Both the position numbers and the translations under genes were made by a program. A stretch of DNA of 64,000 nucleotides from Anaerolineales bacterium (GTDB taxonomy: Bacteria; Chloroflexota; Anaerolineae; Anaerolineales; UBA11858). Every line of letters begins with the position of its first letter. Position 1 is the first letter of the stretch. Location of the stretch: positions 22,323 through 86,322 of the forward strand of contig JAXHNK010000003.1 of assembly GCA_034520505.1 (NCBI GenBank), written 5' to 3'. This document shows, in pieces, positions 1-64,000 of this stretch. Under the pieces are notes generated by a model. That model was given only the letters and a program-made list of their open reading frames with translations. It was not told the DNA's origin and did not search any database.

Positions 1-1072
1 GGAACCTGTGGCAGAAATCAGCCTGGACTTTGTGGTCGCGGAAGGGCACGTCTTTCCCGTCCGTGATATCCGCCTCAACTTTTCAGCCCAGGGCCGGGTC
101 GAGGAGATTATGGTCCAGGAAGGTGAGCGGGTTGGTCAGGGGCAGATACTGATGCAGCTGGCCGACCGCGAGGGGGCAGAGGCTTCTCTGCGAACGGCCG
201 AGCTGGAGCTGATCCGCGCCCGGCAGGATTACGCTGATTTTCTGCGCACCTCAGACCTGGCCGCCGCCAAAGCCTGGGAGACTTATCTCAGCAGCCAGCT
301 GCGGCGGGCGGAGGCAGAACGGGCCTGGGAAGACCTGAACCTGGACCGCCTGGAAGAGGCTGTGGACGACGCCCGGATCGAGGTCCGGGAGCGTGAGGAA
401 GATCTGGAAGATGCCCGGGATGAGCTGGACAAGTATCAGGATGTCGACGAGGAAAACCAAGACCGGCAGGCGGCTGAAGATGAGGTGGAAGAAGCCCGGG
501 AAGAGCTGAATGAGGCCCGGCGCGATTTAGAAGAAGCGGTCCGGGAGATAGACAGCGTCCGCGCTGCCCTTGACGCTGCCCTGGCTGCTGAAGCCGAAGC
601 CCAGCGGGATTATGAACTGCTGCAGGATGAGGGTTTTGATCCGGACCAGCAGGCCGTCCTGGAAGCCCGGGTGGCGGCAGCCGAGGCCGGGGTGAAGGCG
701 GCCCGGGCCAGGCTGGAAAGCTATACGTTAACCGCGCCCTTCGCGGGGACGGTGACCGACATATTCCTGGAAGCGGGACAGTTCATCGGGCCGGATGCGC
801 CAGCCCTTCAACTGGCTGATCTGAGCGAATTCAGGATTGAAACCAGCGACCTGACTGAGCTGGAAGTGGTCAAGATCACCGAAGGTCAGGCGGTCGAAAT
901 CGCCCCCGACGCGCTGCCCGGAACCAGCCTGACAGGCCAAGTCGACCGGATCAGTCAATCTTTCCAGACCCAGGCCGGAGATATCATCTACACCGTGGTT
1001 ATCAGCCTGGATGAAACCGATCCGGATCTGCGCTGGGGGATGACGGTGGAGGTCACCTTCCCTACCGAGTGA
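1..1072 (+). CDS. HlyD-family periplasmic adaptor (membrane-fusion protein), 5'-partial at window edge
   Basis: The frame is open to base 1 (track ORF 8..1072). It has a barrel-sandwich-like motif GRVEEIMVQEGERVGQGQILMQL, a coiled-coil hairpin of about 200 aa rich in Glu/Ala/Arg, and then TAPFAGTVTDIFLEAGQFI, typical of efflux adaptors. Confidence 0.8.
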   Translation, partial: EPVAEISLDFVVAEGHVFPVRDIRLNFSAQGRVEEIMVQEGERVGQGQILMQLADREGAEASLRTAELELIRARQDYADFLRTSDLAAAKAWETYLSSQLRRAEAERAWEDLNLDRLEEAVDDARIEVREREEDLEDARDELDKYQDVDEENQDRQAAEDEVEEAREELNEARRDLEEAVREIDSVRAALDAALAAEAEAQRDYELLQDEGFDPDQQAVLEARVAAAEAGVKAARARLESYTLTAPFAGTVTDIFLEAGQFIGPDAPALQLADLSEFRIETSDLTELEVVKITEGQAVEIAPDALPGTSLTGQVDRISQSFQTQAGDIIYTVVISLDETDPDLRWGMTVEVTFPTE

Positions 1073-1267
1073 GCGCCCGGGGAAAATCTGCGGGACAGCT
1101 CAGGCCCTCCCCGGCGTTCCGCTCCGGGAGATAAATCGGGAAAACCTGAATCGGAATTCAGAACGGGAAGCGGGCAAACGCCCGTTCAGCAAACCCCGGC
1201 GGTTGTGAAGGCAGAGGTCACAGCTTCCGGGGTTTGAGGTCTGCCGTGGTGAGAGCTGGCTCGACGA

Positions 1268-1462
1268 TCAGCACTCTTTATAAACCACCAGCCTGACGTT
1301 CAGCTTCTGCTCCAGGGCCCGGACCTTCTCCAGCGCTTCTTCGGAGAGCTGGGCCATCTCCAGACCGGGCTCCATGGCGATCGCACAAACATCGAGCTCT
1401 TCCTCTAATTCCTCGATCAAACGCGCCTGATCCGCCGCCAGATGAGCAATTTTATAGGCCAT
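1268..1462 (-). CDS. small acidic hypothetical protein (64 aa), last cistron after moeA
   Basis: Minus-strand GAGGAGGAAAAAATG gives a strong SD at correct spacing. The protein is helical and Glu/Leu-rich and ends ...VVYKEC. No family recognised. Confidence 0.5.
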   Translation of the reverse strand: MAYKIAHLAADQARLIEELEEELDVCAIAMEPGLEMAQLSEEALEKVRALEQKLNVRLVVYKEC

Positions 1463-1539
1463 TTTTTCCTCCTCTTGATGAGCTGGTTTACTTTCATTCT
1501 ATCACCATCCCGGGTAATATCGTCCGGTGCTGAATATGC

Positions 1540-2745
1540 TCAGAATACTTGAGCCGGAACGATCGATCCTGCTTCTATGCTCACCACTCCTTCGGGAATC
1601 CTGACCACTGCATCGCTGTGAGCCATCATCTGCAGCCGGCTTTCATAATCAAGTGGGGTGAAGCTCATCCCCTCCATTCCCCCTTTATTTGACCCCAATT
1701 GCCCATGGATAAACTGGGTCCAAGCCCGCTGACCGCGGATGGTCTCGTTCAGAATTACCGGATAAATGGCCAAACCGGGATTGGCCCAGCCTGCCAGCTT
1801 CATAATTCCCGGCAAGGCCAGCTGGAGGAAAGCCATATGATTGGACGGCGGTCCTCCCGGAAGACAAAAAACTGGTTTTCTGCCCACCAATCCAAAACCC
1901 ACCGCTTTACCCGGCCCCATCCGCACCCGGTGATATGTTTTATCCCAACCCAGGTTTTCCAGCTCATCAACCACCAGATCTCGCTCCCCTTTCCAGGCTC
2001 CACCGCTGGTCAGCACAGCGTCATTTTCTTCCAGCGCTTTAACCAGATTGTCCCGCAATCTCTCTTCATCATCAGGAACTACTCTGGTGGAGACCTGAAA
2101 CCCAAATTTCCGGCACCAGGCTGCCAGAGTAACCAGATTGCTGGCAAATAATTTGCCTGCTTCCAAACGCTTTCCCGGAGCAATTACTTCATCTCCCGTG
2201 GCGATTAATCCAATCTTGGGGATGTGAATGACCGGAACCTCGGCAATGCCCGCAGAGGCCAAATAACCCACCAGAGTCGGCTGAAGGATTTCACCCCTGT
2301 TAAGCAGCTGCTGACCGGGTTTGACATCGGCTCCTTTAGGGAGCACGTTTCTCCCCGGTTTGGCCGTGTTCAGGGCGATGATTTGTTTTCCTTCTCGGCG
2401 AGTGAACTCCTCCGCCAGCACAGCCTGGGCACCTTCTGGAAGGGGAGCACCGCTGAGAATCCTCACCGCCTGTCCTTTCTGTACAACCCCCTCCCAATCC
2501 CCACCAGCCGAGATGCTGCCCACCAGATCAAGCCGGACTTCATGCCGGGGCGAAGCCCGGCTGACATCCTCGGAATGGACCGCAAACCCGTCCTTTAAGG
2601 AAACATCCAGCGACGGCGACCAGATGGCTGCGGTCAGTTCCTCTGCCGCTGCCCGGCCAACAGCTTCCATCACCGGTACATATTCTGCATCCAGCGCGGC
2701 GATCGAATCCAGGGTCAATCGGTAAGCCTCAGAAAAACCAATCAT
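1540..2745 (-). CDS. moeA: molybdopterin molybdotransferase MoeA
   Basis: 401 aa. MoeA-type N-domain (SLDVSLKDGFAV, RILSGAPLPEGA) and MoCF-biosynthesis domain (IGLIATGDE ... LTSGG). Overlaps mobB by 4 nt. Confidence 0.9.
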   Translation of the reverse strand: MIGFSEAYRLTLDSIAALDAEYVPVMEAVGRAAAEELTAAIWSPSLDVSLKDGFAVHSEDVSRASPRHEVRLDLVGSISAGGDWEGVVQKGQAVRILSGAPLPEGAQAVLAEEFTRREGKQIIALNTAKPGRNVLPKGADVKPGQQLLNRGEILQPTLVGYLASAGIAEVPVIHIPKIGLIATGDEVIAPGKRLEAGKLFASNLVTLAAWCRKFGFQVSTRVVPDDEERLRDNLVKALEENDAVLTSGGAWKGERDLVVDELENLGWDKTYHRVRMGPGKAVGFGLVGRKPVFCLPGGPPSNHMAFLQLALPGIMKLAGWANPGLAIYPVILNETIRGQRAWTQFIHGQLGSNKGGMEGMSFTPLDYESRLQMMAHSDAVVRIPEGVVSIEAGSIVPAQVF

Positions 2746-3251
2746 TTATTCTCCAGATAAGTACTCTCTACCAGATCTGCCAATGAGTCAACATCATTGA
2801 GGTCAAAGACAGGAACATCGACCTCCAGGTCCACATCCGCTGCAATCGCCAGACGCTGGTCTGGATCGCTGATCAGCGTCAGGCCGATTTCTTCCCGAAC
2901 CACCTCCAGGGATGGCTGATGAGCGCTCTTATAACCCTCAACCAGGATCAAATCCACCGCGGAAAACTCCTTCAGGATCTGATCAAAGGACATCTCTTCT
3001 GCCAATAAACGATAAGAAGCAATTTTATCCGGCGCAGCGATGATCACATGTTCGCTTCCCGCCCGGGCATGCCGCCAGCTGTCCTTCCCCGGTTTATCGA
3101 CATCAAAACCAGCGTGGGAATGATGCTTTAAGGTCCCGATCCTGTAGCCCCGGGCTTTCAGCTCCCCGATCATCTTCTCCATCAGGGTAGTTTTCCCTGC
3201 CTTTGATTTTCCAATGATAGTCACTACGGGTATCGCCATAACGCCTCCCAT
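2742..3251 (-). CDS. mobB: molybdopterin-guanine dinucleotide biosynthesis adaptor MobB
   Basis: 169 aa. Walker A GKSKAGKTT and MobB block GTLKHHSHAGFDVDKPGKDSWRH. Confidence 0.9.
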   Translation of the reverse strand: MGGVMAIPVVTIIGKSKAGKTTLMEKMIGELKARGYRIGTLKHHSHAGFDVDKPGKDSWRHARAGSEHVIIAAPDKIASYRLLAEEMSFDQILKEFSAVDLILVEGYKSAHQPSLEVVREEIGLTLISDPDQRLAIAADVDLEVDVPVFDLNDVDSLADLVESTYLENK

Positions 3252-3267
3252 TCTATTTAATCAGCCC

Positions 3268-3999
3268 TCAGGCTAAAATGACAAAGAACACAATCACAAC
3301 CAGCGCAGCGGGAAACACAACCCAGTCCCAGGTGCTGACCAACAGAGGCAGGGGACGGGTTTTTTCCGGTGAAAAAGCCCGCGATTCAGCGGCCAGCGCG
3401 ATTTCTTCTGCCCGGAGAAGCGCGTTGGAAATCGTGGTCAGCGCGAAGAGCCTGATCCCCCGCCACCACTTTCTTCTCAGACCGCCGCGCATCTTCAGGC
3501 AGCGCCAGGTCTGAGTACATGATCTTTTCAAGCAGGGCATGATATTCAAAGCCACTCCCATGGAAAAACCCAGCCCCTTTAATCCCAGGCGTTCCAAAAT
3601 TCCCGCCAGAGCAGCAATTTCGACATTGGCAGTGAGCCCTTCCAGGGCACCGATCACCACCAGAAAGCGGGAGGTGATCTGCAAAGCAGCCTGGACCCCG
3701 GTTGAGGAAAATCCCACTCCCAGGAAAGATAGATCCACGTCGCCTAAAAAGAAAACAGGGGGAACGGATAACAGGGCGAGGAGGATCAGGCGTCGTCCTG
3801 CCAACAGCCGGCGCCAGATTCCAGGATAAATCAAGAAGAGCACCAGCAGGCAAAATCCGGCTGCGTAAAGAATTAATTTTCCAGGAGTAAGCATCACCAT
3901 ACCCAGGGCCCAGGAAAAGATTCCGAGATGACCCACCGTCCCCAGGGAAAAACCTTTTCTATTCATGCTCATCCCCTCCTCCTCTAACTTCTGCTGCAT
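3268..3999 (-). CDS. ECF transporter transmembrane (T) component, CbiQ/EcfT-like
   Basis: 243 aa, multi-pass, with an Arg-rich cytoplasmic coupling region (LLRAEEIALAAESRAF). Last gene of an A-S-lipoprotein-T set. Confidence 0.7.
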   Translation of the reverse strand: MQQKLEEEGMSMNRKGFSLGTVGHLGIFSWALGMVMLTPGKLILYAAGFCLLVLFLIYPGIWRRLLAGRRLILLALLSVPPVFFLGDVDLSFLGVGFSSTGVQAALQITSRFLVVIGALEGLTANVEIAALAGILERLGLKGLGFSMGVALNIMPCLKRSCTQTWRCLKMRGGLRRKWWRGIRLFALTTISNALLRAEEIALAAESRAFSPEKTRPLPLLVSTWDWVVFPAALVVIVFFVILA

Positions 4000-4002
4000 C
4001 TT

Positions 4003-4446
4003 TTATCTCACCTGCAGTTCAGCAAGCAATCGAACGTTGAGTTTACCTTCTTCACCGGGAAGCACCATCCGGAAAGTGCCTTGATCACCATCCAGGGGAC
4101 CTTCTTCCCGGGCATAGGCTACCAGGACATCTTCTTGTTGGAAAATTTCCGGCGTGTAGGTCACGCTGTAACCATCCGCAGCTACAGCGGTCACCGTGGA
4201 GATTTCTCCTGATGCATAACCGCTTTCCTGAAGCAGTGCTATCAGAGGGACCCCGACATAAGTCTCACCTTCAAACTCTGACCGGGCTGCGCCCAGGGTC
4301 TGCATCTCCTCAACAGTATAAATGACTTCCCTCCCATCTCCAGTGATCAGCAGCTGATTGACTTCCTCTACCTGGGGGATACATCCGGAACAACCAATCA
4401 ACAACAGACCGAACAACAAAACATAAAAAGCTTTTCCTCTGATCAT
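4003..4446 (-). CDS. lipoprotein with short SUOX/YedY-like 'oxidoreductase molybdopterin-binding' type domain (tentative)
   Basis: 147 aa with lipobox LLIGC. The mature part shows the pattern GVPLIALLQESG...AADGYSV...DVLVAYA...GPLD...TFRMVLPGE, which I recall from small Mo-pterin-binding-fold proteins. Overlaps the S-component gene by 4 nt. Needs HMM confirmation. Confidence 0.55.
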   Translation of the reverse strand: MIRGKAFYVLLFGLLLIGCSGCIPQVEEVNQLLITGDGREVIYTVEEMQTLGAARSEFEGETYVGVPLIALLQESGYASGEISTVTAVAADGYSVTYTPEIFQQEDVLVAYAREEGPLDGDQGTFRMVLPGEEGKLNVRLLAELQVR

Positions 4447-5084
4447 CCGTCTTTTCTCCTCGAACTTGACTTTTCCTCAAACTCCACACCGCTCCTCCCC
4501 AGCCGTTGATAGAGCTGCCCTCCCAGCGTCCAACCTGTCCAACCGGCAAGAGCTCCGATCAGGAAATAAATAATCACCAACCCAGCCACAATCCACAACA
4601 CGGTATTTGTACCCAGTCCCAGCAGCCGGCTGCCGCTGCGCAGCAAATCCAGCCAGACATCCACAATCCCGCGCCCGAAAAGCAGCGGATTGGTGATAAA
4701 GGGCTGAACCAGCACCCACAGCACACCTGCTCCTCCGGCGAGGACCATGATACCCCGGTTGGGCCGGTCTTTAAGGGAGAGCACTGCCTCCGCCACTGCT
4801 GCTTCTGTGATAATGCCGACCATGGGTCCGATGACCACACCTCCCAGGGTGAATAATTTTAGCAGCGCAGCGATGACCCCGATGAAGAGCACTGAGCCTT
4901 TCTGCGGCACAAAGACCCGGCCGATCAAGGCAATGGTCAGCCCGATGGCAGCCAGGATCACCCCGCTGATCGGGATCCTGAGGGACTTCAAAACAGTACC
5001 CAGTGTCATTTCCGAAATCCCCCACAGGGTGCCAAAAACTGCCAGGGTCACCAGGTCTCTCGTGGAATAGTTCATAATAAACAC
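4443..5084 (-). CDS. ECF transporter substrate-capture (S) component, specificity unknown
   Basis: 213 aa, about 6 TM helices, Gly/Ala/Ile-rich, located between the ECF ATPase and T genes. No specific S family recognised. Confidence 0.6.
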   Translation of the reverse strand: MFIMNYSTRDLVTLAVFGTLWGISEMTLGTVLKSLRIPISGVILAAIGLTIALIGRVFVPQKGSVLFIGVIAALLKLFTLGGVVIGPMVGIITEAAVAEAVLSLKDRPNRGIMVLAGGAGVLWVLVQPFITNPLLFGRGIVDVWLDLLRSGSRLLGLGTNTVLWIVAGLVIIYFLIGALAGWTGWTLGGQLYQRLGRSGVEFEEKSSSRRKDG

Positions 5085-5099
5085 TCCTTCTTCAATTAC

Positions 5100-6536
5100 C
5101 TAGCTGACAGATCCCCTCATGGTAATCCTCCCCTCTTCCATCAGCAGCACTCGATCGGTATAATGATGGACCAGTTTGTAATCGTGAGATATCAGTAAAA
5201 TTGCTGTTCCCTGCTCGTTTAGCTGCCGGAGATAATTCATCAGCTGCTCCAGGTGACCCCAATCCTGACCCAATGTGGGTTCATCGAGGATCACCAGCCG
5301 GGGTTGAATCGCCACACAGGCAGCCAGCGCGGTGCGCAGCTGCTGTCCCAGGGAAAGGGTAATCGGTCGGCGGTCGACAAACAGCCGAAGATCAGTTTCC
5401 CTGAGCACTTTTTGGTGTCTTTCAGGGTCAAAACGACCGTAATTCCGGGAGGCGAATGCCACTTCTTCATCTACCGTATCAGCAAAAAGCTGTTCCCGGG
5501 GATCCTGAAATAAGAGGGCAACATCCAGACCGGGTCGGGGTTGTTTTTTGCCCTGGAAGTAAATTTTTCCTGATCGGGGTTTAACCAATCCGGCAGCGGT
5601 CAAAGCCAAAGTCGATTTCCCTGAACCATTATCACCCACCAGGGAGACAAACTCACCGGGATAGAGGGTAAGGTCAATATCCTTGATGATAATGTTTCTT
5701 CCATAACCAGCGCTGATTTTTTCCAGAGAGAGCAGGGGAAGACCAGGACGCTGCGCTGCCCTCCCATTGCCTTCGATCAGGCTGGCCCAGGAATTAAGCG
5801 GTTGATTTACGGGACGGCGCAGGCCGTATTGATCCCGGATGGCCGCATTTTCCAGCACCTCATCGGGGCTTCCCCAGGCTGCAAACCGGCCCTGATCCAT
5901 CACATACACCTGATCAAGATGAGGGAAAGCGCCTTGCAGTCGGTGTTCGACCATCAGGATAGTGACCCCATATTCCTCCTTCATCCTGGTCAGGGCATCG
6001 ATCACCTGATTCGTGCTGGAGACATCCAGAGAAGCAGTTGGCTCATCTAAGATCAGGATCCGGGGCTGCATGGCCAGCACGGCGGCAACTGCCACCAGCT
6101 GCTTCTGCCCGCCTGAAAGTTGATCCGGGCGTTTTTCTTGGAGGTGGGCTATACCAACCGTCTTCAGGGTCTCACTTACCAGGCGCTGGACTTCTGCTTC
6201 ATCTTTTCCCAGATTACGGAGGCCAAAAGCCACCTCTTCTCTAACGGTGAGATGGAACAGCTGGGAACTGGGATTTTGAAAAACCAGGCCCACCTTGCAA
6301 GCCAATTCATCCAGCGAGGCATCCTGGGTGTTCATCCCGTCCACCAGGATGCTGCCTTCCAGCTGACAGGATATGGCATGAGGGATCAAACCACTGAGCG
6401 CCTGGGCCAATGTGCTTTTTCCGCAGCCTGATGGTCCGGTAATCAAAACCCATTCTCCAGGGTTCACCTGCAGCGAAAGGTCTTTTATCACGCGCTCGTT
6501 TCCATAACTGATGGATAGATTCTCAACCCTGATCAT
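5100..6536 (-). CDS. ECF transporter ATPase, fused tandem ABC domains (EcfA-EcfA')
   Basis: 478 aa with two complete ABC cassettes: GPSGCGKST/LSGGQKQ/ILDEPT and GDNGSGKST/LSLGQQLR/ILDEPT. Confidence 0.9.
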   Translation of the reverse strand: MIRVENLSISYGNERVIKDLSLQVNPGEWVLITGPSGCGKSTLAQALSGLIPHAISCQLEGSILVDGMNTQDASLDELACKVGLVFQNPSSQLFHLTVREEVAFGLRNLGKDEAEVQRLVSETLKTVGIAHLQEKRPDQLSGGQKQLVAVAAVLAMQPRILILDEPTASLDVSSTNQVIDALTRMKEEYGVTILMVEHRLQGAFPHLDQVYVMDQGRFAAWGSPDEVLENAAIRDQYGLRRPVNQPLNSWASLIEGNGRAAQRPGLPLLSLEKISAGYGRNIIIKDIDLTLYPGEFVSLVGDNGSGKSTLALTAAGLVKPRSGKIYFQGKKQPRPGLDVALLFQDPREQLFADTVDEEVAFASRNYGRFDPERHQKVLRETDLRLFVDRRPITLSLGQQLRTALAACVAIQPRLVILDEPTLGQDWGHLEQLMNYLRQLNEQGTAILLISHDYKLVHHYTDRVLLMEEGRITMRGSVS

Positions 6537-6574
6537 ACTTTTGGTTGGACTCCTTTTCTTTCCTTCCTGATTTC

Positions 6575-6613
6575 AATGACAAAACGCCCACCAGGATACA
6601 TAACTGGCGAGCG
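6575..6613 (-). terminator. intrinsic terminator forming the expression platform of the upstream structured leader
   Basis: The minus strand reads CGCUCGCCAG-UUAUGUAUC-CUGGUGGGCG followed by UUUUGUCAUU. That is a 10-bp stem (2 G-U pairs), a 9-nt loop and a U-tract, 38 nt upstream of the ECF ATPase start. Confidence 0.6.
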
Positions 6614-6645
6614 TTTTACGCTGCTCGTTGTCTTTGTATCCTTTC

Positions 6646-6799
6646 CAATTCAATCCGCTCACCAGCAGATATCGGGAGGTCGGGACATTTCTGTTCCCTA
6701 CCCTCACTTTCCCCGTTATCCACCAGGGAAGGGTCGGCCCCTCAACCATAGCAGCAATCACCACGTTCTACCTTAGGTTGAAGGTCTCGGATTCGATTG
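6646..6799 (-). ncRNA. candidate Moco (molybdenum/tungsten cofactor) riboswitch aptamer
   Basis: A long closing helix pairs 6788-6799 with 6646-6657 (CAAUCGAAUCCG / CGGAUUGAAUUG). Next come CCGAG, then hairpin ACCUU-CAACCU-AAGGU followed by AGA, then AACGGGGAAAGUGAGGG, and later GACCUCCCGA. These resemble my memory of conserved Moco-motif blocks (CCGAG, hairpin, GGAUAG, GGAAAGG, CCUCC). The context is a mobB/moeA operon. Not verified with a covariance model. Confidence 0.5.
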
Positions 6800-7021
6800 T
6801 CAGCTCAGATCTTTAAGATCTCGTTTCACATCCTTCACTTCTTCCAGCACATCCAGCTCTGTTTTCAGCTCATCCGTAAGGCTGCTGAAGTAGGCTTTCA
6901 CCTCGCGGATCAATCTCCCACATTTCCGGGCCGTGATCGCAATCCGCTCCGGTCCGAGGACAAACACCGCCAGCAGCAGGATCAACATCAGTTCCGGACT
7001 GCCGATATCAAATATTTCCAT
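6800..7021 (-). CDS. tatA: twin-arginine translocase subunit TatA/E
   Basis: Start moved to the internal ATG preceded by GGAGG. MEIFDIGSPELMLILLLAVFVLGPERI gives a TM helix and Gly-Pro hinge, followed by an amphipathic helix and an acidic tail. Confidence 0.8.
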   Translation of the reverse strand: MEIFDIGSPELMLILLLAVFVLGPERIAITARKCGRLIREVKAYFSSLTDELKTELDVLEEVKDVKRDLKDLS

Positions 7022-7022
7022 C

Positions 7023-7340
7023 TTACTTCCTCCTCGCTGTCCTGGCCAGAATGATGCTGAAAACATATAAACCCAGTAAGGGCAGCATGACCAGCCCCAT
7101 GTTAACGGGATCCACCGTGGGGGTAATGGTCGCGGCCAGCACGGAAATCCTCACCAGGGCATAACGCCACCCAGCCAGCAGCTGCCCCGCAGTCACCACC
7201 CCCATTTTAGCCAACCCAAAAGCGATTAAAGGCATCTCAAAACTAAGGCCGATCCACAGCATCAGCTTGGTGACAAACTCAAAATAATTTTGCGGCCGCA
7301 CCTGGGTTGTAATCCCCGGAAAATTAGTTCTTAGATTCAA
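7023..7340 (-). pseudogene. tatC: tatC 3' fragment (C-terminal ~100 aa only)
   Basis: PGITTQVRPQNYFEFVTKLMLWIGLSFEMPLIAFGLAKMGVV...TPTVDPVNM matches the TatC TM4-TM6 region (E. coli GVQVSTDIASYLSFV...FGVSFEVPV..., recalled). The listed start is a TTG. The frame hits a stop 21 nt upstream at 7362-7364, exactly where GC content collapses. About 140 N-terminal residues are missing. Confidence 0.75.
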
Positions 7341-7640
7341 CTCATTAGTACAACAACAAGATCATTAAAATGATAAGCTGGAGTAGAACAGAGTGCCTTT
7401 CAAACGACCAGGTTTAAGGAGCACTCGTGAACACCTACAAACAGCTCGCTCTGTGTGCCTTTGGCAACCTAATTTCAACGATACCAGATATCTACCCTTT
7501 TGGAAAGTGATCAAAATTAAACGGAGATAGCCAAAATCATCAGGGGCAAAAATCTATTATTTGCTTAGAGCTAATATGGAACCGCAGCCAACGTGGATAT
7601 CATCCCAAACAACCTCATTGGAAAGCCATCAAGGGACACA

Positions 7641-7665
7641 GTTGGGATCGCAGAAGGATCCCAAC
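7641..7665 (-). terminator. perfect 9-bp hairpin downstream of the molybdoenzyme operon (possible terminator, no U-tract)
   Basis: GTTGGGATC-gcagaag-GATCCCAAC lies 175 nt past the stop of the 1071-aa gene. Neither strand has a T-run after it. Confidence 0.25.
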
Positions 7666-7838
7666 TCAAACGCGGGGCTGGATCGAGGAAAAGATTCGAC
7701 CAGACTGGAGCCCGGAATAAATCTCGATTGGGTTGAAGAAATCCATAAAAACCAATGGCCGAGAAAATGCTTGATTATCCTGGCACCTGAAATCGTGTTA
7801 TGCAAACTAAGTGATGGTACCCTTGAAACGAAGTTAGA

Positions 7839-10800
7839 TTAAACTTTAGTGAGATTCACTCTGGTATCATAGAACGAAACACTACCGCCGACAGGATCCA
7901 CCATACAAGTATTATTTCGTAATGATGAATCCGTCCACATTGCAGCATTTGCGTGCACGCCTTTGGCTCTTCTGGGATCACCTTCAATAGTTTCACCATC
8001 AATATCAAAATCATCTGCACCGGTTGCCCAATGACCAAACCCGAGCACAAAGGATATTACTCCAGGTCGCATAGTTTCGGTCGGAATTACTTTACCAATG
8101 ATGTCTTTGGTTTTTCCATTTTTAAAATCCCATCTACCTTCGGTATTTGTAGCGCTTGTAATTCTAACCAGATCATCTTTTTCTAATTTTAATCGTCGAG
8201 CATCTTTAGGATTAATCATTATTCCATTTTCGGGCATAATCGGCTGCAGCCAGTATGCCCCAATTGTTCGGGATTTTGTCTGCGTAATTGTACGGTTCGT
8301 TATCATACTAAATTCATATCCCTCCGAAAGTTCCTCGACTGTTTCCTGGGCGTAATTCATTATCGGAAGATACTTTGCATAACCATAATAGGGTTTTCCT
8401 GTTGCAGCATATTTTTTTGTCGCAGTTTTTTCTTGATATAGATTTAATAAAGCCCCGAAACGGTGAGCCAGTTTATCACCTTCAAAGGATTTATTGTGGT
8501 CCTCATACCTGCCTCCGCGGTTCAAAATAAAAACTACCTTTCGCCAGTTGTCTTCTCCGACAACTTGTTTCCATCTTTGTTCGTCAAAAACAGATTTATC
8601 AAGATGCCTTCTTGCCTGGGAAAAGACCTCAAGCTCGCGGTCATCTGCCTCAGGTACTGCTGATTCTGTGTGAGCGAGATTCGCAATTGCTCTTAGATAT
8701 AGATCATCCGGTTTCGTAATATCCAACCCTTCACCGAGTGCGTTCTTCCCGAATGCTTTCAATCCAAGCTTTTTATTCAAGGCCATAAACATGGATTCCA
8801 GGCTGCACGGAATCTCTTCACCATCAACTTTCACTTTTTCAGGAATGGGTGAAATTACAGGCTGCCGCACATTTTCAACTTTTGCCGCCATATTGGGATG
8901 AGAACCCTGAAATTCCCAGCGTTCTAAATATGACAGATCAGGGAAGATGTAATCGGCATACATTGAAGTGGAACCAATGATGATGTCACTTGTAAAGAAA
9001 AGAGGAAGTTTATCAACGTCGGCAAGCACATCAATATTTGTATGTCCCGCGGGTAACGCATAGGTTGGAGCTCCCATATAAAAGAATAAGGCTTTTACGG
9101 GATATGGATATGCCTCCCCGATACTTGGAATTATTTCTTCATAAATATCTGATGACAGCGGATACCAATTTCTTTTTGCCGGATAACCTTCGAAGATCGT
9201 AGTCTTTTCGTAATCAACACCATGACGAATTGAGCTGATCCCAAAACCAGAAATCTTTTCATCTTGTTTCTTTAAGTCAAAGACACCGCCTTTCGAACCG
9301 TCGTATTTATACGTGGTTGCTTTGGACATTCCACCCGCCCAATCATAATTGCCAATCAACATATTGAGCGACATCCAACTTAGAACATTATAAAAACCAT
9401 TCGTGTGCTGTGCAGGTCCGCGGTGAATATCGACTGCGGCTTGTTTGCCATAGCTTGTTAATTCTTTTGCAACTTCAGTTACATCTTTCTCTTTAACACC
9501 GGCAATTTCACACCATTCGGTAATCGAATGTTCTTCCGAAGATTCTTTAAGAATTTGCAGCCCGGATTTTACTTTTACTTTGTTACCTTCCTTATCGCTA
9601 AGTTCTGTATCAACTAAAAGGTCACCGTAAACCGGGTTCTTTTCATCATTAGGATCAACCCAGGTTGGTTTACCGTTTACCATAACAACCAGGAATTTCT
9701 CCTCATACTCCGAACCGTTAAATATTCTTTTTTCAGGAGATTTCAAACCAAAATCGGCAGCACGTATCAATTTGCCCGGTTCTCCATCTTTTATTTCCAC
9801 AAGATAAGGCGCTGTTGTCCAGCTCGTTTCATTTGCAGCTTGAGCGGCTGCTTTATTTGCATTGCGGAGAAACTTTTCATCGTAACGTTTATTGCTAATG
9901 ATCCATTGAATCATTGCGAGAGCAAGCGCTGCATCCGTACCGGGTTTTAAGGGAAGCCATTGATCTGCTTTGCTGGCAAGTTTTGAGAATCTTGGATCAG
10001 CAACTGCAATTTTTGTGTATCCGCTCGCAAGATTTTTTGTCAATCTAACTGTTCGGTTTGTAGGACCGTAATTAGCTTCAAATAAGTTAGCTCCAACAAA
10101 TAAAACATATTTGGCGTGTTCGAGACTCGCCTGCCAATAAAATTTGCTGCCTCCCTGAAATTTACCCCCTTGATATTGCTCGCTAATTGCCTTGCAGGTA
10201 AAGTAGAGTGACCCCTGACATACTGTAGTGTGCCCGTGAAGATTCGTTGTTCCGAAAGCAGATTGAAATCTTTTAAAGAAATCTTTCCTTCCGTTTTTCA
10301 ATCTTCCGTACGCCATTACAAATTGATTATTCTTCGGTCCTAAATCAGGATGTTCAGGATCAATTAGCTTATCGAGATCCCCTTTATGTTTTTCCTTGAA
10401 TCTTTCTACCAGTCGTTTTTTCTCGCTTCCGTCTTTTTCCTCCCAAATTTCGTCAATGTCTTTAGCCATTTCCCGGGAAACTTTTGAATCGCGCAAAGCC
10501 ATAATATCTTTAAGGCCTTCAACAACCCTGTTCTCTTCACCCGGAACATCGGCAAATAGTTTTCCACCTTCAACTATTTCTGATATGGCTTGCTCAAAGG
10601 GAATTGCAACCCACGTATTTTCACCACGCTTACCGGCACGTTTCAATACTTTCCTTATTCGATAAGGATCATAAGCGATTTGGACACCGGCTTGTCCTTT
10701 TGGACAGAGTCCGCCATCAATCCTCGCGGCTTCATCAAGATCAGTCTTCATTGGAAGGTGCGGCACCATTGTCCAGGGGTTGTAAGGGTTCCCATCAATC

Positions 10801-11054
10801 TTGGCAAGAATACCATCTTGATTTTTTGCTTTCATTCCACAGCCGGTATTACAATTAAGACATACAGAATAAATAAAATTTTCCGGTTTGTTCAAAGTAT
10901 ATTCAGCATCGGGTCGTTTGCTATTGATTATTCCCTGCTGCGTTTGAGCCGATATTTTTCCCTTACCGAAAACAGTTGCCAGAACACCGTTTCCAAGTAA
11001 AGCACCTTTAGCCAGAAATTCTCTGCGGGATGAATCCTTTTTGTTGTTTTTCAT
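7839..11054 (-). CDS. Tat-exported bis-MGD molybdopterin oxidoreductase catalytic subunit, Psr/Phs/Ttr family (TtrA-like by size and gene order)
   Basis: 1071 aa. Twin-arginine signal SRREFLAKGAL, N-terminal FeS motif CLNCNTGCG...CPKG, and a probable Mo-ligand Cys in HGHTTVCQGS. Overlaps the NrfD gene by 4 nt. Substrate cannot be read from the sequence. Confidence 0.85.
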   Translation of the reverse strand: MKNNKKDSSRREFLAKGALLGNGVLATVFGKGKISAQTQQGIINSKRPDAEYTLNKPENFIYSVCLNCNTGCGMKAKNQDGILAKIDGNPYNPWTMVPHLPMKTDLDEAARIDGGLCPKGQAGVQIAYDPYRIRKVLKRAGKRGENTWVAIPFEQAISEIVEGGKLFADVPGEENRVVEGLKDIMALRDSKVSREMAKDIDEIWEEKDGSEKKRLVERFKEKHKGDLDKLIDPEHPDLGPKNNQFVMAYGRLKNGRKDFFKRFQSAFGTTNLHGHTTVCQGSLYFTCKAISEQYQGGKFQGGSKFYWQASLEHAKYVLFVGANLFEANYGPTNRTVRLTKNLASGYTKIAVADPRFSKLASKADQWLPLKPGTDAALALAMIQWIISNKRYDEKFLRNANKAAAQAANETSWTTAPYLVEIKDGEPGKLIRAADFGLKSPEKRIFNGSEYEEKFLVVMVNGKPTWVDPNDEKNPVYGDLLVDTELSDKEGNKVKVKSGLQILKESSEEHSITEWCEIAGVKEKDVTEVAKELTSYGKQAAVDIHRGPAQHTNGFYNVLSWMSLNMLIGNYDWAGGMSKATTYKYDGSKGGVFDLKKQDEKISGFGISSIRHGVDYEKTTIFEGYPAKRNWYPLSSDIYEEIIPSIGEAYPYPVKALFFYMGAPTYALPAGHTNIDVLADVDKLPLFFTSDIIIGSTSMYADYIFPDLSYLERWEFQGSHPNMAAKVENVRQPVISPIPEKVKVDGEEIPCSLESMFMALNKKLGLKAFGKNALGEGLDITKPDDLYLRAIANLAHTESAVPEADDRELEVFSQARRHLDKSVFDEQRWKQVVGEDNWRKVVFILNRGGRYEDHNKSFEGDKLAHRFGALLNLYQEKTATKKYAATGKPYYGYAKYLPIMNYAQETVEELSEGYEFSMITNRTITQTKSRTIGAYWLQPIMPENGIMINPKDARRLKLEKDDLVRITSATNTEGRWDFKNGKTKDIIGKVIPTETMRPGVISFVLGFGHWATGADDFDIDGETIEGDPRRAKGVHANAAMWTDSSLRNNTCMVDPVGGSVSFYDTRVNLTKV

Positions 11055-12214
11055 AATGACGTCCCTAATTTCTTTTGTGTGAAATAAGATAGAAGTTTTA
11101 TTCCAAAATAAACCAACGCAACTCCAAAAGCTCCGATAAACAGCGCAACTAAATACTCGTTTAACGTTGCTGAATAATCAAATCGTAATCTCTCATGGTA
11201 AAAAGCATCTTGTAAACCTTTTAATTCAGCGACCGCCTGACCAGGAACAAGTACGTTTAATCTTGCAGAAACAAATGTAACCGCCACTATAAAGGCACCT
11301 GTTCCCACAGTTTGATAAGTTTTACCTTTCCACAATACATAAAGAGCTATTAATCCACCGCCCAGATGAACAAACCAGAAGACCCACCAGAATGGTCCGA
11401 AAAGAATTAATTCAACTGCCTCTCTTATATGTGAATTTGGCGACCAAAAGACTAAACTGTATTCGGCAAATTCTGCCAGGAAGTAAAAAAGAATGCCGCC
11501 AATAATAACATAACGAAGCATTTTAAATGGCTGCTGTGATAAGTCAAACTCTTTATAATGAAGAAAAGTATAGACCAGTAATAAAACTGCGCCGCCAGAA
11601 GTAATAGCTGATACTAAAAACAATATCGGCAGCAGTGGTGAACTCCAAAACGGTTTAGCATCAACAACACCAAAGAAAGCGCCACTCTGGCTCGGGAAAG
11701 CTATGGAAAACATAAATGCCAAACCCATTAATGGAAGCATCCAGCGAGATTTGTCATGTAAATCGGTCTGCTTTTCTTTCTTCAGTGAAAGCCAAAATAA
11801 TCCAGCTGCACAACCGATAAACAAAGAATACATCCAGGCGTTAAACGCCATCATCGAACCAAAGTTTGGTGCATACAAAATGCGGGCAAATCTGAAAGGC
11901 TGCCCCAAATCTAACCAGATGGAGAACAACCCGGTTATCACTGCTGCGACTGAAACAACAAGTATGACCCGGAAATTCTCCCTGAATCCAGTAAGATCAA
12001 AAACATAACCAAGCGTTCCAATTGCAAACACACCGCCCGAAATTCCAACAAAATGGAAGTAAAGTGCAACCCACAATCCCCAGGGGACGTAACTTCCGTA
12101 GCCAGCTAACTTTTCTCCTGTTGCAAATTTCAAAATCAAACCAGCTAATCCGATGATAAAAACAATCAACCAAATACGTGATACATATTTATAAGTTTTT
12201 GTCAGCATAATCAC
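11051..12214 (-). CDS. NrfD/PsrC-family integral membrane quinol-interacting subunit
   Basis: 387 aa, about 9-10 TM helices, located between the FeS and catalytic subunits. Confidence 0.85.
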   Translation of the reverse strand: MIMLTKTYKYVSRIWLIVFIIGLAGLILKFATGEKLAGYGSYVPWGLWVALYFHFVGISGGVFAIGTLGYVFDLTGFRENFRVILVVSVAAVITGLFSIWLDLGQPFRFARILYAPNFGSMMAFNAWMYSLFIGCAAGLFWLSLKKEKQTDLHDKSRWMLPLMGLAFMFSIAFPSQSGAFFGVVDAKPFWSSPLLPILFLVSAITSGGAVLLLVYTFLHYKEFDLSQQPFKMLRYVIIGGILFYFLAEFAEYSLVFWSPNSHIREAVELILFGPFWWVFWFVHLGGGLIALYVLWKGKTYQTVGTGAFIVAVTFVSARLNVLVPGQAVAELKGLQDAFYHERLRFDYSATLNEYLVALFIGAFGVALVYFGIKLLSYFTQKKLGTSL

Positions 12215-12215
12215 C

Positions 12216-13124
12216 TCACAACAAATAAATTACTGTTGGCTTTGTGCCTTTTTCTTCGAGCAGCTTAACCTGATTCGGTTGACGTGCCATTTCCGTAACG
12301 AGTGAGTCGGGATCATTTGCATCGCCAAAATAATTTGCTCTTCCAATGCAAGTTGTAACACACATAGGAAGCTCACCTTCATTCAAACGATGCAAGCAGA
12401 AATGACATTTACGCGCATTACCCATTGGTGAATTATGTCCTTCACGATTCCAGCTTTTCCCATATTCATTGTTAGGAAGAGTTTCATAGGGTTGTAATTC
12501 AGGAGTATCTTCAGTGTAATATTCGCCGAAGTCGCTCGTTCTGGCGCCGTAAGGGCAGGCCGTTAAACAATAGCGACAGCCGATACATTTATCGTAATCA
12601 ATTTGGGTAATTCCGTCCGGTCTTTTCCATGTTGCATTAACAGGACAAACCGAAACACAAGAAGGATTTTCGCACTGCATACAAGGACGCGGAAAATACC
12701 TGAGCTGAGTATTCGGATATTCTCCCATTTGCTCCTCAACCACAGGACGGTAGACGACTCCGGGGGGAAGTTTATTTTCGGCAATACAGGCAACCGTGCA
12801 AGCGTGGCATCCAACACATTTTCTTGTATCAATGACCATCTTCCATTTTCTTTCTTCAACCGGCTTTGCCAGCGCTTTTTTTAATTCTGCTTGCATTCTG
12901 ATGAGAACATCAGATTCTTCGCTTACCTGGACCGATTTAAATTCAGGAATATCCCGGATTGTATCCGCGCCCGTTGGTGTTTCAGGGGGGGGACTTAATC
13001 TTGCTGCTGTAACCGCTGCAACAGATACAGCAACACCTCCCCCAACAACTCCAGCGGTCTTCAAAAAATCTTTTCTGGTAATTTCCTCGCTGATTGATTT
13101 TTTTTGTTTTGTTTCGTCTGCCAT
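12216..13124 (-). CDS. 4x[4Fe-4S] ferredoxin-type electron-transfer subunit with its own Tat-like signal
   Basis: 302 aa. The N-terminus has [15 protein letters not shown] (an RK variant of the RR motif). Four Cys clusters are present: [41 protein letters not shown]...CVTTC. Confidence 0.9.
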
Positions 13125-13278
13125 TTTCTTATCTCCGTTAATGATAGATGCAACTTATAAACAACTTTGAAAGGATTAGTTAAGCGGGAAAACATCTCCC
13201 TGGCATCAGATCAAGATCACAGCAATACCGCCAAATTCAGCATATCGATTTGAACACCGCCATAACCTGTTTATTTCC

Positions 13279-14175
13279 CTATTCCCCTTCGATCCGCAGG
13301 GACTCCATGACCTCGTCCAGGATCAGCAAAGAAGGCTGGAAAGAATCCGCCGCTTCCCCGTCAAGCTGGATCTCCTTCTCCGCGGCATAATTCATGAAAT
13401 TATCATAGAAATCCTCGTCCATGGTAACGTCATCAGGTTCGGGGAGAGAAGGATGGGTGACGGGCAGGACGGCGCTGACATAGTATCTGCCGTCTGCGGT
13501 CAGGCCCTGGAAAGTGTAAAACAAATGCGGCCAGCCGATGGGGGACGCGGCCTGCCCGTACTGGGAGATGAACCGGACCCCGCTCCCGTTTTGAAACTGG
13601 AGATACTGCTCCTGGGCGCGGATGAACTGGGCGGCGTTGAAGAAATGGGCCACACCCACCTCGGGATCCGCCGGCCGGGAGTCCAGCACCCCCTGTAAAT
13701 GGTCGAGCCGCTGACCGACATCAGGGTTCACCGCCTCAAAAGCATCCACGGAATAAACATGGATCACCGGCTCGTGAAAGGTATCTCCCAGCGGATATCC
13801 CACAAAGGTGAAGCGGATATGATCCGGGGTGCTCCAGGGATTTTCCGGATCACCCTGCCCGGGGACCTGCTCGGCGTTGACCGAGAGGGCCGCAGAGGGC
13901 TCAAAGGAGAAGCTGATCCCCCGGTAGACGATGTCCGGCTCGGGGGGAGAAGCGGTGACCGTGGGATGGACGGTGAATGTGGGGGAAGGCGGCGGGAGTT
14001 CGGTGGGCTGCTCCTCACCCGCCGAACGGGCTGCCAGGGTGGCGGCGACGGAAGTGGCGATTTGATCGCCTGGCTGGGTGGTCGGCTGCCCGAGGTCCAG
14101 GGAAACAGCACAGGCCAGCGATAGGGCGGCCAGCAGGCTGACGGCGAACAGGATGGAACTTTTTTTGGTGTTCAT
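13279..14175 (-). CDS. exported hypothetical protein (signal peptide, Pro-rich linker)
   Basis: 298 aa. N-terminal MNTKKSSILFAVSLLAALSLACA, then a Pro/Thr-rich stretch. High GC like the host. No family recognised. Confidence 0.6.
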   Translation of the reverse strand: MNTKKSSILFAVSLLAALSLACAVSLDLGQPTTQPGDQIATSVAATLAARSAGEEQPTELPPPSPTFTVHPTVTASPPEPDIVYRGISFSFEPSAALSVNAEQVPGQGDPENPWSTPDHIRFTFVGYPLGDTFHEPVIHVYSVDAFEAVNPDVGQRLDHLQGVLDSRPADPEVGVAHFFNAAQFIRAQEQYLQFQNGSGVRFISQYGQAASPIGWPHLFYTFQGLTADGRYYVSAVLPVTHPSLPEPDDVTMDEDFYDNFMNYAAEKEIQLDGEAADSFQPSLLILDEVMESLRIEGE

Positions 14176-14223
14176 TCTCCTCCTCCATGGTTGGATATAC
14201 TCATTATATACTTATTTTGACCG

Positions 14224-14928
14224 TTAACCTGACAGCTGGAGGATCGTCTGGAGCACTTCAAGGAACAGCCTGCCGCTGTACAGGATCAAAAAGCCCCCGC
14301 TGAGGGCAAAAATCACCTTCTGGAATTTTCGCCCGAAAAATTGACCGCCCTGAAAGGACATCGTGGAAAGAAAAGTATCCCAGATCAGATCACACATCCA
14401 GTGTCCCACCGCGAAAGCCGCAAAAGCCCACCAGCCAAATTCGGACGAGCGCAGGATCAAAGCCGCGCCCACCGTCACCCACCAGATAAAGAAATAAGGA
14501 TTGCCCAGGCTGAGCACAGCCCCCGCTGCCACGGGTGAACGAGCGCTCCCCAGGGGATCTATCTTTTCCTGATTCAAACCCCGGAGCATGCCCACTCCCA
14601 TATACAGCAAAAAACATCCCCCTACCAGGCCGATTCCAACGGGGACCCAGGGCAGATCCATCAGTGCTCCAACCCCCAGATACACCCCGATCATCAGGGG
14701 GAATTCCACCAACCCGTGGCCGACCGCCACCCAGGCTCCAGCCCAGGGATCTTTGCTTCCATAGCCCACGGTCAGGGAAGTGATCGGGCCGGGGGCCATC
14801 ACCCCGGACAGAGAAACCAGCACCGCTTCTAAGAGAAATGTGATCAACCTGATGCAGCCTCCGGATGGGTCAGTGGACGTATTTAGAAATGATAGCACAT
14901 CCGGGAATTCCTTTTCCGCTAAAATCAC
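14224..14928 (-). CDS. LysE/RhtB-family amino-acid exporter-like membrane protein (start uncertain)
   Basis: Multi-pass membrane protein with the N-proximal APGPI motif typical of LysE translocators. The first ~30 aa of the listed ORF look like an over-extension. Confidence 0.6.
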   Translation of the reverse strand: MILAEKEFPDVLSFLNTSTDPSGGCIRLITFLLEAVLVSLSGVMAPGPITSLTVGYGSKDPWAGAWVAVGHGLVEFPLMIGVYLGVGALMDLPWVPVGIGLVGGCFLLYMGVGMLRGLNQEKIDPLGSARSPVAAGAVLSLGNPYFFIWWVTVGAALILRSSEFGWWAFAAFAVGHWMCDLIWDTFLSTMSFQGGQFFGRKFQKVIFALSGGFLILYSGRLFLEVLQTILQLSG

Positions 14929-14950
14929 CGGACAATCCGCAAGTTTACCC

Positions 14951-16141
14951 TCAGTCTTCTACCTTTACTAAAAGGACCAGCACAGCCAAAGCCAGCAGGT
15001 TTAAACCTACAGCCAGCGCGCTGTTCATGATCATCCCTCCCTGATAAAGCCGGGGGCCGAGGAACGAGCCCAGGGCATCGCCCGCCGAAACGGCGGCAGC
15101 GTGAAAAGCCATCAACGTCGCCCGGGCGCCGGGGCGCAGCTCGCTGACCAGGGAAAGGGCAGTCACCAGGGCAAATTCAAAGGCCAGGTAATAAACGAAC
15201 AGGCTGCTGACGGTTAACACCAATCTGCCCTCCAGTAAGGGAAAGGACAGGGCTGAGAGCAGATTGACGGTCAGCCCCAGTCCCAGGGCAAATTTTTTAC
15301 CCAGCCGATCTGTGAGCAAGCCCACCAGCACCAGTCCGGTAATGCCGGCAGCGCCAATTACCGAAGAAACATCCCCCAGCATCTGCTCGGTCATCTGGAA
15401 AACATGCTCAAACCAGGCGCCGTAAACGATCATGATCGCCCTGCTTCCGGTGATCATCAGGAAACTTACCCCGACAGCGGCCATGGAAGGACGGTGGCGG
15501 ATGGTTTTTTTCAACCCCGCCTTGAGATCCAGCTTTTGTCCAGTGGGGACGCTCGACGGCGGCAGGGCCCAATCGATCAAAATCAGGGAGAGCACCATCA
15601 CCCCTCCGACCCAGAGGAAAGGAGTCGACCAGCTGGACCGGGAAATCACCCGGCCGACCAGGGGTATACCAATTAGAAACGCGCCCGACCAGCCGAACTC
15701 GATCACGGCCATAGCCAGTGCCCGCCTCCGGTAGGGAACCCGGTCGCTGACATAGGCTTGAATGGAGGGGTCAAAAATCACAATCCCCATCCCGAAGAGC
15801 ATGCTGCCCACCAGAAAGGATAAAAAGGTGGGAAAAAACCCCACCAGCAGGGTCCCGGCCGCGATCAAGCCCAGCCCGGCCCGCAGGGCCCACTTCCGTC
15901 CCCGGGTGTCCCCCAGAGAGCCCAGCAGGGGGCTGAGCATACCCAGCGCGGAACGCACCGTGATGGCCAGGGCAGCGGTTTCCAGGGAGACATCCATGCC
16001 CCGGGCCAGGGCGGGAAGGAAGGGAAAAACCATCCGGTGGCCGGTGTAAATGACGGTGCGGGCAAAGCTAATCACCCCCAGCTGCAGCGGCATAGACCTC
16101 GTTTTTGGGGGCAGTGAGGGGTTTTGGGTAGATTCGGGCAT
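14951..16141 (-). CDS. MFS transporter
   Basis: About 12 TM helices with the loop motif GSLGDTRGRK between TM2 and TM3. Start chosen at the internal ATG (MPESTQ...); the listed ORF extends to 16201. Confidence 0.8.
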   Translation of the reverse strand: MPESTQNPSLPPKTRSMPLQLGVISFARTVIYTGHRMVFPFLPALARGMDVSLETAALAITVRSALGMLSPLLGSLGDTRGRKWALRAGLGLIAAGTLLVGFFPTFLSFLVGSMLFGMGIVIFDPSIQAYVSDRVPYRRRALAMAVIEFGWSGAFLIGIPLVGRVISRSSWSTPFLWVGGVMVLSLILIDWALPPSSVPTGQKLDLKAGLKKTIRHRPSMAAVGVSFLMITGSRAIMIVYGAWFEHVFQMTEQMLGDVSSVIGAAGITGLVLVGLLTDRLGKKFALGLGLTVNLLSALSFPLLEGRLVLTVSSLFVYYLAFEFALVTALSLVSELRPGARATLMAFHAAAVSAGDALGSFLGPRLYQGGMIMNSALAVGLNLLALAVLVLLVKVED

Positions 16142-16358
16142 GGACAGATTCCTGGATAAATATAGAAATAACAAGCATGTATTATAACGGAAAGAGGACA
16201 AAGGAACCGGTGGATCCTGCAGTCCGGGATCTGCCCCTGAACCTCCCCAACCGGCGGTAAAGACCAGGCCCTGACCCCATCAAAGAGCAGCGAATCCTGC
16301 CTGGAACTTGAAGCACCCCCCGGGAACCGATCGGGCCCGACACCGATCGGACCCGCAC

Positions 16359-16386
16359 TTGACAACCTCCCCCTTCCGGGTAAAAT
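16359..16386 (+). promoter_or_regulatory. sigma70-like promoter of the arsR-ATPase operon
   Basis: TTGACA (16359-16364), a 16-nt spacer, then TAAAAT (16381-16386). Confidence 0.45.
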
Positions 16387-16387
16387 A

Positions 16388-16409
16388 TGAACAATTGAAC
16401 ATATTTTCA
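16388..16409 (+). promoter_or_regulatory. candidate ArsR/SmtB operator
   Basis: TGAACAATTGAACATATTTTCA contains the imperfect palindrome TGAAC-ATAT-TTTCA. It resembles the TGAA-N6-TTCA cores of SmtB/CzrA-type operators (recalled) and lies immediately after the -10 element. Confidence 0.45.
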
Positions 16410-16425
16410 TCAATTGGAGGATAAG

Positions 16426-16725
16426 ATGAGCCGCTCCCCCCTTAAACCAGCTGTCGCCCACAGGATGGCCGATCTTTTCGCCGCGCTCAGCGACCCCAAC
16501 CGGGTGCGGATAATCGCCGCGCTGCTGGATAATGAGGTCAACGTGGGGGATTTGGCCCGGAAGGTAGAGATGAGCGAATCAGCGGTCTCCCATCAGCTGC
16601 GCACTTTGCGGCAAATGCACCTGGTCCGCCGGCGAAAAGTCGGCCGGGAAGCCTATTACACCCTGGATGACGATCATGTCGCCGACCTCTACCGCCGGAG
16701 CCTGGATCATATCCTTCATCATTAA
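16426..16725 (+). CDS. ArsR/SmtB-family metal-responsive transcriptional repressor
   Basis: HTH region LSDPNRVRIIAALLDNEVNVGDLARKVEMSESAVSHQLRTLRQ. Start set to the ATG 5 nt after GGAGG; the listed ORF starts at a TTG at 16414. Confidence 0.85.
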   Translation: MSRSPLKPAVAHRMADLFAALSDPNRVRIIAALLDNEVNVGDLARKVEMSESAVSHQLRTLRQMHLVRRRKVGREAYYTLDDDHVADLYRRSLDHILHH

Positions 16726-16761
16726 AACTTCCCCCAGCCTACAGAAAACTAAGGAAACAGC

Positions 16762-19152
16762 ATGCGAGAAAAAACGGTCTCCATTGAAATCCCCCTGATC
16801 ATGCCCGGACTGGAGCAGGAATGCGGCCGCTGTCTGGACCAGGTTCAGCATACTCTTCAGGAGCATAAAGGGGTGCTGTCCACTCACCTGGATCGAGAGC
16901 GTGAGCAGCCGATCCTGCACATTCACTACCTGCCCGATCTAATTTCCCTGGAAACTGTCCGCCGGATCACCCGGGAAACCGGCCTGGACCTGGTCAAACG
17001 CTACCGTCATGAAAGCATACCTCTCCAGGAGCTGGATAACGCCGATCAGGCGCCGGGGATCCGCCGGGCGCTGGAAAACCTGCCGGGGATGCTCCACGCC
17101 CGGGTAAATTACGCAGCCGGATTAGCCTTTGTCGCCTATGAAAAAAAGAAATTAAACCCGGAGAAGATCGCTTCTGCCCTGAGAAAGATGGGGGTGAGGC
17201 CGGTCAACTGGCCGGAAGCAGCCCCAGCTGAGAGCGCTGATAAACGAGCAGCCGCCTTTTTCCCCCGCTGGATCGAGGAGCGTTTTGAACTGGTCCTGGT
17301 GGGTGTAACTGGAATCCTCATCCTTCTGGGCTGGGGCGGAGATCAGTTCTGGGCTTTCCCCGATCCATTCCCCCAGATCCTGCTGATGCTGGCTTATCTG
17401 AGCGGGGGGATCAGCCTATTCCTGCGGGCAGTGCCCGGTTTATTCCAGGGGAACTTCGACACCGACGTTCTGATGCTGGCCGCCGCCGGAGGCGCAGCGG
17501 TTCTCGACAAATGGGCCGAGGGCGCTTTTCTGCTCTTTCTTTTCAACCTGGGCCATGCCGGGGAACATTATGCGTTGAACAAAGCCCGGACCGCGGTTAA
17601 CGCATTGGGAGAGCTGCTGCCCCAGACTGCCCGGGTACGGCGGGAAGGTGAAATCCTGGAGGTACCGGTGAAAACCGTAAACCCCGGTGAACGAGTGCTG
17701 GTCCGTCCCGGCGAACGGATTCCAGTGGACGGCAGGGTCCTCTCCGGGGAGAGCACGGTCGATCAAAGTCCCATCACCGGGGAAAGCGTCCCGGTGAGGA
17801 AAACGCCGGGGGGCGAAATTTTCGCCGGGTCTGTCAACCAGGATCAAAGCCTGGAAATCGAGGTCACCCGGGCCGCTGAGGATAACACGTTAGCCCGGGT
17901 GATGGATCTGGTGGCTGAAGCCCAGAGCCAGCAAAGCCCCACCCAGCGATTCACCGACCGGTTTACCTCCTGGTTTGTCCCCGCGGTGCTGATCCTGACC
18001 CTGCTGGTGATCACCGTCCCCCCCCTGATCGGCTGGTTGTCGTTCCAGGACAGTTTTTACCGGGCGATGCTGCTGCTGGTCGCGGCCTCTCCCTGTGCCC
18101 TTGCCCTGGGAACCCCGGCAGCAGTTCTGACCGGAATCGCCCAGGCCGCCCGCAACGGGGTGTTGATCAAAGGCGGGGTCCACCTGGAAAACCTGGGCAG
18201 GATCCAGGTCCTGGCCCTGGACAAAACCGGCACCCTGACCGAGGGCAAATTTCAGATTACCGATCTCATTCCCATCAACGGCACAACGCCGGAAGAGCTC
18301 CTACGGACAGCCGCGGCCGTAGAAACCGAATCCAGCCATCCCCTGGCCGCGGCGGTGGTTGACGAAGCCCGGGCCCGAAGCCTCACCCTACCGGCGGTGG
18401 GACTGCTGGAAAACTTTTCCGGCCGGGGGGTGGGCAGCGAAATAGGCGGCCAGCAGGTGTTGATCGGCACCCTCGATTTGCACCGGGAAAAAAGCGAGCA
18501 CAACCCCGGAAAGGATGTTATCAGGCTGGTGAAGCGCTTGGAAGAAGAAGGAAAAACCACCATGACCGTCCGCCGGGGAGAAAACTATCTGGGTGTGATC
18601 GCCCTGGCGGACATTTCCCGGGCGGGGGTCAAGGAAACGTTAACTTCCCTGCTGAACCTGGGGATCAAAAAAATTGTCATGCTGACTGGGGATAACCGCC
18701 GGGCTGCCGAGAAGACCGGGAAAGAACTGGCGGTCACTGATATCCGTTCCAACCTGCTCCCCGCCGACAAACTGACCGCGGTCAAGGAGCTGGAGCGGGA
18801 ATACGGGGAAATCGGCATGATCGGAGACGGGATCAACGATGCACCGGCCTTGGCCGCGGCCACCGTGGGAATTGCCATGGGCGGAGCCGGGACAGCGGCT
18901 GCTTTAGAAACCGCTGATATCGCCCTGATGGCTGATGACCTGAGCAAACTGCCCTTTGCCGTGGGGCTGAGCAGGGCCAGCCGGCGAGTAATCCAGCAAA
19001 ATTTAATCATCTCCCTGGGGGTGATCGCACTGCTGATCCTGAGTTCGGTCCTGGGCTGGTTTCCGCTGGGATGGGCCGTCGTTTTTCACGAGGGAAGCAG
19101 CATCGCCGTGGTGCTCAACGCGCTGCGTCTGCTGGGGTATAAGGAAAGATAA
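16762..19152 (+). CDS. heavy-metal translocating P1B-type ATPase (SPC / HEGSS signature, P1B-4-like)
   Basis: 796 aa with DKTGTLT, TGDN and GDGINDAP. The TM metal motif is ASPCAL and a late TM carries HEGSS. The N-terminus has one CxxC (ECGRC) and one degenerate HMA-like repeat. Confidence 0.9.
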   Translation: MREKTVSIEIPLIMPGLEQECGRCLDQVQHTLQEHKGVLSTHLDREREQPILHIHYLPDLISLETVRRITRETGLDLVKRYRHESIPLQELDNADQAPGIRRALENLPGMLHARVNYAAGLAFVAYEKKKLNPEKIASALRKMGVRPVNWPEAAPAESADKRAAAFFPRWIEERFELVLVGVTGILILLGWGGDQFWAFPDPFPQILLMLAYLSGGISLFLRAVPGLFQGNFDTDVLMLAAAGGAAVLDKWAEGAFLLFLFNLGHAGEHYALNKARTAVNALGELLPQTARVRREGEILEVPVKTVNPGERVLVRPGERIPVDGRVLSGESTVDQSPITGESVPVRKTPGGEIFAGSVNQDQSLEIEVTRAAEDNTLARVMDLVAEAQSQQSPTQRFTDRFTSWFVPAVLILTLLVITVPPLIGWLSFQDSFYRAMLLLVAASPCALALGTPAAVLTGIAQAARNGVLIKGGVHLENLGRIQVLALDKTGTLTEGKFQITDLIPINGTTPEELLRTAAAVETESSHPLAAAVVDEARARSLTLPAVGLLENFSGRGVGSEIGGQQVLIGTLDLHREKSEHNPGKDVIRLVKRLEEEGKTTMTVRRGENYLGVIALADISRAGVKETLTSLLNLGIKKIVMLTGDNRRAAEKTGKELAVTDIRSNLLPADKLTAVKELEREYGEIGMIGDGINDAPALAAATVGIAMGGAGTAAALETADIALMADDLSKLPFAVGLSRASRRVIQQNLIISLGVIALLILSSVLGWFPLGWAVVFHEGSSIAVVLNALRLLGYKER

Positions 19153-19408
19153 CCCGGATCCTGGGATTTGCAATCGGTGACCCCTTTGATCCCTCAGCGG
19201 CGGTGCTATTCTGAGAGGCATTTCTGCCTTGGCTGCGTTCAAGCCTGGGATTACAACCCGCAGATATATTTATTCTCAAACTGAACGGAGTGAGATATCC
19301 TTCTGAAGAAATTTTGATCCTTACCCTGCTGCAGTGGATATCTTTCCCTTCCCAGGTTATGATTAAATGATCTTCCCCAACCTGTACTGATCTTTTCAGG
19401 AGTTCTCG

Positions 19409-20146
19409 ATGTCTGATTCTGCCTTGATGTGGATCGAAATTATTTTCAACATCTCTTACCTGACAGTAATCTGGTGGCTGGTCATCACCATGTTACTCCA
19501 TAGATCTGCAGTCAAGGAGGCAGAGCAAAGAACCGCGAAGCTGTTCATCCTTGCCTTTGGTTTACTGGCTCTGGGAGACACCGGACATGTCGGCTTCCGG
19601 GTAGTGGCTTTCTTGAAGGGAGATCTCAGCACCCGGGTTGATTTTCTGGGCTTTTCGGGAAGCCTGGTCGGGTTGGGCGCCCTGGCTACCGCCTTCACGG
19701 TAACCCTTTTTTACATAGTGATGCTGGAAATCTGGAGGACCCACTTTGCTTCCCAACACGGACTTTTTTCTGCCCTACTGCTGTTTGCAGGGCTGGTTCG
19801 CCTGGGATTGATGACCCTGCCCTTCAACCAGTGGGACCGAGTGGTGCCGGTTCAGCCCTGGTCCACGATCCGGAATATCCCCCTGATGATCCTGGGTCTG
19901 GGAGCCGCTGCCCTGCTCCTGATCGACGGTATCAAAGCTCAAGACCGCACTTTTATCGCCATTTCCGCTTCCATCCTGTTCTCTTACGCCTGCTACATTC
20001 CCGTGATCCTCTGGGTACATCAGGTTCCTCTGCTGGGAATGCTGATGATTCCCAAAACACTGGCCTATCTGGTGGTCGGACTTCTAGCCTACCGGGAGCT
20101 TTATCCCCGGCCGCCGTTGGCCGGAGAAGCCCAGGAACTAAATTAG
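19409..20146 (+). CDS. multi-pass membrane protein, unknown function
   Basis: 245 aa, about 7 hydrophobic segments. No motif recognised. Confidence 0.55.
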   Translation: MSDSALMWIEIIFNISYLTVIWWLVITMLLHRSAVKEAEQRTAKLFILAFGLLALGDTGHVGFRVVAFLKGDLSTRVDFLGFSGSLVGLGALATAFTVTLFYIVMLEIWRTHFASQHGLFSALLLFAGLVRLGLMTLPFNQWDRVVPVQPWSTIRNIPLMILGLGAAALLLIDGIKAQDRTFIAISASILFSYACYIPVILWVHQVPLLGMLMIPKTLAYLVVGLLAYRELYPRPPLAGEAQELN

Positions 20147-20228
20147 GTAATCAGTGATCAGGTTATTTCTTTCCGATCGCACCGGAAACTGTAATATACA
20201 AAAACTCATAGAGAGGAACTCATCCGCT

Positions 20229-20600
20229 TCAGGACAGAACCAGGTCCTGGATGCGGTGGATGGCCCGGTTGGTTTCCCGGCGGTAGGATGTTTCCGGCGG
20301 CACCAGCACACCGAGGATAATATAATCCCGGCCCAGATCCACCGGCCGGCAAACCCAGTGCACCCGGTCATTCGCCCGGATCGTGACCTCGTCCACCGGG
20401 GCCATTTCCAGCTCACCCCTGATTTGCGTGCTGACCTGACCGAGCAAAGCAACCATCGCTGTGTCCACTTCCCCGTTGGGCAGTTGGGGAGCATTGGCAA
20501 TGGGCAGGCCCTCATCTGTTGCCAGCACCGAGCGTTCAAAACCCCCGCTCTGATTCATCTCTGCCAACACCTGCTGAAACTGATTGAGGAAATTTTTCAC
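20229..20600 (-). CDS. Roadblock/LC7 (MglB-like) domain protein
   Basis: Start set to the GTG preceded by AGGAGA, 13 nt after the GTPase stop. The Roadblock pattern is ...GGFERSVLATDEGLPIA...VALLGQV.... Confidence 0.7.
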   Translation of the reverse strand: MKNFLNQFQQVLAEMNQSGGFERSVLATDEGLPIANAPQLPNGEVDTAMVALLGQVSTQIRGELEMAPVDEVTIRANDRVHWVCRPVDLGRDYIILGVLVPPETSYRRETNRAIHRIQDLVLS

Positions 20601-20613
20601 TGAATTCTCCTGG

Positions 20614-21210
20614 TCACGATCGGTTTCCGATACGATCCTGAGCATGGTGCACGACATGATTGATAATTTTCTTCAACCCCTCGACCACACCCGTGCCCTC
20701 TGTAGCCACCGTTTCATAGGTGGGCACCCCTTTCATCCCTAACTTTTCTTTCATCACCAGCACCGGGACGATATCCGTTAAATCCCGCTTATTGCACTGG
20801 AGGATGATGGGCATATTCTGCGGTTGAAACCCCAGGGAGACCAAATCCTGTCCCAGGTCTTTAACCGCCCGGATGTTATCCCGCAAACGTTTCTGCTGGG
20901 AGTCAGCCACGAAGACAATTCCATCAACTCCCTTGAGCACCAGCTTGCGGGTGCTGCGGTAATAAATCTGACCGGGAACTGTATAGAGGTTAAAACGGGG
21001 TTTTAACCCCGCTACTTTTCCCATTTCAAACTGCATGAAATCGAAATAAAGGGTGCGGTCCTCCCGCGTCTTGAGAGTGACCATTTCACCCCGGCGTTCG
21101 GGGTTGATCCGGGTATGAATGTACTGTAAAGAGGTAGTCTTCCCACTGAGTGACGGCCCGTAGTAGACTATTTTCAGGTTAATTTCACGCAGCTTCCAGT
21201 TGATGAACAT
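20614..21210 (-). CDS. MglA-family Ras-like small GTPase
   Basis: 198 aa. P-loop GPSLSGKT, switch II TVPGQ (the MglA-type T-x-x-GQ in place of DxxGQ) and NKRD. Confidence 0.85.
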   Translation of the reverse strand: MFINWKLREINLKIVYYGPSLSGKTTSLQYIHTRINPERRGEMVTLKTREDRTLYFDFMQFEMGKVAGLKPRFNLYTVPGQIYYRSTRKLVLKGVDGIVFVADSQQKRLRDNIRAVKDLGQDLVSLGFQPQNMPIILQCNKRDLTDIVPVLVMKEKLGMKGVPTYETVATEGTGVVEGLKKIINHVVHHAQDRIGNRS

Positions 21211-21224
21211 ACCCTAGATTCCCA

Positions 21225-21713
21225 TCAGTCATCCAAAAAAGTGTTTTCCAACTCCTGGGTCAATCCGCGGGTAAAATCATCGGGGTTAATGGGACCGGGT
21301 TCGCCCATAATTTGCTCAAAATCTTCCGTAAGCGGTCTGAGCTGGTCCACTGCCCGCTTGGCAAACAATCGAACCAAGCCGATCGGGGTTTCCGACCTGA
21401 AGATCACAATCAAAATAAAACTACCGACAATGTTATGCAGATAGATGCTCTTGGATTCACCCTCATGAAAGAAGGAACCGTGCGGGTCGTCTTCGCCGAT
21501 CCTCCGGGCCAATTCGCCCATAGCCGCCACATCTCCCGCAGCCAGGGCCGCCACAGTGGCCGGTTCGCCCTTTTCCATGATACCCTGAGCAGAAATTAAC
21601 TGCCCGCTGATGTCCGCCAGGAGAATACACTCTGTGCGGGCTTTCTCCATCAGATGATCCAGAATATCATCAATTTTTTGTAATAACTGTTCAGGTAATT
21701 CTAATCCGGCCAT
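21225..21713 (-). CDS. Roadblock/LC7 (MglB-like) domain protein with C-terminal extension
   Basis: 162 aa. Pattern CILLADISGQLISAQG...AALAAGDVAAMGELARRIG.... Confidence 0.75.
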   Translation of the reverse strand: MAGLELPEQLLQKIDDILDHLMEKARTECILLADISGQLISAQGIMEKGEPATVAALAAGDVAAMGELARRIGEDDPHGSFFHEGESKSIYLHNIVGSFILIVIFRSETPIGLVRLFAKRAVDQLRPLTEDFEQIMGEPGPINPDDFTRGLTQELENTFLDD

Positions 21714-21786
21714 AACTAACTCCTCTCTGCTTCAAGAAAGCAGGTGGTTCGATCCCGGAAAAATTCCGGACAAACATCCGGTTAAA

Positions 21787-22590
21787 TCACCGCCGCAGAC
21801 GCTCAATCGCTGCTTTCAGGCTGGTCCGCATCCGTTCGATGGATTGAGCCAGTCGCTCCATATCCCCTCCCACACTGACATCAATGGGTACATCCAGGTC
21901 ACCGCGGCTGATGGCGTCCGAAGCTTCTACCAGATGGGAGATGGAGTAAATCATCCGGCCGGAGACCCGGAGGGCGACGATGACAGCCACCACGATAAAG
22001 ACACCGACCACCAAACTGAGCACGCTCAAGAAAGTGTACACTATAGACAGCCTGGCAGCCCGCTCCCGTTCCCGATCGGTTAATTCCCGCAAGCGGTTGA
22101 GCTGGGTCTCATCCAGTTCATCCATGGCGGGGAACAATGTGTTCCTGGCAAAAGTCCTGGCATCCCCGAGCTTAATTACAGCCGCAGTATTGTCATCTGG
22201 ATTTGCCTTATAGGCAGCGATCACATCATCCAGGATGGCGGAATAGGTCCGATGTGCGTCAGCGACCGCAGCAACCCCCTCCGGATTGGAATCTTCCAGC
22301 ACCCGGACCACTTCTTCCCAGCGCTGGTCATACTCCTGCCGGGATTCTTCAATCAAATTCAACTGTCCGCTGAATCCAGTGAGCACATACTGGCTGACAC
22401 CGATCCTTTCCTCCAGGACTGTACGTTCCAGGTTATTGGTGGCCAGCACCGCATCCTGAAGTTCAATCAAATCGGTCGTTATATCCAGGTTGGTCCGGAG
22501 GAAATTCACACTCACCAGCGAGGTGGCTACCAGCAAGACAACCACGAAGCCCATGGCGATGATGTATTTTCGTAAATTAGCGAGTTTCAT
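21787..22590 (-). CDS. membrane sensor: TM - helical extracytoplasmic domain - TM - HAMP, no output domain
   Basis: 267 aa with two TM segments. The C-terminal HAMP-like region is ISHLVEASDAISRGDLDVPIDVSVGGDMERLAQSIERMRTSL, and the protein ends 12 aa later. Confidence 0.7.
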   Translation of the reverse strand: MKLANLRKYIIAMGFVVVLLVATSLVSVNFLRTNLDITTDLIELQDAVLATNNLERTVLEERIGVSQYVLTGFSGQLNLIEESRQEYDQRWEEVVRVLEDSNPEGVAAVADAHRTYSAILDDVIAAYKANPDDNTAAVIKLGDARTFARNTLFPAMDELDETQLNRLRELTDRERERAARLSIVYTFLSVLSLVVGVFIVVAVIVALRVSGRMIYSISHLVEASDAISRGDLDVPIDVSVGGDMERLAQSIERMRTSLKAAIERLRR

Positions 22591-22652
22591 ATTTCAGTCT
22601 CCTCGTCAAATGCAGCGCCCAAAAGTTCACCAGTTTCATTTCTGTTCCCGAT

Positions 22653-23450
22653 CTAGGAAGCATTTAATTCATTCAACATTGTGCCCTGAAAACGGGTTCG
22701 CTGTTCTTCATTCTGGATTTCCAGGCTGATTCTTTCCACTAATTCAGCCGCTTTTCGCCGGGGAAAATTTTTCCGGGTTTCACCCAGCATGCTGATTTCA
22801 TCTTCAATGATCACCGGGGCCAAGGGTCCCATAATTTCAGTAAATTCTGACTGCAGCCGCTCAAAAAAACTTTCACCCATCAATTCCTGCTGGGCGACGT
22901 TGGTCCGGGCTTCTTCCTGCAGCAGCCCGGCCGTGACCAGGCTGTAAACCATCTTTGCAGTGTCAAATTCATCCATTTCCAGGATCTCAGCAATGTCCAG
23001 CACACTGCGTTTCCCATCCACCTGGGCCAGCACCTGCCACTCCCGGGGTTTCAGGCTGACGGTGCTGGTGGACCCTGAAGGAGAGAGAGAAAAAACCATA
23101 TCTGTGGTGGGAACCACCTTTTTGATATCCTCCCACTGCTCGGCCCGCCGACCGGCTTCCAGAAGCATCTGCTCGGTGGTCAGGCTGATAGATTCTTCGG
23201 GCGCGTCGGCTTCCGGGAAAAAACGCAAATCCCCTTCCACCCAGGCCATCAAACTGTAAACCGCTGCCTCCCCCATCTGGGAGCCGGTTACCGCATGAAC
23301 CAGATTGCCGTCCTGCAGATAGACTTCCCCAGTTTTTCCGTCGTGTTCCAATTCCAGCCGTCCCGAACGGCGGCTGGAACTGAGCACCTTTAATATATCC
23401 AGGAGCGGTAATTGAGACAAATTACCTTTCAATACTTCCGCCATGACCAT
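22653..23450 (-). CDS. PATAN (DUF4388) domain protein
   Basis: The N-terminus LKGNLSQLPLLDILKVLSSSRRSGRLELEHDGKTGEVYLQDGNLVHAV...GEAAVYSLMAW..GDLRF is the DUF4388 pattern. Confidence 0.75.
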   Translation of the reverse strand: MVMAEVLKGNLSQLPLLDILKVLSSSRRSGRLELEHDGKTGEVYLQDGNLVHAVTGSQMGEAAVYSLMAWVEGDLRFFPEADAPEESISLTTEQMLLEAGRRAEQWEDIKKVVPTTDMVFSLSPSGSTSTVSLKPREWQVLAQVDGKRSVLDIAEILEMDEFDTAKMVYSLVTAGLLQEEARTNVAQQELMGESFFERLQSEFTEIMGPLAPVIIEDEISMLGETRKNFPRRKAAELVERISLEIQNEEQRTRFQGTMLNELNAS

Positions 23451-23494
23451 TCTCCTTCCTGTGAAACTGTAATAATTATAATCTCAAATAGATT

Positions 23495-23935
23495 TCAAGG
23501 GATGAATAAATCCCCGTTCTCCGGCAGGTTAGTTTCCACAAAGATATCGGGGAGCTCCACATCCCGGCTGACAGCATGAGACTCCAGCTCCTTCTGGATC
23601 TTCCCGTCCTGTTCCCAGCGGCTGGAAACCACGTTCATCGTCATCCTGAGCAGCGAGATATCCAGCCCGGGGTCACAGATCACAATCAGAGCTGAATGTC
23701 CCAGATCCCTCACCACCAGCCGGGACCCCTGATAAATAAAATCTAATTCTTCAGCAGGATCTCCCCAGGTCTCCAGGCCCAGCAAAACCTGGATCACATG
23801 GAGGCTGATCAATCCCAACTCCTTGCCAGTCAGTTCCAGGGGAGGATCGACAGCGATCACTTCTCCGTGGTTGTCAGCCAGAAAACAGCCGTAGACGTTT
23901 TTTACCTGTTTGATCTGATGCAGCCCTGCTTGCAC
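23495..23935 (-). CDS. Roadblock/LC7-like protein (divergent)
   Basis: 146 aa. VYGCFLADNHGEVIA...SLHVIQVLLG...LVVRDLGHSALIVICD resembles the Roadblock alpha-beta-alpha pattern. Confidence 0.55.
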   Translation of the reverse strand: MQAGLHQIKQVKNVYGCFLADNHGEVIAVDPPLELTGKELGLISLHVIQVLLGLETWGDPAEELDFIYQGSRLVVRDLGHSALIVICDPGLDISLLRMTMNVVSSRWEQDGKIQKELESHAVSRDVELPDIFVETNLPENGDLFIP

Positions 23936-23955
23936 AATACCATCCTTACCTGTGA

Positions 23956-24966
23956 TTAAGTAAACATCCCCGGCAGGAGCCTGTCCAGCCGGAATTTTTT
24001 GATCAATTCTTGATTCTGATCGACGAGAGGATCAACCTGGCGTTTAACCAGGCCGTAAATATCCCGGTTGGGCAGCTCTTGATCCAGGGTATTGAGGGCG
24101 CCTTCCAACCCCTCTGCCAACCCCCGGCTGAACTCCTTATGGGGCTCACCCCGGTAATCAATCTCCCCATCCTGATAGAAGAACTTGGCTGCAAAGGGAT
24201 CTAAAAAGGGATATTCATCAGCGTTCTCAATCAAATTATCCTTCAAGATGTTCAAAAAATGGCCCTCATCCGTCAAGCGGTCGACCACCCTTTCAGCCGC
24301 CCCCAGGACCTGTCCCCAGAGTTCAAGCTGCTGGGGAAAATCAAAACTGGCCATAATCTCTTCGCTTTCTTCCATGGATTCTTCCAGGCCGGCCTGATAG
24401 ACGTTAAAAACCGCTCCCTGCAGGGAAGCTTGCTCAATAATGCGGGGCAGCATGTTCTTCCCGGTGATATCTTCTCCCCCGGCTGAAAACAGGCTGTTGA
24501 TCACTTTACCGGCCAGCAAAAAGATAAAACCTGTGGTTTGATCGCCCTCGAGGTGAACCTCGATATAACCGGTGTGATCATCACCCTGCAGTTTATTAAT
24601 TAATCCCTCCAGGGAGGTGAAATCCGTGCTCAAATTCCGGTAAACGATCTCACTGCGGGCGATGCTGGAAAGCATGGTCACCATCTCCCCATCCACCCGG
24701 TAAACGTTTATCGCCCCATCCTTCTCCAGGGATTTATCGATCACCCGTTGTACCGCTTCCTGGCCGGTGAAAGTGCTGCCGTCAATCTCTTCCACGGCGT
24801 TGACCACGTTCCCGTTGTCCATCAACAAAAGACCATCATACTCCCAGAAGACAACCTCAACACAGCCGGTGAAATCATTCTCCTCCAGGTTTTTCAGCAG
24901 TTCACTGACATCAGCAAATGAAGTGTTGAGATTTTTGTACACCGGATTATTTTTAGGGAATATCAT
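23956..24966 (-). CDS. protein with two tandem PATAN-like repeats
   Basis: There is an internal duplication: Y[KR]NL[NS]T.F...L...L....TG..EV...G....G.V.N...TG......GA.NVY is present twice (aa ~10-110 and ~110-200). Confidence 0.6.
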   Translation of the reverse strand: MIFPKNNPVYKNLNTSFADVSELLKNLEENDFTGCVEVVFWEYDGLLLMDNGNVVNAVEEIDGSTFTGQEAVQRVIDKSLEKDGAINVYRVDGEMVTMLSSIARSEIVYRNLSTDFTSLEGLINKLQGDDHTGYIEVHLEGDQTTGFIFLLAGKVINSLFSAGGEDITGKNMLPRIIEQASLQGAVFNVYQAGLEESMEESEEIMASFDFPQQLELWGQVLGAAERVVDRLTDEGHFLNILKDNLIENADEYPFLDPFAAKFFYQDGEIDYRGEPHKEFSRGLAEGLEGALNTLDQELPNRDIYGLVKRQVDPLVDQNQELIKKFRLDRLLPGMFT

Positions 24967-24968
24967 GG

Positions 24969-26057
24969 TTATCCTCCTCGATGATTTGACCGGTATCTTT
25001 TCATCGTGGTCTGAAAGGAATTCCAGACCGCATCCAGGGATGAACGGGTTGAGAGCTGACAGTGAATGATCTCTGAACCCCAGATGACGAGCAAAGTTAA
25101 TGAATTTTTCCCCTTCAGGACCAGCCGCTTCGGGTCTCCTCCATTGATGATCTCACCCAGGGAGATGGCCTGACGGACGAGAAATTTTGTCAGTTCCGGC
25201 TGCTGTTCGGGCAGGCTTTCCCGCTCCACCACCAACAGCTCTCCCTCCAGGGAGCAAATCATCACCCCTTCAACTCCAGAAATCCTGGTCAACGCTTTCG
25301 CTATCCGCTCATGTTCACTAACCTGAGGAACGTTTTTTTCCTCCGCAGGTTCTTCTTCCCAATCCGGATCCCAACCTTCACCGGTCTCGTCAATGCGGCG
25401 CATACCCTCCATCAGGAGTCCCGACCACCCGGTATTGATCGTCCTCACGGGAGAGGAAACGTCCATTTCCAGCTGGAACGTTCCACTTTCCCAGCTGAGC
25501 AGCTCGTACACCGCCTGATTGCCGCGGAGTTCGCCCACTTCTGAGTGAACTACTTCGCCGTGATTAAAATAGATCAAACCTTCTTTGCCCTGACCGCGTA
25601 TCCGTAAACGGGATTGATTGCGCTCCTCGCAGTTGATCTGAATAATGCTGGCCAGGCTCATCATCCTTAAATCCCCCTGCAGCCCGGATTCTTCCCTGCT
25701 GACAATTTTCTCCACGGTTTCCAGCAACGTCTGATTATCAAAAGGTTTTTCCAGATATTCCACAGCCCCCAACCGGAAAGCGCGAACGGCGGTTTCTTTC
25801 TCCCCAAAAGCAGTCATGATCACCACCTTCGCCCCGGGGTCATAGGCCAGGATTTCTTCCAGCACCTGCAGACCGTCGGTGTCCGGCAGCATCAAGTCTA
25901 CCAGGGCCAGATCAAAAGCATCCTGCCGGTAGCGTTCTACTGCCTGATTACCTCCCAGCACACTGACCACCTGATAACCGCTCTCCTCCAGAATCCGGGA
26001 CAGCACATAGGACAGACTGGTGTCATCTTCAACTAAAAGAATGGATCGCTCAGTCAC
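24969..26057 (-). CDS. response regulator: REC + PATAN (DUF4388) + Roadblock-like C-terminal domain
   Basis: REC motifs LLVEDD, LALVDLMLPDTDG and KPF. The middle region LQGDLRMMSLASIIQINCEERNQSRLRIRGQGKEGLIYFNHGEVVHS..GNQAVYELLSW is PATAN. The C-terminus ISGVEGVMICSLEGELLV... is Roadblock-like. Confidence 0.8.
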   Translation of the reverse strand: MTERSILLVEDDTSLSYVLSRILEESGYQVVSVLGGNQAVERYRQDAFDLALVDLMLPDTDGLQVLEEILAYDPGAKVVIMTAFGEKETAVRAFRLGAVEYLEKPFDNQTLLETVEKIVSREESGLQGDLRMMSLASIIQINCEERNQSRLRIRGQGKEGLIYFNHGEVVHSEVGELRGNQAVYELLSWESGTFQLEMDVSSPVRTINTGWSGLLMEGMRRIDETGEGWDPDWEEEPAEEKNVPQVSEHERIAKALTRISGVEGVMICSLEGELLVVERESLPEQQPELTKFLVRQAISLGEIINGGDPKRLVLKGKNSLTLLVIWGSEIIHCQLSTRSSLDAVWNSFQTTMKRYRSNHRGG

Positions 26058-26886
26058 TGCGGGGCACTCCCCTTCTCATCCCTGATCCGGTCAACAATTG
26101 GCCTCGATATCCCCTCAACTGACCCCGGTCCAAATGGAGATCAGCCGGGTGTTCGTCCTGTCCGCCAGGTTGAATTAAATGAACTCCAGCGGCGGTTAAA
26201 AAATATTCTATCATGGGCAGGGGTGAATCAACCTTTCCAGAAATTAAGGTAGAAACTACCTGACCGACCCCGGTTTTTAGGAGGCGGGAAGGGAACCGTT
26301 CCTGAAAATCAAACCCATCCCGGCCGGCTTTTTAGGCTGTTTTTATCCTGCCTGACAGATGGATGTTCACCCTGCTTCGATTATACCCCAGCAGAGATGG
26401 TCAACATGATCATTTTCCCCACTTAACAAAACTAATAAATCCGCCGAAAGCCCCGGCTGCGCGGGAGAGAGATTTCTGAACAGGTTTTCACCCGGACTGA
26501 AGCCCGGAATTTACATTTGGTGAGCGGGGCTGGTTCCGGAAAGGTTAACCGCCGGCTGCCTCCGGCAGCATCCCCCGGCGCGGGTGGAGGTGAATCCTGG
26601 CCCCGGGGTTAAACCCAGAAAGGTGGACGGGGATCCAGCCCACCCACCTTTCTCACGGAAGAAGAAAATTAATGAAGAAACGTCTTTCCTGACAGTTAAC
26701 AGTGTAGAAGATTTCCGGCTCTTTGAAAAGCTACCCGGGAACCCTTTCTTACCCTCCTCCAGGAGGGGTTAGGACCGTCCCGGCAAGGGATGCGGAGGCC
26801 CTTGATTTGAGATAAGATGGACTTAGTTTACCTGAACCCCTCACCCCCCTGCCCGGCTTGCAATCTCCATCAAGCTGACGTATAGT

Positions 26887-28473
26887 ATGTTTATGCTGAA
26901 GGCCTGGAAACATTTCACCGATCAATTCAATCGGCTGCGCTGGAAAATGACCGTCAGCTATTTCACCGTCACGGTGCTTGCCCTCCTGCTGGCAGAGTTG
27001 ATCGTAATTGCGGGTATCTCCGTCCGCATCGTCCATGACGCCCGGGTGACCAAGGAAGAAATTATCGCAGAATTAGCTTCTGATGAGTTTGCAGGGGTTG
27101 ACGAACGGCGGCTGGCAGAAAAACTGGGGATCAACCGGCTGAACATCTCGCTGGGCGGATACGTGAACATCGGCAGCAGTTTTCTTTCCCCTACTCCTCC
27201 CAATATTGCCGGTTTGAAAAACTTTATCAGCGAATTTTCGACGAACGTGGTCAATATCAAACCCATTGAGCTGGGTAACTTCATCATCAACGTCAGCAAC
27301 ACCAACATCCTGTCCATCTATTACCTCGATGCCCAGGGTCAAATTATCGGCACCATCCCCCCGGGACTGACGGAAAGTTTCCCCGGTGAAGAGACCTTTG
27401 ATCCCCGGGTCATCAAGGGTTTGAGCGAACCTTACGCAGCCGCCCTTTCCGGTTCCCGGGATTATCAGGAGCTGATCAAACGGATCGAAGACAATGTCCT
27501 GATCGGAGCTGTCCCCATCCCGGATCAGAACAACCCCGGGGAAACGGTGGGCGTGCTGGCTTTTGAGCATAAATCCCGCCTGACAGAAATCCTGCAGTGG
27601 GAGCAAATATCCCGCCAGATCGGAATGAGCCTGATTGTGATCACCGGCCTGGCCGGAATATTCGGAATCCTTTTTGGATTCCTGAACGCCCGGTTCATCA
27701 CCTCCCGTTTGGATCAGGTCCGCGAAGCCTCCCGTTCCTGGAGCCGGGGAGATTTTTCGGTGCTGATCGATGACCCCCAACAGGATGAGCTCGGCAGCCT
27801 GGGGAAAACGCTGAACAACATGGCCGTACGCATGGAAAACTTGCTCGAAGAACGGCAGGAGATTTCAGTGATGGAAGAACGCAACCGGCTGGCCCGGGAG
27901 CTTCACGACAGCGTAAAGCAGCAAACATTTGCCGCTTCCGCCCAGTTAGCTGCTGGACGATCCCGGCTGAAAGACCAGGATCAGCAGGCTGAAGCCAATA
28001 TCCAGGAAGCAGAAAGATTGATTGACAGCGTGCGCCGGGAGTTAACCGACCTAATTCACGAACTCAGGCCGGCCAACCTCAAGGGAAAAGGATTGACAAC
28101 CGCTGTCCGGGGGTATATACAAGAGCTGGAAGGACAGATGGATATCCCCATCAGCCTGCGGGTTCAGGGTGAACGGGCCATCCCCCTGGAGGTCGAACAG
28201 ACCCTGTTCCGGATCATCCAGGGAGCGATGGCCAACGTCGCCCGCCACAGCCAGGCCGCCAGGGCAGAAATCCGGATTGCGTACAGCGAGGACCGGGTAA
28301 AGATCAGGATCCAGGATGATGGAGTAGGGTTTAACGCCAAACAACAGAACTTTGGAATCGGTCTGAAATCCATTCAGGAACGGGTGGGTTTGATAGCTGG
28401 AGAACTGGATCTGCGCAGCCGACCCGGCCAGGGGACAACCATCGAGGTTAGCGTGCCGCTCAGAGAAGACTAA
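26887..28473 (+). CDS. sensor histidine kinase (TM, HAMP, HisKA_3, HATPase)
   Basis: H-box ERNRLARELHDSVKQQ with ATP-binding motifs DDGVGF and GIGLKSIQERV. Confidence 0.9.
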   Translation: MFMLKAWKHFTDQFNRLRWKMTVSYFTVTVLALLLAELIVIAGISVRIVHDARVTKEEIIAELASDEFAGVDERRLAEKLGINRLNISLGGYVNIGSSFLSPTPPNIAGLKNFISEFSTNVVNIKPIELGNFIINVSNTNILSIYYLDAQGQIIGTIPPGLTESFPGEETFDPRVIKGLSEPYAAALSGSRDYQELIKRIEDNVLIGAVPIPDQNNPGETVGVLAFEHKSRLTEILQWEQISRQIGMSLIVITGLAGIFGILFGFLNARFITSRLDQVREASRSWSRGDFSVLIDDPQQDELGSLGKTLNNMAVRMENLLEERQEISVMEERNRLARELHDSVKQQTFAASAQLAAGRSRLKDQDQQAEANIQEAERLIDSVRRELTDLIHELRPANLKGKGLTTAVRGYIQELEGQMDIPISLRVQGERAIPLEVEQTLFRIIQGAMANVARHSQAARAEIRIAYSEDRVKIRIQDDGVGFNAKQQNFGIGLKSIQERVGLIAGELDLRSRPGQGTTIEVSVPLRED

Positions 28474-28492
28474 GTCAACGGAGAAATATATC

Positions 28493-29152
28493 ATGACTGA
28501 CACAATCACCGTTTTACTTGTGGATGACCACGAAGTGGTGCGCAGCGGCGTGCGGGCTTTTTTGGACGCTCAACCGGACTTCAAGGTGATCGGGGAAGCG
28601 AAATCCGGAATTGAAGCAGTTGACCTGGTCCGCCAACACATACCCGATGTGGTCTTGATGGACCTGGTTATGGCCAAAATGGACGGGGTTGAAGCCACCC
28701 GTCAGGTGAAGAACCTCAGCCCCCGGACAAAGATAGTGGTCCTTACTTCCTATCACGAAGACGAACATATTTTCCCTGCCCTGCAGGCGGGAGCCATTTC
28801 CTATATCCTCAAAGACATCAAGATGGAAAAGTTAGCCGACGCCATCCGCAGGGCAGCCGAAGGAGAAGCCACCCTCGATCCTCAGGTGGCCTCGCGCGTG
28901 ATCCAGGAGCTGCACGGCGCTAAACAGGACAAACTCAACCCCTACACCGAACTCACCGACCGGGAGATGGAAGTGCTCAAGCTGATCGCCAGCGGAATGT
29001 CCAACAGCGATATCGCCGACAAACTGGTCATCAGTGTCAACACAGTCAAAGGTCATGTCAGCAACATCCTCACCAAGCTTCAGCTGGCTGACCGCACCCA
29101 GGCGGCAGTTTACGCCTGGGAGCAGGGCATCGTACGCAGGAAATCCAGCTGA
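28493..29152 (+). CDS. NarL/LuxR-family response regulator
   Basis: REC (LLVDDHEVVR, VVLMDLVMAKMDG) plus LuxR HTH (LTDREMEVLKLIASGMSNSDIADKLVISVNTVKGHV). Confidence 0.9.
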   Translation: MTDTITVLLVDDHEVVRSGVRAFLDAQPDFKVIGEAKSGIEAVDLVRQHIPDVVLMDLVMAKMDGVEATRQVKNLSPRTKIVVLTSYHEDEHIFPALQAGAISYILKDIKMEKLADAIRRAAEGEATLDPQVASRVIQELHGAKQDKLNPYTELTDREMEVLKLIASGMSNSDIADKLVISVNTVKGHVSNILTKLQLADRTQAAVYAWEQGIVRRKSS

Positions 29153-29191
29153 ACACAGAGCAGATATCAATGCATTAAGAACAGGAGCCAG

Positions 29192-29572
29192 ATGGATAAG
29201 AAAAAATATACCCAAACCCTGCAGGTGAAAAAAGTTTCCCGCTCGATTTTGATGATCCTTGCCGCTTTTTGGTTCGGTTTCAGCCTGTTTTCGGGCGCTG
29301 AATCTTTCGGGGGAGGTTGGAGAGGACTGCTGGCCAACAGCCCCAATGCCCTGCCCTGGTTGGCGCTCCTGATCTTCGTTTATTTTTCCTGGACGTACGA
29401 AATCATCAGCGGGGCGCTGATCACGGCTGAAGGGATTTTCACCCTCTTCTTCTTCGACGCTTTTAATTCTCTCTTTGTCCTGCTGACCATTTCCCTGCCT
29501 ATTCTGCTCCTGGGGTTCTCCCTGCTGGTGACCGGTTATCTGACCCGTAAACCGGATGATCCTCCGGCCTGA
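29192..29572 (+). CDS. small membrane protein, unknown function
   Basis: 126 aa, 4 hydrophobic segments. It follows the two-component pair. Confidence 0.5.
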   Translation: MDKKKYTQTLQVKKVSRSILMILAAFWFGFSLFSGAESFGGGWRGLLANSPNALPWLALLIFVYFSWTYEIISGALITAEGIFTLFFFDAFNSLFVLLTISLPILLLGFSLLVTGYLTRKPDDPPA

Positions 29573-29806
29573 CCTCTTTCCCGTCGGGTGATTTATTATT
29601 CCGCGCTGAGCAGCCAGCGCTCCCCCGGAAGGAGCTCACTGAAAAACAATCCCCCTTCCCGGGGAGAGGACCTGTGGATGATCAGCAGCCGCCGAATACG
29701 ACAGGACAGCTTCCTGATCCCGAAGCCATCCAGGTGGTCAAAGCACCCCATCCGGTTTATACTCAAACCGCAATGACCTCATCCAACGGGAGATCCTATT
29801 TTTTCA

Positions 29807-30533
29807 ATGGCTGACCCTGTCCTCATTCTAATTCTCTTCTTGATCATCTTCGGATCCACTTTTGTCCGCGCTGCCCTGGGTTTTGGCAACGCGCTGATCG
29901 CCATGCCGCTGTTGATCCTGCTGGTGGGCTCCAGAACAGCCAGTCCCTCTGGTGGCAGTTCTCGGGCTGGTCATTGCCGTGCTGATGCTGGTGGGATCCT
30001 GGCAGCAGGTAGATTTTCCAGCCGCCTGGCAGCTGATCCTTTCCACCCTGGTTGGAATTCCCCTCGGATTGTACTTCTTATCGACAGCCCCGGAACAAAC
30101 GATCCGGATAGTCCTGGGGATAGGGTTAATTTCCTTCGGGCTGTATAATTTACTGGGTCCAACTTTGCCCCGCCTCAGCCATCCCGCCTGGACAGCTTTG
30201 TTTGGTTTCCTGGGGGGTATTTTGGGGGGCGCCTACAACTCGAACGGACCCCCGATCGTCATTTACGGAGTCATGCGCGGCTGGCAGCCGGAGCGCTTCC
30301 GGGCGACGCTGCAGGGTTATTTCCTGGTCACCGGGGTGGCTGTTGCCGCCGGCCATGCCGCGGCCGGTTTATGGACCCGGGAAGTGCTCCGGTTGTTCGC
30401 CCTTTCGCTGCCGGCAGTTTTTCTGGCCGTGTACCTGGGCAGATGGACCGCTTCCAGGATAGCGAAGGAGCGTTTTCAACCTCTGCTCCATTTTTTTCTG
30501 ATCATTGCCGGGGGGCTGATGTTCCTCGGGTAA
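29807..30533 (+). pseudogene. TauE/SafE (DUF81) family anion exporter, reading frame broken near 29920-29952
   Basis: Frame 1 gives a plausible TM1-2 (…FGNALIAMPLLILLVG) and then nonsense. Frame 2 continues with …PVPLVAVLGLVIAV… through GGILGGAYNSNGPP to the end. A 1-nt indel would join them. Confidence 0.65.
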
Positions 30534-30579
30534 TTCAGTTTGAGCGGGGGAATATTTTTTATTCAGGAGGTTAGTTTTA

Positions 30580-31038
30580 ATGAAAGCATCCATCATCACC
30601 GGCGCGCTGGTCGCCCTATTCACCGGGATCGCCATCACTCTTCAATCCACCCTGGCCAGCCGGGCGGGGAGCATCATCGGGGATTTCCGGACAGGAATCC
30701 TGATCAACGCCATGGGCGGCCTGATTGCGGGAACGCTGATCTCCCTATCCTTTCTCTGGAAAGGCCCCCAGATGGGGAGTGTGCCCCGGATCGTGATCGC
30801 CATGACAGCGGTATCCGGCTTGCTGGGTGTATTCATCGTGACCGGGATCTCTTTTTCCCTTCAACGGGCAGGAGTGGCTGCGGGTTTGGCCAGCGTCATC
30901 CTGGGGCAGCTGGTGTTCTCCTTTCTCATTGATGCTTTTGGCATCGGTGGGGTTGAAGCCATTCCCCTTTCCTTTTCCCGGGTCCTGGGGATCCTGATCA
31001 CGGGGTTCGGGGTTTATTTACTGCTCCCCAAAGCATGA
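30580..31038 (+). CDS. DMT-superfamily small membrane protein (DUF606/YdcZ-like)
   Basis: 152 aa, 5 TM helices, Gly/Ile/Leu-rich, with a pattern like YdcZ-type half-transporters. Confidence 0.6.
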   Translation: MKASIITGALVALFTGIAITLQSTLASRAGSIIGDFRTGILINAMGGLIAGTLISLSFLWKGPQMGSVPRIVIAMTAVSGLLGVFIVTGISFSLQRAGVAAGLASVILGQLVFSFLIDAFGIGGVEAIPLSFSRVLGILITGFGVYLLLPKA

Positions 31039-31147
31039 GACTCAAAGGACGAGAAAGTTCAGCCTGACTTCCTGTTCCGGGATTCAGGTCGAGTTTATCC
31101 TGACTAAAAAATGGGCTCCCAAGCCCTCCCAGGAAGGAGAAAAACCG

Positions 31148-32110
31148 ATGGGCAGATTACGAGAATTAGGAAAAACCGGGATCAAAATCTCGCCGTTAGG
31201 ATTGGGGGTGATGCAGTTTGCCGGTGGAAAGGGGTTGTTTAAGTTTGCCTTCCCCTCCCTGCCGGAAGAGGAGAAAAGGGAAATCGTCCAGGCAGCGGCT
31301 GCGGGGGGGATCAACTGGTTCGACACCGCGGAAATGTACGGGCGGGGACTGTCCGAACGGGCGCTGGCAGCGGCCCTGGAAGACCTCGGGGTCGAGGATG
31401 ATCAGGTAATCATTGCCACCAAATGGATGCCCTTTCTGCGCACAGCGCGAAACATTCCCCGGACCATCGGCGAGCGGCTGGACAACCTGCATCCCTATAC
31501 AATTGACCTCTACCAGGTGCATAACCCGTGGTCTTTTTCATCTCCCGGGGCGGAGATGAAGGCCATGGCCAACCTGGTAGAAGCGGGCAAGATCCGCTCG
31601 GTGGGTGTGAGCAACTTTAACGCCGATCAGATGCGCCGGGCTCATTCGGCTTTACAGGACAGGGGTCTGGTGCTGGCTTCCAACCAGGTTCAGTACAGTT
31701 TACTTCACCGGGAAATTGAAACCAACGGTATTTTGGAAACCGCCCGGGAGCTGAGGGTGACCATCATCGCCTGGTCCCCGCTGGCCTCCGGGGTCCTGAC
31801 AGGTAAATTTCACAATAATCCCCGCCTGCTGGAAAACACCCCTTTCGGACGCCGCCGGATGCTGCAAAGCCAGATTGAAGAAAGCCAACCGGTAATCCAG
31901 GTGCTGGAGGAGATCGCCCGGGAGCATGATGCCGAACCTGCCCAGGCCGCTTTGAGCTGGTTGATTAACGCCCGGGGGGATTGCGTCGTCGGCATTCCCG
32001 GGGCTTCAAAAGTTGATCATGTGCAGGAAAGTGTGGGAGCGATGGACCTCGTTCTAACCAGCCGTGAAATGGAACGTCTGGATGAGGTTTCCCTCCGGTT
32101 CCGGAAATAA
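31148..32110 (+). CDS. aldo/keto reductase
   Basis: 320 aa with GLGVMQF, FDTAEMYG, ATKW and VGVSNF motifs. Confidence 0.9.
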   Translation: MGRLRELGKTGIKISPLGLGVMQFAGGKGLFKFAFPSLPEEEKREIVQAAAAGGINWFDTAEMYGRGLSERALAAALEDLGVEDDQVIIATKWMPFLRTARNIPRTIGERLDNLHPYTIDLYQVHNPWSFSSPGAEMKAMANLVEAGKIRSVGVSNFNADQMRRAHSALQDRGLVLASNQVQYSLLHREIETNGILETARELRVTIIAWSPLASGVLTGKFHNNPRLLENTPFGRRRMLQSQIEESQPVIQVLEEIAREHDAEPAQAALSWLINARGDCVVGIPGASKVDHVQESVGAMDLVLTSREMERLDEVSLRFRK

Positions 32111-32327
32111 AGCCGGTGCAATGAGGCGCGGTTTTACCCCGGGACCGCTTACAGTTCTGATAAGATCGAGCTTTCCGGGACCCGGCATATTGTTCTAAAG
32201 CTCCATGTTTGATATAGTTAGGGTATTCTTTTTTCACCCCTTTATCCCAGCAGGACAGGGGATTGCGGCGCAACAAACTTATCCTATCTTTTTAGAGGTG
32301 ATCAGCTCTTCATCTGGAGGCCATTTA

Positions 32328-33974
32328 ATGATGTTCAATTCAAAAAATCGCATTTTTCTGTTAACCCTCACCCTGGTCCTGTCGCTGACCCTGACCGGCT
32401 GCCTGGGTCTGCTGTTAGGCGAGGAAGAAATCCCACCCACCAAACCGCAGGAAGAGGAACTACAGCCCACCGAGCCTCCAGCGGAATCAGCGGAGGAGGA
32501 AACAACCCAACCCGAAGGGTTGGTGACCAACCTCCAGGATGTGAAATCCGCCGTGATCCAGATTGAAGCCCAGGGCACCTTTGTAGACCCGGATTTTGGA
32601 GAATATGTCGGAGCCGGCCGGGGCACCGGGTTCATCATTGACCCCTCCGGTCTGGCGGTAACCAACAACCATGTGGTAACCGGCGCTGCCCTGCTTAAGG
32701 TCTGGGTGGGTGGGGAGAGAGAAACCGCGTACAACGCCAAAATAATCGCCGTTTCCGAATGCTCTGATCTGGCCCTGATTGACCTGGAAGGAGACGGTTA
32801 TCCTTATCTGTCCTGGTATTCGGATCCTGTCCAGGTTGGACTGGAAGTGTACGCAGCCGGTTATCCGCTGGGTGATCCCGAGTACACGCTGACCAAGGGA
32901 ATCGTTTCCAAGGAAAACGCCAGTGGAGAAACCAGCTGGGCCTCTGTCAGCCAAGTCATTGAGCATGACGCCACCATAAACCCCGGCAATTCCGGCGGAC
33001 CCCTGGTCACAGCCGACGGGCAGGTGGTGGGGGTGAACTATGCCACCTACGCCGAAGCCAACCAGTATTTTGCGATCGGACGGGAAACCGCCCAGGATGT
33101 GCTGGCGAGACTGGAATCAGGCGCTGACTTCGACTCCCTGGGGATCAACGGATCAGCCGTGATCTCCGATGACGGAACCTTTTCAGGAATCTGGATCTAT
33201 TCTGTGAAATCAGGTTCTCCTGCCGGTGAGGCGGGATTGATCGGCGGAGACATGATCGCCAGCATGGAAAATCTCCCGCTCGCCGCGGACGGGACCATGT
33301 CCGATTACTGCGACATCATCCGCACCCAGGGTGCAGACAGCACCCTGGCCGTAGAAGTCTTCCGCTTTCCAGAGGGGGTGGAGCTGGAAGGCCAGATCAA
33401 CGGGAGTCCACTCTCCGTGGTCTCCGCCCCTGATTCCCCCACGGACCCGGCAGTTAATCAGCCCCCGACTTCCCAACCCTCCGGAGGCACCATCACGGTA
33501 TCAGATGATACCGGCGCGCTGGTCATCAATGTCCCCGCTTCCTGGAACGAACTGGACGGCAGATTATGGGAAGCTGATTGGGACGACCTTCATTTCGTGG
33601 CTGCTTCCCTCCAGGCTGCTCCGGATTTAGAAGCGTTTAAGAATTCCTACAGCGCCAGCGGAGTTGATTTTGCAGCATCCCGCGACTGGGGGGCAATTGG
33701 CGGGTACATCCAGCTGCTGGACGGAGTCGAACACTGGTTTACAGACAGCTGCATCAAGGAAGGGCGCTATGATTATGAAGACGAAGTTTACGAAGGAAGC
33801 TACGACCTCTGGGAATGCGCGGTCGATGAAGCCGTAGTGGTCTTAGCCGCCCGCCCCACCCACGATCCCACCGCCTTCCTTACCCTCGTTCAGGTCCAGA
33901 TCATCACGGATGACGATATCGACGCCCTGGAATCTATCCTGGCTTCCTTTGATGTGGTGGACAGCCTTCCCTGA
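32328..33974 (+). CDS. secreted trypsin-like serine protease (S1C/HtrA-like) with PDZ-like and C-terminal domains
   Basis: Start set to the ATG after GGAGG. Lipobox-like LTLTGC, catalytic triad context TNNHVV / DLALID / GNSGGPL, and PDZ-like SGSPAGEAGLIGGDMI. Confidence 0.85.
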   Translation: MMFNSKNRIFLLTLTLVLSLTLTGCLGLLLGEEEIPPTKPQEEELQPTEPPAESAEEETTQPEGLVTNLQDVKSAVIQIEAQGTFVDPDFGEYVGAGRGTGFIIDPSGLAVTNNHVVTGAALLKVWVGGERETAYNAKIIAVSECSDLALIDLEGDGYPYLSWYSDPVQVGLEVYAAGYPLGDPEYTLTKGIVSKENASGETSWASVSQVIEHDATINPGNSGGPLVTADGQVVGVNYATYAEANQYFAIGRETAQDVLARLESGADFDSLGINGSAVISDDGTFSGIWIYSVKSGSPAGEAGLIGGDMIASMENLPLAADGTMSDYCDIIRTQGADSTLAVEVFRFPEGVELEGQINGSPLSVVSAPDSPTDPAVNQPPTSQPSGGTITVSDDTGALVINVPASWNELDGRLWEADWDDLHFVAASLQAAPDLEAFKNSYSASGVDFAASRDWGAIGGYIQLLDGVEHWFTDSCIKEGRYDYEDEVYEGSYDLWECAVDEAVVVLAARPTHDPTAFLTLVQVQIITDDDIDALESILASFDVVDSLP

Positions 33975-33995
33975 TTTCCCCGGCCTTCTGCAGCC

Positions 33996-34041
33996 AAAAA
34001 AGCATCCGGCGGTCAGCCGCCGGATGCTTTTTGTTTTTTTT
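33996..34041. terminator. bidirectional intrinsic terminator between convergent genes
   Basis: AAAAAA-GCATCCGGCGG-tcag-CCGCCGGATGC-TTTTTGTTTTTTTTT, with a perfect 11-bp stem. Confidence 0.85.
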
Positions 34042-34055
34042 TGTGGTGCTGCAGA

Positions 34056-34748
34056 TCAGGCTCTCATGTAGAGATAGGACCGGCCCCGTTTGCCCACCTG
34101 TTCAATTTCCCCCACCCGCCGCAGGCAGTAAGCCATTTTTTGCGCCAAACTGCGGGAGCTTTCTAACGCTCCTGCCAGGTCCCGGGTGGTGAATTCCGGA
34201 GGTAAATCCTCCGGGAGCAGGTTTCCCAGGTCCCCGGGAGTGGAGAAGGAAAGGATCCTGACTACCTCAATCAACCGGCGTTCTACCCGCTCCCACCCGT
34301 TGTTCCACCACATTTTCCTGCCCGAAAACCGGCGGACCTCTTCTTCCTGGATCAAGGCGACTTCCAGGGTGAAATTCTCCTCAGCCAACAATTCAGGAAA
34401 ACTGACCAATTCAAAAAAGACTTCTTCCACCCGACCCCGCTTGGGTGATTTTCTCCTCCGGTCTTCCTCCCCTTCCTCTTTCGCCAATTTATACAGCCAT
34501 TTCTCGGCCGCGATGGGATAAACCAGGGTCAGGGGATAATTCGCAGTTAGTCGGTGCATTTTCTTTTTGATGTTGGAAAAGCTGCCGGTTTGGATCTCAA
34601 TCAAACCTTCCTCGCGGAAGATATCAACCACAAAACCATCCAGGGAGACTTCCACCCGATCGCCCGGACGGGCATACCAGTTTTTTAAACCGGCATGCAG
34701 GGGCTGTTCATTAAGCTCACCGATCCGGTGGGGAGAGTTTCCGGTCAT
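34056..34748 (-). CDS. hypothetical protein, possible PD-(D/E)xK nuclease-like N-domain plus wHTH-like C-terminus
   Basis: 230 aa. DGFVVDIFREEGLIEIQTG resembles a D...E-x-K/Q nuclease core. The C-terminus MAYCLRRVGEIEQVGKRGRSYLY is wHTH-like. Fold assignment is inference. Confidence 0.5.
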   Translation of the reverse strand: MTGNSPHRIGELNEQPLHAGLKNWYARPGDRVEVSLDGFVVDIFREEGLIEIQTGSFSNIKKKMHRLTANYPLTLVYPIAAEKWLYKLAKEEGEEDRRRKSPKRGRVEEVFFELVSFPELLAEENFTLEVALIQEEEVRRFSGRKMWWNNGWERVERRLIEVVRILSFSTPGDLGNLLPEDLPPEFTTRDLAGALESSRSLAQKMAYCLRRVGEIEQVGKRGRSYLYMRA

Positions 34749-34948
34749 CCCCGGCTCCTCACTAAGGCAATATCCATAATCATCTATTTTAACCGATCAG
34801 AGACATCAAACCGAGGAAGGATTAACAGCAATCGAGGGCTGTGACTCCACCAGCCCCCGACCATCTGGCTTTCAAACCAGGATTAATAAATCCGGGGATG
34901 ACTACATCCCCATCACAGACTCCCCAGGGAGCAGGTGCATCCATCCGC

Positions 34949-35764
34949 CTACTCTCTGTTTTCCTCAATCACCTGCTGGAAGGCGGCGAAAGGTTGAGCC
35001 CCGATCACCGGGGTGCCGTTGATCAGAAAGGTAGGCGTGCTCTGGACACCGATCTGCTGGGCCAGGCTGCGCTGAGCCTGCACCCTGCTGCTGTGTTTGC
35101 CGGATTCCAGGCAGGAGGCAAATTCGGTCGGGTCCAGATTGAGCTCATCCGCCAGGGAAGTTAAATTTTCCGCCGAAAAATCATTTACCCGGCCGGAAAA
35201 GAGCCCATCATGATAAGCCCAGAAGGCATCCTGGTCCGCTGCACACTCGCTGGCTTCGGCTGCCAGCAGGGAACCCTGACCGAGAATGGGGAAATGCCAG
35301 TACCCGAACCGGACCAGCCCTTGATCAATGTACTGCTGATCGATCTCCACCCCCGCATCCCGGGCAAAGGATCCACAGTAGCCGCATCGAAAATCACTGA
35401 ATTCAATGATAGTCACCGGCGCATCGGGGTCCCCTTTAAAATGGCGGGTTTCCCCCACCAGGGTTTCCATCACCAGCTGCCGCTGGGCTTGCTGGTCAGC
35501 CGAAAGGGTGGGGCGGGGTACCACCTCCGGATCTCCGGCTTGATTTTCCCCAGTGGTTTCTGAACCGGGGAGATATCCTTCTACCAGCGGACGCCCTAAA
35601 AATCCCCCCAGCAAACCAACGACCAGAGCGGCCGCACCAACTGCCGGGAACAGCCAGCCGGGGCGATTGCTCCCATTTTGAGCCCCCTCTTCCAAGGGTT
35701 CCCCCTCAGAGGCAGGGACCATTTCCTCAGCGTTCAGTGAATGATTTTCTCCATGCTCGGTCAT
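34949..35764 (-). CDS. membrane-anchored DsbA-family thiol:disulfide oxidoreductase
   Basis: One TM helix and the thioredoxin-fold active site FSDFRCGYCGSF. Confidence 0.85.
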   Translation of the reverse strand: MTEHGENHSLNAEEMVPASEGEPLEEGAQNGSNRPGWLFPAVGAAALVVGLLGGFLGRPLVEGYLPGSETTGENQAGDPEVVPRPTLSADQQAQRQLVMETLVGETRHFKGDPDAPVTIIEFSDFRCGYCGSFARDAGVEIDQQYIDQGLVRFGYWHFPILGQGSLLAAEASECAADQDAFWAYHDGLFSGRVNDFSAENLTSLADELNLDPTEFASCLESGKHSSRVQAQRSLAQQIGVQSTPTFLINGTPVIGAQPFAAFQQVIEENRE

Positions 35765-35823
35765 CTTAATTCCCTTCCTCCCTAGTTGAATCCTGCCTGA
35801 AAACCCGCAGCAATCGTCAAGGT

Positions 35824-36705
35824 TTAATAGAGTGAATCGGTCTCATCCTCACCGGGGTCCTCACCCGCATCCTCACCGGGGTCCTCACCCGCATCCTCGC
35901 CGGCCTCAACCTCGGTCCCGCCTTCACCACCGCCCCCCACGATCACTGTCCCCGACATGCCCTTTCCACCCGGACCGCCATGATAAACACAGTAGTAGGG
36001 AAAAGTCCCCTCTTCCTCAAATGTGAAAGCGAAGGTGTCGCCCTGCTCCATATTCCCGCTGTCGAACAAACCATCGTCAGCAGTCACGGTGTGGGAAATC
36101 GAACCCGTCTGGTTCCAGACTACGGTCGTTCCCGGCTGGATGACAATTTCCTCCGGACCAAATTTCGAATCCAGGACTTCAACCATTCTTTCCTCACCAC
36201 CACTGGCCTGGTCCCCCAAAACCTGGAAAGGCACAGTCACTACCTGGTCTGCTGCCTTTACAGGGGGATCCGCCTCCGGAAATTCATAGGTTCCTTCTTC
36301 CCCGGAATCCGTGTGCAGCATGGCAAATAGGGTCGCTGTCACCTGATCTTCTTCAACTTGAACCTCCACATCAAAATTGGTTCCGCTTTGCAAAGCTGCG
36401 TAACCGATCACCGGACCGGGGTTTCCTCCCTGATCAGCGTGAATGACTACCCAGCCGGGGCCAGAACTGACTGCCTCGGGGATGATCACTGCTCCAGAAG
36501 TGATTTTCTGATCCTGGACCTGAAGTGAGGGGGTGACTTCCTCCTCTTCAGCGTCTGCTTCCGGCGTTTCGGTTTCCACCTCCGGGGTCAGCGAAGGTTC
36601 AGCTTCGACCCTTTCCGGTGTGGGGGCTGCGGCCTGACAGGCGCTGACCAGCACGGCCAGAACAATCAGGGCTGCGATAAATAAATAGGGACGTTGGTTT
36701 TTCAT
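35824..36705 (-). CDS. lipoprotein with C-terminal plastocyanin/cupredoxin domain and acidic repeat tail
   Basis: Lipobox LVSAC. Type-1 Cu ligand context SISHTVT ... YYCVYHGGPGGKGMSG. The tail is GEDAGEDPGEDAGEDPGED. Confidence 0.8.
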   Translation of the reverse strand: MKNQRPYLFIAALIVLAVLVSACQAAAPTPERVEAEPSLTPEVETETPEADAEEEEVTPSLQVQDQKITSGAVIIPEAVSSGPGWVVIHADQGGNPGPVIGYAALQSGTNFDVEVQVEEDQVTATLFAMLHTDSGEEGTYEFPEADPPVKAADQVVTVPFQVLGDQASGGEERMVEVLDSKFGPEEIVIQPGTTVVWNQTGSISHTVTADDGLFDSGNMEQGDTFAFTFEEEGTFPYYCVYHGGPGGKGMSGTVIVGGGGEGGTEVEAGEDAGEDPGEDAGEDPGEDETDSLY

Positions 36706-36828
36706 GCTTAACTACCTCCTTGAGAAACGAATAACGGGCACCTCTAATTACCAATAAAAACTGCGGTTCACGGTTCCACAATGCCTGATTTACGCTAAAT
36801 CGCTGAATAAAACGATCTATAAAATTTT

Positions 36829-38001
36829 CTACGCCCCTCCGGCCTGATAGAGGTCGGGGTCCGTGGGGGTTTCTCCTGAAGGATCATAGACGTGAACCCA
36901 ATCCCCCTCTTCAGCCCATAAGAAAAGAAAATGGGCATCACCGGGGGATAGGTTAACACAACCCTTGGACTGCGGGGTGCCGAATTGATCATGCCAGTAG
37001 GCGCCGTGCAGCGCCCGGGATTGGTCAAAGTACATCGTCCAGGGGACATCTTCCAGGTAATAGTAATCCGAACGGTCCGCGGCAAATGACCCCCGCATGG
37101 TTTCCGCCTCGACCTTGGACTCGATCTGGAACGATCCCGGACGGGTCCAGAATCCAGGGACCCCGGTAGCCGTTAATGTGGCATAGATCAGCTGCTGATC
37201 CTCATAGACCGTAAGGATTTGCTGCTCGAGGTTGATTTTGATCCAGCGGCTGCCTTCCACCCCCCGGGGTCGGGAAGCGTCCGGCATCACCCAGGCCGCT
37301 TTCTGGGCGGGGATCCATTCCCGGGGACTAATTTGCAGCCATTGAACGCCTTCAAGTTCCCGGGTCTGATAGACCGGGATCATCTGGTAGCGGGAATATG
37401 TCTTTCCAGCGGCATCCGGGTTCCCCGCCCCGGGCTCCCGCTGACTTTCCACCGGGTAAAGCACCCAGCCGAACCCGTGATCCGGGGTCTGGTGAAATTC
37501 CCTCCCCTGAAAGGAAGAAAGGGAGTTCCAGGATTCAGCCTCTCCCCCCGGCATCCATAAATCAGCCGCGGTCAAATAATACCAGCGGCTGCCTTTTTTC
37601 ACCTGGTTGTAGGCGCTGACAAAATCAAATCCCGGAAGCAGGCGCCGGGGGGAATTTTTCCCCGCTGCCGCATCCTCCACCGACCAGTAGAGAGGGACCT
37701 TGGCATTCAGCACTCTCAGATAACGATAGGGAACCTCCGCCAGCGCCGGGTCCGGCTCCTGGGTGGGGAGAGAACCATCCGGCAGCGGCCAACATTCATC
37801 TTCCATCACCAGCTGAGCATAATAATATCCCAGGCAGGGGAATCCCTCCCCCACCGGTGATTGAAAACCGGGCAGATCGCTTCCGGAGGGATCCGCGGGG
37901 ACAGCTGCTGCCTGAAGGGGACGCGGTGAAGAAAGAAAACCTCCCAAACTCAGGACCAGGGCTATGAATAGTAAAAGTGTTTTTTTCAGTAATTTCAGCA
38001 T
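36829..38001 (-). CDS. L,D-transpeptidase (YkuD) family protein
   Basis: Signal peptide plus the catalytic block ALHGAYWHDQFGTPQSKGCVNLSPGDA. Confidence 0.8.
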   Translation of the reverse strand: MLKLLKKTLLLFIALVLSLGGFLSSPRPLQAAAVPADPSGSDLPGFQSPVGEGFPCLGYYYAQLVMEDECWPLPDGSLPTQEPDPALAEVPYRYLRVLNAKVPLYWSVEDAAAGKNSPRRLLPGFDFVSAYNQVKKGSRWYYLTAADLWMPGGEAESWNSLSSFQGREFHQTPDHGFGWVLYPVESQREPGAGNPDAAGKTYSRYQMIPVYQTRELEGVQWLQISPREWIPAQKAAWVMPDASRPRGVEGSRWIKINLEQQILTVYEDQQLIYATLTATGVPGFWTRPGSFQIESKVEAETMRGSFAADRSDYYYLEDVPWTMYFDQSRALHGAYWHDQFGTPQSKGCVNLSPGDAHFLFLWAEEGDWVHVYDPSGETPTDPDLYQAGGA

Positions 38002-38169
38002 AAAATGATCATCTCAGTACACTGGATTGACTAGCTGCCCTTGAGCAATTGACGGGGTAAGCGTCAGCCCTCCTGAACATACTACCCGGGGAAGATTAAT
38101 GCCACATAAATACCCGCACAAAAAAAGGATATCGTGTTTAATCGGACGTGATGAAATCAAAGCATCTTA

Positions 38170-38205
38170 CCCGATCGGAAGGTCGGACCCGATCGGAAGG
38201 TCGGA
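38170..38205. repeat. two perfect tandem 18-bp units, each containing the palindrome CCGATCGG
   Basis: CCCGATCGGAAGGTCGGA occurs twice (38170-38187 and 38188-38205), in the spacer between the GGDEF stop and the L,D-transpeptidase start. Confidence 0.9.
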
Positions 38206-38225
38206 CGCCTGCTATCAGCGTGGAG

Positions 38226-39611
38226 CTAGGATCCTACAACCGCTATTTCCAGGCGGTTTTTGCCTTTTTCCTTGGCCCTATATAAGGCCTGATCTGCGGT
38301 ATTGAGCAGGGCCTCAGGGCTGACAGCGGGATCCGGTTGGGCGGTCACCACCCCGACGCTGAGGGTTACCCCCATCTGGTGTTGATCCTTCCCGAAGGTA
38401 AACTCAAGTTCTTTGAGGATCAGCCGGCATTTTTCTGCGACCCGGATGGCGCCCTGTTGATCTGTTGCCGGTAAAACCGCCGCGAACTCATCACCCCCGA
38501 AACGGGCCAGCAGATCCCCCGGCCGCTGGAAGGCAGTGGATAGGGCCTGAGCCACGGTCTGCAGATACTGATCTCCCCTCAAATGCCCAAATTGATCATT
38601 AATCGCTTTGAAATTATCCACATCCATGATCAGCAAAGAAAGCGGTTCGTCGTTTCGCCGGGAACGCTTCCATTCGGTTTCCAGCATCTGATTGAAAAAC
38701 CGGCGGTTGGCGATCCCGGTGAGCTCATCGGTGATTGACACCTGATGAAGCCGCTCGCTCAATTCTTTATACTTTTTCCGGCTTTCTTTTAATTCCTTGA
38801 TAAGCTGATCGCGCTCCAGTTCGGTTTTTTTCCGCTTTTCAATTTCCCGCTGAGCCCTGGTGAGTTCTTCTTCCAGGGCAAAAAAATCACTGAGGATGGA
38901 CAGCACCGAGCGGTTGACAATCATGACATCCTCTTTCCTGCTCTGCCAGTGGAGATACCCGTAGAGGAAAGGCAGGGTAAAAAGGGAGAGGAGCAGGCGG
39001 CTGATCAGGGTCCCGCTCATGATGCTCAAATAATCCGGGGTGCCCGCAAAAGCGCCGGTCGCAAACAGCACCACATCCAGCAGCAGCACCCCCAGCAGGG
39101 TGAGATAGGTGCGCAGCCAGAGGTTGATCCTCAGGGCATATTTCCCCAAAAATTCCCAGGCGATGCCCAGGAAAATCAGGTCGATAAAAGTGGTGATCAC
39201 CGAAGCGGAATTGATCCGCAGGCTGGGCTCCGGGATCTGGATCAGGGAGGAATTAAACATGAGTTCTGTTTGTTGGTGCAGGACAGCCGCGATCAGGGGC
39301 ATCAGGATCGACACCCCCAGCACCGTAGAAATCGCCACCCGGGCATGATAGGGTCCATCAAAGACATAGACCACAAAAACGCTCAACAGCAGCGAGGTGT
39401 AAAAGACGGTGGAACCGACCACAAAAGTGATCCCGCCGACATCGACCGCCAGTCCGGCATCCGTGACCCAGGACATGATCGCCGTCACTCCCCCCAGTAA
39501 TGCATAAAAATGGGCGGGGCCAAACCGCTTGCGCAGGGAATGCGCCCCCAGCACCAGGAAATACATCCCCATGGCTTCTAAGATTAAAATCAAGGCAGCT
39601 TGGTTGATCAT
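38226..39611 (-). CDS. diguanylate cyclase (GGDEF) with N-terminal polytopic membrane sensor domain
   Basis: About 6-7 TM helices, a coiled coil, then the GGDEF domain (RFGGDEFA). Confidence 0.9.
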   Translation of the reverse strand: MINQAALILILEAMGMYFLVLGAHSLRKRFGPAHFYALLGGVTAIMSWVTDAGLAVDVGGITFVVGSTVFYTSLLLSVFVVYVFDGPYHARVAISTVLGVSILMPLIAAVLHQQTELMFNSSLIQIPEPSLRINSASVITTFIDLIFLGIAWEFLGKYALRINLWLRTYLTLLGVLLLDVVLFATGAFAGTPDYLSIMSGTLISRLLLSLFTLPFLYGYLHWQSRKEDVMIVNRSVLSILSDFFALEEELTRAQREIEKRKKTELERDQLIKELKESRKKYKELSERLHQVSITDELTGIANRRFFNQMLETEWKRSRRNDEPLSLLIMDVDNFKAINDQFGHLRGDQYLQTVAQALSTAFQRPGDLLARFGGDEFAAVLPATDQQGAIRVAEKCRLILKELEFTFGKDQHQMGVTLSVGVVTAQPDPAVSPEALLNTADQALYRAKEKGKNRLEIAVVGS

Positions 39612-39855
39612 GGCAGGGTCCTCAAATCGGCGATCTTGTTCGCCTTACAGGATGGATGGCTGTCCCAGCAATAGAAAGGATCTGCCGGCCTCAGGTAGTT
39701 TGGTCCCGGTTATTTTAGCACAAACCATACACTCCGGGGTGCTGGTCCTTCCTCCAGGGCAGAAGCGAAAAAGAGCCGGCATTGTTTTTCCGCCGGTTGT
39801 CCCTCCCGACATTTCATGATATAATTCTTTCGTATTTTTCGGAAAAGGAAAGGAA

Positions 39856-40566
39856 ATGACCGCATTAACCCCCCGGCAAATTGAATTCTTGGACCAATTC
39901 CTGATCAGCTACCAGCGGACGGGACGTCCCCTGCACTACACCGAGCTGGCGGATGAGCTCAACCTGGGGAAAGTGACCGTCTATGAAAAACTGCGCCTGT
40001 TAGAGGAGCACGGATATGTGAAATCCGAATACCATCTCCCGGAAGGCGATCGCGGTCCCGGACGGTCGACCGTTTATTTCCTACCCACGGAAAAAGCTCT
40101 GGGTTCTGAATACTCCCGGACCAGGGACAATGAAGAAACCGCAGCCTGGGAGGAAACCACCGCTGAGATCCTGCACCGGTTAGAAAACAATCAGGAAAAC
40201 AGCTACGAACCTTTCCTGGGCGAACTGCTCAACCGCCTTTCCCACCAGAAATCACCGCTGGTTTATCTGACCGAAGTGAGCACCGCTATTGTGCTGGCGC
40301 TGGACTCGGTGCGCGACCGGGCCGAGCAGATCAAACCTCTGGATCAGCTGGGTAAACTCGGGCTTCCCGGGGAGATTGACCTCAGCGCTCTGCCCGGAAT
40401 CGGCATTTCCCTGGCACTTCTGGAGCGGGTTAACGATCGGGCTTCCACCTATCTTGCCGAACAGAGCGGAAAGTTTCACACCACGCTGAAAACCATGGAC
40501 GAAGAAAAACAGCACCTGGTGAGCGAATTCACCCGCCGGGTGACCAAAATTGTTTATGATCAATAA
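39856..40566 (+). CDS. putative winged-helix DNA-binding protein, unknown C-terminal domain
   Basis: The N-terminus LTPRQIEFLDQFLISYQRTGRPLHYTELADELNLGKVTVYEKLRLLEEHGYV is wHTH-like. The remainder is not recognised. Confidence 0.55.
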   Translation: MTALTPRQIEFLDQFLISYQRTGRPLHYTELADELNLGKVTVYEKLRLLEEHGYVKSEYHLPEGDRGPGRSTVYFLPTEKALGSEYSRTRDNEETAAWEETTAEILHRLENNQENSYEPFLGELLNRLSHQKSPLVYLTEVSTAIVLALDSVRDRAEQIKPLDQLGKLGLPGEIDLSALPGIGISLALLERVNDRASTYLAEQSGKFHTTLKTMDEEKQHLVSEFTRRVTKIVYDQ

Positions 40567-40611
40567 GAGTTTTTTTAATGAATTTTTTCGTTTTTTTCAC
40601 AAGGAGGACTT

Positions 40612-41460
40612 ATGCCCCGTTTAGCTATTCTCACCGACAGCACGGCCTACTTATCCCCGGAAACGATCCAGCAGTATTCCATCCGGGTGCTCCCCCTGAA
40701 GATCCACTGCGAAGAACAGACTTACCGCGACGGCGTGGAGATCACCCCGGATGAATTCTACACCCGATTGACCAACGGCTGTCCCCTGCCCACCACGTCC
40801 CAGCCTGCCGCAGGGGAATTTCTGGCCGCTTTCCAGGAACTGAGGGAGGATTATGACGGCGTGCTGGTCCCCTTGATTTCTTCCGGGATCAGCGGGACGG
40901 TGGATTCAGCCCTTTCCGCCGCTGAAGAAGTCACCGACCTGGATGTGGAAATTGTTGACACCCGGATCACCTCCGCCGGTTTGGCCATGATCGTGATCGC
41001 GGCGGCCAGAGCCATTGAAGAAGGGGCTTCTCTGCAGGAAGCGGCTGATCTCGCCCGGCAGATTGCGGACCGGGTGAAAACCTTTTTTGTCGTCGACACC
41101 CTGGAATATTTGCACAAGGGGGGACGGATCGGAGGGGCTTCCCGCTACCTGGGCACCGCCCTGCGCATCAAACCGATCCTCACCTTTGACCGGGAGGGAA
41201 AAATTGACGCTCTGGAGAGGATCCGGACCCGGGGCAAAGCCCTCCAGCGTTTGCTGGAATTAGTCCAAGAACAGGCTGACGGCAAACCGATCCATGCCGG
41301 GGTGGTTCATGCCCAGGCGCCGGAAGAAGCTGAGAAACTCAGGGCCAGGCTGGGAGAGTGCGTGGACTGCCAGGACCTGGAAACGTATCAGTTAAGTCCG
41401 GTTATCGGCACCCATGTCGGTCCGGGCACGCTGGGTATTGCCATGTACTCAGAGGATTAA
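40612..41460 (+). CDS. DegV-family fatty-acid-binding protein
   Basis: 282 aa with IAILTDSTAYL, TSQPAAGEF and ISSGISGT motifs. Confidence 0.9.
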   Translation: MPRLAILTDSTAYLSPETIQQYSIRVLPLKIHCEEQTYRDGVEITPDEFYTRLTNGCPLPTTSQPAAGEFLAAFQELREDYDGVLVPLISSGISGTVDSALSAAEEVTDLDVEIVDTRITSAGLAMIVIAAARAIEEGASLQEAADLARQIADRVKTFFVVDTLEYLHKGGRIGGASRYLGTALRIKPILTFDREGKIDALERIRTRGKALQRLLELVQEQADGKPIHAGVVHAQAPEEAEKLRARLGECVDCQDLETYQLSPVIGTHVGPGTLGIAMYSED

Positions 41461-41463
41461 CCC

Positions 41464-41499
41464 AAAAAAACCCTGAAGGCTGGTCAGCCTTCAGGGTTA
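41464..41499. terminator. intrinsic terminator between convergent DegV and dehydrogenase genes
   Basis: AAAAAAA-CCCTGAAGGCT-ggtc-AGCCTTCAGGG-TTAA. The minus strand reads the stem followed by UUUUUUU. Confidence 0.75.
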
Positions 41500-41520
41500 A
41501 TCGTCGTCCGGGGGATTCTT

Positions 41521-42823
41521 TTATTTCTTTTCCAGCTGATAAATTCCGCCGCTGATATCCAGCAGATACACTTCACCCGCCGCGTCCTGACTGACTGCCG
41601 TTATCCGGTAATCAGTAGCGAAACAGCTGTTCATTCTGCCATTGGCCGTCGGGTCCTTGAAGCAAACCCCACACCGTCCCGGTGCAGTAATCCCCGTACA
41701 GATATACTCCCTGCCAGGCCGGCAAACTTCCCCGGTAAACAGCACCCCCGGAGATTGAACACCCCCGGGAATGGTCATATTCAGCCACCGGATCGATCAG
41801 ACGGGCGTCATCCGGAGGCGACCCTTCAAAGGGATGGGCGCCCTCCCGGTAGTTCCATCCGAAGTTAACGCCTCCAGAGGCAGCGGCCGGCAGATAATTG
41901 ACTTCTTCCCACTGGTTCTGACCTACATCCGCGATATACAGTTCGTCCGTCCGGGGGTCATGGGTGAAGCGCCAGGGGTTGCGCAGCCCGTACGCCCAGA
42001 TCTCATCACCAAAAGGATTGTCCTCCGGGATGGTGTAGGGCAGCTGATCAACCTGGATCCGCAGTAATTTTCCCAGCAGGGTGTCCAGGTTCTGGGCGTT
42101 GCCCTGGGGATCACCGCCCGAACCGCCGTCACCGGTGCCGATCCACAAATAACCCTCCGGCCCAAAAGAAACCTGCCCCCCGTTGTGATTTCCATAAGGC
42201 TGGGCAATGGTTAAAACCACTTCTTCGCTGCCGGCATCCGCCTGATCAGGATCCGCCGAGACCTGAAAGCGGGAGACCACTGTATCTCCCTGATTATCCG
42301 TGTAATTGATGAAAAAATAGCCGTTCTCCTCATAGCGGGGATGAAAAGCCAGGCCCAGCAGCCCCTGTTCATTTCCCGAATCCCCGACCTGATCCCGGAT
42401 ATCCAAAAAGGGATTGGGGATTAATTTTCCGTCCTCGATGATGCGGATCCGGCCCGGCTGTTCGAGGACAAAAAGCCACCCTGAGCCGTCCCCGGCTGAC
42501 ATCAGGCCAACCGGCCTGGTCAGACTCTCCGCCACCTGGGTCCAGCGGTAATCCCCGGGGTCCGGCAGTGAAGCAGCCGATTCTGGCTCCTGAGCGTCTT
42601 CAGCGGTGGGGAGCGCCTCGGCAGTGGGATGTGCGGTCGCCGGGGATGAGGTCACGGTCGCCGGGGGCGGGGCTGTCAGAGTCGCCGCGGAAGGTGTAAA
42701 ATCGACCGCGGCTGGTTCCGGGAGGTCAACACTTCCCCCGGCGCAGCCGGCCAGGAACAGGATTAAACCCAGGAACGCCGTTCGTCCCAGGCTGAAGCTA
42801 GAGATCGATTTCGCAGTTTTCAT
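41521..42823 (-). pseudogene. PQQ-dependent sugar (sorbosone/glucose) dehydrogenase lipoprotein, C-terminal frameshift
   Basis: Lipobox LFLAGC and GLLGLAFHPRYEENGYFFINYT. The main frame stops at 41612 (…NEQLFRY*). The expected family C-terminus ATDYRITAVSQDAAGEVYLLDISGGIYQLEKK continues in another frame to 41521. The junction is at the A3 run 41621-41623. Confidence 0.7.
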
Positions 42824-43155
42824 TTTTATCTTCTCCCCTGCATTTTTATTTTTTTGATGGGAAATTTCTGCCCCCGGGCGCTCTACCGATAAACCAGTGA
42901 CAGCGCACCATGAAAGGGTCCTGACGCCCGGGGACATTGAAACTGTTTTTTTCAGGGCGCACTGTTTGACGCTTCCGATTATAAAGAGCAAAGATAAATA
43001 TTAGATAAGAAAGCGGACGGGGGAAGCCCGGCTGAAGGGCGGAAACCAAAGTTTTTTATATAGTGTTAACCTTACTTATCTGCCCCCGTGGTAAAGTGTT
43101 CTTACATTTGATGGATATCAAGGCCCCAGATTCGGACCTTATGAGAGGTGTTCCT

Positions 43156-44262
43156 ATGAAAAGAATCGCTCTAGGATTGTTGATCCTCGCCGGGATTGCG
43201 GCAGGTTTATTCCTTTTTACCAGCTTCGGCGCCTCCGGCGATGAGGCCGTACCTGCCATCAATACCGGGAACACACCGTCAGGGAAAACAGCCCTGGCTA
43301 CCTTTGGCGGCGGCTGCTTCTGGTGTATGGAACCTCCTTTTGAGCAGCTGGACGGGGTGATCGATGTGGTTTCCGGTTACACCGGCGGCGATCTGGAAAA
43401 CCCCAGTTATGAGCAGGTCATCCAGGGAGACACCGGGCATTATGAGGCCGTCCAGGTCACCTATGACCCCGGGGTGATCAGCTACCAGGATTTGCTTTAT
43501 GTCTTCTGGCGCCAGATCGACCCCACGGATGACGGCGGGTCTTTCGTCGACCGGGGGTCTCAGTACCGGTCGGCCATTTTTTATCACGACACCGGTCAGA
43601 AGCGGGCCGCAGAGCGCTCCAGGAAGGAACTCGATCAATCCGGCCGTTATGACTCACCCATCGTGACTGAAATCTTGCCGGCGGAAACGTTTTATAAAGC
43701 GGAAGAATATCATCAGGATTATTTCCAGAAAAAAACCCTGCAGTACAAGGGCTACCGGGCAGGATCCGGCCGCGATCAGTATCTGGAGCGGGTGTGGGGG
43801 GATGAGACAGGCCTGCCCGAAAACGAATACCAGCGCCCTTCCGCGGAAGAACTCAAGCAAACCCTGACCGAGATGCAGTATTACGTCACCCAGCAGGACG
43901 GCACCGAACCGGCTTTCCAGAACGAATACTATGACAGCAAAGCGGAAGGTATCTACGTCGATGTGGTTTCCGGGGAGCCGCTGTTCAGCTCCACCGATAA
44001 ATTTACTTCGGGCACCGGCTGGCCGAGCTTCACCCGGCCGATCGAAGCTGATGTGCTGGTGGAGGTGGAGGACAACAGCTACGGAGTGACCAGGACAGAA
44101 GTACGCAGCGCTCTGGCTGATTCCCACCTCGGTCACGTCTTCAACGACGGCCCGGAACCGACCGGGCTGCGCTACTGCATCAACTCCGCCGCCCTGGATT
44201 TCGTCCCCCGGGAGGAGATGGATGCCCGCGGCTACGGAGCTTACTTATCCTTATTTCAATAA
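43156..44262 (+). CDS. msrAB: membrane-anchored bifunctional methionine sulfoxide reductase MsrA-MsrB
   Basis: N-terminal [21 protein letters not shown]. MsrA motif [12 protein letters not shown]. MsrB motifs GTGWPSF and RYCINS. Confidence 0.9.
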
Positions 44263-44471
44263 GAGGGTGTGGATTTATCGCTCGCCGCTTTTCAGGATAA
44301 ATGGTTTCAACTTGTCCTGGGGACCGATATCCAGGGCAGACACTAACCGCGGGCAATGATCCTCTTTGACCTCAGGTTGTTCAGGGGCAAGCCGGGAGGC
44401 TTTAGGGGGAGATCAAGGATGGCGGTCAGCCAGTGTGCTCGCAAGTATTGCAAAGAGGAAATAAGATTGAA

Positions 44472-44502
44472 TTAAAAAGCCAAGCGCACGCAGGCTTGCG
44501 GC
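44472..44502 (-). terminator. intrinsic terminator just outside the partial tRNA copy
   Basis: The minus strand reads GCCGCAAGCC-ugcgugc-GCUUGGC followed by UUUUUAAUU. It sits about 60 nt downstream of the duplicated tRNA 3' end, where the ancestral tRNA terminator would be expected. Confidence 0.5.
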
Positions 44503-44563
44503 AAAAAAAACAGAGAATGGGTAAAAACCATTCTCCCGAAAGCAATACGGCGTATTACGACAG

Positions 44564-44598
44564 TGGGCCCGGCAGGATTCGAACCTGCGACCTGGCGG
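44564..44598 (-). repeat. orphan copy of the 3' 35 nt of tRNA-Met (att-like direct repeat)
   Basis: Exact 35/35 match to 46515-46549. There is no acceptor 5' strand, D-arm or anticodon arm upstream, so it is not a functional tRNA. Confidence 0.85.
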
Positions 44599-44648
44599 AT
44601 CACGGCTTTATTCCTACTGGGCTATATATATATTTGAATAAGATCGGG

Positions 44649-45986
44649 CTAGCCCGCGTTCTTTTTCTCTTCGTTCAGCATCTCCAAAAATAATTCCACT
44701 GCCTTTGGATCAAAGTGCGTTCCAGAATTCAATTTGATATGTTCAATTATTTTCTCCTCTGGCCAACGTTTACGATAAGGACGATCAGAGCCGAGGGCGT
44801 CATAAACATCTATTACTGAAAAGAGACGCACTGCCAGTGGAATTTGCTCGCCTTTCAAACCGCGCGGATAACCACTCCCATCCCATTTTTCGTGATGACA
44901 ATAAGGGATATCAAGCGCTTTTTGAAGATAAGCAATTGGAAAAAGGAGTTTATAGGCATAAGTGGGGTGCTTACGCATGAGAACCCATTCATCTTCAGTC
45001 AGTTTGCCTGGCTTACGAAGAATGTGGTCGGGCACACCCAGTTTGCCAATGTCATGTAAAAGCGAGCCGTGCAACACGTGGGTCATCTCTTCTTTGGGAA
45101 TTCCTGCTTTACTTGCTAATTTCAGTGTCATTTCAGTCACGCGCAGGGTATGGCCTTCAGTTTCTTCGTCCCGCAAATCCATTGCATGTGACCAGCCTGC
45201 AATGGTGGTATCGTATGCCTCAAGCAGTTGTTCGTGAGAGAAGTTTAATTCTTCATAAAGGATGGCAAGTTCGGCCGCCCGTTTTTCTTTCTCTTCATTT
45301 TGAAGGGCCAGCTCTTTATAGGCAAGGGCCAACTCGGCCGCCCGTTTTTCTTTCTCTTCATTTTGAAGGGCAAGCTCTTTATAGGCAAGGACCAACTCAG
45401 CCGCCCGTTTTACTTCCTCTTCATTTTGAAGGGCAAGCTCTTTATAGGCAAAGACCAGCTCGGCCGCCCGTTTTTCTTTCTCTTCATTTAGAAGGGCAAG
45501 CTCTTTGTTGGCAAGGACCAGCTCGGCCGCCCGTTTTTCTTTCTCTTCATTTAGAAGGGCAAGTTCTTTGTTGGCAAGGACCAGCTCGGCCGCCCGTTTT
45601 TCTTTCTTTTCATTTTGAAGGGCAAGCTCTTTATTGGCAAGGACCAGCTCGGCCGCCCGTTTTTCTTTCTCTTCATTTTGAAAGGCCAACTCTTTATTGG
45701 CAAGGACCAGCTCGGCCGCCCGTTTTTCTTTCTCTTCATTTTGAAAGGCCAGCTCTTTATTGGCAAGGACCAGCTCGGCCGCCCGTTTTTCTTTCTCTTC
45801 ATTTTGAAGGGCCAGCTCTTTGTTGGCAAGGACCAGCTCGGCCGCCCGTTTTTCTTTCTCTTCATTTTGAAGGGCAAGCTCTTTATAGGCAAGGGCCAAC
45901 TCGGCCGCCCGTTTTTCTTTCTCTTCATTTTGATTGTGTAGCGGATTGTTACGCTTGGGCATCTTGGCGATTCCTCTCAACACCAA
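44649..45986 (-). CDS. HD-GYP phosphodiesterase-type protein with N-terminal array of 21-aa coiled-coil repeats
   Basis: The C-terminal HD-GYP domain has HDIGKLGVP and HHEKWDGSGYPRGL. The N-terminus is 11 tandem copies of NEEKEKRAAELVLANKELALQ. Confidence 0.85.
   Translation of the reverse strand: MVLRGIAKMPKRNNPLHNQNEEKEKRAAELALAYKELALQNEEKEKRAAELVLANKELALQNEEKEKRAAELVLANKELAFQNEEKEKRAAELVLANKELAFQNEEKEKRAAELVLANKELALQNEKKEKRAAELVLANKELALLNEEKEKRAAELVLANKELALLNEEKEKRAAELVFAYKELALQNEEEVKRAAELVLAYKELALQNEEKEKRAAELALAYKELALQNEEKEKRAAELAILYEELNFSHEQLLEAYDTTIAGWSHAMDLRDEETEGHTLRVTEMTLKLASKAGIPKEEMTHVLHGSLLHDIGKLGVPDHILRKPGKLTEDEWVLMRKHPTYAYKLLFPIAYLQKALDIPYCHHEKWDGSGYPRGLKGEQIPLAVRLFSVIDVYDALGSDRPYRKRWPEEKIIEHIKLNSGTHFDPKAVELFLEMLNEEKKNAG
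45237..45929 (-). repeat. 11 tandem in-frame 63-bp repeats
   Basis: Near-identical 63-nt units are visible directly in the DNA and as 21-aa units in the protein. The flanking units are more diverged than the central ones. Confidence 0.9.
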
Positions 45987-46074
45987 TTATCTACCGATGG
46001 AAATCTTTTACATGTCTTATTATATCTTGTATCGCACATAAAAAGTAAGTTATTTATTCCGCAGTCCAAAATCA

Positions 46075-46440
46075 TTGACACATTCCGCCATATCCCCCCC
46101 GAAGAACAACTTGAACACGAAAGTGGAAGGTTATGCGCAAAAATCCAGGTTAACTATCCGGGGGGATGGAATGGGGGTTATGGAATACCGGGATTCCACG
46201 TTTCACTCATTATACTTCTCTATTTGGCTAAACAGTCGAAAATATGATTTTTCCGATTTGAAAGCGGTGAGCCAAAATCTAAGTCACGCCAGCATCTCAA
46301 CGACTGACCAAATTTACTCTATCCTTTCCAATAATGATGTCAAAGAAAAGATCACGGGAATCAGCCAAGCAGATCCTAAACCTTCTCATTCCACGGAAGA
46401 AGAAAAACTAAAAAGGATCATGGAGATCCTCAACGAATAA
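46075..46440 (+). pseudogene. tyrosine recombinase (phage integrase) C-terminal relic
   Basis: ...FHSLYFSIWL...SQNLSHASISTTDQIYS resembles the H-x-x-R ... LGH-x-S-x-x-T-x-x-x-Y catalytic end of integrases, but the Arg is lost and the N-terminal two-thirds are absent. It sits next to the tRNA-Met 3' end. Confidence 0.5.
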
Positions 46441-46514
46441 CAAAAAAGGGGCTCGATTTAAATAAAAAAACGACCCGGTCTGGCACAAAATGGGTCATTT
46501 TCTAATCAAAAATA

Positions 46515-46587
46515 TGGGCCCGGCAGGATTCGAACCTGCGACCTGGCGGTTATGAGCCGCTCGCTCTGACCGCTGAGCTACGGGCCC
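46515..46587 (-). tRNA. tRNA-Met (anticodon CAT; elongator-type, or Ile2 if lysidine-modified)
   Basis: The manual cloverleaf is GGGCCCG/TA/GCTC-AGCGGTCA-GAGC/G/AGCGG-CTCATAA-CCGCC/AGGTC/GCAGG-TTCGAAT-CCTGC/CGGGCCC/A. 73 nt, no encoded CCA. Confidence 0.85.
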
Positions 46588-46625
46588 GGCGCTGATCCGG
46601 TAAAGACTCCCCCCGAAACAAAAAG

Positions 46626-46697
46626 AGCGGGTGACGGGATTCGAACCCGTGAATGTCAGCTTGGAAGGCTGATGCCTTACCACTTGGCCACACCCGC
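46626..46697 (-). tRNA. tRNA-Gly (anticodon TCC)
   Basis: The manual cloverleaf has acceptor GCGGGTG...CACCCGC with discriminator T, anticodon arm TCAGC-CTTCCAA-GCTGA and T-arm ACGGG-TTCGAAT-CCCGT. 72 nt. Confidence 0.85.
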
Positions 46698-46839
46698 TTG
46701 TAATATGTGCAAATTCCCCTTTATTTGTACCCAACTTTATGATATTGTGCGCTTAGAAATTGACTGAAGCTGATGCCCAATCTAAGCAGAGAGATTATAA
46801 CAAGGGGGGATATTCAAGTCAACCTTTTCACTGTCATAA

Positions 46840-47349
46840 ACCGCGAAAAAGAGAAAAACACATGATCGGGAAGTGATCACATCATCCACTGGCGCGCTGA
46901 TCCAGCATGATGCTTCTACGCATAAATGGTCCCCCTTTGCGAAAGAGAAGTGGACTTTGATCACTTCCATCGATGACTTCAGCCGCAAGCTGCTGTACGC
47001 TGATTTCGTTCCCAGAGAGACGACCTGGGCCCATATTCAGTCGACCCAGGCCTTGATCCAGCGCTATGGGCTTCCTCTGCGGTACTATGTGGATTCCTTG
47101 CGGGTCTTTCGTTTTGTTCAGGGCAGAGACAGTTTCTGGCGCAAACATGTGCTGGAAACGGATGATGTGGATACGCAGTGGCGCAGGATGATGCGCCTGC
47201 TGGGAGTTGATGTCAGCTATGCTCTTTCTCCACAAGCGAAGGGCAAGGTGGAGCGACCCTATCGCTGGCTGCAGGACCGCATCGTCCGCACTTGTGTTTA
47301 CGAAAAACTATCCCAGAGGGATGAAGTCCGCAGATTTCTAAATGAATAA
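46840..47349 (+). pseudogene. DDE (rve integrase-core) transposase fragment, ISNCY/IS1202-like
   Basis: The frame opens at 46840. LIQHDASTHKW...LITSIDDFSRKLLYADF...QAKGKVERPYRWLQDR gives the D, D, E catalytic context. The N-terminal HTH part and C-terminal end are missing. Confidence 0.7.
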
Positions 47350-47565
47350 TCACCAATTACAATCGACTAAACTTATAGTCTTGAATAATTTCTTGAACAC
47401 CTGTTGGGGCGTCAACGGTTTTCGCTAGTCCCTTGCGTAATTCCTTTACTACTCCCCTTAAAACAGGTTCCTCCTTCGGAACCGTGTAATGGACCACAAA
47501 ATTTTGACAAATTTAAAGTCCGATTAAAAGTTTAAGCTGCATTTATGAAAAAACACTGAAAATAA

Positions 47566-47886
47566 ACCACCAAGCAAAAAGCACAGATCGTCCTGGATCT
47601 GCTGAAAAAAGAAAATGTGTGGATCATAATTTCATCAGAGTATAATTAAAGAGCCCATGCCCATCAGCTCTATCGGTGGAAAAAGCAGGGAACGGTCCAA
47701 TTTCACGAAGCTTATGAAGATCGGCACAAAGATATCCGGCAGTTGGAACAGGACCACCCGAAGAAGCTGGATCAAACCTTGGCTGTCGCTTTTATGCTGG
47801 AACTGACATCGATCATCGCCATTCTGGTCTATATTTTCCTGACCTGGGTGCTGCTTGAATTGGTCATGATGCTCTTTAAGCGCTGA
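47566..47886 (+). pseudogene. IS3-type orfA (HTH transposase helper)-like relic with in-frame stop
   Basis: KAQIVLDLLKKENV..ISSEYN*RAHAHQLYRWKKQ resembles IS3 orfA (…KAQIVLE.LKGE…EYGI..NQLYRWKK…, recalled). There is a TAA at 47647-47649 in frame, and the tail is atypical. Confidence 0.4.
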
Positions 47887-47953
47887 TTCCCAAAGCATCC
47901 CCGTCGGGCTCGCCGGGGATGCTGCTCAAATCTTTAGCAGAGGAAATCGAACC

Positions 47954-48460
47954 ATGACGATTACCAATCTCTTCCAAATCATCCTGGCAATTGGACTGCT
48001 GTTCTTCGGTCGGAGAATTTACTGGGCCTTTGTCGGCGCGATCGGTTTTATCGCTGCCACGGAGTGGGCCCTGACGGCAATGCAAGGACAGCCGGAATGG
48101 CTGATCGTGATCATCGGCCTGGTCGTAGGATTGATCGGCGCTCTGCTGGCTGTTTTCCTCCGGGCCGCAGCCATCGGAATGGCGGGTATCCTGGGCGGAG
48201 CCTATATTTTCCTGGCTATCTACAGGATGTTCGAATTGACAGATCCTACGGTGCGACTGGTGATGTTGATCATCGGCGGAATCCTGGGGCTGCTGATCAT
48301 GCTCCTGATCTTTGATTGGGCCCTGATCGTGATTTCCGCTGCCAGCGGCGCCCTGCTGCTCTCCAACTTTATCCCCGCGGAAATGATTCCTGCCTGGATT
48401 GCCAGTTTGATTCTCTTTGTGATCGGGGCGGTGGTGCAGGGACGGGATCTGTCTGACTGA
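47954..48460 (+). CDS. multi-pass membrane protein (5 TM), unknown function
   Basis: 168 aa, Gly/Ile/Leu/Ala-rich helices. Possibly DUF4203-like, unverified. Confidence 0.6.
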   Translation: MTITNLFQIILAIGLLFFGRRIYWAFVGAIGFIAATEWALTAMQGQPEWLIVIIGLVVGLIGALLAVFLRAAAIGMAGILGGAYIFLAIYRMFELTDPTVRLVMLIIGGILGLLIMLLIFDWALIVISAASGALLLSNFIPAEMIPAWIASLILFVIGAVVQGRDLSD

Positions 48461-48575
48461 GAGCCAGTGGACTAGCCGGCATCTCCACTGCGCTCAAGAC
48501 AAACTCCTAACAGGCTGGACCTTTCCTCCACAGGGAAAGGCTGGATGGTAAATTTCGCTGTTCAAGGAGGTATCC

Positions 48576-49508
48576 ATGATAGAAGCTGCTGTAATGATCG
48601 AAGGCCAGGACGGCCTTACCTGGCCGCGCTGGAAAAGAATTGCCCGGACCGTCGAAGAGGCAGGCTTTGCCGGGCTTTACCGCTCCGATCACTATACCAA
48701 TCCTCAACCGCCCGACAAACCTTCCCTGGAATTATGGACTTCGCTGACCTGGCTGGCCGCTGAAACGGAGCGAATTGAGTTCGGACCGCTGGTTTCTCCG
48801 GTTTCCTTCCGCCATCCGAGTATGACTGCCCGGATGGCCGCTGCGGTGGATGATCTTTCCGGAGGAAGACTGATTTTGGGAGTTGGGGCCGGATGGATGG
48901 AAAGGGAACATGAAGTCTTCGGACGGGATCTCCTGGGGATTTCTGAACGCTTTGACCGCTTTGAAGAAGGGCTGGAAATCATTTCCCGACTGCTGGAAAA
49001 CGATCAGCCCTCCAGATTTGAAGGACAGTACTTTCAGCTCCGGGACGGCATCCTGCTTCCCCGCCCCAATCGGCCCGGCGGTCCTCCCCTGCTGATTGGC
49101 GGCAACGGACCCCAGCGAACCCTGCCCCTGACCGCCCGATTTGCGGACGAGTGGAACGCGGTGTTCATCCCCCTCGAAACCTATCGTAAAAGGGCCGCCC
49201 GACTGGACGACCTGCTCAAAGAAGAAGGGCGGGAATTTGGAGAAGTGAGACGTTCCCTGATGACCCGGGTGATATATGACCGCAATCCGGATCAAATTGC
49301 ATCTCAAGTTGAAAAAGAGTTTCAGGGGGAAAAAACCCCGGACGATCTCCGGAAGGACGGGTATCTCGTCGGGACAGGCGATCAAATAATCGACCAGCTC
49401 AAAGAGTGGGAATCTGCCGGAGTGCAGCGGGTGATGATGCAGTGGCTCGATCAGCGGAACCTTTTTAAACTGCGGGCTCTGGCTGACGACATCCTGGATA
49501 AAATTTAA
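48576..49508 (+). CDS. luciferase-like monooxygenase (LLM) class flavin/F420-dependent oxidoreductase
   Basis: 310 aa. SD AAGGAGG is present. LLM pattern FAGLYRSDHY...LGVGAGW...EH..FG. Confidence 0.8.
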   Translation: MIEAAVMIEGQDGLTWPRWKRIARTVEEAGFAGLYRSDHYTNPQPPDKPSLELWTSLTWLAAETERIEFGPLVSPVSFRHPSMTARMAAAVDDLSGGRLILGVGAGWMEREHEVFGRDLLGISERFDRFEEGLEIISRLLENDQPSRFEGQYFQLRDGILLPRPNRPGGPPLLIGGNGPQRTLPLTARFADEWNAVFIPLETYRKRAARLDDLLKEEGREFGEVRRSLMTRVIYDRNPDQIASQVEKEFQGEKTPDDLRKDGYLVGTGDQIIDQLKEWESAGVQRVMMQWLDQRNLFKLRALADDILDKI

Positions 49509-50114
49509 CCCACAAGCCAGCCCATCTGTTCAAACCCGGCTGGTGATTCCCCCTCTTGAAGGCGCGGACCCGTGGACTGCCTGTCCTGCCGTTCCACGGG
49601 TACAAAAAATGGGGTGTTGACAATCCAACAATCAGGGGCTGCACTGCAGGGCACATCACGTCCAAAGACAAATTGGGTGGAAGGGAAGAACTTGTGCTTG
49701 CCGTACCTGAAAGCAAGTTGAAAGTAGCCAGAGCAAGGAGGCGTTTACAAAAGTCAGAAAACAGAAATATTCAGAACCAGGTATTAGGAATGACCCTGGT
49801 GGGCTGCTGAAAAGCGTCTATCTCTCAAAGGCCTTTTTTCCATTTCGTGCTGAACCAGGACAATAACTTTTTCTTATCAACCATCACATTTGCGAGTCAA
49901 ACCTGGCGAAGACAGCACCAAAACATTTGACAACCAAATTCAGATAACATATACTTCAAAGAACAACCTCACCACAATGAACGAAAAAAATCAACGATGA
50001 TCGCACCCCGTTGACACATACGTCGAATCCATGGAAAAAACCCTATGCTTAACTGGTTTAGGGGTGGATATCCAGACAAAATCAAGTGCCGAGCCGCTTC
50101 TGAGGTCTTAAGGA

Positions 50115-50147
50115 AAGCCTGAGATCAGCTGTCGGGCTTTTTGTTTT
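50115..50147 (+). terminator. intrinsic-terminator-like hairpin inside the long leader of the liv-type operon
   Basis: AAGCCTGA-gatcagctg-TCGGGCTT overlaps TTTTTGTTTT, 120 nt upstream of the binding-protein start. Confidence 0.5.
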
Positions 50148-50268
50148 AACCTGGCCAAGAGAACCAGGAAAGGAGGTGAACTACCGGGATAAAGAAACCA
50201 AAGGTATCGATTCATGTATGCTGAATTACCAGAAGTTTATCTACTATTCAGCTTGAGGAGACCTACTT

Positions 50269-51447
50269 ATGAATACAAAAAAATTACTTCGCATGACCAT
50301 GCTCTTAATTGCGGTTGCTTTGGTAATCGGCGCATGCGGCCAAGCTGCCCAACCGACAATTAAGATTGGGATCAATGCGCCCCTCACCGGCGATATACCC
50401 AAAGTGGGAGAAGGCTCGAAATTTGCCGCTGAAATGTGGCTGGAAGAGATCGGTGGGGAGCTTGAAGTCGGGGGAGAGACGTATCCTGTAGAGTTGGTGA
50501 TTGGGGATAACGAATCCAAAGCGGAATCTGCCGCCTCCGTGAACCAGAAGCTCATCACCCAGGACGAGGTTTTAGCAATTGTTGGCCCGCAATCATCCAA
50601 GCAGGCTGTACCTGCGGGCGGCGTGGCTAATGACGGCCAGACTCCCATGGTCAGCCCCTGGTCAACAAACCCCAACACGACATTGAACCGCCCCTGGGTC
50701 TTCCGGACGCCTTTCCTGGACAGCTTCCAGGGTCCTGCAGTAGCCAAATTCGTCACCGAGGAATTCGGCTACACCAAAGCAGGCGTGCTGTATGACGTCG
50801 CCAGCGATTATCCCAAAGGATTGGCTGAATACTTCAAGTCAGGTTGGGAAGATATTCACGGTGAAGGCTCTGTGGTCTCTTTTGAAAGCTTCACCACGGG
50901 TGATACGGACTTCAGCGCGCAGTTGACGAAGATGATGGAGTCGGGGGCCGAGTTCATCTTCACACCTCAGTACTACAACGAGGTGGCCCTCATCGTGCAG
51001 CAGGCCCACGAACTGGGGTTCAATCAACCCATTGTGGGCAGTGACAGCTGGGGTTCTGCGGAGCTGTTGAATTTGTGCGGCGAGGACTGCTACGGCCTCT
51101 ACTACAGTTCACACTATCTGGCTGAAAATCCCACGGGTGCTGCCAAGGTATTCATCGATGGGTACGAAGAGAATTATGGCTACGTGCCGGATGATGTTGG
51201 TGCCCTTACGTGGGACACGATGCACATTGTGGAAAGAGCGATCAAGGAATGCGGTGAGATCACCGGCGATATCGAAACAGATCGCGAGTGCGTGCGAGAC
51301 GCTTTGGCGGGGATTAAGAACTTCGATGGTGTAACAGGAACGATGACGTTCACAGAAGAAGGCGACCCCATCAAATGCGCGTTGATCATCAAGATTGGGG
51401 AGGACGGGTCGAAGAGCGTCTACGAGCAGACGTGTCCTGAAGATTAA
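50269..51447 (+). CDS. ABC transporter substrate-binding lipoprotein, Leu/Ile/Val-binding (LivK-like) family
   Basis: Lipobox VIGAC. IKIGINAPLTGD and GPQSS motifs typical of type-I periplasmic binding proteins. Confidence 0.85.
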   Translation: MNTKKLLRMTMLLIAVALVIGACGQAAQPTIKIGINAPLTGDIPKVGEGSKFAAEMWLEEIGGELEVGGETYPVELVIGDNESKAESAASVNQKLITQDEVLAIVGPQSSKQAVPAGGVANDGQTPMVSPWSTNPNTTLNRPWVFRTPFLDSFQGPAVAKFVTEEFGYTKAGVLYDVASDYPKGLAEYFKSGWEDIHGEGSVVSFESFTTGDTDFSAQLTKMMESGAEFIFTPQYYNEVALIVQQAHELGFNQPIVGSDSWGSAELLNLCGEDCYGLYYSSHYLAENPTGAAKVFIDGYEENYGYVPDDVGALTWDTMHIVERAIKECGEITGDIETDRECVRDALAGIKNFDGVTGTMTFTEEGDPIKCALIIKIGEDGSKSVYEQTCPED

Positions 51448-51551
51448 CGATTTCAGCAGGCAGTTGGTAGCCAAAACACAATCCTTGAAACAGGAAGGGG
51501 GCAGGTGGGATGGAAAAAGAGCCTGCCCCCTAATCGAAGAGGAGGGTTTGT

Positions 51552-52487
51552 ATGGACGTAATTTTACAACAACTCATGAATGCCTTGCAATGGGGAAGCT
51601 TTTATGCCTTGATCGCTATTGGGTATTCCATGGTTTACGGCGTCTTGATGCTTTTCAATTTTGCGCATGGGGATATATTCATGGTCGGGGCATACATCGG
51701 TTTTTTCGTTTCCACAGCTCTGTTGGCCCTTAACCCAGGAAATTTTCTGGGGCTTTCCACAGGCATGGAGCTGGGCTTGGTGTTGGTTTTGACTCTGATC
51801 TTTACCATGCTCCTGAATTCTTTGGTGGGGATGGTGGTGGAACGCATCGGCTACCGGCCGCTCCGCGAAGCTCCTCGCGCATCAGCGGCTATCACAGGTT
51901 TGATGATCGGCATCATTCTGCAAACGGGCAACCTGGCCATTCTCGGTCCCCAACGGCTGTCTTTCCCGGAATTAATTCCTTCAAAGACATTCCACATCGC
52001 AGGGGCAAGTGTGACCAACAAAAAAATCCTCATCGTCATCGTTTCCCTTTTTCTGGCAGTGCTCGTCCACCAATTTGTACAACGCACGAAATGGGGCATG
52101 GCCATGCGGGCGATGGCTTACGACTATGTTGTCGTTCCCCTGATGGGGATTTCCAGCAATAAAATCGCCCTGATGACTTTTGCGATTGGTTCGGCTTTGG
52201 CCGCGGCCGCGGGGATCCTGTTTGGAATTGCCTACCCGGTTTTGGACCCTAATATGGGCATCCTCTTTGGCTGGAAAGCCTTTGTGGCGGCCATTCTGGG
52301 GGGGCGAGGTTCCATCATGGGCGCGGCGCTGGCCGGATTTCTATTAGGCTTCATAGAAATATTCGTAACTATGATTTTCCCTTCAACGATGCGGAATCTC
52401 ATCGCATTTGGCATCATTTTGATCATCCTGTCTTTCCGCCCTCATGGTTTCTTTGGCGAACCATTCAGCGCCCAACTGCGGCTCTGA
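51552..52487 (+). CDS. livH: branched-chain amino acid ABC transporter permease (LivH-like)
   Basis: 311 aa. N-terminus QQLMNALQWGSFYALIAIGYSMVYGVLMLFNFAHGD is typical LivH. Confidence 0.85.
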   Translation: MDVILQQLMNALQWGSFYALIAIGYSMVYGVLMLFNFAHGDIFMVGAYIGFFVSTALLALNPGNFLGLSTGMELGLVLVLTLIFTMLLNSLVGMVVERIGYRPLREAPRASAAITGLMIGIILQTGNLAILGPQRLSFPELIPSKTFHIAGASVTNKKILIVIVSLFLAVLVHQFVQRTKWGMAMRAMAYDYVVVPLMGISSNKIALMTFAIGSALAAAAGILFGIAYPVLDPNMGILFGWKAFVAAILGGRGSIMGAALAGFLLGFIEIFVTMIFPSTMRNLIAFGIILIILSFRPHGFFGEPFSAQLRL

Positions 52488-52529
52488 TCCCAAACGGCGG
52501 TCCATACTATATTCAACGAGGTGTAGGAA

Positions 52530-53867
52530 ATGCAAACCCCAAAAAGCATAAACTTCCTCGAATGGGGGGAACGAATAAAAAATTGGTGGGCTGCCCTTTG
52601 GGCACGCTACCAAGATGTCCCCCTGATTAGCTGGCTGGCAGCCCTCAGTGTTTCTGTGACCCTGGAGATATTGATCGGCGACCCCTTCTCCAGGATTATG
52701 GGACTGTCTAAACCACCTGCCCTGTTCGGTGTATCTCTGGTCCTCAACAAGCCAGCGTTATTTCCCGGAGCAATCTTTTATATGCTGCTCATCTATCTTA
52801 TCCCTACGGCTTTGGTAGCCTATTTCAGCAAAGGGATAGGGAACAAGATCGCAGGGGCATTGATGAAATCCCCGCTGATCATCACGGCGATCATCCATCT
52901 GGGTATGATCTATGGCGTCCTTCATCTCTGGACGGTAACCAGCGATTACCGCTTATTGATTGCCCGTTTAGTGATGATCGCGATCATCGTCACGCTGAGC
53001 TTGAACGTCGTCAACGGGTATATGGGAGAATTCTCTTGCTCCCATCCCGGATTTATGGCGTTGGGCGCTTACGGTGCCTCGGTATTTACCCTGGTATTTT
53101 TTGTCACCGAGAATCGGTTTGGTGAAGCGCTCATGCAGCCAGCACTTGGTCCCTTCTTATTTCCTGTCTCCCTAATCCTGGGGGGTCTGTTATCCTCGAT
53201 TGGAGCTCTCTTAGTGGCCATCCCTTCTTTCCGGACACGGGGGGATTATCTGGCGATCATCTCTCTGGCCTTCATGTTCATCGTCAAGAGCCTGTTTGAA
53301 AACCTGGAGGTCGTGGGAGGAGCCCGGGGCATCAGCAATCAACCCAACTACGCCAATTTGCCCACAGTTTTTGTGTGGACCATGCTTTCCATCTGGATCA
53401 TCAATAATTTTGTGAGTTCCACCATGGGCAAAGGGCTTAACGCTGTACGGGATGGCGAACTGGCAGCCAGCGCGATGACGGTGAATACCCAAAAGACCAA
53501 GATGATCGCCTTCTTATTTGCTGCCTTCTGGGCAGGGGTAGGCGGCGGGCTTTTCGCTCATGTCATCGGCTATATCAATCCGGGTACGTTTGATATTCGC
53601 AAGCTGGCAGAGGTGCTGGCTATGGTTTACTTTGGAGGATTGAACTCCGTCACCGGATCCGTTGTTGGTGCCGTGGGTTTCAGCCTGATTAATGAATCCT
53701 TGCGCCCCCTGGGCATTTACAAATGGATTATCATCCCGGTGATGTTAATTCTGATCATGATCTACCGTCCAACAGGGCTGATTGCTTTCCGCGAATTTAA
53801 TATCGAAGCTTTATTCCAGCCCAAGGACACACAAAAAGAAGGAGGGATCGACCATGCCGCTGCTTGA
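52530..53867 (+). CDS. livM: branched-chain amino acid ABC transporter permease (LivM-like) with N-terminal extension
   Basis: 445 aa. LSLNVVNGYMGEFSCSHPGFMALGAY matches the LivM core. Confidence 0.85.
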   Translation: MQTPKSINFLEWGERIKNWWAALWARYQDVPLISWLAALSVSVTLEILIGDPFSRIMGLSKPPALFGVSLVLNKPALFPGAIFYMLLIYLIPTALVAYFSKGIGNKIAGALMKSPLIITAIIHLGMIYGVLHLWTVTSDYRLLIARLVMIAIIVTLSLNVVNGYMGEFSCSHPGFMALGAYGASVFTLVFFVTENRFGEALMQPALGPFLFPVSLILGGLLSSIGALLVAIPSFRTRGDYLAIISLAFMFIVKSLFENLEVVGGARGISNQPNYANLPTVFVWTMLSIWIINNFVSSTMGKGLNAVRDGELAASAMTVNTQKTKMIAFLFAAFWAGVGGGLFAHVIGYINPGTFDIRKLAEVLAMVYFGGLNSVTGSVVGAVGFSLINESLRPLGIYKWIIIPVMLILIMIYRPTGLIAFREFNIEALFQPKDTQKEGGIDHAAA

Positions 53868-54624
53868 AGTTTCTCAGATGACACATTTTTTCGGGGGTTT
53901 GCGAGCGGTATATAATTACAACCTGGCTATCGAGCAGGGGCAAATACATGGTTTGATTGGGCCCAACGGTGCGGGGAAGACGACGGTTTTTAACCTGATC
54001 ACAGGGATCTATACACCCACAGAGGGGGATATTTTCCTTGATGGAAATTCCATTAAGGGCTTGGAGACAAACCGTATTGCCTCCCAAGGTTTGGGGCGGA
54101 CTTTCCAAAATTTGCGCTTATGGCGGCATATGACCGTCATCGAGCATGTCAAGTTAGCCCGGTATTCAAAATTGAAATACGGATTAGCCGGGGCATTTTT
54201 CAATACACCTAAGCGGGTCAGGGACGAGCAGGATACTGCTGCAATAGCCATGGAACTCCTGGAACTTATGGAGCTCGCAGAACAAGCGAACCAGCTGGTA
54301 ACCAACCTCCCTTACGGTGCTCAACGGCGCGTGGAGTTAGCCAGAGCTTTGGCAACCGAACCCAAAGTCCTGTTTTTGGACGAACCGACGGCAGGGATGA
54401 ATCCAGAAGAATTGAACGGGATGATGAAAATTATCCGGGAAGTGCACAGCGAACTTGGTTTGGCTATCTTCTTAATTGAACACCGCATGAAAGTCGTCAT
54501 GGACCTGTGTGAATATATCCAAACCCTTGATTTTGGCGAAGTCATTGCCGAAGGCACGCCGGAGGAGATCCGCAGCGATCCCAAGGTCATCGACGCCTAT
54601 CTCGGTAAGGAGGTTTCGGTCTGA
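53854..54624 (+). CDS. livG: branched-chain amino acid ABC transporter ATP-binding protein (LivG-like)
   Basis: Start set to the ATG after GAAGGAGGG. GPNGAGKTT and RTFQN motifs with the LivG-type insertion. Confidence 0.9.
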   Translation: MPLLEVSQMTHFFGGLRAVYNYNLAIEQGQIHGLIGPNGAGKTTVFNLITGIYTPTEGDIFLDGNSIKGLETNRIASQGLGRTFQNLRLWRHMTVIEHVKLARYSKLKYGLAGAFFNTPKRVRDEQDTAAIAMELLELMELAEQANQLVTNLPYGAQRRVELARALATEPKVLFLDEPTAGMNPEELNGMMKIIREVHSELGLAIFLIEHRMKVVMDLCEYIQTLDFGEVIAEGTPEEIRSDPKVIDAYLGKEVSV

Positions 54625-55337
54625 TGTTACTCACTGTGGAAAATTTATCTGTCTCCTACGGCAACATCCGCGCCCTGCATGGTATCAGCTTTGAGGTAGA
54701 TGAGGGAGAGATTGTTTGCATCATTGGGGCCAACGGTGCCGGCAAAAGCACCACATTACGGGCAATTTCCCGCCTGATCCCGCCCCACGACGGCTCACAA
54801 ATGGTCTATGATGGACAGGATCTCCTGCAGTTTACCCCTGATAAAGTTGTCACGGAATTGGGGATTTCCCATGTGCCTGAGGGACGGCGGTTGTTCGGAA
54901 ACCTCACTGTCCAAGAAAACCTGACTCTGGCTGCATTCGCACGGACCGATGATCGGGCAGTGAAACGGGATTATGAACGTATATTTTCCATTTTTCCTCG
55001 CCTCAAAGAACGCATGCACCAGAAATCAGGCACATTGAGTGGGGGCGAACAGCAAATGCTTGCCGTCGGCCGGGCATTGGTTAGCGCGCGCAGGGTCATG
55101 CTCTTGGATGAGCCATCCATGGGGTTGGCCCCGCTGTTGATGGCGGATGTATTTGAGGCTTTGCAGGAGATCAATGACGAAGGGACGACCATCCTCCTGG
55201 TCGAGCAAAATGCTCGATTGGCCCTGCAATTTGCCCAAAGAGGATATGTGCTGGAAAGCGGTAACCTGGTTCTTGAAGGGGACTCCCAGGAACTGTTAAA
55301 TGATCCGGAAGTAAAAAAAGCATACTTGGGAGGGTAG
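54624..55337 (+). CDS. livF: branched-chain amino acid ABC transporter ATP-binding protein (LivF-like)
   Basis: GANGAGKST, LSGGEQQML and LLDEPSMGLAP. Confidence 0.9.
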   Translation: MLLTVENLSVSYGNIRALHGISFEVDEGEIVCIIGANGAGKSTTLRAISRLIPPHDGSQMVYDGQDLLQFTPDKVVTELGISHVPEGRRLFGNLTVQENLTLAAFARTDDRAVKRDYERIFSIFPRLKERMHQKSGTLSGGEQQMLAVGRALVSARRVMLLDEPSMGLAPLLMADVFEALQEINDEGTTILLVEQNARLALQFAQRGYVLESGNLVLEGDSQELLNDPEVKKAYLGG

Positions 55338-55405
55338 AACTAAGGGGAGTGAAAAACCTGAGGATCCCGCGGTTTGATGCCCGGTGGACCGTTTCTTCTT
55401 ACCTT

Positions 55406-55439
55406 CAAACGAAGTCTTCCCAGGGGAAGACTTCGTTTG
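55406..55439 (+). terminator. perfect 15-bp hairpin after livF (terminator-like, no U-tract)
   Basis: CAAACGAAGTCTTCC-cagg-GGAAGACTTCGTTTG. Confidence 0.4.
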
Positions 55440-55557
55440 GCGGCTGCCCAGATATCGCGTAGCACTCGGCTGGCGTCTTTTTGACTTGTTTGGAAGTTTC
55501 CTTTTTTCATCCCAGACGTTGATTAAAGTAGAGTTACAGCCATGGGAGAATTAAATA

Positions 55558-57000
55558 ATGAACTCGTGTAGAGAACCCGTTCGCGTTAATCAAAATATCC
55601 TTGACATGGAATACGCAGTCAGGGGACCCATAGCCCGGCGAGCTGCAGAATTAGCGAAACAAGGTCATGAGATCATCCCCTGTCATATCGGGAACCCCCA
55701 GGCCCTGGGGCAAACGCCGATCACTTACCTGCGCCAGGTTTTGAGCCTGGTTGAGGATCCGTCAAAGATTGAACGAGAGCGGAAGATTAAGTCCTTGTTT
55801 GAAGAAACCCCCTTCAGCAATTTACGGGAGGATGATTTCATTGCAGAAGACATCCTCGATCTGAGCGAGGAAATTCTCGCCAAAAGTCAGCATGGGATGG
55901 GGGCATACACTGAAAGCAAAGGGTTTCAATTTATAAGAGAAGCTGTGGCAGAATTTATCAACCAGCGTGATGGCTTTGAGCCATCCAGCGGACTCGGCGC
56001 TGATCCCGAAAAGATATTTCTGACCAGCGGGGCCAGCCAAGGCGTTAAGTTCGTGGTCGACATCTTGATTGCGGATGAAAACGATGGAATCATGATCCCC
56101 GTTCCCCAGTACCCGCTCTATTCTGCATCGATCAAAAAAGTAGGTGGGGTGCAGGTAAATTATTATCCAGATGAAAAACAAGGGTGGACCTTTGATCGAT
56201 CCATTTTAGAGGATGCATTCATGAAAGCTCAAGCAGACGGGGTGAACGTGAAGGGGATCGTGGTCATCAATCCCGGAAATCCCACCGGCGCTGTTTTAGA
56301 CGAACACAGCATGAGAGATGTGATCCAATTCGCTTCAGAACATCACCTGATGATTATCGCTGACGAGGTCTACCAAGAAAATGTATATCAGGGCACTTTC
56401 CATTCCTTTGCTAAAGTATTGGGAACCGATCCAGTCCCCCTTGTCAGCCTGCACAGCGTATCCAAAGGTTTTTTGGGAGAATGCGGCCATCGAGGGGGAT
56501 ATCTAGAACTGCGGAATCCACCTGAGATTATTGGCTCCACGTTAGATTTTACGGAACTGCTCCACAAACAAGCTTCCGTCAGTTTATGTTCCAACACGCC
56601 CGGACAATTATTGACCTATCTGATGATAAGACCTCCCGCAGATAACAGTCAAACGCACCAAAAGTATATGGAGGAAAAGAAAAAGATATTAAACGACCTT
56701 CATGAGAAAGCGGTTATGATCAGGAAAGCGTTTCAGGAAATGGAAGGCGTGGAATGTTACGGGGAGACAGGAGCTTTGTATTTATTCCCGCGATTGAACG
56801 TTCTCCCTGAAGGGACGACGGATTACGATTATTGCCTGACCCTTCTCGAGGAAACTGGATTGTCCACGGTCAATGGTTCCGGTTTTGGGCAGAAAGAAGG
56901 TACAAACCATCTCAGGATCGCTTTTTTACCTCCCAAGGAATTATTAGAGCAGGTATTGCCCAAATGGATCAAGTTCCATAATCAATATGTAAGGAAATAA
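55558..57000 (+). CDS. PLP-dependent aminotransferase, alanine aminotransferase (ALT/GPT-type) subfamily
   Basis: 480 aa. The PLP-Lys block SLHSVSKGFLGECGHRGGY is characteristic of ALT-type class I aminotransferases. Confidence 0.8.
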   Translation: MNSCREPVRVNQNILDMEYAVRGPIARRAAELAKQGHEIIPCHIGNPQALGQTPITYLRQVLSLVEDPSKIERERKIKSLFEETPFSNLREDDFIAEDILDLSEEILAKSQHGMGAYTESKGFQFIREAVAEFINQRDGFEPSSGLGADPEKIFLTSGASQGVKFVVDILIADENDGIMIPVPQYPLYSASIKKVGGVQVNYYPDEKQGWTFDRSILEDAFMKAQADGVNVKGIVVINPGNPTGAVLDEHSMRDVIQFASEHHLMIIADEVYQENVYQGTFHSFAKVLGTDPVPLVSLHSVSKGFLGECGHRGGYLELRNPPEIIGSTLDFTELLHKQASVSLCSNTPGQLLTYLMIRPPADNSQTHQKYMEEKKKILNDLHEKAVMIRKAFQEMEGVECYGETGALYLFPRLNVLPEGTTDYDYCLTLLEETGLSTVNGSGFGQKEGTNHLRIAFLPPKELLEQVLPKWIKFHNQYVRK

Positions 57001-57275
57001 CTAAGAATAACGAAAAACCTATTAATGTGCTCCAGCCGGTCCTGACAGCCCTGCAGGGCATCCCTCAGCTTCTTGACAGCCAGAAACTGATCCCTGACCC
57101 GGATCAATTTCTGCGCAGTGATAGGGGGATAAAGAATCCCGCCCGAAAAGGTTTCTCCTTCTTTTACCCGGGTGACCGAGTGATCTGCCAATTCTGCTGC
57201 CTCCCTGACCAATCCGATTAATTCAGAATCTTCTGACGCGATCAGGGTCTTTAACGCTGGACCCATTTCATTCAC
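56982..57275 (-). CDS. hypothetical 97-aa protein (weak call)
   Basis: An SD-like GAGG lies 4 nt before the ATG. The ORF converges on and overlaps the aminotransferase 3' end by 19 nt. No family recognised. Confidence 0.3.
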   Translation of the reverse strand: MNEMGPALKTLIASEDSELIGLVREAAELADHSVTRVKEGETFSGGILYPPITAQKLIRVRDQFLAVKKLRDALQGCQDRLEHINRFFVILSYFLTY

Positions 57276-57454
57276 CTCGTAGACCTCCTATCTCCCGGAA
57301 AGGAATCTTTCCGGACGTAAATTTTGATTACAAATGAGGTGAAGGTCTTTTTTTCCGGGAAAACTAACAGGAAAGAAAACGCCGGGGGAAAAGAAATTTC
57401 TTTCCCTGGCGTAAAGATGAACACCAAAAAGAGCTCAGAATCTATTTCTGATTT

Positions 57455-58240
57455 TCAGGCCAAAATCCCTGACCGCTCCAAATAGATCAATCCTACCTGA
57501 AAAACGAGGAAGACAGCGACCAGCACCAAGCTCACCGGCCGGTACTTCACCGGCTTGATATACGTACGTTGCCGAGAAGCACCAAATCCGCGGCATTCCA
57601 GGGCTATTGCCGCCATTTCCGCTTTTCTCAAACCATTAACCAGGACCGTAAACATATACCTCTGCCAGAGTTTAAACCGATGAATCAATCCGGATTGAGC
57701 CGCCCGCCCGCGGATGGTGTGGGCTGATCTGACCGCCTCTACCTCCCGCTGGATCAGGGGGAGAAAACGAAGGGCCAAAAAAACAGCAAAAGCATACCGA
57801 TAGGGAACTCCGGCATTGGCCAGAGAAACCATTAAATCCCGGGTATCCGTGGTCCAGATCAGGACAAAACTGGCCAGGACCACTACAGAGAGGCGGAAAA
57901 AGAAAATGGGGCCTTCTTGAAGTCCACCGTCCGTGATGGTCAGGGGTCCAAGCCGGTAAACGGGTTGACCCGGATCAGCAAAGAAATGAAAAACCATCAG
58001 GATCAGTCCCAGGCCGAAGATCAACTTGGAGCTGCCCAGAAATGTAGCCAGCGGCACCCGCGAAACAACCAGGGCCATAAATAAGATCACCCCGAACATG
58101 ATGGCCCCTGTATAGGGCGTCCGGTAAAAAAACAAGCCTGCAGCGACCACAAAAACCCAGGCCAATTTCGTCAGCGGATAAATGCGGTGCATCAGGGAAT
58201 CTTTGGCTATGTAATTCAATCCATGTTCTTGTTCACTCAT
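57455..58240 (-). CDS. ECF transporter T component (EcfT/CbiQ family)
   Basis: 261 aa, 5-6 TM helices, Arg-rich coupling region (REVEAVRSAHTIRG). Last gene of the S-A-A'-T set. Confidence 0.8.
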   Translation of the reverse strand: MSEQEHGLNYIAKDSLMHRIYPLTKLAWVFVVAAGLFFYRTPYTGAIMFGVILFMALVVSRVPLATFLGSSKLIFGLGLILMVFHFFADPGQPVYRLGPLTITDGGLQEGPIFFFRLSVVVLASFVLIWTTDTRDLMVSLANAGVPYRYAFAVFLALRFLPLIQREVEAVRSAHTIRGRAAQSGLIHRFKLWQRYMFTVLVNGLRKAEMAAIALECRGFGASRQRTYIKPVKYRPVSLVLVAVFLVFQVGLIYLERSGILA

Positions 58241-58243
58241 AAT

Positions 58244-59275
58244 TTACTCACCTGATAATCGTAATTTCAGTAATCGTTCTAAATCCGCCGTTTTTCTGAC
58301 CCTGGTCTCCACCGGCGCCCCGTGGAATTCCATCTCCCGCAGCAGCTTGTGCAGGATCGTCCGGCGCAGATTTGCCTGGTGGAGAATCTTATCCCGGGTG
58401 AACAACCCTTCAGATAAGCCGTCAAAGAGCAGTTGTCCCCCACTCATCACCAGCACCCGCTCACCATATTCCTGAACCAACCGCATATCATGGGTGATCA
58501 TAACCACAGAAACTCCCTGATCCCGGATCTCTTCCATCAAGGACATCAGGGTAAACGTCATCTCCTTGTCCTGCCCGTAGGTAGGTTCATCAACCAGAAG
58601 AATCTGGGGATCACCAACCAGCATGGTAGCTACTCCCAACCTCCGTTTCAACCCCGCGCTGAGGGCGAACGGATGGGTATCTTTCTGTTCGAGCAGCCCC
58701 AGCTTGCCCAGCCATGTATCCGTTCTTCCCTCAATCTCCCGGGGATCAGACACACCCTGGGCCATCAAACTGTAACCTATCTCATCAGCGACACTGTCCG
58801 TCAAAAATTGGTGTTCCGGATTTTGAAACACTAGGGCGATTTGATTAGCCAGGGTCTGCACATCCCACCGGGAAGCCTCCTTCCCAAACAGGTTCAACCG
58901 GCCTCCAGTAGGCTTTTTCAGGCCGACGAGCAAATTAGCCAGGGTGCTCTTCCCGGCTCCGTTCCGCCCCAGGATCATCAACCATTCTCCCTGGTGGATA
59001 TCGAACGTGATCCCCCGCAAAGCTTCTACCCCGCCGGGATATTCAAACCTGAGGTTTTTTCCGGAAATAAGCACCTGTGGTGAACGATCTCCTCGGGGCT
59101 CTGCTTCTTTTTCGCTCACAGAATAACCCTTCTGGAGCAAGCCCTTCTCCTGGAAAAGATCGATCGTTTCTGACACCGTGATGGGAATTGGGTGTTTCTC
59201 TATTCCAGCTGCCTGCTGCAAACCCACACCGATCTCACTGGTTTCCGGCAGCCAGACACCCAGGGTGTCAATCAT
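58244..59275 (-). CDS. ECF transporter ATPase (EcfA') with ~70-aa N-terminal extension
   Basis: GRNGAGKST, LSAGLKRRL and LLVDEPT. Confidence 0.85.
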   Translation of the reverse strand: MIDTLGVWLPETSEIGVGLQQAAGIEKHPIPITVSETIDLFQEKGLLQKGYSVSEKEAEPRGDRSPQVLISGKNLRFEYPGGVEALRGITFDIHQGEWLMILGRNGAGKSTLANLLVGLKKPTGGRLNLFGKEASRWDVQTLANQIALVFQNPEHQFLTDSVADEIGYSLMAQGVSDPREIEGRTDTWLGKLGLLEQKDTHPFALSAGLKRRLGVATMLVGDPQILLVDEPTYGQDKEMTFTLMSLMEEIRDQGVSVVMITHDMRLVQEYGERVLVMSGGQLLFDGLSEGLFTRDKILHQANLRRTILHKLLREMEFHGAPVETRVRKTADLERLLKLRLSGE

Positions 59276-60009
59276 ATACCTGCCATCTCGGCGTAAAACT
59301 TCCCGGGGGAATCCGCTCCGTGAATGCTCCCTTGCTCCAGGACAATCAATTGATCAGCCTCAGCCAGAAATTCATCCAGCTCTCTGGTAACCAGCAAAAC
59401 AGTGATCCCCTCTTTGCGCAGGGTGAGCAGCAAATCGTGTACGTTTTCCGTCGCTCCCGGGTCCAGGTTGGATGTAGGTTCATCAAGGACAATCATCTCC
59501 GGCCTCATTGCCAGGACGGAAGCCAGCCCTAATTTCTGGACCTGTCCTCCGGAAAGGTTCCAGACCAGGTTGTTTCTGCGGTCCACCAGATCGGTCATTT
59601 CCAATAACTCTTCCACGGTGGATTTAATGCTTTCCACCTCCAGACACAGATTCTCCGGGCCAAAGGCGATCTCATCATCCACATAAAGCATGGCAAACAT
59701 GGTTTCAGGATCTTGAAACACCCTGCCCACCTGTTGGGAAAGGTTTTTGACCTCTAATTCCCGGGTATTCTTCCCCTGAACAAAGACATCCCCGTGCAGT
59801 TCGCCACCGAGCAGGTGGGGGATAACTCCGTTTAATAAACCACACAGAGTGGACTTTCCCGAACCGCTGGGCCCTACCAGCACATTAAGGGTTCCGGGTT
59901 GAATCTTCAAAGATACATCATGCAAGGTAGGCTGATCTTGATTCCAATGCGTATACGTGACGTTTTTTATTTCTGCGATGGGTTCGTTTGCTGCGTTGAT
60001 TTGATTCAT
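59272..60009 (-). CDS. ECF transporter ATPase (EcfA)
   Basis: GPSGSGKST, LSGGQVQKL and IVLDEPTS. Overlaps the next gene by 4 nt. Confidence 0.9.
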   Translation of the reverse strand: MNQINAANEPIAEIKNVTYTHWNQDQPTLHDVSLKIQPGTLNVLVGPSGSGKSTLCGLLNGVIPHLLGGELHGDVFVQGKNTRELEVKNLSQQVGRVFQDPETMFAMLYVDDEIAFGPENLCLEVESIKSTVEELLEMTDLVDRRNNLVWNLSGGQVQKLGLASVLAMRPEMIVLDEPTSNLDPGATENVHDLLLTLRKEGITVLLVTRELDEFLAEADQLIVLEQGSIHGADSPGKFYAEMAGI

Positions 60010-60077
60010 AAATTTATGAGCGTGGGATACAGAAACTGTACCCCACGCGTTTAATCCTTAGATTTTCGATCGTCAGG

Positions 60078-60719
60078 CTAAGCTGCTGACCGGACCAAGC
60101 CCGTACGGGCAATCGCCTGGGCCAAAAGATAACCTACCAATCCGCTGAGAATGATCCCGGAAAGCAAATTTATGGGAACGGCCATCCAGACATCGCTGGC
60201 ATAAGCAGGATCCCAGCCGAAGAAAATGGCTGTCCACACCGTGCCGAACTGAGAGGATGCAGCTCCAGCACAGAGCGCTGCCACCAGATCAAACTTGGCA
60301 TACATGGCGATCGCCATCACAACTTCGATGGCCAACCCCTGGCTGATTCCCCAGCCCAGGGTACCTACGCCGGAAGCATTGCCCAGCAGGATTTCCACCG
60401 CTGCTTCAATAATTCCTAGGGCCAGGGCCGCACCGGGTTTCCGGATCAGCCAAACAACCAGGACATAAGCCCACATGAAAGCACCCTGCAGAAGAGCCCC
60501 ACCCAGGGGTCCCAGGGAAGAGTTCGCCAGGTACCACAAGTTACCCACACCGGTATTAACCACGCCGGCTATAGCAGCTACGACGGCCAGGATGACTATA
60601 TCACGCGTGGAATAATCAAAATCGAACCGGCTACCCTCAAAAGTCTTCTTTCCTACGGTGCGGGCGATCAGTCCCGCGACAATCACGATCACGATATTCA
60701 CGATGAAATAGAAAGACAT
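60078..60719 (-). CDS. ECF transporter S component, YkoE-like (by recollection)
   Basis: Start set to the ATG 5 nt after GGAGG. About 6 TM helices. The block IRKPGAALALGIIEAAVEILLGNASG closely resembles the B. subtilis YkoE block as I remember it (IRKPGAALVSEIIAALVECLLGNPSG). Confidence 0.7.
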   Translation of the reverse strand: MSFYFIVNIVIVIVAGLIARTVGKKTFEGSRFDFDYSTRDIVILAVVAAIAGVVNTGVGNLWYLANSSLGPLGGALLQGAFMWAYVLVVWLIRKPGAALALGIIEAAVEILLGNASGVGTLGWGISQGLAIEVVMAIAMYAKFDLVAALCAGAASSQFGTVWTAIFFGWDPAYASDVWMAVPINLLSGIILSGLVGYLLAQAIARTGLVRSAA

Positions 60720-60761
60720 ACTTACCTCCATATAAATCTAGAAGAACACAGTATTCTCCCC

Positions 60762-62141
60762 TTACTTCAAACGGGTCAAGCCCATCTCTATCAGTTCCTT
60801 TTTCACCTCCTTATATAACCTGAACCACTCTTTACGGGGTTTCAGGGTTTCGAGATCATACGCCTGATCAAATCTGACCCCGGGATTGCCCGCGGGGTCC
60901 TCAAAAACGTGCTCATACCGTTCCACAAGTTTGACCGTGATTTCATTGGCTTCTTCCAGGGATAAACCCTGCCTGGCCACTGCTCGCCCCACCTCTCCCA
61001 TCAAACGGCATTCCAGTCCGGTAGCATTGGGTTTCAGGCCATCCGCAGACCCTACACCCTCCAAATGGCCTCCGCTGGCCGTGATCACAATGGCATTGGC
61101 CGCTGTTTCATAAAGGAGTTCCCGGGTCATGGCGCCGCTCTTGGGGTAAATATCCGAGACAATGATACAGGGCGCGTTGCGGGCGAACGCCTGCTGGACG
61201 ATGCTCTCCACCCACATCACGCTCCGGGTTGAAGTCGCTACATGCCGCATATGAATTGGATGAAGCAGTTGATAATCGCTGTGATTGGTTAAGTTCCCGA
61301 TGATGAAAGAGGCGACATTAACCACGGCAGATCCGGGAGCATCCCCACCCAACCCACCCACCAGGACACAGTACAGCGCCGCGTTGTGCATACCGTATTC
61401 CAGCGAATTCACCGCCCGGGCGATGTTCCGGTTATCAATTTTCAACTCATTCAGCATGGGAACCAGATGGGCGTCCGAGGGCCGCAAATAATCAGGATGG
61501 GCTACGGCCAGATCGCCCAACTCAGACACACTGCTCTGGGCCGCCAGCATGCCCATCCCCGGACGGCCGACCCTCTTCAAGATCTGCCGCAGGTAAAGGA
61601 GCTCCCTCCTGGTAGCTACAATTTCTATGGGGGACCCCGTCCGCACCTCGCGCCCATCCACCTCAGCCAGGCTGCCGCAGGTGATCAAATCTACGATCGG
61701 CTCCTGGGCCCAGCTCATCACACTCGGCAAAAAAAGGTGTTCCGGATGGGGTGCGCCGGGATTTCCAGCCCAGATGAGGGGCGGCCGCTCATCGCCAATT
61801 TCCCGGGCGAAAAGCGTCCGGGCATCCTTCCCGGTTCCCAGGACCAATTCCCGGGGCATAAGCTCCATACCCGCTTCCAATTCCTGCCGGTCAAACTCCA
61901 GGATGCGCTCCGTCGAACGAGAATAGCCCCCAATCTCAACCGCCAACTCCAGACCGGCTTCAAAAATCACATCAGCCAGTCCGGGATCTGCAGTTACGAT
62001 CTGATCGGGATCCCACTCCAATTTATATTTCTCGACCAATTTCTGGGTGGTCATGGCCACTTTTTCCAGATCCCAATCATCCTCAGCGATATAGGGACCT
62101 TGGTTAGCACGATCCAAAACATCAAAATAATCAATAATCAC
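60762..62141 (-). CDS. MtmB-family (monomethylamine methyltransferase-like) protein lacking pyrrolysine
   Basis: 459 aa. Blocks DDWDL, LGTGKDA, GRPGMGM, LNELKID and RLMGEVGR are colinear with methanogen MtmB (recalled). A Leu codon sits where MtmB has UAG/Pyl. No in-frame TAG. Confidence 0.75.
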   Translation of the reverse strand: MIIDYFDVLDRANQGPYIAEDDWDLEKVAMTTQKLVEKYKLEWDPDQIVTADPGLADVIFEAGLELAVEIGGYSRSTERILEFDRQELEAGMELMPRELVLGTGKDARTLFAREIGDERPPLIWAGNPGAPHPEHLFLPSVMSWAQEPIVDLITCGSLAEVDGREVRTGSPIEIVATRRELLYLRQILKRVGRPGMGMLAAQSSVSELGDLAVAHPDYLRPSDAHLVPMLNELKIDNRNIARAVNSLEYGMHNAALYCVLVGGLGGDAPGSAVVNVASFIIGNLTNHSDYQLLHPIHMRHVATSTRSVMWVESIVQQAFARNAPCIIVSDIYPKSGAMTRELLYETAANAIVITASGGHLEGVGSADGLKPNATGLECRLMGEVGRAVARQGLSLEEANEITVKLVERYEHVFEDPAGNPGVRFDQAYDLETLKPRKEWFRLYKEVKKELIEMGLTRLK

Positions 62142-62824
62142 TGGGCAGCTCCTTGATTACTCCGCAGATCCCGAATAAAACTTCTGGCCAGCTTAACAGC
62201 TCCCAGGGCATGATCCGCAGTTCCATCCGCACCGATATCCCGGGCAAAATCCTCGGATACAGAAGCACCGCCTACCATCACCCGGAAGCGGTCCCTTTCT
62301 CCCATGACCTCTAACAAATTCATCAGATCACGCATAAAAGGCATAGAGGTGGTCAAGAGAGCAGAGCAGGCAATGATCTCAGCATCCACCTCCTGGGCTT
62401 TTTTGACGATTTCTTTGATAGGGACATCTACGCCCAGATCATGGACCTCAAAACCCGAGGCGGACAGCATGGAAGAGACGATGTTTTTCCCTATATCATG
62501 GATATCTGATTTCACCGTAGCCAAAACCACAACCCCGGTATCATCCTGCTGAGCTTCACCGCTGGCATATTCTTCCTTTAATTGAGGCTCAATGACCTCC
62601 ATGGCCGCTTTCAAAGCCCGACCCGTCATCATCAACCGGGGTAAGAAATATTCTCCGGTCTCGAACTTGTCTCCCACAATCTCTGCGCCTTTCATCAATC
62701 CCCCTTGCAGGATGGAAAAAGCGCTGAGATCAGCTTTCAGGGCCCGGCGTGTGAACTCCACAGCCTGTTCTTCATCTCCGGCAACAATGGCTTTTTGCGT
62801 TTGCTGAATCAATTCTTCACTCAT
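62138..62824 (-). CDS. cobalamin-binding corrinoid protein (MtmC/MttC-like)
   Basis: 228 aa. N-terminal helical cap, then a B12-binding Rossmann domain with SDIHDIGKN (DxHxxG), SALLTT (SxL) and MVGGA (GG). Confidence 0.9.
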   Translation of the reverse strand: MSEELIQQTQKAIVAGDEEQAVEFTRRALKADLSAFSILQGGLMKGAEIVGDKFETGEYFLPRLMMTGRALKAAMEVIEPQLKEEYASGEAQQDDTGVVVLATVKSDIHDIGKNIVSSMLSASGFEVHDLGVDVPIKEIVKKAQEVDAEIIACSALLTTSMPFMRDLMNLLEVMGERDRFRVMVGGASVSEDFARDIGADGTADHALGAVKLARSFIRDLRSNQGAAQ

Positions 62825-63009
62825 AAATCGTCCTTTATAATGATTAATTTTTTCCCGGCTGTTTTGGCTAATTTAACCCGGCGCCGGTCCCGGGGATGAC
62901 ATCCGATTTCCCAGAGCGCTCCACCAACATGAAAACGCTAGCTGCACCACTAAACGTAAGCAGTGGAGAGAACATCCGTTTTAGTTTCTACCAATAAAAG
63001 AAAATGGGC

Positions 63010-63726
63010 TTAACGACCCGTCATCTTACGAAGGACATTAAAAGAAAAGTATTCAGGACGATAATATTCATCAGAATACATCAAGGGTTGTTCATCAGCA
63101 TTGAAGGCTGTTTCTTTAAAATAATGGACCGGGATGCCCTGCTCGCACTGCAAATAACGACTGAGTGCTGAGTCCACGACCACGGGCATGATTTCGGTCA
63201 GGTTATGATTCACCTTCTGATGACACCTTTTTTCCAGAAACGTATAAACCGGCCCATAGAGTTCTTCCTCATCGTAGGCGCTGCGGACAAGTTTCGCCGG
63301 AATGTAATCAACGCAGTAAATCACCGGCACATTATCAGCCAAAAAAACATTGGCCGTGCGCAGAACTTCCTCATCACCCAGGTTCAAGGCTGAACCGATG
63401 GCTTCTCCGGGAACGATTAACGATAGTTCTACATGGCGGACATCAGCTGAAAAACCCGAAGTCTCAATCATTTCTACAAAATCCCAAACTTCTTCCAACC
63501 GGGTCCCGATATTGAGGACGCGTTGATTGATAAAGGTTCCCGATCCGTGCTTCCGGAACAAAATCCCCTCCAATTCCAATTCGGCTAATGCCTGTCGGAT
63601 CGTGTTCCTGCTCACCCCCATCTGGCGGGCAAGGGCAGGCTCGGAGGGCAAGCGCCCTTCCGCAAAATCGCCTCCCTCTATCTGGTGTCTCAACTCAGAG
63701 ACAATCTTTTCTACCCTGGACATCAT
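63010..63726 (-). CDS. GntR-family transcriptional regulator, HutC/UTRA subfamily
   Basis: wHTH LPSEPALARQMGVSRNTIRQALAELELEGILFRKHGSGTFI followed by a UTRA-like effector domain. Confidence 0.9.
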   Translation of the reverse strand: MMSRVEKIVSELRHQIEGGDFAEGRLPSEPALARQMGVSRNTIRQALAELELEGILFRKHGSGTFINQRVLNIGTRLEEVWDFVEMIETSGFSADVRHVELSLIVPGEAIGSALNLGDEEVLRTANVFLADNVPVIYCVDYIPAKLVRSAYDEEELYGPVYTFLEKRCHQKVNHNLTEIMPVVVDSALSRYLQCEQGIPVHYFKETAFNADEQPLMYSDEYYRPEYFSFNVLRKMTGR

Positions 63727-64000
63727 TCCCCGCCTAGTTGTCTAACATCTTATAAAGTTGTCTTTCATCTTCTCTTTTTATATCAAAACCTGGGAATTTT
63801 TCAACAACGAAGGCCGAAAACAAGCCCAAATCCACCCTTTTAAGAAGAAAATCACCCCCGGGACATACGCCCTGTCGCCAGCGCTCCTTACCTCTTAAAC
63901 CGATGCTTGAATCTTAGATCGCTCACCAAGATCCAAACTTTATGATCCGGTTTAAGTGTCAAAATCAAACCAGGAATAAGCTCCTGGTCACAAAAGGGAA

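Follow-up and report, generated by a model that had tools for sequence, protein, structure and literature searches.

The window, which is the whole stretch of 64,000 nucleotides analyzed here, comes from an uncultured member of the Anaerolineae from a salt pan. Its minus strand carries a TatA/B/E-family gene, an aptamer with an intrinsic terminator, and a six-gene operon that includes an ECF-type transporter, mobB and moeA. This gene context had been read in an earlier note from the sequence alone, and Pfam and NCBIfam matches bear it out.

The TatA/B/E-family gene (6800-7021, minus strand) encodes a protein of 73 aa that starts with MEIFDIG and matches Pfam PF02416 with 28.5 bits against a cut-off of 21. 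The gene is intact, and its product is 69% identical to TatA of L001, a locus of another member of the Anaerolineales. Next to it lies a tatC fragment (7026-7328, minus strand) that retains only the C-terminal ~100 residues. The fragment covers TatC profile positions 134-215 of 215 and aligns only to residues 160-260 of L001 TatC. An intact tatCA pair is absent in the window, with tatA whole and tatC partial. At 7328 a low-GC, ttrBCA-like block interrupts tatC, and the TtrA-like enzyme of this block belongs to a molybdoenzyme family by profile match. A chimeric assembly at the junction of tatC and the low-GC block was considered and rejected; an independent 515-nt X1 contig spans 7246-7760. 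A remnant of an IS transposase at 7340-7838, guessed from an rve-like "YHPKQP" string, was dropped, with no Pfam match in the frames tried.

The UGA stop codon of tatA (6800-6802) lies 5 nt ahead of the 5' strand of P1, the helix that closes the aptamer. The spacer from this stop codon to the ATPase start codon (6536) is 263 nt, and both this length and the position of the aptamer at the stop codon are as previously described. The first regulated gene (5100-6536) encodes a fused double ECF-type ABC ATPase of 478 aa, with TIGR04520 and TIGR04521 above their cut-offs and two ABC_tran domains. It is followed on the minus strand by a gene for a membrane protein that is the putative S (substrate-binding) component (4443-5084), a gene for a 147-aa lipoprotein with a sulfite-oxidase-type molybdopterin-binding domain (4003-4446; PF00174, 30.6 bits with the cut-off at 24), and a gene for an ECF T component of the CbiQ family (3268-3999; PF02361, 37.1 bits). 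The last two genes are mobB (2742-3251; PF03205, 140.9 bits; TIGR00176, 143 bits) and moeA, of the molybdopterin molybdotransferase family (1540-2745), which has MoeA_N and MoCF_biosynth domains and scores below the cut-offs of the NCBIfam MoeA/Glp models.

The Moco riboswitch aptamer

The spacer matches the Rfam covariance model RF01055, the Moco RNA motif, at 6623-6804 on the minus strand, scoring 47.0 bits where the gathering score is 36. The alignment spans the entire model of 135 positions, with E = 4e-8 over the whole 64-kb window. The score lies just 11 bits over the gathering threshold. In an Rfam scan of 6400-7000 run with an E-value threshold, the next best RNA family stayed below 15 bits, and RF01055 had no competitor among the riboswitch models, that for cobalamin included. 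This was the covariance-model comparison that the earlier note had proposed, and the strand and extent that it gave for a Moco-class aptamer hold. A 237-nt region folds 5.1 SD better than its dinucleotide shuffles, and 0 of 200 shuffles equal it. As judged from sequence and predicted fold, membership of the element in the RF01055 riboswitch family is confirmed. A Moco riboswitch is in itself a routine annotation, and any Rfam scan would flag the RF01055 match.

The structured core of the aptamer runs from 6794 to 6636. P1 pairs GAAUCC (6794-6789) with GGAUAC (6641-6636) in the Rfam alignment and is paired in 97% across 43 sequences. It is weak, consisting of five standard pairs and one A-A mismatch. 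P2 (6739-6784) pairs CCUUCAACC (6784-6776) with GGUUGAGGG (6747-6739) and covaries, with double changes in all ten tested pairs. The 11-nt tetraloop receptor lies inside P2 (CCUAAG, 6777-6772, with UAUGG, 6750-6746), as placed by the Rfam alignment and the sequence. P3 is a stem-loop (6706-6734) in which UUCCCUG (6730-6724) pairs with CGGGGAA (6715-6709), giving 7 bp plus outer pairs; it is placed by the Rfam alignment, as a 25-nt insert, and by single-sequence folds only. P4 (6677-6703) includes GGGA/UCCC and is capped by the GAAA tetraloop (CAGAAAUG, 6693-6686). Double changes occur in 7 of its 10 tested pairs, and its 3' side continues into the conserved CCUCCCGA (6679-6672). P5 is an extension hairpin (AUCUGC/GCGGAU, 6653-6670) with double changes in 6/6 pairs and 97.8% of cells paired. 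Next, at 6636-6648, the sequence and the alignment place the conserved junction UUGGAAAGG and then the switching sequence GGAUAC(A), the 3' strand of P1.

The conserved blocks CCGAG, AGGG, CCUCCCGA and GGAAAGG are all present and are invariant or nearly so across 15 aligned aptamers, the GGAAAGG junction being invariant. The blocks quoted in the earlier note (CCGAG, CCUAAG...UAUGG, the GGGA/UCCC of P4 with its GAAA loop, and CCUCCCGA) are found as quoted. Two of the helices drawn there did not survive. A proposed 12-nt closing helix (6788-6799 with 6646-6657) has 10 of 12 pairs, with two adjacent internal mismatches, and takes up CGGAUUG, a stretch that forms the 3' arm of the covarying P5 in every relative; the real P1 is the GAAUCC/GGAUAC helix. 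The proposed ACCUU/AAGGU hairpin conflicts with the covarying P2.

Conservation and covariation

The ECF-type operon is conserved in about 55 genomes, mostly Anaerolineae, and the aptamer lies ahead of the equivalent operon in 42 of the 55. The model used for this search, R1, is a covariance model of our own that gives 116 bits on the window aptamer, a sequence that is part of its seed. R1 found exactly one match per locus in these 42 loci, 28 of which lay outside its seed, always on the operon strand and upstream of the ATPase gene. The Rfam gathering score was passed upstream of the operon in 11/14 of the nearest loci and 4/13 of the most distant. As in the window, the aptamer in the 42 related loci stands in cis to an operon with mobB, moeA and a gene for a protein with a molybdopterin-binding domain.

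The fold comparison in orthologous loci that had been suggested earlier shows helices that are conserved and covary. Over 43 sequences the share of paired cells is 91.4%, and it drops to 39-49% when partners are slid; the alignment used was fitted to the model, which biases the pair counts toward it. Double changes occur in 25 of the 30 pairs of this set, and the observed values were reached by none of 500 shuffles. An unguided alignment by MAFFT and RNAalifold gives the same helices P1, P2, P4 and P5, with 22/30 pairs compensatory.

Terminator and anti-terminator

An intrinsic terminator lies at 6575-6614 on the minus strand, as the earlier reading had it. It is composed of an 11-bp stem, a 9-nt loop and then UUUUGUCAUU, and the hairpin alone has a predicted energy of -21.4 kcal/mol. 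Its arms are ACGCUCGCCAG (6614-6604) and CUGGUGGGCGU (6594-6584), which form 7 G-C, 2 A-U and 2 G-U pairs. It is unlisted by the scan tool because its 9-nt loop exceeds the tool's 8-nt loop limit. Terminator homologues with compensatory changes occur at the same position in five related loci (L001, L013, L021, L011 and L026); the changes were read by eye in alignment A4 because MAFFT shifts the register in L026.

An anti-terminator (6594-6641, minus strand) appears in the minimum-energy fold, formed by pairing of GGAUACA (6641-6635) to UGUAUCC (6600-6594). Enclosed by this helix is an inner hairpin between GAGCAGCG (6626-6619) and the terminator 5' arm. The GGAUACA/UGUAUCC stem had been noticed earlier, and the pairing exists. 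It was then described as sequestering the terminator 5' arm within UGUAUCC; this part is not correct, as UGUAUCC lies in the terminator loop and takes in the first base of the 3' arm, and it is the inner hairpin that sequesters the 5' arm. The anti-terminator is part of the unconstrained minimum-energy fold (-89.7 kcal/mol), and the fold with P1 and the terminator has -83.5 kcal/mol. The expression platform is coupled to P1, since the anti-terminator shares the P1 3' strand and the two folds are mutually exclusive.

The following mechanism is proposed. Without ligand, the P1 3' strand GGAUACA would pair with UGUAUCC and GAGCAGCG would hold the terminator 5' arm, so that no terminator forms and RNA polymerase enters the operon. 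When the cofactor is bound, the weak P1 would be held shut and the 11-bp terminator stem (6614-6584) would form. Transcription would then end at UUUUGUCAUU, 39 nt ahead of the ATPase start codon. The riboswitch thus probably shuts off the downstream transporter and cofactor-maturation operon via transcription termination.

Origin of the transcript

Riboswitches are usually described as 5'-leader elements. At this locus the stop codon of tatA is where the aptamer begins, and no promoter-like site was found, so the transcript likely enters via tatA. A consensus promoter scan, which may not suit Chloroflexota promoters, found no sigma-70-like site of at least 9/12 on the minus strand across 6800-7770. 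The sole minus-strand promoter-like site found by a scanning tool in 6000-8000 is at 7801-7774, directly after the TtrA-like gene. Metatranscriptome X12 shared a few words with the sequence but had nothing that aligned on the region, and a search for RNA runs found none. Placement of the aptamer inside a transcription unit recurs among related loci. The zero-spacer tatA junction is common to L001 and to L009, a locus of the Ardenticatenaceae, and the aptamer abuts a same-strand upstream stop codon in at least six Pfam-verified cases (three TatA, one FmdE and two Fer4).

The best-surviving alternative keeps the same riboswitch and gives it its own promoter in the last ~40 codons of tatA, which would make it an ordinary 5'-leader and not an operon-internal attenuator. 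Promoters within coding sequence are common. In about a dozen related loci with a spacer, a good sigma-70-like site ends 36-50 nt ahead of the aptamer, and a dedicated promoter is thus the norm of the clade. In addition, tatC is truncated yet the operon is intact, which is more easily explained if the operon is independent of the tat promoter. However, the 200 nt ahead of the window aptamer offer at best a misplaced 7/12 match, whose -10 element, GACAAT (6801-6796), would initiate transcription inside P1. Promoter matches reach only 6-8 of 12 in L001, L009 and L030, where the aptamer likewise lies close against tatA. An own promoter is a possible account of the locus, and we hold it to be rather improbable.

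An incoming transcript that arrives from upstream through tatA is the most likely reading of this arrangement. The earlier note went further and saw an internal attenuator of a tat-initiated transcript. This is plausible for the arrangement as such; tatC is truncated, so the natural tat promoter is absent, and "tat-initiated" is therefore doubtful in the window. If the transcript does enter via tatA, the riboswitch would also end the upstream transcription unit in a conditional manner. A ribosome that terminates covers ~12-15 nt past the stop codon. The 5' strand of P1, 5 nt past the tatA stop codon, is expected to fall within this footprint, and tatA translation could for this reason bias the switch toward read-through. 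The same could apply to all of the zero-spacer lineages, which are those of the window, L001 and L009.

Identity of the ligand

The features that define the RF01055 family are an 11-nt tetraloop receptor, a GAAA tetraloop, P3 and conserved junctions (PMC2408646). RNAs with P3 are associated only with Moco genes, and the absence of P3 marks the tungsten cofactor (Tuco) type, a rule that is a bioinformatic correlation only (PMC2408646). Because its P3 stem is present, the window aptamer is assigned to the Moco and not to the Tuco type. From family membership and the P3 rule, we infer Moco as the probable ligand.

The aptamer could instead sense Tuco or both cofactors, with the operon serving tungsten metabolism. 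MoeA and MobB act on both molybdenum and tungsten and would fit either metal. In Rfam, RF01055 unites the Mo and W types in one family, and the distinction between the two metals rests only on the P3 correlation. The distant relatives L050 and L051 have short aptamers of 121 nt, in which an alignment gap covers the 3' half of P2 and the P3 region. The P3 stem of the window and the molybdoenzyme family of the neighboring TtrA-like enzyme argue against a tungsten switch, which we consider unlikely. A chance match, decayed relic or assembly artefact without regulatory function, for which one could cite the 11-bit margin of the RF01055 score and the adjoining rearrangement that truncated tatC, is effectively refuted by the full-length match with every hallmark motif, the single copy at the same position with compensatory changes in 42 related loci, the conserved terminator, the intact downstream operon, and the independent contigs from two runs that cover the region (a 922-nt X1 contig spans 6163-7084).

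A P3-class, Moco-sensing riboswitch that acts as a transcriptional OFF switch between the tatA-family gene and the six-gene operon, with the transcript most likely arriving via tatA, is accordingly the reading that we hold with high confidence. The direction of regulation and the transcript origin are likewise inferred.

The ECF-type transporter

The operon encodes a putative uptake module that combines the fused ATPase and the CbiQ-type T component with a putative S component, divergent and YkoE-like, and an extracytoplasmic, cysteine-less lipoprotein of the sulfite-oxidase fold. The S component is YkoE-like at the edge of detection. The window protein has no Pfam or NCBIfam match, and a PDB profile search was also empty. 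It has 611 homologues, some of which are named COG4721-type and one of which has a precomputed PF09819 match; a distant homologue in L055 scores below the PF09819 cut-off (21.1 bits against 25.2). The 147-aa lipoprotein has a lipobox, LIGC, as read from the sequence, and its mature part is without cysteine. It has a marginal PDB match to the sulfite dehydrogenase 2xts (E = 0.085).

In the literature searched, no ECF transporter linked to Moco, pterin or Mo/W was found, and the transporter under riboswitch control seems to be undescribed. Tentatively, and with less than even confidence, the operon may encode a Mo- or W-related uptake system of an undescribed kind, for an oxyanion, a pterin precursor or a cofactor, whose switch tatA translation may gate. 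Vitamin ECF transporters were first recognized through riboswitch regulons (PMC3766115). In the window, the riboswitch links an uncharacterized ECF-type transporter to molybdenum-cofactor metabolism, and this transporter is a better lead than the riboswitch itself.

Comparison with known systems

Among the group I ECF transporters of the YkoEDC type under a coenzyme riboswitch is B. subtilis ykoFEDC, which is controlled by the TPP riboswitch. Like these, the window operon encodes a double ATPase in fused form, together with a T component of the CbiQ type and a small putative S component, and it stands under a coenzyme-sensing element. It differs in that its riboswitch is of the Moco and not the TPP class, its S component is only marginally YkoE-like, and it has the additional extracytoplasmic lipoprotein of the sulfite-oxidase type.

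A close counterpart of the locus is L001 (CAZTWV010000007.1), where tatC, tatA, aptamer, terminator, ECF operon, mobB and moeA follow one another as in the window. Its aptamer overlaps the tatA stop by 5 nt as well, and its terminator is homologous to that of the window. L001 has an intact tatC of 260 aa, whereas tatC of the window keeps only residues ~160-260. In L009 (JACKCC010000009.1) and many other loci, unlike the window, a gene for a THEP1-type NTPase directly follows the aptamer. In loci of the L009 type, GGAG of P1 is the ribosome-binding site, which points to a translational platform, whereas the window uses a terminator. Terminator and ribosome-binding-site platforms at one locus form a natural series for studying the exchange of expression platforms.

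A known example of the Moco RNA motif (RF01055) is the leader of E. coli moaA (Regulski et al. 2008, PMC2408646). The window aptamer has the architecture of this family, with five stems, the GAAA tetraloop with its 11-nt receptor, and P3. The known Moco family and the window also have in common the CCUCCCGA and GGAAAGG junctions, Moco-related genes downstream, and the OFF logic proposed here (PMC2408646). Compared with the RF01055 model, the window aptamer has clade-specific insertions in P2, P3 and P5, and is 182 nt long against 135 positions. The E. coli moaA switch sequesters the ribosome-binding site and lies in a 5' leader whose promoters have been mapped, whereas the window has an intrinsic terminator and an aptamer that starts at the preceding stop codon. 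Terminator-type platforms have been described for the Moco family (PMC2408646). Chloroflexota is absent from the groups named in the abstract of the 2008 paper (PMC2408646), and the 43 orthologous aptamers provide a comparative set from a phylum that this abstract does not name.

Identity and structure of the aptamer

The element between tatA and the ECF-type operon is very probably a functional riboswitch of the molybdenum cofactor (Moco) class whose OFF platform is based on a terminator. Scanned against Rfam at gathering thresholds, the whole window gave three matches, two tRNAs and the Moco RNA motif RF01055. The RF01055 match lies at 6623-6804 on the minus strand, scores 47.0 bits against a gathering threshold of 36 (E = 4e-8), and covers model positions 1-135 of 135. 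The two tRNA genes (46515-46587 and 46626-46697, minus strand) are 39 nt apart and score 71.8 and 73.6 bits. In a permissive Rfam scan of 6400-7000, no rival RNA family, cobalamin included, exceeded 15 bits, so the control proposed in the earlier note is negative. The earlier note had placed such an element at 6575-6799 (minus strand), in a 263-nt spacer after the tatA stop and ahead of ECF, mobB and moeA genes. The element is present as described, on the minus strand of 6575-6804, the spacer runs from the TatA UGA (6802-6800) to the ATG of the fused ECF ATPase at 6536, and family matches bear out the gene context. The predicted fold of the aptamer region is 5.1 SD more stable than those of dinucleotide shuffles. 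All the family hallmarks given by Regulski et al. 2008 (PMC2408646) are readable in the window, and every sequence-level criterion assigns the element to RF01055 in its P3-containing (Moco-type) form.

All stems are on the minus strand. P1 is composed of GAAUCC (6794-6789) and GGAUAC (6641-6636), with one A-A mismatch. P2 (6784-6739) bears the 11-nt receptor CCUAAG (6777-6772) ... UAUGG (6750-6746). P3 pairs UUCCCUG (6730-6724) with CGGGGAA (6715-6709), and P4 (6703-6677) carries a GAAA cap at 6691-6688. The junctions are CCUCCCGA (6679-6672) and UUGGAAAGG (6648-6640), and a clade-specific P5 extension forms an AUCUGC/GCGGAU hairpin at 6670-6653. Two helices drawn earlier from the sequence are rejected, as they clash with P5 and P2, both of which covary in relatives. 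A supposed 12-nt closing helix has only 10 of 12 pairs, with two adjacent mismatches, and occupies the 3' arm of the P5 hairpin; an ACCUU/AAGGU hairpin takes up the P2 5' strand and the receptor.

Expression platform

The intrinsic terminator previously proposed is present on the minus strand as ACGCUCGCCAG (6614-6604), a 9-nt loop and CUGGUGGGCGU (6594-6584), followed by UUUUGUCAUU. The hairpin alone has a folding energy of -21.4 kcal/mol; it was not listed by the terminator scan because the loop limit of the scan is 8 nt. GGAUACA (6641-6635), the P1 3' strand plus one base, is complementary to UGUAUCC (6600-6594). The earlier note had described this pairing as a plausible switch that sequesters the terminator 5' arm; the pairing holds, but UGUAUCC consists of the terminator loop and the first base of the 3' arm. 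It is GAGCAGCG (6626-6619), within this long-range helix, that pairs with the 5' arm. Folded without constraints, the sequence adopts the anti-terminator as its minimum-energy structure (-89.7 kcal/mol), and forcing P1 yields a fold with P1 and the terminator (-83.5 kcal/mol). Because the anti-terminator is the minimum-energy fold relative to the P1-forced fold, read-through would be the default state. Without ligand, the anti-terminator would form and transcription would read through; P1 stabilized by ligand would release the terminator, giving an OFF switch. We infer this direction of regulation from the modeled folds, and it fits feedback repression of Moco supply genes. UGACAA, spanning the tatA stop (6796-6802), is also complementary to UUGUCA in the terminator U-tract (6576-6582), and the two are paired in the minimum-energy fold; this complementarity is probably a coincidence.

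Conservation across related loci

The operon encodes a 213-aa unannotated membrane protein with 611 homologues, and the alignment of these was used to draw 55 loci from named genomes (L001-L055). Nearly all are from Chloroflexota (Anaerolineae, Ardenticatenaceae), with a few from Gemmatimonadota, Marinimicrobia/Fidelibacterota, Ignavibacteriales and others. At the Rfam gathering score, 11 of the 14 nearest loci and 4 of the 13 most distant have a Moco aptamer ahead of the operon; among the nearest, contig ends truncate the region in two of the three without a match. A covariance model of our own, built on 15 aptamers from these loci, gave one match per locus in 42 of 55 loci and in the window, always upstream of the ATPase and on the operon strand; 28 of these loci were outside the model seed. 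In a 43-sequence alignment, which was fitted to this model, standard pairs occupy 91.4% of cells versus 39-49% after shifting the partners by 1-3 columns, double changes occur at 25 of 30 pairs, and none of 500 shuffles attains the observed covariation values. An unguided MAFFT/RNAalifold run recovered the same helices, with 22 of 30 pairs compensatory.

Two Marinimicrobia-type loci have short aptamers of 121 nt (L050 3006-3126, L051 3018-3138; Rfam 70 and 50 bits). The alignment gap covers the P2 3' half and the P3 region, so these aptamers may lack P3 and may be a tungsten-type variant. Tandem S-component-like genes follow ~2.3 kb downstream, and an ATPase like that of the window was not detected there.

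Two types of platform are found at this locus. In many orthologous loci the aptamer is followed first by an additional gene for a THEP1-type NTPase (PF03266, ~185 aa), which starts inside the aptamer 3' end (L003 3967-4518, L006 3970-4518, L014 3961-4539, L038 3976-4560, and others). There, GGAG of the P1 3' strand serves as the ribosome-binding site, with the ATG 5-6 nt later, a predicted translational platform as at E. coli moaA. The window, L001, L013, L021, L011 and L026 are without this gene and have a terminator at the same position instead, with compensatory changes in its stem (CUCGCC/GGUGGG, CUUGCC/GGCAAG, UUCGCC/GGCGAA, CUCGCC/GGCGAG).

Placement against tatA and source of the transcript

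In the window, L001, L003, L006, L009, L020 and L030, the aptamer is preceded by a gene of the TatA family. Counted from the TatA stop codon, the gap to the start of the aptamer model is -5 nt in the window and L001 (CAZTWV010000007.1), -1 nt in L009 (JACKCC010000009.1), and 15 nt in L030; L003 and L020 have gaps of 109-151 nt. Other Pfam-verified genes abutting the aptamer upstream encode FmdE (L002) and Fer4 proteins (L023, L042). A good sigma-70-like site, with its end 36-50 nt before the aptamer, is present at about a dozen loci. At loci tight against tatA, the sigma-70 consensus is matched at only 6-8 of 12 positions and in implausible places; in these lineages the poor matches, by consensus matching only, favor read-through out of the upstream gene, as the earlier note had proposed. 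Entry of transcripts from upstream is judged slightly likelier than a promoter inside tatA.

The window tatC is a fragment of the last ~100 codons (7328-7026, minus strand), aligning only to residues 160-260 of TatC from L001, where the gene is intact (260 aa). From 7329 to ~13,250, a ~6-kb block has a GC content of ~41% versus 52-62% in the flanks and looks horizontally acquired. It contains a ttrBCA-like cassette composed of a Fer4_11 subunit (12216-13124), an NrfD-like subunit (11051-12214), and a TtrA-like molybdoenzyme of 1071 aa that bears a twin-arginine signal (7839-11054). The ~500 bp that separate the TtrA-like gene from the tatC fragment (7340-7838) have no long operon-strand ORF; a decayed IS transposase there, suggested by an rve-like "YHPKQP" string on the plus strand, was a guess without Pfam support and was set aside.

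An assembly artifact at the junction (7328/7329) is ruled out, since a 515-nt contig from sequencing run X1 spans 7246-7760; the junction and the truncated tatC are therefore real. The assembly graph of a second run, X2, branches at 7325-7329, coinciding with the tatC breakpoint, and the free branch on the tatC side carries codons for VMIPAAVPF, a match to TatC residues 149-157; the salt-pan sample therefore appears also to contain a strain in which tatC is intact. The window's strain has lost the original tat promoter, and transcripts that enter the aptamer must originate in the inserted cassette, at a promoter-like sigma-70 site (ATAACA-16-GATAAT, 7801-7774, minus strand), or at a cryptic promoter. 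In L034 (Chloroflexi bacterium 44-23), a TtrA homologue (292-3519) with 51% identity to that of the window lies directly upstream of the Moco riboswitch and ECF operon; the order of molybdoenzyme, then riboswitch, thus recurs independently.

The regulated operon

Downstream are a fused double ECF ATPase (TIGR04520/TIGR04521), a putative S component with no family match of its own, a 147-aa lipoprotein, a CbiQ-type T component, MobB and MoeA. Some S-component homologues are labeled COG4721/YkoE-like and touch PF09819. The lipoprotein has a lipobox (LIGC) and a sulfite-oxidase-type molybdopterin-binding domain (PF00174, 30.6 bits); its mature part has no cysteine and therefore lacks the Mo-ligating Cys. 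In most Chloroflexota loci (L001-L045) the genes run in the order ATPase, S component, lipoprotein, T component, often followed by mobB and/or moeA. Among these loci, the lipoprotein gene had no match in 8, and 2 more end at a contig edge. The ECF-type module (3268-6536) unites the lipoprotein with a fused ATPase, a YkoE-like but divergent S component and a T component of the CbiQ type; it is conserved in ~55 genomes, mostly Anaerolineae, 42 of which have it under a Moco aptamer. The searchable literature yielded no account of an ECF system linked to Moco, and a 2013 survey of riboswitch regulons lists no Moco uptake category (PMC3766115).

FmdE-family genes with a C-terminal zinc finger adjoin the aptamer upstream in L002 (3157-3807) and downstream in L016 (3124-3858). 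FmdE takes its name from the molybdenum formylmethanofuran dehydrogenase operon, where its gene lies, and adds another Mo-linked gene to the regulon. Elsewhere in the window, 16414-19152 (plus strand) encodes a putative ArsR/SmtB-like regulator (103 aa), then a putative 796-aa heavy-metal P-type ATPase, both judged by eye from the translations.

Comparison with known systems

Compared to the riboswitch of E. coli moaA, that of the window has a terminator platform, already a described variant, carries clade-specific insertions, and adjoins the preceding gene without a spacer. The surroundings of the riboswitch are more novel: its placement inside operons recurs, and the ECF-type system under its control is uncharacterized.

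Follow-up and report, generated by a model that had tools for sequence, protein, structure and literature searches.

Positions 7330-13276 of the DNA analysed here, a stretch of 64,000 nucleotides (the window) from an Anaerolineales bacterium (Chloroflexi) of a salt pan sample, probably represent an intact operon in the order ttrB-ttrC-ttrA that passed horizontally from a Melioribacteraceae-like lineage of the Ignavibacteriota into the Anaerolineales (Chloroflexota) and later lost DNA on one side by deletion. Gene borrowing of this kind across phyla is ordinary. A preliminary description of this DNA, made from the letters alone, had reported a low-GC segment with three genes, an FeS subunit, an NrfD-type anchor, and a 1071-aa catalytic subunit, and this gene content was recovered with open-reading frames and Pfam. 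The operon and its surroundings, from the upstream to the downstream side of the operon, are as follows:

13279..14175, minus strand: 298-aa secreted hypothetical host protein, the right-flank marker, intact in loci L053-L058 and without a match in Pfam and NCBIfam searches
13125..13276, no strand: low-GC (0.38) upstream non-coding region, presumed promoter region, 80% identical to locus L059 and containing the right edge of the foreign DNA
12216..13124, minus strand: ttrB-like four-cluster FeS subunit, 302 aa (Fer4_11 at 70 bits and related domains; Tat-like motif T-R-K-D-F-L-K)
11051..12214, minus strand: ttrC-like NrfD-type membrane quinol-interacting subunit, 387 aa (Pfam NrfD at 107 bits)
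7839..11054, minus strand: ttrA-like Mo-bisPGD catalytic subunit, 1071 aa (Pfam Molybdop_Fe4S4, Molybdopterin, Molydop_binding)
7330..7838, no strand: non-coding DNA of low GC (0.43) on the 3′ side of the catalytic gene, not homologous to the donor loci
7325..7329, no strand: left breakpoint, a 5-nt overlap (TAGTT) common to the path with intact tatC and the low-GC path
7023..7328, minus strand: tatC 3′ fragment encoding the C-terminal ~100 residues, with the first ~155 residues missing

The composition of the segment breaks sharply with that of its surroundings. The mean GC of 500-nt intervals was 0.416 within 7330-13276 (sd 0.019, max 0.464, n = 22) and 0.536 outside it (sd 0.044, n = 229), where a single interval of the 229 fell under the island mean, and the tetranucleotide L1 distance to the rest of the window was 0.44 for 5.9-kb segments overlapping the island, against a median of 0.156, which makes the segment the most deviant in the window. 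GC3 is 0.34-0.35 in the three ttrBCA-like genes, close to the 0.28-0.32 of the donors, while the flanking genes have 0.56-0.74. The drop that had been placed at ~7320-7340 from hand counts is therefore a true compositional break (0.42 inside vs 0.54 outside), and the recovery placed at 13130-13280 can be narrowed, as homology to the donor stops at 13151 and that to island-free relatives sets in at 13277. The earlier statement that no mobility features are visible also held: the window contains no integrase or transposase open-reading frames, no tRNA lies near the segment, and no direct or inverted repeats of at least 10 nt were found flanking it. A weak rve_3 transposase relic was seen in the related locus L059. 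The downstream stretch 7330-7838 gave no match in blastn and tblastx comparisons with all fetched loci or in an Rfam search; positions 7329-7446 resemble a high-depth element of other metagenomes, and X13 has a 136-nt contig, at a depth of 196, that matches them.

Sequence comparisons identify the segment as foreign, with a low-GC, Melioribacteraceae-like member of the Ignavibacteriota as its likely donor, which gives a name to the low-GC donor lineage postulated in the preliminary description. DNA homology to Melioribacteraceae loci spans exactly the operon (13151-7838, 84% nt), and the 84% match to L001 and L002 is colinear over its whole length. The catalytic subunit is 90% identical in amino acid sequence to that of a Melioribacteraceae MAG and 85% identical to MROS_1076 of Melioribacter roseus, the FeS subunit falls in one 90%-identity cluster with Ignavibacterium, Rosettibacter, and M. 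roseus AFN74313, and the close homologues all lie on contigs of 0.34-0.40 GC. In an NJ tree, the window protein and that of L059 group in a Melioribacteraceae-type clade within the Ignavibacteriota at three nested levels, with 200/200 bootstrap support at each node; together with the colinear match and the shared cluster, this places the operon among the orthologs of MROS_1074-1076 in the Ignavibacteriota Ttr clade. The host DNA is of another kind, with named matches of the aminotransferase outside the block belonging to Anaerolineales (68-78% identity) and the relatives of TatC and of the ECF ATPase to Anaerolineae or Anaerolineales. It is very improbable that the operon is instead native to the Anaerolineales lineage, or was passed from Chloroflexi to Ignavibacteria, with the low GC being a gene-specific composition. 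Homologues of the family do occur in Chloroflexi, such as GWC2_73_18 with 64-67% identity, and Chloroflexota ttrA transcripts have been reported from soils (PMC11462812), but the position of the window protein deep within the Ignavibacteriota, a GC3 that is like that of Ignavibacteria and 20-40 points under every flanking host gene, and the lack of the operon in relatives with 91%-identical flanks all speak for import.

The join between the two kinds of DNA is real and not an error of assembly. At the left junction, the evidence is from a single sample (runs X1 and X2), which is probably the source sample of the contig itself: in X2, a 71-nt 31-mer unitig of depth 31.1 covers 7288-7358 with no mismatches, and a 515-nt contig of X1 spans 7246-7760, so that sequences spanning the junction are present in two runs at depths of 31 and 9 with 0-4 mismatches. 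Depth in X2 is even across the flanks and the island (31-41, 39-41, and 39), and no assembly-graph branch was present at the right junction in X1 or X2. The right junction is also present in L059, from an independent sample and another run, in which the operon lies in a high-GC context and adjoins a degraded 3′ relic of the same host gene, that of the 298-aa protein. A chimeric contig, in which an Ignavibacteria fragment was mis-joined into Anaerolineales DNA, had been offered as the second explanation of the segment. The GC step is indeed abrupt and located inside a gene, the X2 graph splits exactly at 7325-7329 into a high-GC and a low-GC path, and the same sample holds Ignavibacteria-like low-GC contigs. 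However, a misjoin at k = 31 is excluded because the alternative paths have no more than 5 nt in common, leaving no repeat to cause it, and the operon is 84% identical, not near-identical, to known Ignavibacteria and is GC-shifted; given also the crossing of the left junction in two runs, the unbranched right junction, and the recurrence of the latter in L059, we consider a chimera extremely improbable.

As had been remarked in the preliminary description, the left edge of the segment coincides with a truncation of tatC. Of the 208 positions in the TatC profile, the open-reading frame fragment at 7023-7340 covers only 131-208, the fragment aligns to residues 56-155 of the C-part of TatC in L049, homology to the TatC of relatives starts at nucleotides 7325-7328, and no other TatC-like sequence, including a TatC N-part, is present anywhere in the window. 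The assembly graph of X2 contains two alternatives to this structure. A 1201-nt contig (depth 15.6) agrees with 7288-7329 and from there runs on in frame through tatC (...VMIPAAVPFL/TNFPGITTQVRP), fitting the TatC consensus, and a low-GC contig of 14,238 nt (depth 13.6) matches from 7325, a point at which a contig of X3 also breaks. The truncation of tatC is a strain-level polymorphism within the sample, with an intact tatC in the minority form; the form in the window is the majority (depth 31 vs ~15), and the unitig depths sum only inexactly (31.1 + 15.6 vs 34-41). From the near-equal depths of the two alternative paths and the topology of the graph, we infer that the 14-kb and 1.2-kb contigs belong to one strain. 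The form in the window is probably a deletion derivative, and the truncation is most simply explained by a later deletion rather than as the scar of an insertion. Such a deletion, mediated by 5 bp of microhomology in the strain that predominates in the sampled population, would account for the truncation of tatC as well as for the sharp left edge; it would have taken the 5′ part of tatC and no less than 14 kb of low-GC DNA, which the minority strain still keeps.

Two other readings of this edge were weighed against the later deletion. The first explanation in the preliminary description was a recent transfer, which here would mean a direct 6-kb insertion into tatC that left the truncation as its scar. 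The end of tatC homology exactly at the start of the low-GC DNA is what such an event would leave, and the GC3 of the operon still lies near that of the donors, but both halves of tatC are expected to remain after a simple insertion, whereas here the 5′ part is absent beyond the insert and the 298-aa gene comes directly. The coexisting form with tatC intact across the breakpoint, the low-GC path of similar depth that enters at the same point, and the divergence of the operon from both L059 (dS ~0.2) and its nearest donor (84% identity) likewise weigh against a recent insertion, which we judge unlikely. Somewhat less doubtful, although still improbable, is that the locus is decaying, with tatC lost, the Tat-dependent enzyme not exported, and the operon a non-functional passenger heading for loss. 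Since about 155 residues are missing from the N-terminal end of the single tatC of the window, the enzyme of this strain may be non-exportable unless another tatC exists in the genome; moreover, close relatives do without the block, and the regions neighbouring the operon in L059 are degraded, with the relic of the 298-aa gene and that of the transposase. Set against this, all three open-reading frames are full length with every cofactor motif and signal peptide, the deletion form is the commoner one in the sample, a second tatC may be present elsewhere in the genome, and dN/dS is 0.08-0.13, a value averaged since the split from L059 and thus uninformative on the period after the deletion.

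The acquisition of the operon itself can be dated in relative terms. The operons of L059 and the window differ by a dS of 0.15-0.24, and dS for the FeS gene against the nearest donor is ~1.4. The transfer is not recent, given a dS of ~0.2 between two recipient lineages and 84% nucleotide identity to the nearest donor. On the window branch, AT>GC substitutions outnumber GC>AT substitutions by 174 to 55, as compared to 77 to 61 on the donor branch, although the polarisation by parsimony is partly artefactual, as the short branch leading to L001 only is also biased toward AT>GC (42 vs 15). These sequence data indicate an operon that has diverged under purifying selection in two recipient lineages with partial amelioration of its GC content, which contradicts the earlier view of a recent and unameliorated transfer.

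The proteins of the operon have the features of a three-subunit complex iron-sulfur molybdoenzyme of the Psr/Phs/Ttr type, namely the catalytic domains, the B and NrfD-type subunits within one operon, and the conserved cysteine. Genes abut or overlap (12216/12214 and 11054/11051), and all three Pfam domains of the catalytic subunit score above their gathering cut-offs. An FS0 cysteine motif is seen in its translation (C65-x2-C68-x3-C72...C117), and its Cys279, within HTTVC, is aligned to the HSSVC cysteine of ArrA in 6CZ7, a position that we take, from published structures, to be that of the Mo ligand. The Tat-type signals noted earlier (SRREFL and TRKDFL) were confirmed in the translations as S-R-R-E-F-L-A in the catalytic subunit and T-R-K-D-F-L-K in the FeS subunit, the latter an RK variant shared with L059. 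The product is predicted to be a Mo-bisPGD oxidoreductase of the Ttr clade that is anchored in the membrane and faces away from the cytoplasm. By analogy with the family, the A and B subunits would be exported folded via the Tat pathway, the NrfD-type subunit would oxidise menaquinol, and electrons would pass from the four [4Fe-4S] clusters of the B subunit through FS0 of the A subunit to Mo-bisPGD, where the Mo centre with its predicted ligand Cys279 would reduce an extracytoplasmic oxyanion.

The identification as TtrBCA in the preliminary description stands for gene order and at the level of the clade, but not for the specific enzyme. The best NCBIfam model for the catalytic subunit is TtrA (464.6 bits vs a cut-off of 1750), ahead of PhsA (200 bits) and ArrA (96 bits). 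The FeS subunit scores 164.4 bits with TtrB (cut-off 416) and 175 bits with DsrO, also below its cut-off, and the anchor 28 bits with TtrC (cut-off 314). TtrBCA in the strict, Salmonella sense is not supported, with the A, B, and C subunits all far under the NCBIfam equivalog cut-offs, and neither is the respiratory arsenate reductase Arr (ArrA 96 vs 1600; ArrB 143 vs 450). Tetrathionate and arsenate are both candidate substrates, each with support in the literature for the clade; bacterial TtrA homologues have been implicated in As(V) respiration, and sequence does not predict the substrate (PMC11462812).

The 'Ttr' of M. roseus (MROS_1074-1076) is an ortholog in the same Ignavibacteriota clade and likewise has the B-C-A order, but its host belongs to the Ignavibacteriota and its arrTSR-like and ars neighbours are absent here. 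Its function rests on transcript induction by arsenate only (Gavrilov et al. 2017, PMC5492636), transcription of ttrA (MROS_1076) being up in arsenate-grown cells but not in a statistically clear manner. In the Melioribacteraceae donor loci, the operon is near ArsP, ArsR-type regulators, thioredoxins, and rhodanese, and the ars-type neighbours did not travel with it. Salmonella enterica TtrBCA (NF011569, NF011568, NF011567) shares the ttrB-ttrC-ttrA order, a catalytic subunit of ~1020-1070 aa, the NrfD-type anchor, and Tat signals on A and B (predicted here), and differs in its adjacent ttrRS: neither a kinase nor a response regulator is encoded within 5 kb of the operon here, which is flanked by the truncated tatC and tatA on one side and by the 298-aa hypothetical gene, LysE, and MFS on the other, and no dedicated chaperone gene is beside it. 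The TtrA homologues of Anaeromyxobacter sp. PSR-1, Geobacter sp. OR-1, and Pyrobaculum aerophilum (PAE1265), which have been implicated in respiratory As(V) reduction (reviewed in PMC11462812 and PMC5492636), are placed by description in the same broad 'bacterial TtrA homologue' branch of the DMSO reductase superfamily as the operon's catalytic subunit. The closest solved structures are Thermus thermophilus PsrABC (PDB 2VPW-2VPZ, E 3e-32) and Shewanella ArrAB (6CZ7, E 5e-18), which share the Mo-bisPGD catalytic subunit, Cys ligand, FS0 cluster, and four-cluster B subunit; of the two, Psr alone also shares the NrfD-type anchor. Similarity to both is local only, the catalytic subunit here being ~300 residues longer and of a different clade.

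The operon is part of a larger variable block that also contains the tat and Moco-maturation genes which had been noticed next to the segment, and these were confirmed as tatA, moeA, mobB, and a Moco riboswitch:

1539..13276, no strand: variable block of 11.7 kb (Mo/Tat platform and low-GC operon), absent from relatives ~91% identical in both flanks
1540..2745, minus strand: moeA, molybdopterin molybdenumtransferase (Pfam MoeA_N 121 bits, MoCF_biosynth 75 bits)
2742..3251, minus strand: mobB, MGD synthesis accessory protein (Pfam MobB 141 bits)
3268..6536, minus strand: ECF-type transporter operon (NCBIfam ECF_ATPase 372 bits; Pfam CbiQ, Oxidored_molyb), comprising a CbiQ T-component (3268-3999), a 147-aa Oxidored_molyb-like protein (4003-4446), a 213-aa membrane protein (4443-5084), and a double ATPase (5100-6536)
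6623..6804, minus strand: Moco (molybdenum cofactor) riboswitch, located within the 5′ leader of the ECF operon (Rfam RF01055, 47 bits vs gathering 36, full-length 1-135)
6800..7021, minus strand: tatA/B-family gene (Pfam TatA_B_E 29 bits)

In L053, L054, and L056-L058 (Logan contigs from five runs), window position 13277 joins position 1538 via a 70-nt spacer, and L055 has a third allele at this site, making three alleles at one intergenic site in all. As judged from these comparisons, the platform and its cassette (1539-13276) are accessory DNA. The block resembles genomic islands and flexible-genome hotspots in its atypical composition, presence/absence polymorphism, and three alleles at one site, but differs from classical integrative islands, which have an integrase, a tRNA target, and direct repeats, and is composite, with lineage-typical DNA at 1539-7325 and foreign DNA at 7330-13276. 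The operon heads a co-oriented host platform of tatC-tatA, the Moco riboswitch with the ECF transporter, mobB, and moeA, which would provide export and cofactor. A conserved and portable 'molybdoenzyme docking platform' of the Anaerolineales (tatA/tatC, riboswitch-ECF, mobB/moeA) is a tentative reading of the block, in which cassettes would be swapped from DmsABC-type to Ignavibacteria Ttr-type and the whole would come and go at an intergenic hotspot, with long and deleted forms, including a tatC-less one, in one population. The catalytic cassette has probably been exchanged, because the same platform in the more distant Anaerolineae L048 and L049 is headed by a DmsBC-type enzyme with its chaperone instead. 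The ECF operon is syntenic with that of L049 at 45-53% amino acid identity, and the tatA/B-family gene shares 57-63% identity with the tatA located after tatC in L048 and L049.

The composition of the window changes abruptly at two places, much as a preliminary description had placed them from the sequence (a drop at ~7320-7340 and recovery at 13130-13280). GC falls from 0.52-0.56 to 0.38-0.46 at ~7330 and comes back up at ~13280; in 500-nt windows the segment has a mean GC of 0.416 (sd 0.019, n = 22) against 0.536 (sd 0.044, n = 229) for the rest of the window, where only 1 of 229 windows lies under the mean of this low-GC island. The tetranucleotide L1 distance to the rest of the window is largest, at 0.44, for 5.9-kb segments overlapping the island (median 0.156), and GC3 is 0.34-0.35 in the three island genes versus 0.56-0.74 in the flanking genes. 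As previously described, these are the only genes of the segment, and open-reading frames confirm their order and the size of the catalytic subunit.

Genes of the low-GC island
12216-13124, minus strand: FeS subunit
11051-12214, minus strand: NrfD-type anchor
7839-11054, minus strand: Mo-bisPGD catalytic subunit, 1071 aa

Pfam searches returned the domain set typical of a three-subunit complex iron-sulfur molybdoenzyme, and both Tat-type motifs noticed earlier, SRREFL and TRKDFL, are present. Residues 16-22 of the FeS subunit read T-R-K-D-F-L-K, with Arg-Lys replacing the twin arginine, and the same motif is kept in L059, a second recipient lineage; a Tat signal with one arginine (Lys-Arg) occurs naturally in Salmonella TtrB too. 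Among NCBIfam models, the catalytic subunit scored best against TtrA (465 bits, with PhsA at 200 and ArrA at 96), and in an alignment with ArrA its Cys279 falls on the HSSVC cysteine. Of the solved structures, Thermus PsrA and Shewanella ArrA come nearest, and they are similar only locally. All three subunits fall far under the Ttr equivalog cut-offs (A 465 vs 1750, B 164 vs 416, C 28 vs 314), so that the enzyme belongs to the Ttr clade, but it is not established as one of the Salmonella-type tetrathionate reductases. The initial TtrBCA assignment is thus retained for clade and gene order and given up at the equivalog level.

The low-GC donor lineage that had been proposed can be named as Ignavibacteriota. 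The best protein match is a Melioribacteraceae MAG at 90% identity, and at the DNA level 13151-7838 gives a colinear 84% match to that locus and to a second low-GC locus, with its limits exactly 27 nt before the start codon of the FeS gene and at the end of the catalytic gene's stop codon. All contigs bearing close homologues have a GC of 0.34-0.40. At 90% identity the FeS subunit clusters with proteins of Ignavibacterium album, Rosettibacter primus, and Melioribacter roseus (AFN74313). M. roseus AFN74315, taken by accession order to be MROS_1076, shares 85% identity with the catalytic subunit. In a neighbor-joining tree of 21 sequences (1016 ungapped columns, 200 bootstrap replicates), the window and L059 group together (200/200) within a Melioribacteraceae-type clade (200/200), which lies within Ignavibacteriota (200/200); a Chloroflexi homologue is only 67% identical. 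A scan of JGI metagenomes with the C-terminal third of this subunit returned only donor-type low-GC contigs (72-86% identity) and none in a host context. For the host, named matches of an aminotransferase 40 kb away are Anaerolineales (68-78% identity), and relatives of the TatC fragment and ECF ATPase flanking the island are Anaerolineae or Anaerolineales. With an Ignavibacteriota donor and an Anaerolineales host, the transfer is cross-phylum, from Ignavibacteriota to Chloroflexota. Among GTDB species representatives there is no close reference genome, the best matches to the ECF ATPase being Anaerolineae of only 50% identity without conserved synteny.

Genes for ArsP, ArsR-type, thioredoxin, rhodanese, and TauE proteins surround the operon in the Melioribacteraceae donor loci, and none of them was transferred with it. 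A 363-aa gene with no Pfam match is conserved directly upstream of the FeS gene in both (L001 6790-7881, L002 6790-7881) and was not transferred either, being missing from the window and from L059.

The suggestion that the transfer was recent and the sequence unameliorated was not supported by comparison with L059 and the donors. Between the window and L059, dS is 0.15-0.24 and dN/dS 0.08-0.13 for all three genes, indicating that the operon has been kept under purifying selection in the recipient lineages for a substantial time, and the non-coding flanks are 72-80% identical, which fits neutral divergence of that order. Against the nearest donor, the FeS gene has a dS of ~1.4. With L050 as the outgroup, 174 AT-to-GC and 55 GC-to-AT substitutions were counted on the window branch and 77 and 61 on the donor branch, counts whose parsimony polarisation is imperfect since the short L001 branch is biased too (42 vs 15). 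Operon GC, at 0.40-0.44 in the window vs 0.38-0.42 in the donors, points to partial GC amelioration. The acquisition is moderately old, real, and cross-phylum, and the operon is of a known respiratory kind.

An abrupt GC step next to a truncated gene resembled a misassembly, and a chimeric contig had been raised as the alternative to transfer. The truncation itself was correctly noticed: ORF 7023-7340 covers positions 131-208 of the 208 in the TatC profile, no more than the C-terminal third of the protein. The segment was found in two runs, X1 and X2, of one salt-pan sample, and diverged forms of it in microbial-mat and other metagenomes. At the left junction, a 71-nt Logan unitig from X2 spans 7288-7358 with 0 mismatches at a depth of 31.1, and a 515-nt contig from X1 spans 7246-7760. 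X2 also contains two alternative paths. One, a 1201-nt contig of depth 15.6, matches up to 7329 and then diverges; the other, a 14,238-nt low-GC contig of depth 13.6, matches from 7325. Their overlap is only 5 nt (TAGTT), so that a 31-mer graph cannot misjoin there and the junction must be spanned by reads. No branching occurs at the right junction in X1 or X2, and depth is alike over the left flank, the island, and the right flank. L059, from a different run, carries the operon at 94-95% nucleotide identity in another high-GC context. Next to the operon there is a degraded remnant of a 298-aa host gene, the same gene that borders the operon in the window. A chimeric contig was therefore rejected on the evidence of these junctions, depths, and the independent L059 locus.

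Simple insertion into tatC was also ruled out, because the 5′ part of the gene does not lie on the far side of the insert. When the loose end of the 1201-nt X2 contig is joined to the window on the minus strand, the translation reads ...VMIPAAVPFL/TNFPGITTQVRP, the in-frame TatC consensus of relatives, indicating that a coexisting form has tatC intact at this point. Given the near-equal depths of the two alternative paths, the unbranched right junction, and a low-depth contig from another metagenome run, X3, that breaks at 7325 too, the most economical model, inferred from graph topology, is a deletion. A minority strain would carry intact tatC, an interval of unspecified length, no less than 14 kb of additional low-GC DNA, and then the sequence from 7325 onward. 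In the majority strain, represented by the window, a deletion at 5 bp of microhomology would have removed the interval. What resembled misassembly is accordingly read, from graph topology, as a real strain-level deletion polymorphism, and the case serves as a practical warning. Export in the sequenced majority strain is predicted to depend on a tatC outside the window.

Short TatC proteins recur among the homologues. Besides the window fragment, 36 of 36 (P0122-P0157) are ≤180 aa, the longer ones (~155-180 aa) comprising the C-terminal two-thirds. At L049 6090-6883, in a distant Anaerolineae contig, the N-part (102 aa) and C-part (155 aa) are encoded 17 nt apart and out of frame with each other, and the two would be joined by a 1-nt shift in a CCTCC run; a similar break occurs at 7740-8504 in L048, another distant Anaerolineae locus. 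Possible explanations are an assembly error that recurs, a programmed frameshift, and a tatC that is truly split.

The non-coding stretch 7330-7838 on the low-GC side had no blastn, tblastx, or pattern match in the fetched loci, no Rfam match at E ≤ 1, no PLSDB plasmid match, and no significant fold (z −0.7). Its first ~120 nt at the breakpoint (7329-7446) are ~85% identical to a 136-nt contig that reaches a depth of 196 in run X13. The host relative there, which is without the 11.7-kb block described below, stands at 18.8x; X3 pieces matching this stretch total ~44x. Candidate identities for the element are a repeat, a MITE, and a conserved element of an abundant organism.

Host tat and Moco-maturation genes do adjoin the operon, as had been stated, and all lie on its strand.

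Platform genes beside the operon
7023-7340, minus strand: tatC fragment, downstream of the operon and followed by tatA
3268-6804, minus strand: Moco riboswitch (RF01055, 47 bits) immediately before an operon for an ECF-type transporter (double ATPase, 213-aa membrane protein, 147-aa Oxidored_molyb-like protein, CbiQ), with mobB and moeA after the transporter

L049, a JGI contig, has the same order from tatC to CbiQ at 45-68% amino acid identity, and L048 has the tatC-tatA part. In both, tatC is preceded upstream by genes for a DmsB/DmsC-type enzyme, a Nitrate_red_del chaperone, and a Fer4 or radical-SAM protein. From this synteny, the Ignavibacteria operon sits where a DmsABC-type cassette sits in relatives, and the head cassette would thus have been exchanged, placing a foreign catalytic operon beside the recipient's own export and cofactor genes. 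A search of the window for remnants of DmsA/B/C, the chaperone, or the TatC N-part found none, the sole match being the expected FeS-to-FeS paralog. The operon is embedded in an accessory Mo/Tat platform, and a strain-level deletion has probably altered the acquired DNA since. A Moco-controlled ECF transporter with a small molybdopterin-oxidoreductase-like component is unusual; its 213-aa membrane protein has no Pfam match, and the same ECF gene set is present in L049.

The low-GC part is contained in a larger variable unit. Five island-free relatives (L053, L054, and L056-L058; Logan contigs from microbialite and sediment runs) are 90-92% identical to both outer flanks and join window position 13277 to 1538 through a 70-nt spacer, so the whole 11.7-kb block of 1539-13276, platform and operon, is missing. 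In L055, whose right flank is 91% identical and whose left side is absent from the recovered contig, a third allele (9245-10860) follows the 298-aa gene, with AT-rich, low-GC non-coding DNA and then a GAF-domain ORF of >472 aa. Since the block, the spacer, and this allele occupy one point, the intergenic site after the 298-aa gene is a hotspot. The earlier statement that no mobility gene, tRNA, or flanking repeat is visible was upheld: none of the genes flanking the segment is a mobility gene, no tRNA lies near it, and repeats at the 6-kb and 11.7-kb boundaries are no longer than 9 nt. Downstream of the operon in L059 (9055-10480) are a DUF433-like 66-aa ORF, a 63-aa ferredoxin-like ORF, and a degraded rve-type transposase C-terminus with in-frame stops (rve_3, E 0.007, under threshold), the only hint of a mobility gene near the operon.

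Published work supports two candidate substrates for the clade: tetrathionate, that of the Salmonella prototype, and arsenate. By analogy with Psr-, Ttr-, and Arr-type enzymes, the NrfD subunit would oxidise menaquinol, electrons would pass along the FeS chain to Mo-bisPGD, and an oxyanion would be reduced outside the cytoplasmic membrane. We commit only to a putative quinol-dependent tetrathionate or arsenate reductase. In M. roseus, ttrA transcripts were up in arsenate-grown cells, although induction was clearly distinguishable by statistics only for psrA/phsA (PMC5492636). TtrA homologues have been implicated in As(V) respiration in Anaeromyxobacter and Geobacter, with the authors' warning that the substrate of such homologues is not predictable (PMC11462812).

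The locus represents a clean, well-bounded case in which a respiratory module was transferred whole, in a hypersaline or microbial-mat setting, and it suggests that some Anaerolineales are able to respire tetrathionate or arsenate with borrowed hardware, which bears on how sulfur and arsenic cycling is read from metagenomes. Since cross-lineage transfer of DMSO-reductase-family enzymes is a familiar phenomenon, the locus is of modest general significance.

Two further regions of the window stand out. A second lower-GC stretch at 45000-48000 (0.45-0.49) contains tRNA-Met and tRNA-Gly at 46515-46697 and several ORFs without a Pfam match, and no integrase was found in it. At 19139-20244, 1.1 kb with a GC dip to 0.46-0.51 and a 245-aa ORF without a Pfam match is replaced by 134 nt in L053-L055, which makes a second small indel in the comparison with the 91%-identical relatives.

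Follow-up and report, generated by a model that had tools for sequence, protein, structure and literature searches.

An eight-gene MglA/MglB, Roadblock, PATAN and HAMP operon conserved in Anaerolineales is a candidate membrane-to-GTPase signaling module

An eight-gene row encoding an MglA-type GTPase was found between 20229 and 26057 on the minus strand of a 64-kb window (the whole stretch of DNA analyzed) from an uncultured filamentous-type Anaerolineales bacterium. We consider it fairly probable that the row works as a whole, as an MglA/MglB switch that comes with dedicated regulators and adaptors, receives two inputs and probably directs a polar surface machine. In every case the MglB and MglA genes (g6 and g7) came with PATAN-type proteins, three in number (g1, g2 and g4), and with three additional Roadblock domains, in g3, g8 and the g1 C-terminus. 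The original prediction had called this wiring unusual, which holds in part. The literature search found no paper describing the eight-gene architecture functionally and no experimental study, but MglA/MglB homologs had already been reported in the same loci as PATAN proteins in 2006 and 2015 (Makarova et al. 2006; Wuichet & Sogaard-Andersen 2015, PMC4316618). The coupling of group-1 MglAs to two MglB-like genes was likewise already described (Wuichet & Sogaard-Andersen 2015, PMC4316618).

Operon layout and gene content

Eight intact ORFs were present, and a Shine-Dalgarno-like motif preceded all eight. The features, in order of transcription, were as follows.

Presumed operon promoter region, 26058..26886, minus strand: 829 bp non-coding preceding g1; a divergent histidine-kinase gene shares this region
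g1, 24969..26057, minus strand: REC (residues 6-115), PATAN/DUF4388 (127-224) and C-terminal Roadblock (about 250-350); GTG start
g2, 23956..24966, minus strand: double PATAN-like/DUF2226-like, repeats at about 8-102 and 106-193, helical C-terminal domain 194-330
g3, 23495..23935, minus strand: divergent Roadblock/LC7, stand-alone
g4, 22653..23450, minus strand: PATAN/DUF4388 (8-107), winged-helix-like middle (about 133-181) and C-terminal module (about 188-262)
g5, 21787..22590, minus strand: two-TM sensor with an extracytoplasmic helical (CHASE3-like) domain of about 145 aa, HAMP at the end and no output domain
g6, 21225..21713, minus strand: MglB, the Roadblock-type GAP for MglA, complete through the C-terminal helix region
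g7, 20614..21210, minus strand: MglA, group-1 Ras-like GTPase
g8, 20229..20600, minus strand: second divergent Roadblock, the next gene after mglA; starts with GTG at 20600

Read from its first in-frame ATG, at 20657, the g8 ORF would be longest but would overlap mglA by 44 nt. The start was taken as GTG 20600 because it agrees with the orthologs and with the gene called on a contig of identical sequence. With this start the intergenic gaps were 2, 20, 44, 62, 73, 14 and 13 nt. The original prediction of eight minus-strand genes 2-73 nt apart was thus borne out by the ORF coordinates and gap lengths. It had read g1 as a REC-PATAN-Roadblock fusion, g2 as double PATAN-like, g3 as a divergent Roadblock, g4 as PATAN (DUF4388), g5 as a two-TM sensor ending in HAMP, g6 as Roadblock/MglB-like, g7 as an MglA-type GTPase with GPSLSGKT, TVPGQ and NKRD, and g8 as a second MglB-like protein. 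The domain searches described below agreed with every assignment, g2 and g3 being the two weakest calls, and so with a single GTPase set among four Roadblock-containing and three PATAN-containing proteins.

GTPase core

The g7 product matched Thermus thermophilus MglA (3t12_A) at 6e-59 and Myxococcus xanthus MglA at 2e-57, sharing about 58% identity with these two solved proteins. The GPSLSGKT P-loop, intrinsic Arg finger, TVPGQ and NKRD were invariant across 22 g7 orthologs. Judged by these residues, the g7 product is a group-1 MglA whose catalytic apparatus is complete. The g6 product matched NCBIfam MglB (1.3e-16) and Pfam Robl_LC7 (3.8e-6), and its profile aligned to M. xanthus MglB 6izw_B over residues 1-162 (8.9e-30). 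This alignment identifies g6 as the predicted cognate MglB of g7.

Further Roadblock domains

Ortholog profiles searched against PDB sequences confirmed g3, g8 and the g1 C-terminus as predicted Roadblock domains, joined for g3 by the predicted fold. The g1 C-terminus was weak in Pfam (0.052) while its ortholog profile matched the Roadblock structures 7f8f_A (1.2e-6) and 7f8m_A (5e-6). No match to g3 was found in the Pfam search. Its ortholog profile matched 7yh1_D at 1.1e-4 followed by 13 more chains, the top 14 all being Roadblock/LC7. The AF2 model of g3 had the Roadblock strand-helix topology, and its top 50 Foldseek matches were exclusively Roadblock, LAMTOR, MglB or LC7 (best E 1.6e-5). 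Orthologs of g3 are about 125 aa long and the window copy carries a 20-aa tail. For g8 the Pfam match to Robl_LC7 was 0.017 and the ortholog profile matched 7f8f_A (8.8e-4) and 9jue_D (2.4e-3). The g8 ortholog in locus L048 matched Robl_LC7 at 5.5e-6, and g8 came after mglA in nearly all Anaerolineae loci.

Four Roadblock domains with one GTPase and one membrane protein could also be read as a membrane-anchored platform of Ragulator-like logic. Such a platform would bring MglA to a membrane site and control a process other than motility, for instance membrane remodeling, growth of the envelope or the identity of septa or filament ends. LAMTOR2 was among the Roadblock profile matches, and cultured Anaerolineae have been described as filamentous and non-motile. 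MglA homologs serve other polar processes as well, Bdellovibrio predation being one example (PMC3983030). We regard this explanation as unlikely. The LAMTOR matches were weak (E about 0.4 by sequence), the MglA lacks the Roadblock C-terminal domain typical of Rag GTPases, no LAMTOR1-like wrapping scaffold was evident and the locus held no pointer to division or envelope synthesis. The likeness to Ragulator had been offered as an analogy only, and it stands as such.

PATAN proteins

The g1 product matched Pfam REC (2e-27) and DUF4388/PATAN (1.7e-21). The receiver residues D54, T82 and K104 were kept in 16 orthologs, and the receiver is on this evidence an intact phospho-acceptor. An hhalign comparison showed the PATAN domains of g1 and g4 to be homologous (98.4%, E 4e-15), and the g4 domain matched DUF4388 at 2.6e-24. 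The g2 product matched DUF2226 (6e-9) and DUF4388 with 25.6 bits, just over the cut-off, and PF14332 was present in the precomputed annotation of most g2 homologs. Its AF2 model (pLDDT 82.7) comprised two alpha/beta repeats and a helical domain, and a fold search of this model against PDB structures returned no significant match. At E<=1e-3 the g2 family counted 912 representatives, none of which carries a name. The middle of g4 matched HTH_47 at 1.4e-5, under the Pfam cut-off, and HTH_27 at 0.098. The conserved C-terminal module of g4, of about 75 aa, carried the precomputed Pfam assignment DUF8082.

Membrane sensor and its coupling to g4

TM windows were predicted in g5 at 3-34 and 178-218. 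The Pfam matches were HAMP (3e-10) and, under the cut-off, CHASE3 (8e-5). Neither a kinase domain in g5 nor a CvnC/DUF742 protein at the locus was found in the Pfam search. The L048 ortholog of g5 combined a dCache_1 sensor with HAMP and adjoined a gene for a solute-binding protein. Across genomes the g4 C-terminal module was fused to PATAN-wHTH, fused to Roadblock (L038, L043 and L045) or nearly stand-alone, and in L038, L043, L045 and L048 it lay directly upstream of the TM-HAMP gene. In three genomes g5 was apart from g4. Gene adjacency and domain shuffling suggest a link from the g5 HAMP to g4, and conserved linkage and domain fusions similarly suggest that the membrane sensor signals to the GTPase.

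The winged-helix match in g4 could instead mean a DNA-binding output. The sensor and MglA switch would then act, in the manner of an actinobacterial conservon, through g4 or another regulator on the transcription of a developmental or stress program. Streptomyces conservons are thought to act via gene expression. The layout of membrane HAMP, Roadblock and small GTPase parallels CvnA-CvnB-CvnD (PMC4316618). A NarL-type regulator (82% identical) and its kinase adjoined the operon in 8 genomes, OmpR-type regulators lay inside the L024 and L048 clusters and motility genes were absent nearby. This role is nevertheless improbable in our judgment. The HTH match fell under the Pfam cut-off, g7 belongs to group 1 (the motility/polarity type with an intrinsic Arg finger) and not group 2, and the kinase domain and CvnC/DUF742 protein of a conservon are missing. 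The DNA-binding role once predicted for PatA-type regulators has also been argued to be unlikely (bioRxiv 10.1101/2021.06.11.447907).

Conservation of the gene set

The colinear gene set was present in 17 complete and 4 contig-truncated species-level Anaerolineales genomes, which were all the loci with MglA of >=67% identity in the genome scan. Three of these (L002, L004 and L019) had g5 relocated behind g8. A reciprocal search seeded with g2 gave 33 metagenome contigs of >=7 kb. On 30 of them g1, g3 and g4/g5 were found along with both MglA and MglB, and the other three stop before the MglA/MglB region. At least three gene-order variants kept the same gene set, down to 39-45% g2 identity, while the flanking genes were reshuffled among genomes and not kept as a block. 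More distant Anaerolineae clusters contained a hybrid histidine kinase within the same gene row. Gene order or set is therefore kept in related genomes, as the original prediction had proposed to check, and its recurrence across dozens of genomes and contigs from metagenomes rules out, as far as sequence comparison goes, a chance juxtaposition of the eight genes.

The PATAN/REC set, the lone HAMP protein and the mglB-mglA-g8 trio might still be independent and joined by shared descent without shared function. The mobility of g5 within the cluster and the occurrence of mglB-mglA alone in other phyla fit such a syntenic origin, as does a terminator-like hairpin between g5 and g6 (21781-21766), a kind of site no commoner here than in shuffled sequence. 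This reading appears very unlikely. The set survived the changes of gene order while the flanks were reshuffled, domain fusions bind its parts (PATAN-Roadblock in g1, Roadblock-g4 module in three loci) and RNA contigs span g4/g5 and g5/g6.

Expression and upstream region

All eight genes were covered by metatranscriptome contigs (90-99% identical), which were short, unstranded and derived from related strains, with DNA possibly among them. Contigs with these same limits bridged the junctions g4/g5, g5/g6, g6/g7 and g7/g8. No metatranscriptome contig covered the flanks of the operon, 26004-26765 being uncovered. The promoter region was assigned presumptively to 26058..26886, where no ORF of >=60 aa was found on the operon strand and a consensus scan of the minus strand gave no convincing sigma-70 site.

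Proposed mechanism and output

In the favored reading, a single switch with its own inputs, MglA would alternate between GTP and GDP forms and, following the Thermus and Myxococcus examples, an MglB dimer would stimulate hydrolysis. The additional Roadblock domains may form further dimeric platforms tuning or localizing MglB and MglA, like Myxococcus MglC. As g5 carries no kinase or MCP output, we propose that it senses an extracytoplasmic cue and relays it through physical contact with the conserved module at the g4 C-terminus. A second input would be phosphorylation of g1 by a kinase; the conserved receiver residues and the hybrid histidine kinase of more distant clusters fit this. Polarity and type IV pili are under MglA/MglB control in Myxococcus, and MglA/MglB also have a role in Thermus. 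By analogy with PatA-type regulators the PATAN domains may be docking or output elements that connect the switch with a polar machine at the membrane. The PATAN domain of the cyanobacterial PatA-type regulators binds PilB1/PilC and is sufficient for phototaxis reversal (bioRxiv 10.1101/2021.06.11.447907). The polar machine would most likely be a pilus-type or gliding apparatus, setting the direction or polarity of filament surface movement or attachment. Its nature is a guess because, besides the description of cultured Anaerolineae as non-motile, no pilus, gliding or chemotaxis gene was found in the 64-kb window. Cultured Chloroflexales, a further reason for caution, have Tad-type pili only (PMC7332563).

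Comparison with known systems

The operon shares with the eukaryotic Ragulator-Rag system several Roadblock domains around small GTPases at a membrane, a likeness at the level of the Roadblock superfamily only, since the Rag C-terminal Roadblock and a LAMTOR1-like scaffold are absent. Cyanobacterial PatA-type regulators (PixG, PixE, LsiR and PatA) likewise combine PATAN with REC, PATAN being the likely output or docking element. The domain order is reversed in g1, where REC is N-terminal and a Roadblock is added. The Anaerolineales PATAN is a short form of 98-100 residues compared to a 122-position model, and its context is MglA in place of a Che-like taxis operon.

The actinobacterial conservon comprises CvnA, a histidine-kinase-like membrane sensor with HAMP, CvnB (Roadblock), CvnC (DUF742) and CvnD, a group-2 MglA-like GTPase. 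Both operons contain a HAMP membrane sensor, Roadblock and an MglA-family GTPase, and membrane-to-GTPase signaling is implied in each. The Anaerolineales operon differs in its g5 without kinase domains, the absence of a CvnC-like protein, its group-1 GTPase and its added PATAN proteins and receiver.

Thermus thermophilus MglA/MglB (complex 3t12/3t1q) shows the same mglB-mglA adjacency and includes the best sequence match of g7, but consists of just these two genes and lacks the six accessory ones. The polarity system of Myxococcus xanthus (MglA, MglB, MglC, RomR/RomX and RomY with Frz chemosensory input) shares an MglA of group 1 (TVPGQ, intrinsic Arg finger), a Myxococcus-type MglB of full length, additional Roadblock paralogs (compare MglC), a receiver-domain protein (compare RomR) and input from a signaling system. 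RomX, RomY and Frz genes were not seen in the Anaerolineales locus, which instead has three PATAN proteins, a kinase-less TM-HAMP sensor and a receiver fused to PATAN and Roadblock. The Myxococcus partners are scattered in the genome, whereas the Anaerolineales parts are all in one operon.

Gene organization and expression

Eight intact open reading frames (ORFs) were seen on the minus strand at 20229-26057 in the ORF listing, confirming the gene row of the original prediction. The genes were numbered g1 to g8 in transcription order.

Genes of the MglA operon in transcription order
24969-26057, minus strand: g1, REC-PATAN-Roadblock protein, 362 aa
23956-24966, minus strand: g2, double PATAN-like protein, 336 aa
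23495-23935, minus strand: g3, Roadblock protein, 146 aa
22653-23450, minus strand: g4, PATAN protein, 265 aa
21787-22590, minus strand: g5, transmembrane (TM)-HAMP sensor, 267 aa
21225-21713, minus strand: g6, MglB, 162 aa
20614-21210, minus strand: g7, MglA, 198 aa
20229-20600, minus strand: g8, Roadblock protein, 123 aa with a GTG start

The longest ORF for g8 extends to 20657 and would overlap g7. The gene call of an identical public contig places the g8 start 14 nt past the g7 stop and the orthologs concur. With this GTG start the intergenic gaps are 2, 20, 44, 62, 73, 14, and 13 nt. A GGAG-type ribosome-binding motif was present 5' of all eight genes. The operon has a G+C content of 0.52, which is unremarkable compared to its surroundings. 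Neither flank is related to the operon. Downstream are genes for a P-type ATPase and for a membrane protein, the latter convergent with the operon.

Upstream is an 829-bp non-coding stretch followed by a divergent pair on the plus strand (26887-29152) encoding a HAMP-HisKA_3-HATPase kinase and a NarL/GerE-type response regulator. This pair was found at the equivalent position in only seven other loci or genomes. The regulator beside the operon is 82-83% identical across genomes, above the conservation of MglA itself. This kinase may act on the g1 receiver, or the pair may just be a conserved neighbor.

Short contigs with 90-99% identity to the operon were present in four metatranscriptome runs, which sampled salt lakes and a microbial mat. 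These contigs covered parts of all eight genes and spanned the g4/g5, g5/g6, g6/g7, and g7/g8 junctions. No contigs mapped to 19400-20160 or 26004-26765. The pattern fits transcription as a unit, although the contigs are unstranded, derive from related strains and may include DNA. A consensus promoter and terminator scan was uninformative as the counts were not above those in shuffled sequence. The terminator-like hairpin in the g5-g6 gap belongs to a class of sites no commoner than in shuffled sequence.

MglA and MglB

The g7 product aligned over approximately 185 residues to the solved MglA of T. thermophilus (E 6e-59) and to M. xanthus MglA (2e-57). Group-1 MglAs are marked by a G3 motif of TVPGQ in place of DxxGQ and by an intrinsic Arg adjoining the G2 Thr (PMC4316618). 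In g7 TVPGQ is located at residue 77 and EDRT at residues 50-53, and both are kept in 22 of 22 orthologs. Equally invariant in this set were NKRD, the P-loop GPSLSGKT and the intrinsic Arg preceding the switch-I Thr. By its predicted protein g7 is a complete group-1 MglA, for which GTP binding and MglB-stimulated hydrolysis are predicted.

The gene adjoining it at a spacing of 14 nt, g6, is of the mglB type. The g6 product matched the NCBIfam MglB model (E 1.3e-16) and its ortholog profile matched M. xanthus MglB over residues 1-162 (8.9e-30), the full length of the protein. It is a full-length MglB.

Roadblock domains

Shallow ortholog alignments of g3, g8, and the g1 C-terminus gave no significant hhalign score against the MglB alignment. 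The assignments were therefore based on a fold search and on profile searches of PDB sequences. The g3 ortholog profile had 7yh1_D as its best match (1.1e-4) and the next 13 matches were all Roadblock/LC7 proteins. No Pfam match was found for g3. The homolog search for modeling g3 returned only four relatives and the model was of moderate confidence (pLDDT 67). The top 50 Foldseek matches of this model were all of the Roadblock fold (best E 1.6e-5). The g8 ortholog profile matched 7f8f_A (8.8e-4) and 9jue_D (2.4e-3). The single g8 sequence reached only 0.017 against Pfam Robl_LC7 while its ortholog at L048, a deep Chloroflexota locus, reached 5.5e-6. The last 115 residues of g1 scored only 0.052 alone against Pfam Roadblock, compared to 1.2e-6 (7f8f_A) and 5.1e-6 (7f8m_A) for the ortholog profile. 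A comparison of g3 to g8 was suggestive only (hhalign 55%). All three are members of the Roadblock/LC7 superfamily.

PATAN proteins

The g1 product begins with a receiver (REC) domain (residues 6-115, 2e-27), followed by DUF4388/PATAN (residues 127-224, 1.7e-21) and Roadblock. Receiver residues D54, T82, and K104 were kept in orthologs. The g4 PATAN match was 2.6e-24, and a winged-helix match fell below threshold. Scores against Pfam DUF4388, which has a gathering cut-off of 25 bits, were 77 bits for g1 and 86 bits for g4. Judged by sequence comparison, the two PATAN domains are clearly homologous (hhalign 98.4%).

The evidence for g2 was closer to the threshold. It scored 25.6 bits for DUF4388, barely over the cut-off of 25, and none of the matching stretches reached that level individually. 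DUF2226 matched in two stretches (6e-9) and PF14332, the PATAN family, was precomputed on most g2 homologs. Alignment to the g4 PATAN was weak (hhalign E 0.0075 across 38 columns). In the g2 model (pLDDT 82.7), a pair of similar alpha/beta repeats (residues 8-102 and 106-193) is followed by a helical domain (194-330). A fold search of the PDB with this model gave no meaningful match and no solved PATAN structure for comparison. The PCNA-like matches returned (TM ~0.1) were noise and a sliding clamp function was dropped. Among 1.84 billion, the g2 family numbers 912 representatives at E<=1e-3, falling to 243 at a cut-off of E<=1e-30. Ten that were looked up were nameless or annotated only as hypothetical protein.

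These domain checks upheld the original assignments. Those of g1 and g3 to g8 hold by profile, fold or Pfam evidence, while g2 is a probable double PATAN-like protein, with borderline scores backed by the model.

Sensor and g4 C-terminal module

The g5 product has hydrophobic segments at residues 3-34 and 178-218 with a weak CHASE3-like match between them. HAMP was matched at residues 209-259 (3e-10) and the protein stops eight residues later. No HisKA or HATPase domain follows the HAMP domain. It matched only the N-terminal portions of methyl-accepting chemotaxis protein (MCP) models. As the MCP signaling domain that would define such a protein is absent after HAMP, g5 was rejected as an MCP.

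The final ~75 residues of g4 are its best-conserved part, and its C-terminal region corresponds to DUF8082 in precomputed Pfam data. This module is fused to Roadblock in three distant Anaerolineae clusters (L038, L043, L045). It is nearly stand-alone at L043:8284-8478 and is accompanied only by a winged-helix-like region at L048:6599-7069. In all four of these loci the g4-type module directly precedes a gene for a TM-HAMP protein, which matches the arrangement of g4 and g5 in the window. Given that g5 and its relatives lack an output domain past HAMP, we infer that the g4 C-terminal module would be the cytoplasmic partner of the sensor. Adjacency and domain shuffling point to this partnership, but it is weakened by three genomes in which g5 lies behind g8.

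Conservation of the gene set

Close g7 homologs belong to Anaerolineales or Chloroflexota metagenome-assembled genomes (MAGs). Salt-pan and microbial-mat metagenomes contain the DNA of the window. The MglA scan, limited to one genome per species, returned 80 loci in which all eight families were surveyed by tblastn and HMM. Every locus with an MglA at least 67% identical shares the gene set of the window, and is colinear save for a moved g5 in three. Fourteen loci are fully colinear (L003, L005, L007-L010, L012-L016, L020, L021, and L054). In L002, L004, and L019 the sole change is the relocation of g5 behind g8. Four loci are colinear up to the contig ends that cut them. Identity to the window was 69-82% for MglB, 67-74% for MglA, 56-66% for g4, 49-59% for g2, 44-56% for g8, 37-48% for g1, 36-63% for g5, and 33-40% for g3. 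At L003:5142-6092 the g1 ortholog is present as two ORFs (matches to residues 2-126 and 219-297; 32% identity). The split reflects a frameshift or else an assembly error of this long-read MAG. The flanks are not kept as a block across the colinear loci. An HtrA gene lies behind g8 in most genomes and is elsewhere in the window.

The clusters of more distant Anaerolineae are related to the operon but differ in content. The type exemplified by L024 encodes a hybrid kinase, an OmpR regulator, REC-Roadblock, REC-PATAN-Roadblock, one to three extra Roadblocks, MglB, MglA, g8, and a further receiver protein. Loci L038, L043, and L045 encode PATAN-Roadblock, Roadblock proteins, and one or two TM-HAMP proteins. 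L048 (MglA identity 55%) has orthologs of g2, g3, and g8. Its version of g5 is a dCache_1-HAMP protein adjoining a solute-binding protein gene, and further genes of the locus encode an additional Roadblock, an SCP2 protein and a fusion of REC to Ras. In the other phyla of the scan only mglB-mglA was present.

When a metagenome scan was run reciprocally from g2, 80 loci were obtained, and their g2 relatives are 39-73% identical. In 30 of the 33 g2-seeded loci of at least 7 kb, MglA and MglB were found with g1, g3, and g4/g5. The remaining three contigs end short of that point. Three further gene arrangements were seen in this set. A second MglA/MglB pair was present in L142 and L143, MglA was upstream and adjoining a REC-MglB-like gene in L147-L150, and L154-L161 had the order g3, (g4), HAMP, g1, g2, MglB, MglA. 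A gene set kept through permutation of order amid changing neighbors is a classic signature of functional coupling. As this set survives reordering while its neighbors change, the genes appear functionally coupled. They very probably form one MglA-centered functional module, which supports the candidate signaling module of the original prediction.

Some variants were seen in the core switch and its inputs. Two mglA genes were present in one cluster in L028, L038, L142, and L143, and the last three also had two mglB-like genes. This suggests duplication of the core switch. In the MglA cluster row of L048 (3450-4385) a receiver is fused to a GTPase of the Ras family and not of the MglA type (Pfam Ras 4e-40), and that cluster therefore encodes two different small GTPases. 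Receiver-Roadblock fusions are common upstream of mglA in other Anaerolineae (L022-L033 and L037, e.g. L024:5053-6201). Their Roadblock part matches the MglB profile (E ~1e-19 to 1e-22), and such fusions would give direct phospho-input to an MglB-like domain.

Other features of the window

The minus-strand region 60762-63726 encodes a full-length homolog of the MtmB family (monomethylamine methyltransferase; Pfam 1e-100, positions 1-450 of 450). It has no in-frame stop and is adjoined by genes for a B12-binding corrinoid protein and a GntR/UTRA regulator. This gene group resembles a methyltransferase system of the non-pyrrolysine kind, here in a genome of the Chloroflexota. At 6623-6804 the minus strand matches the molybdenum-cofactor riboswitch (Rfam RF01055, 47 bits), upstream of an ABC-transporter ATPase gene. 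Nearby are MoeA and MobB genes and a molybdopterin oxidoreductase cluster. Between 8001 and 12000 the G+C content falls to 0.41 compared to 0.53-0.59 in the flanks. This stretch spans a Psr/Phs-like cluster with a 1071-aa molybdopterin oxidoreductase and an NrfD membrane subunit, and may be acquired DNA. A 4Fe-4S protein gene (12216-13124) adjoins the cluster just outside the low-G+C stretch. A diguanylate cyclase with a VUPS membrane sensor (38226-39611, minus strand) and an HD_5 (HD-GYP-like) protein (44649-45986, minus strand) point to cyclic-di-GMP signaling in this genome region, for which no relation to the operon is claimed.

Proposed function

MglA/MglB is the best-understood bacterial Ras-like switch, with nearly all knowledge coming from Myxococcus. 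There the switch regulators are scattered in the genome and the route of the signal to the switch is still debated. Anaerolineales are plentiful in mats, sediments, and sludge but are poorly studied.

Published work describes the stimulation of MglA GTP hydrolysis by MglB dimers (PMC3199381), Roadblock domains as dimeric platforms for small GTPases (PMC3747258, PMC10933270) and, in Myxococcus, the tuning and localization of the switch by the Roadblock paralog MglC and the receiver protein RomR (PMC4719450, PMC9481161). In cyanobacterial regulators, PATAN is the domain that binds both PilB1 and PilC, and it suffices for output (bioRxiv 10.1101/2021.06.11.447907). The proposed model builds on this knowledge. 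In it g6 would act as the GAP of MglA, and g8, g3, and the g1 C-terminus would be extra platforms modulating or localizing MglA and MglB. An extracytoplasmic cue would be relayed by g5 to g4, and phosphorylation of g1 would be a second input. Through its PATAN domains the system would dock to a machine at the membrane, with a pilus-type or gliding apparatus as the most likely candidate.

The model is at its weakest in the output. No pilus, gliding or che genes were found in the annotation of the 64-kb window, and cultured Chloroflexales have Tad pili only (PMC7332563). The explanation as a whole is somewhat favored. The full mechanism including a motility or polarity output falls slightly short of an even chance. 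It is rather unlikely, though conceivable, that the operon encodes a kinase-independent transmembrane route into a Ras-like GTPase. In such a route the chemoreceptor-like, HAMP-ending sensor would signal to the DUF8082-type C-terminus of g4 and from there to PATAN/Roadblock platforms, and the platforms would determine the nucleotide state of MglA or its location. Such a bacterial receptor-to-small-GTPase pathway, built on multiple Roadblock dimers, would be distinct from two-component and Che pathways. Its logic would parallel eukaryotic receptor-GTPase and Ragulator-type signaling.

Under the favored explanation, one conserved operon holds a whole candidate pathway of sensor, receiver, adaptors, GAP, GTPase, and extra Roadblocks. 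It is found in a phylum other than that of Myxococcus, with natural variants which shuffle domains and gene order. It offers a compact, testable parts list for passing a membrane signal to a small GTPase without a kinase. Context is gained for three uncharacterized families, namely the DUF2226-like double-PATAN proteins, the DUF8082-type module, and the HAMP-only sensors. A candidate for cell polarity or surface behavior is also added for Anaerolineales.

Comparison with known systems

The operon was compared to several described systems. PatA-type regulators have two domains with PATAN N-terminal and the receiver C-terminal, whereas g1 has receiver, PATAN, and Roadblock. With the order reversed and a third domain present, g1 was rejected as a PatA-type response regulator. 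An actinobacterial conservon comprises a membrane histidine kinase (CvnA), a Roadblock protein (CvnB), a DUF742 protein (CvnC), and a group-2 GTPase (CvnD). The operon was rejected as a conservon because defining features are absent: g5 has no kinase, there was no CvnC (DUF742) match and g7 is a group-1 GTPase. In the Myxococcus-type polarity module the partners are RomR/RomX and MglC. No RomX-like gene was evident in the operon, while g3 or g8 could be MglC counterparts. An anti-phage defense system was also rejected, as PADLOC gave only cross-matches to the receiver domain of g1 and none to the other seven proteins.

Co-location of MglA/MglB homologs with PATAN proteins was described from genome context by Makarova et al. 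(2006), as reported in papers citing that work. Wuichet & Sogaard-Andersen (2015; PMC4316618) described the MglA/MglB-PATAN association and group-1 MglAs coupled to two MglB-like genes. The literature searched contained no functional treatment of MglA in Anaerolineae, no mention of DUF2226 and no paper describing this operon. The likeness to Ragulator is an analogy only. The most fitting description of the operon is a conserved new form of the MglA/MglB switch that carries specific additions, and the finding thus enlarges a theme already known and does not open a new one.
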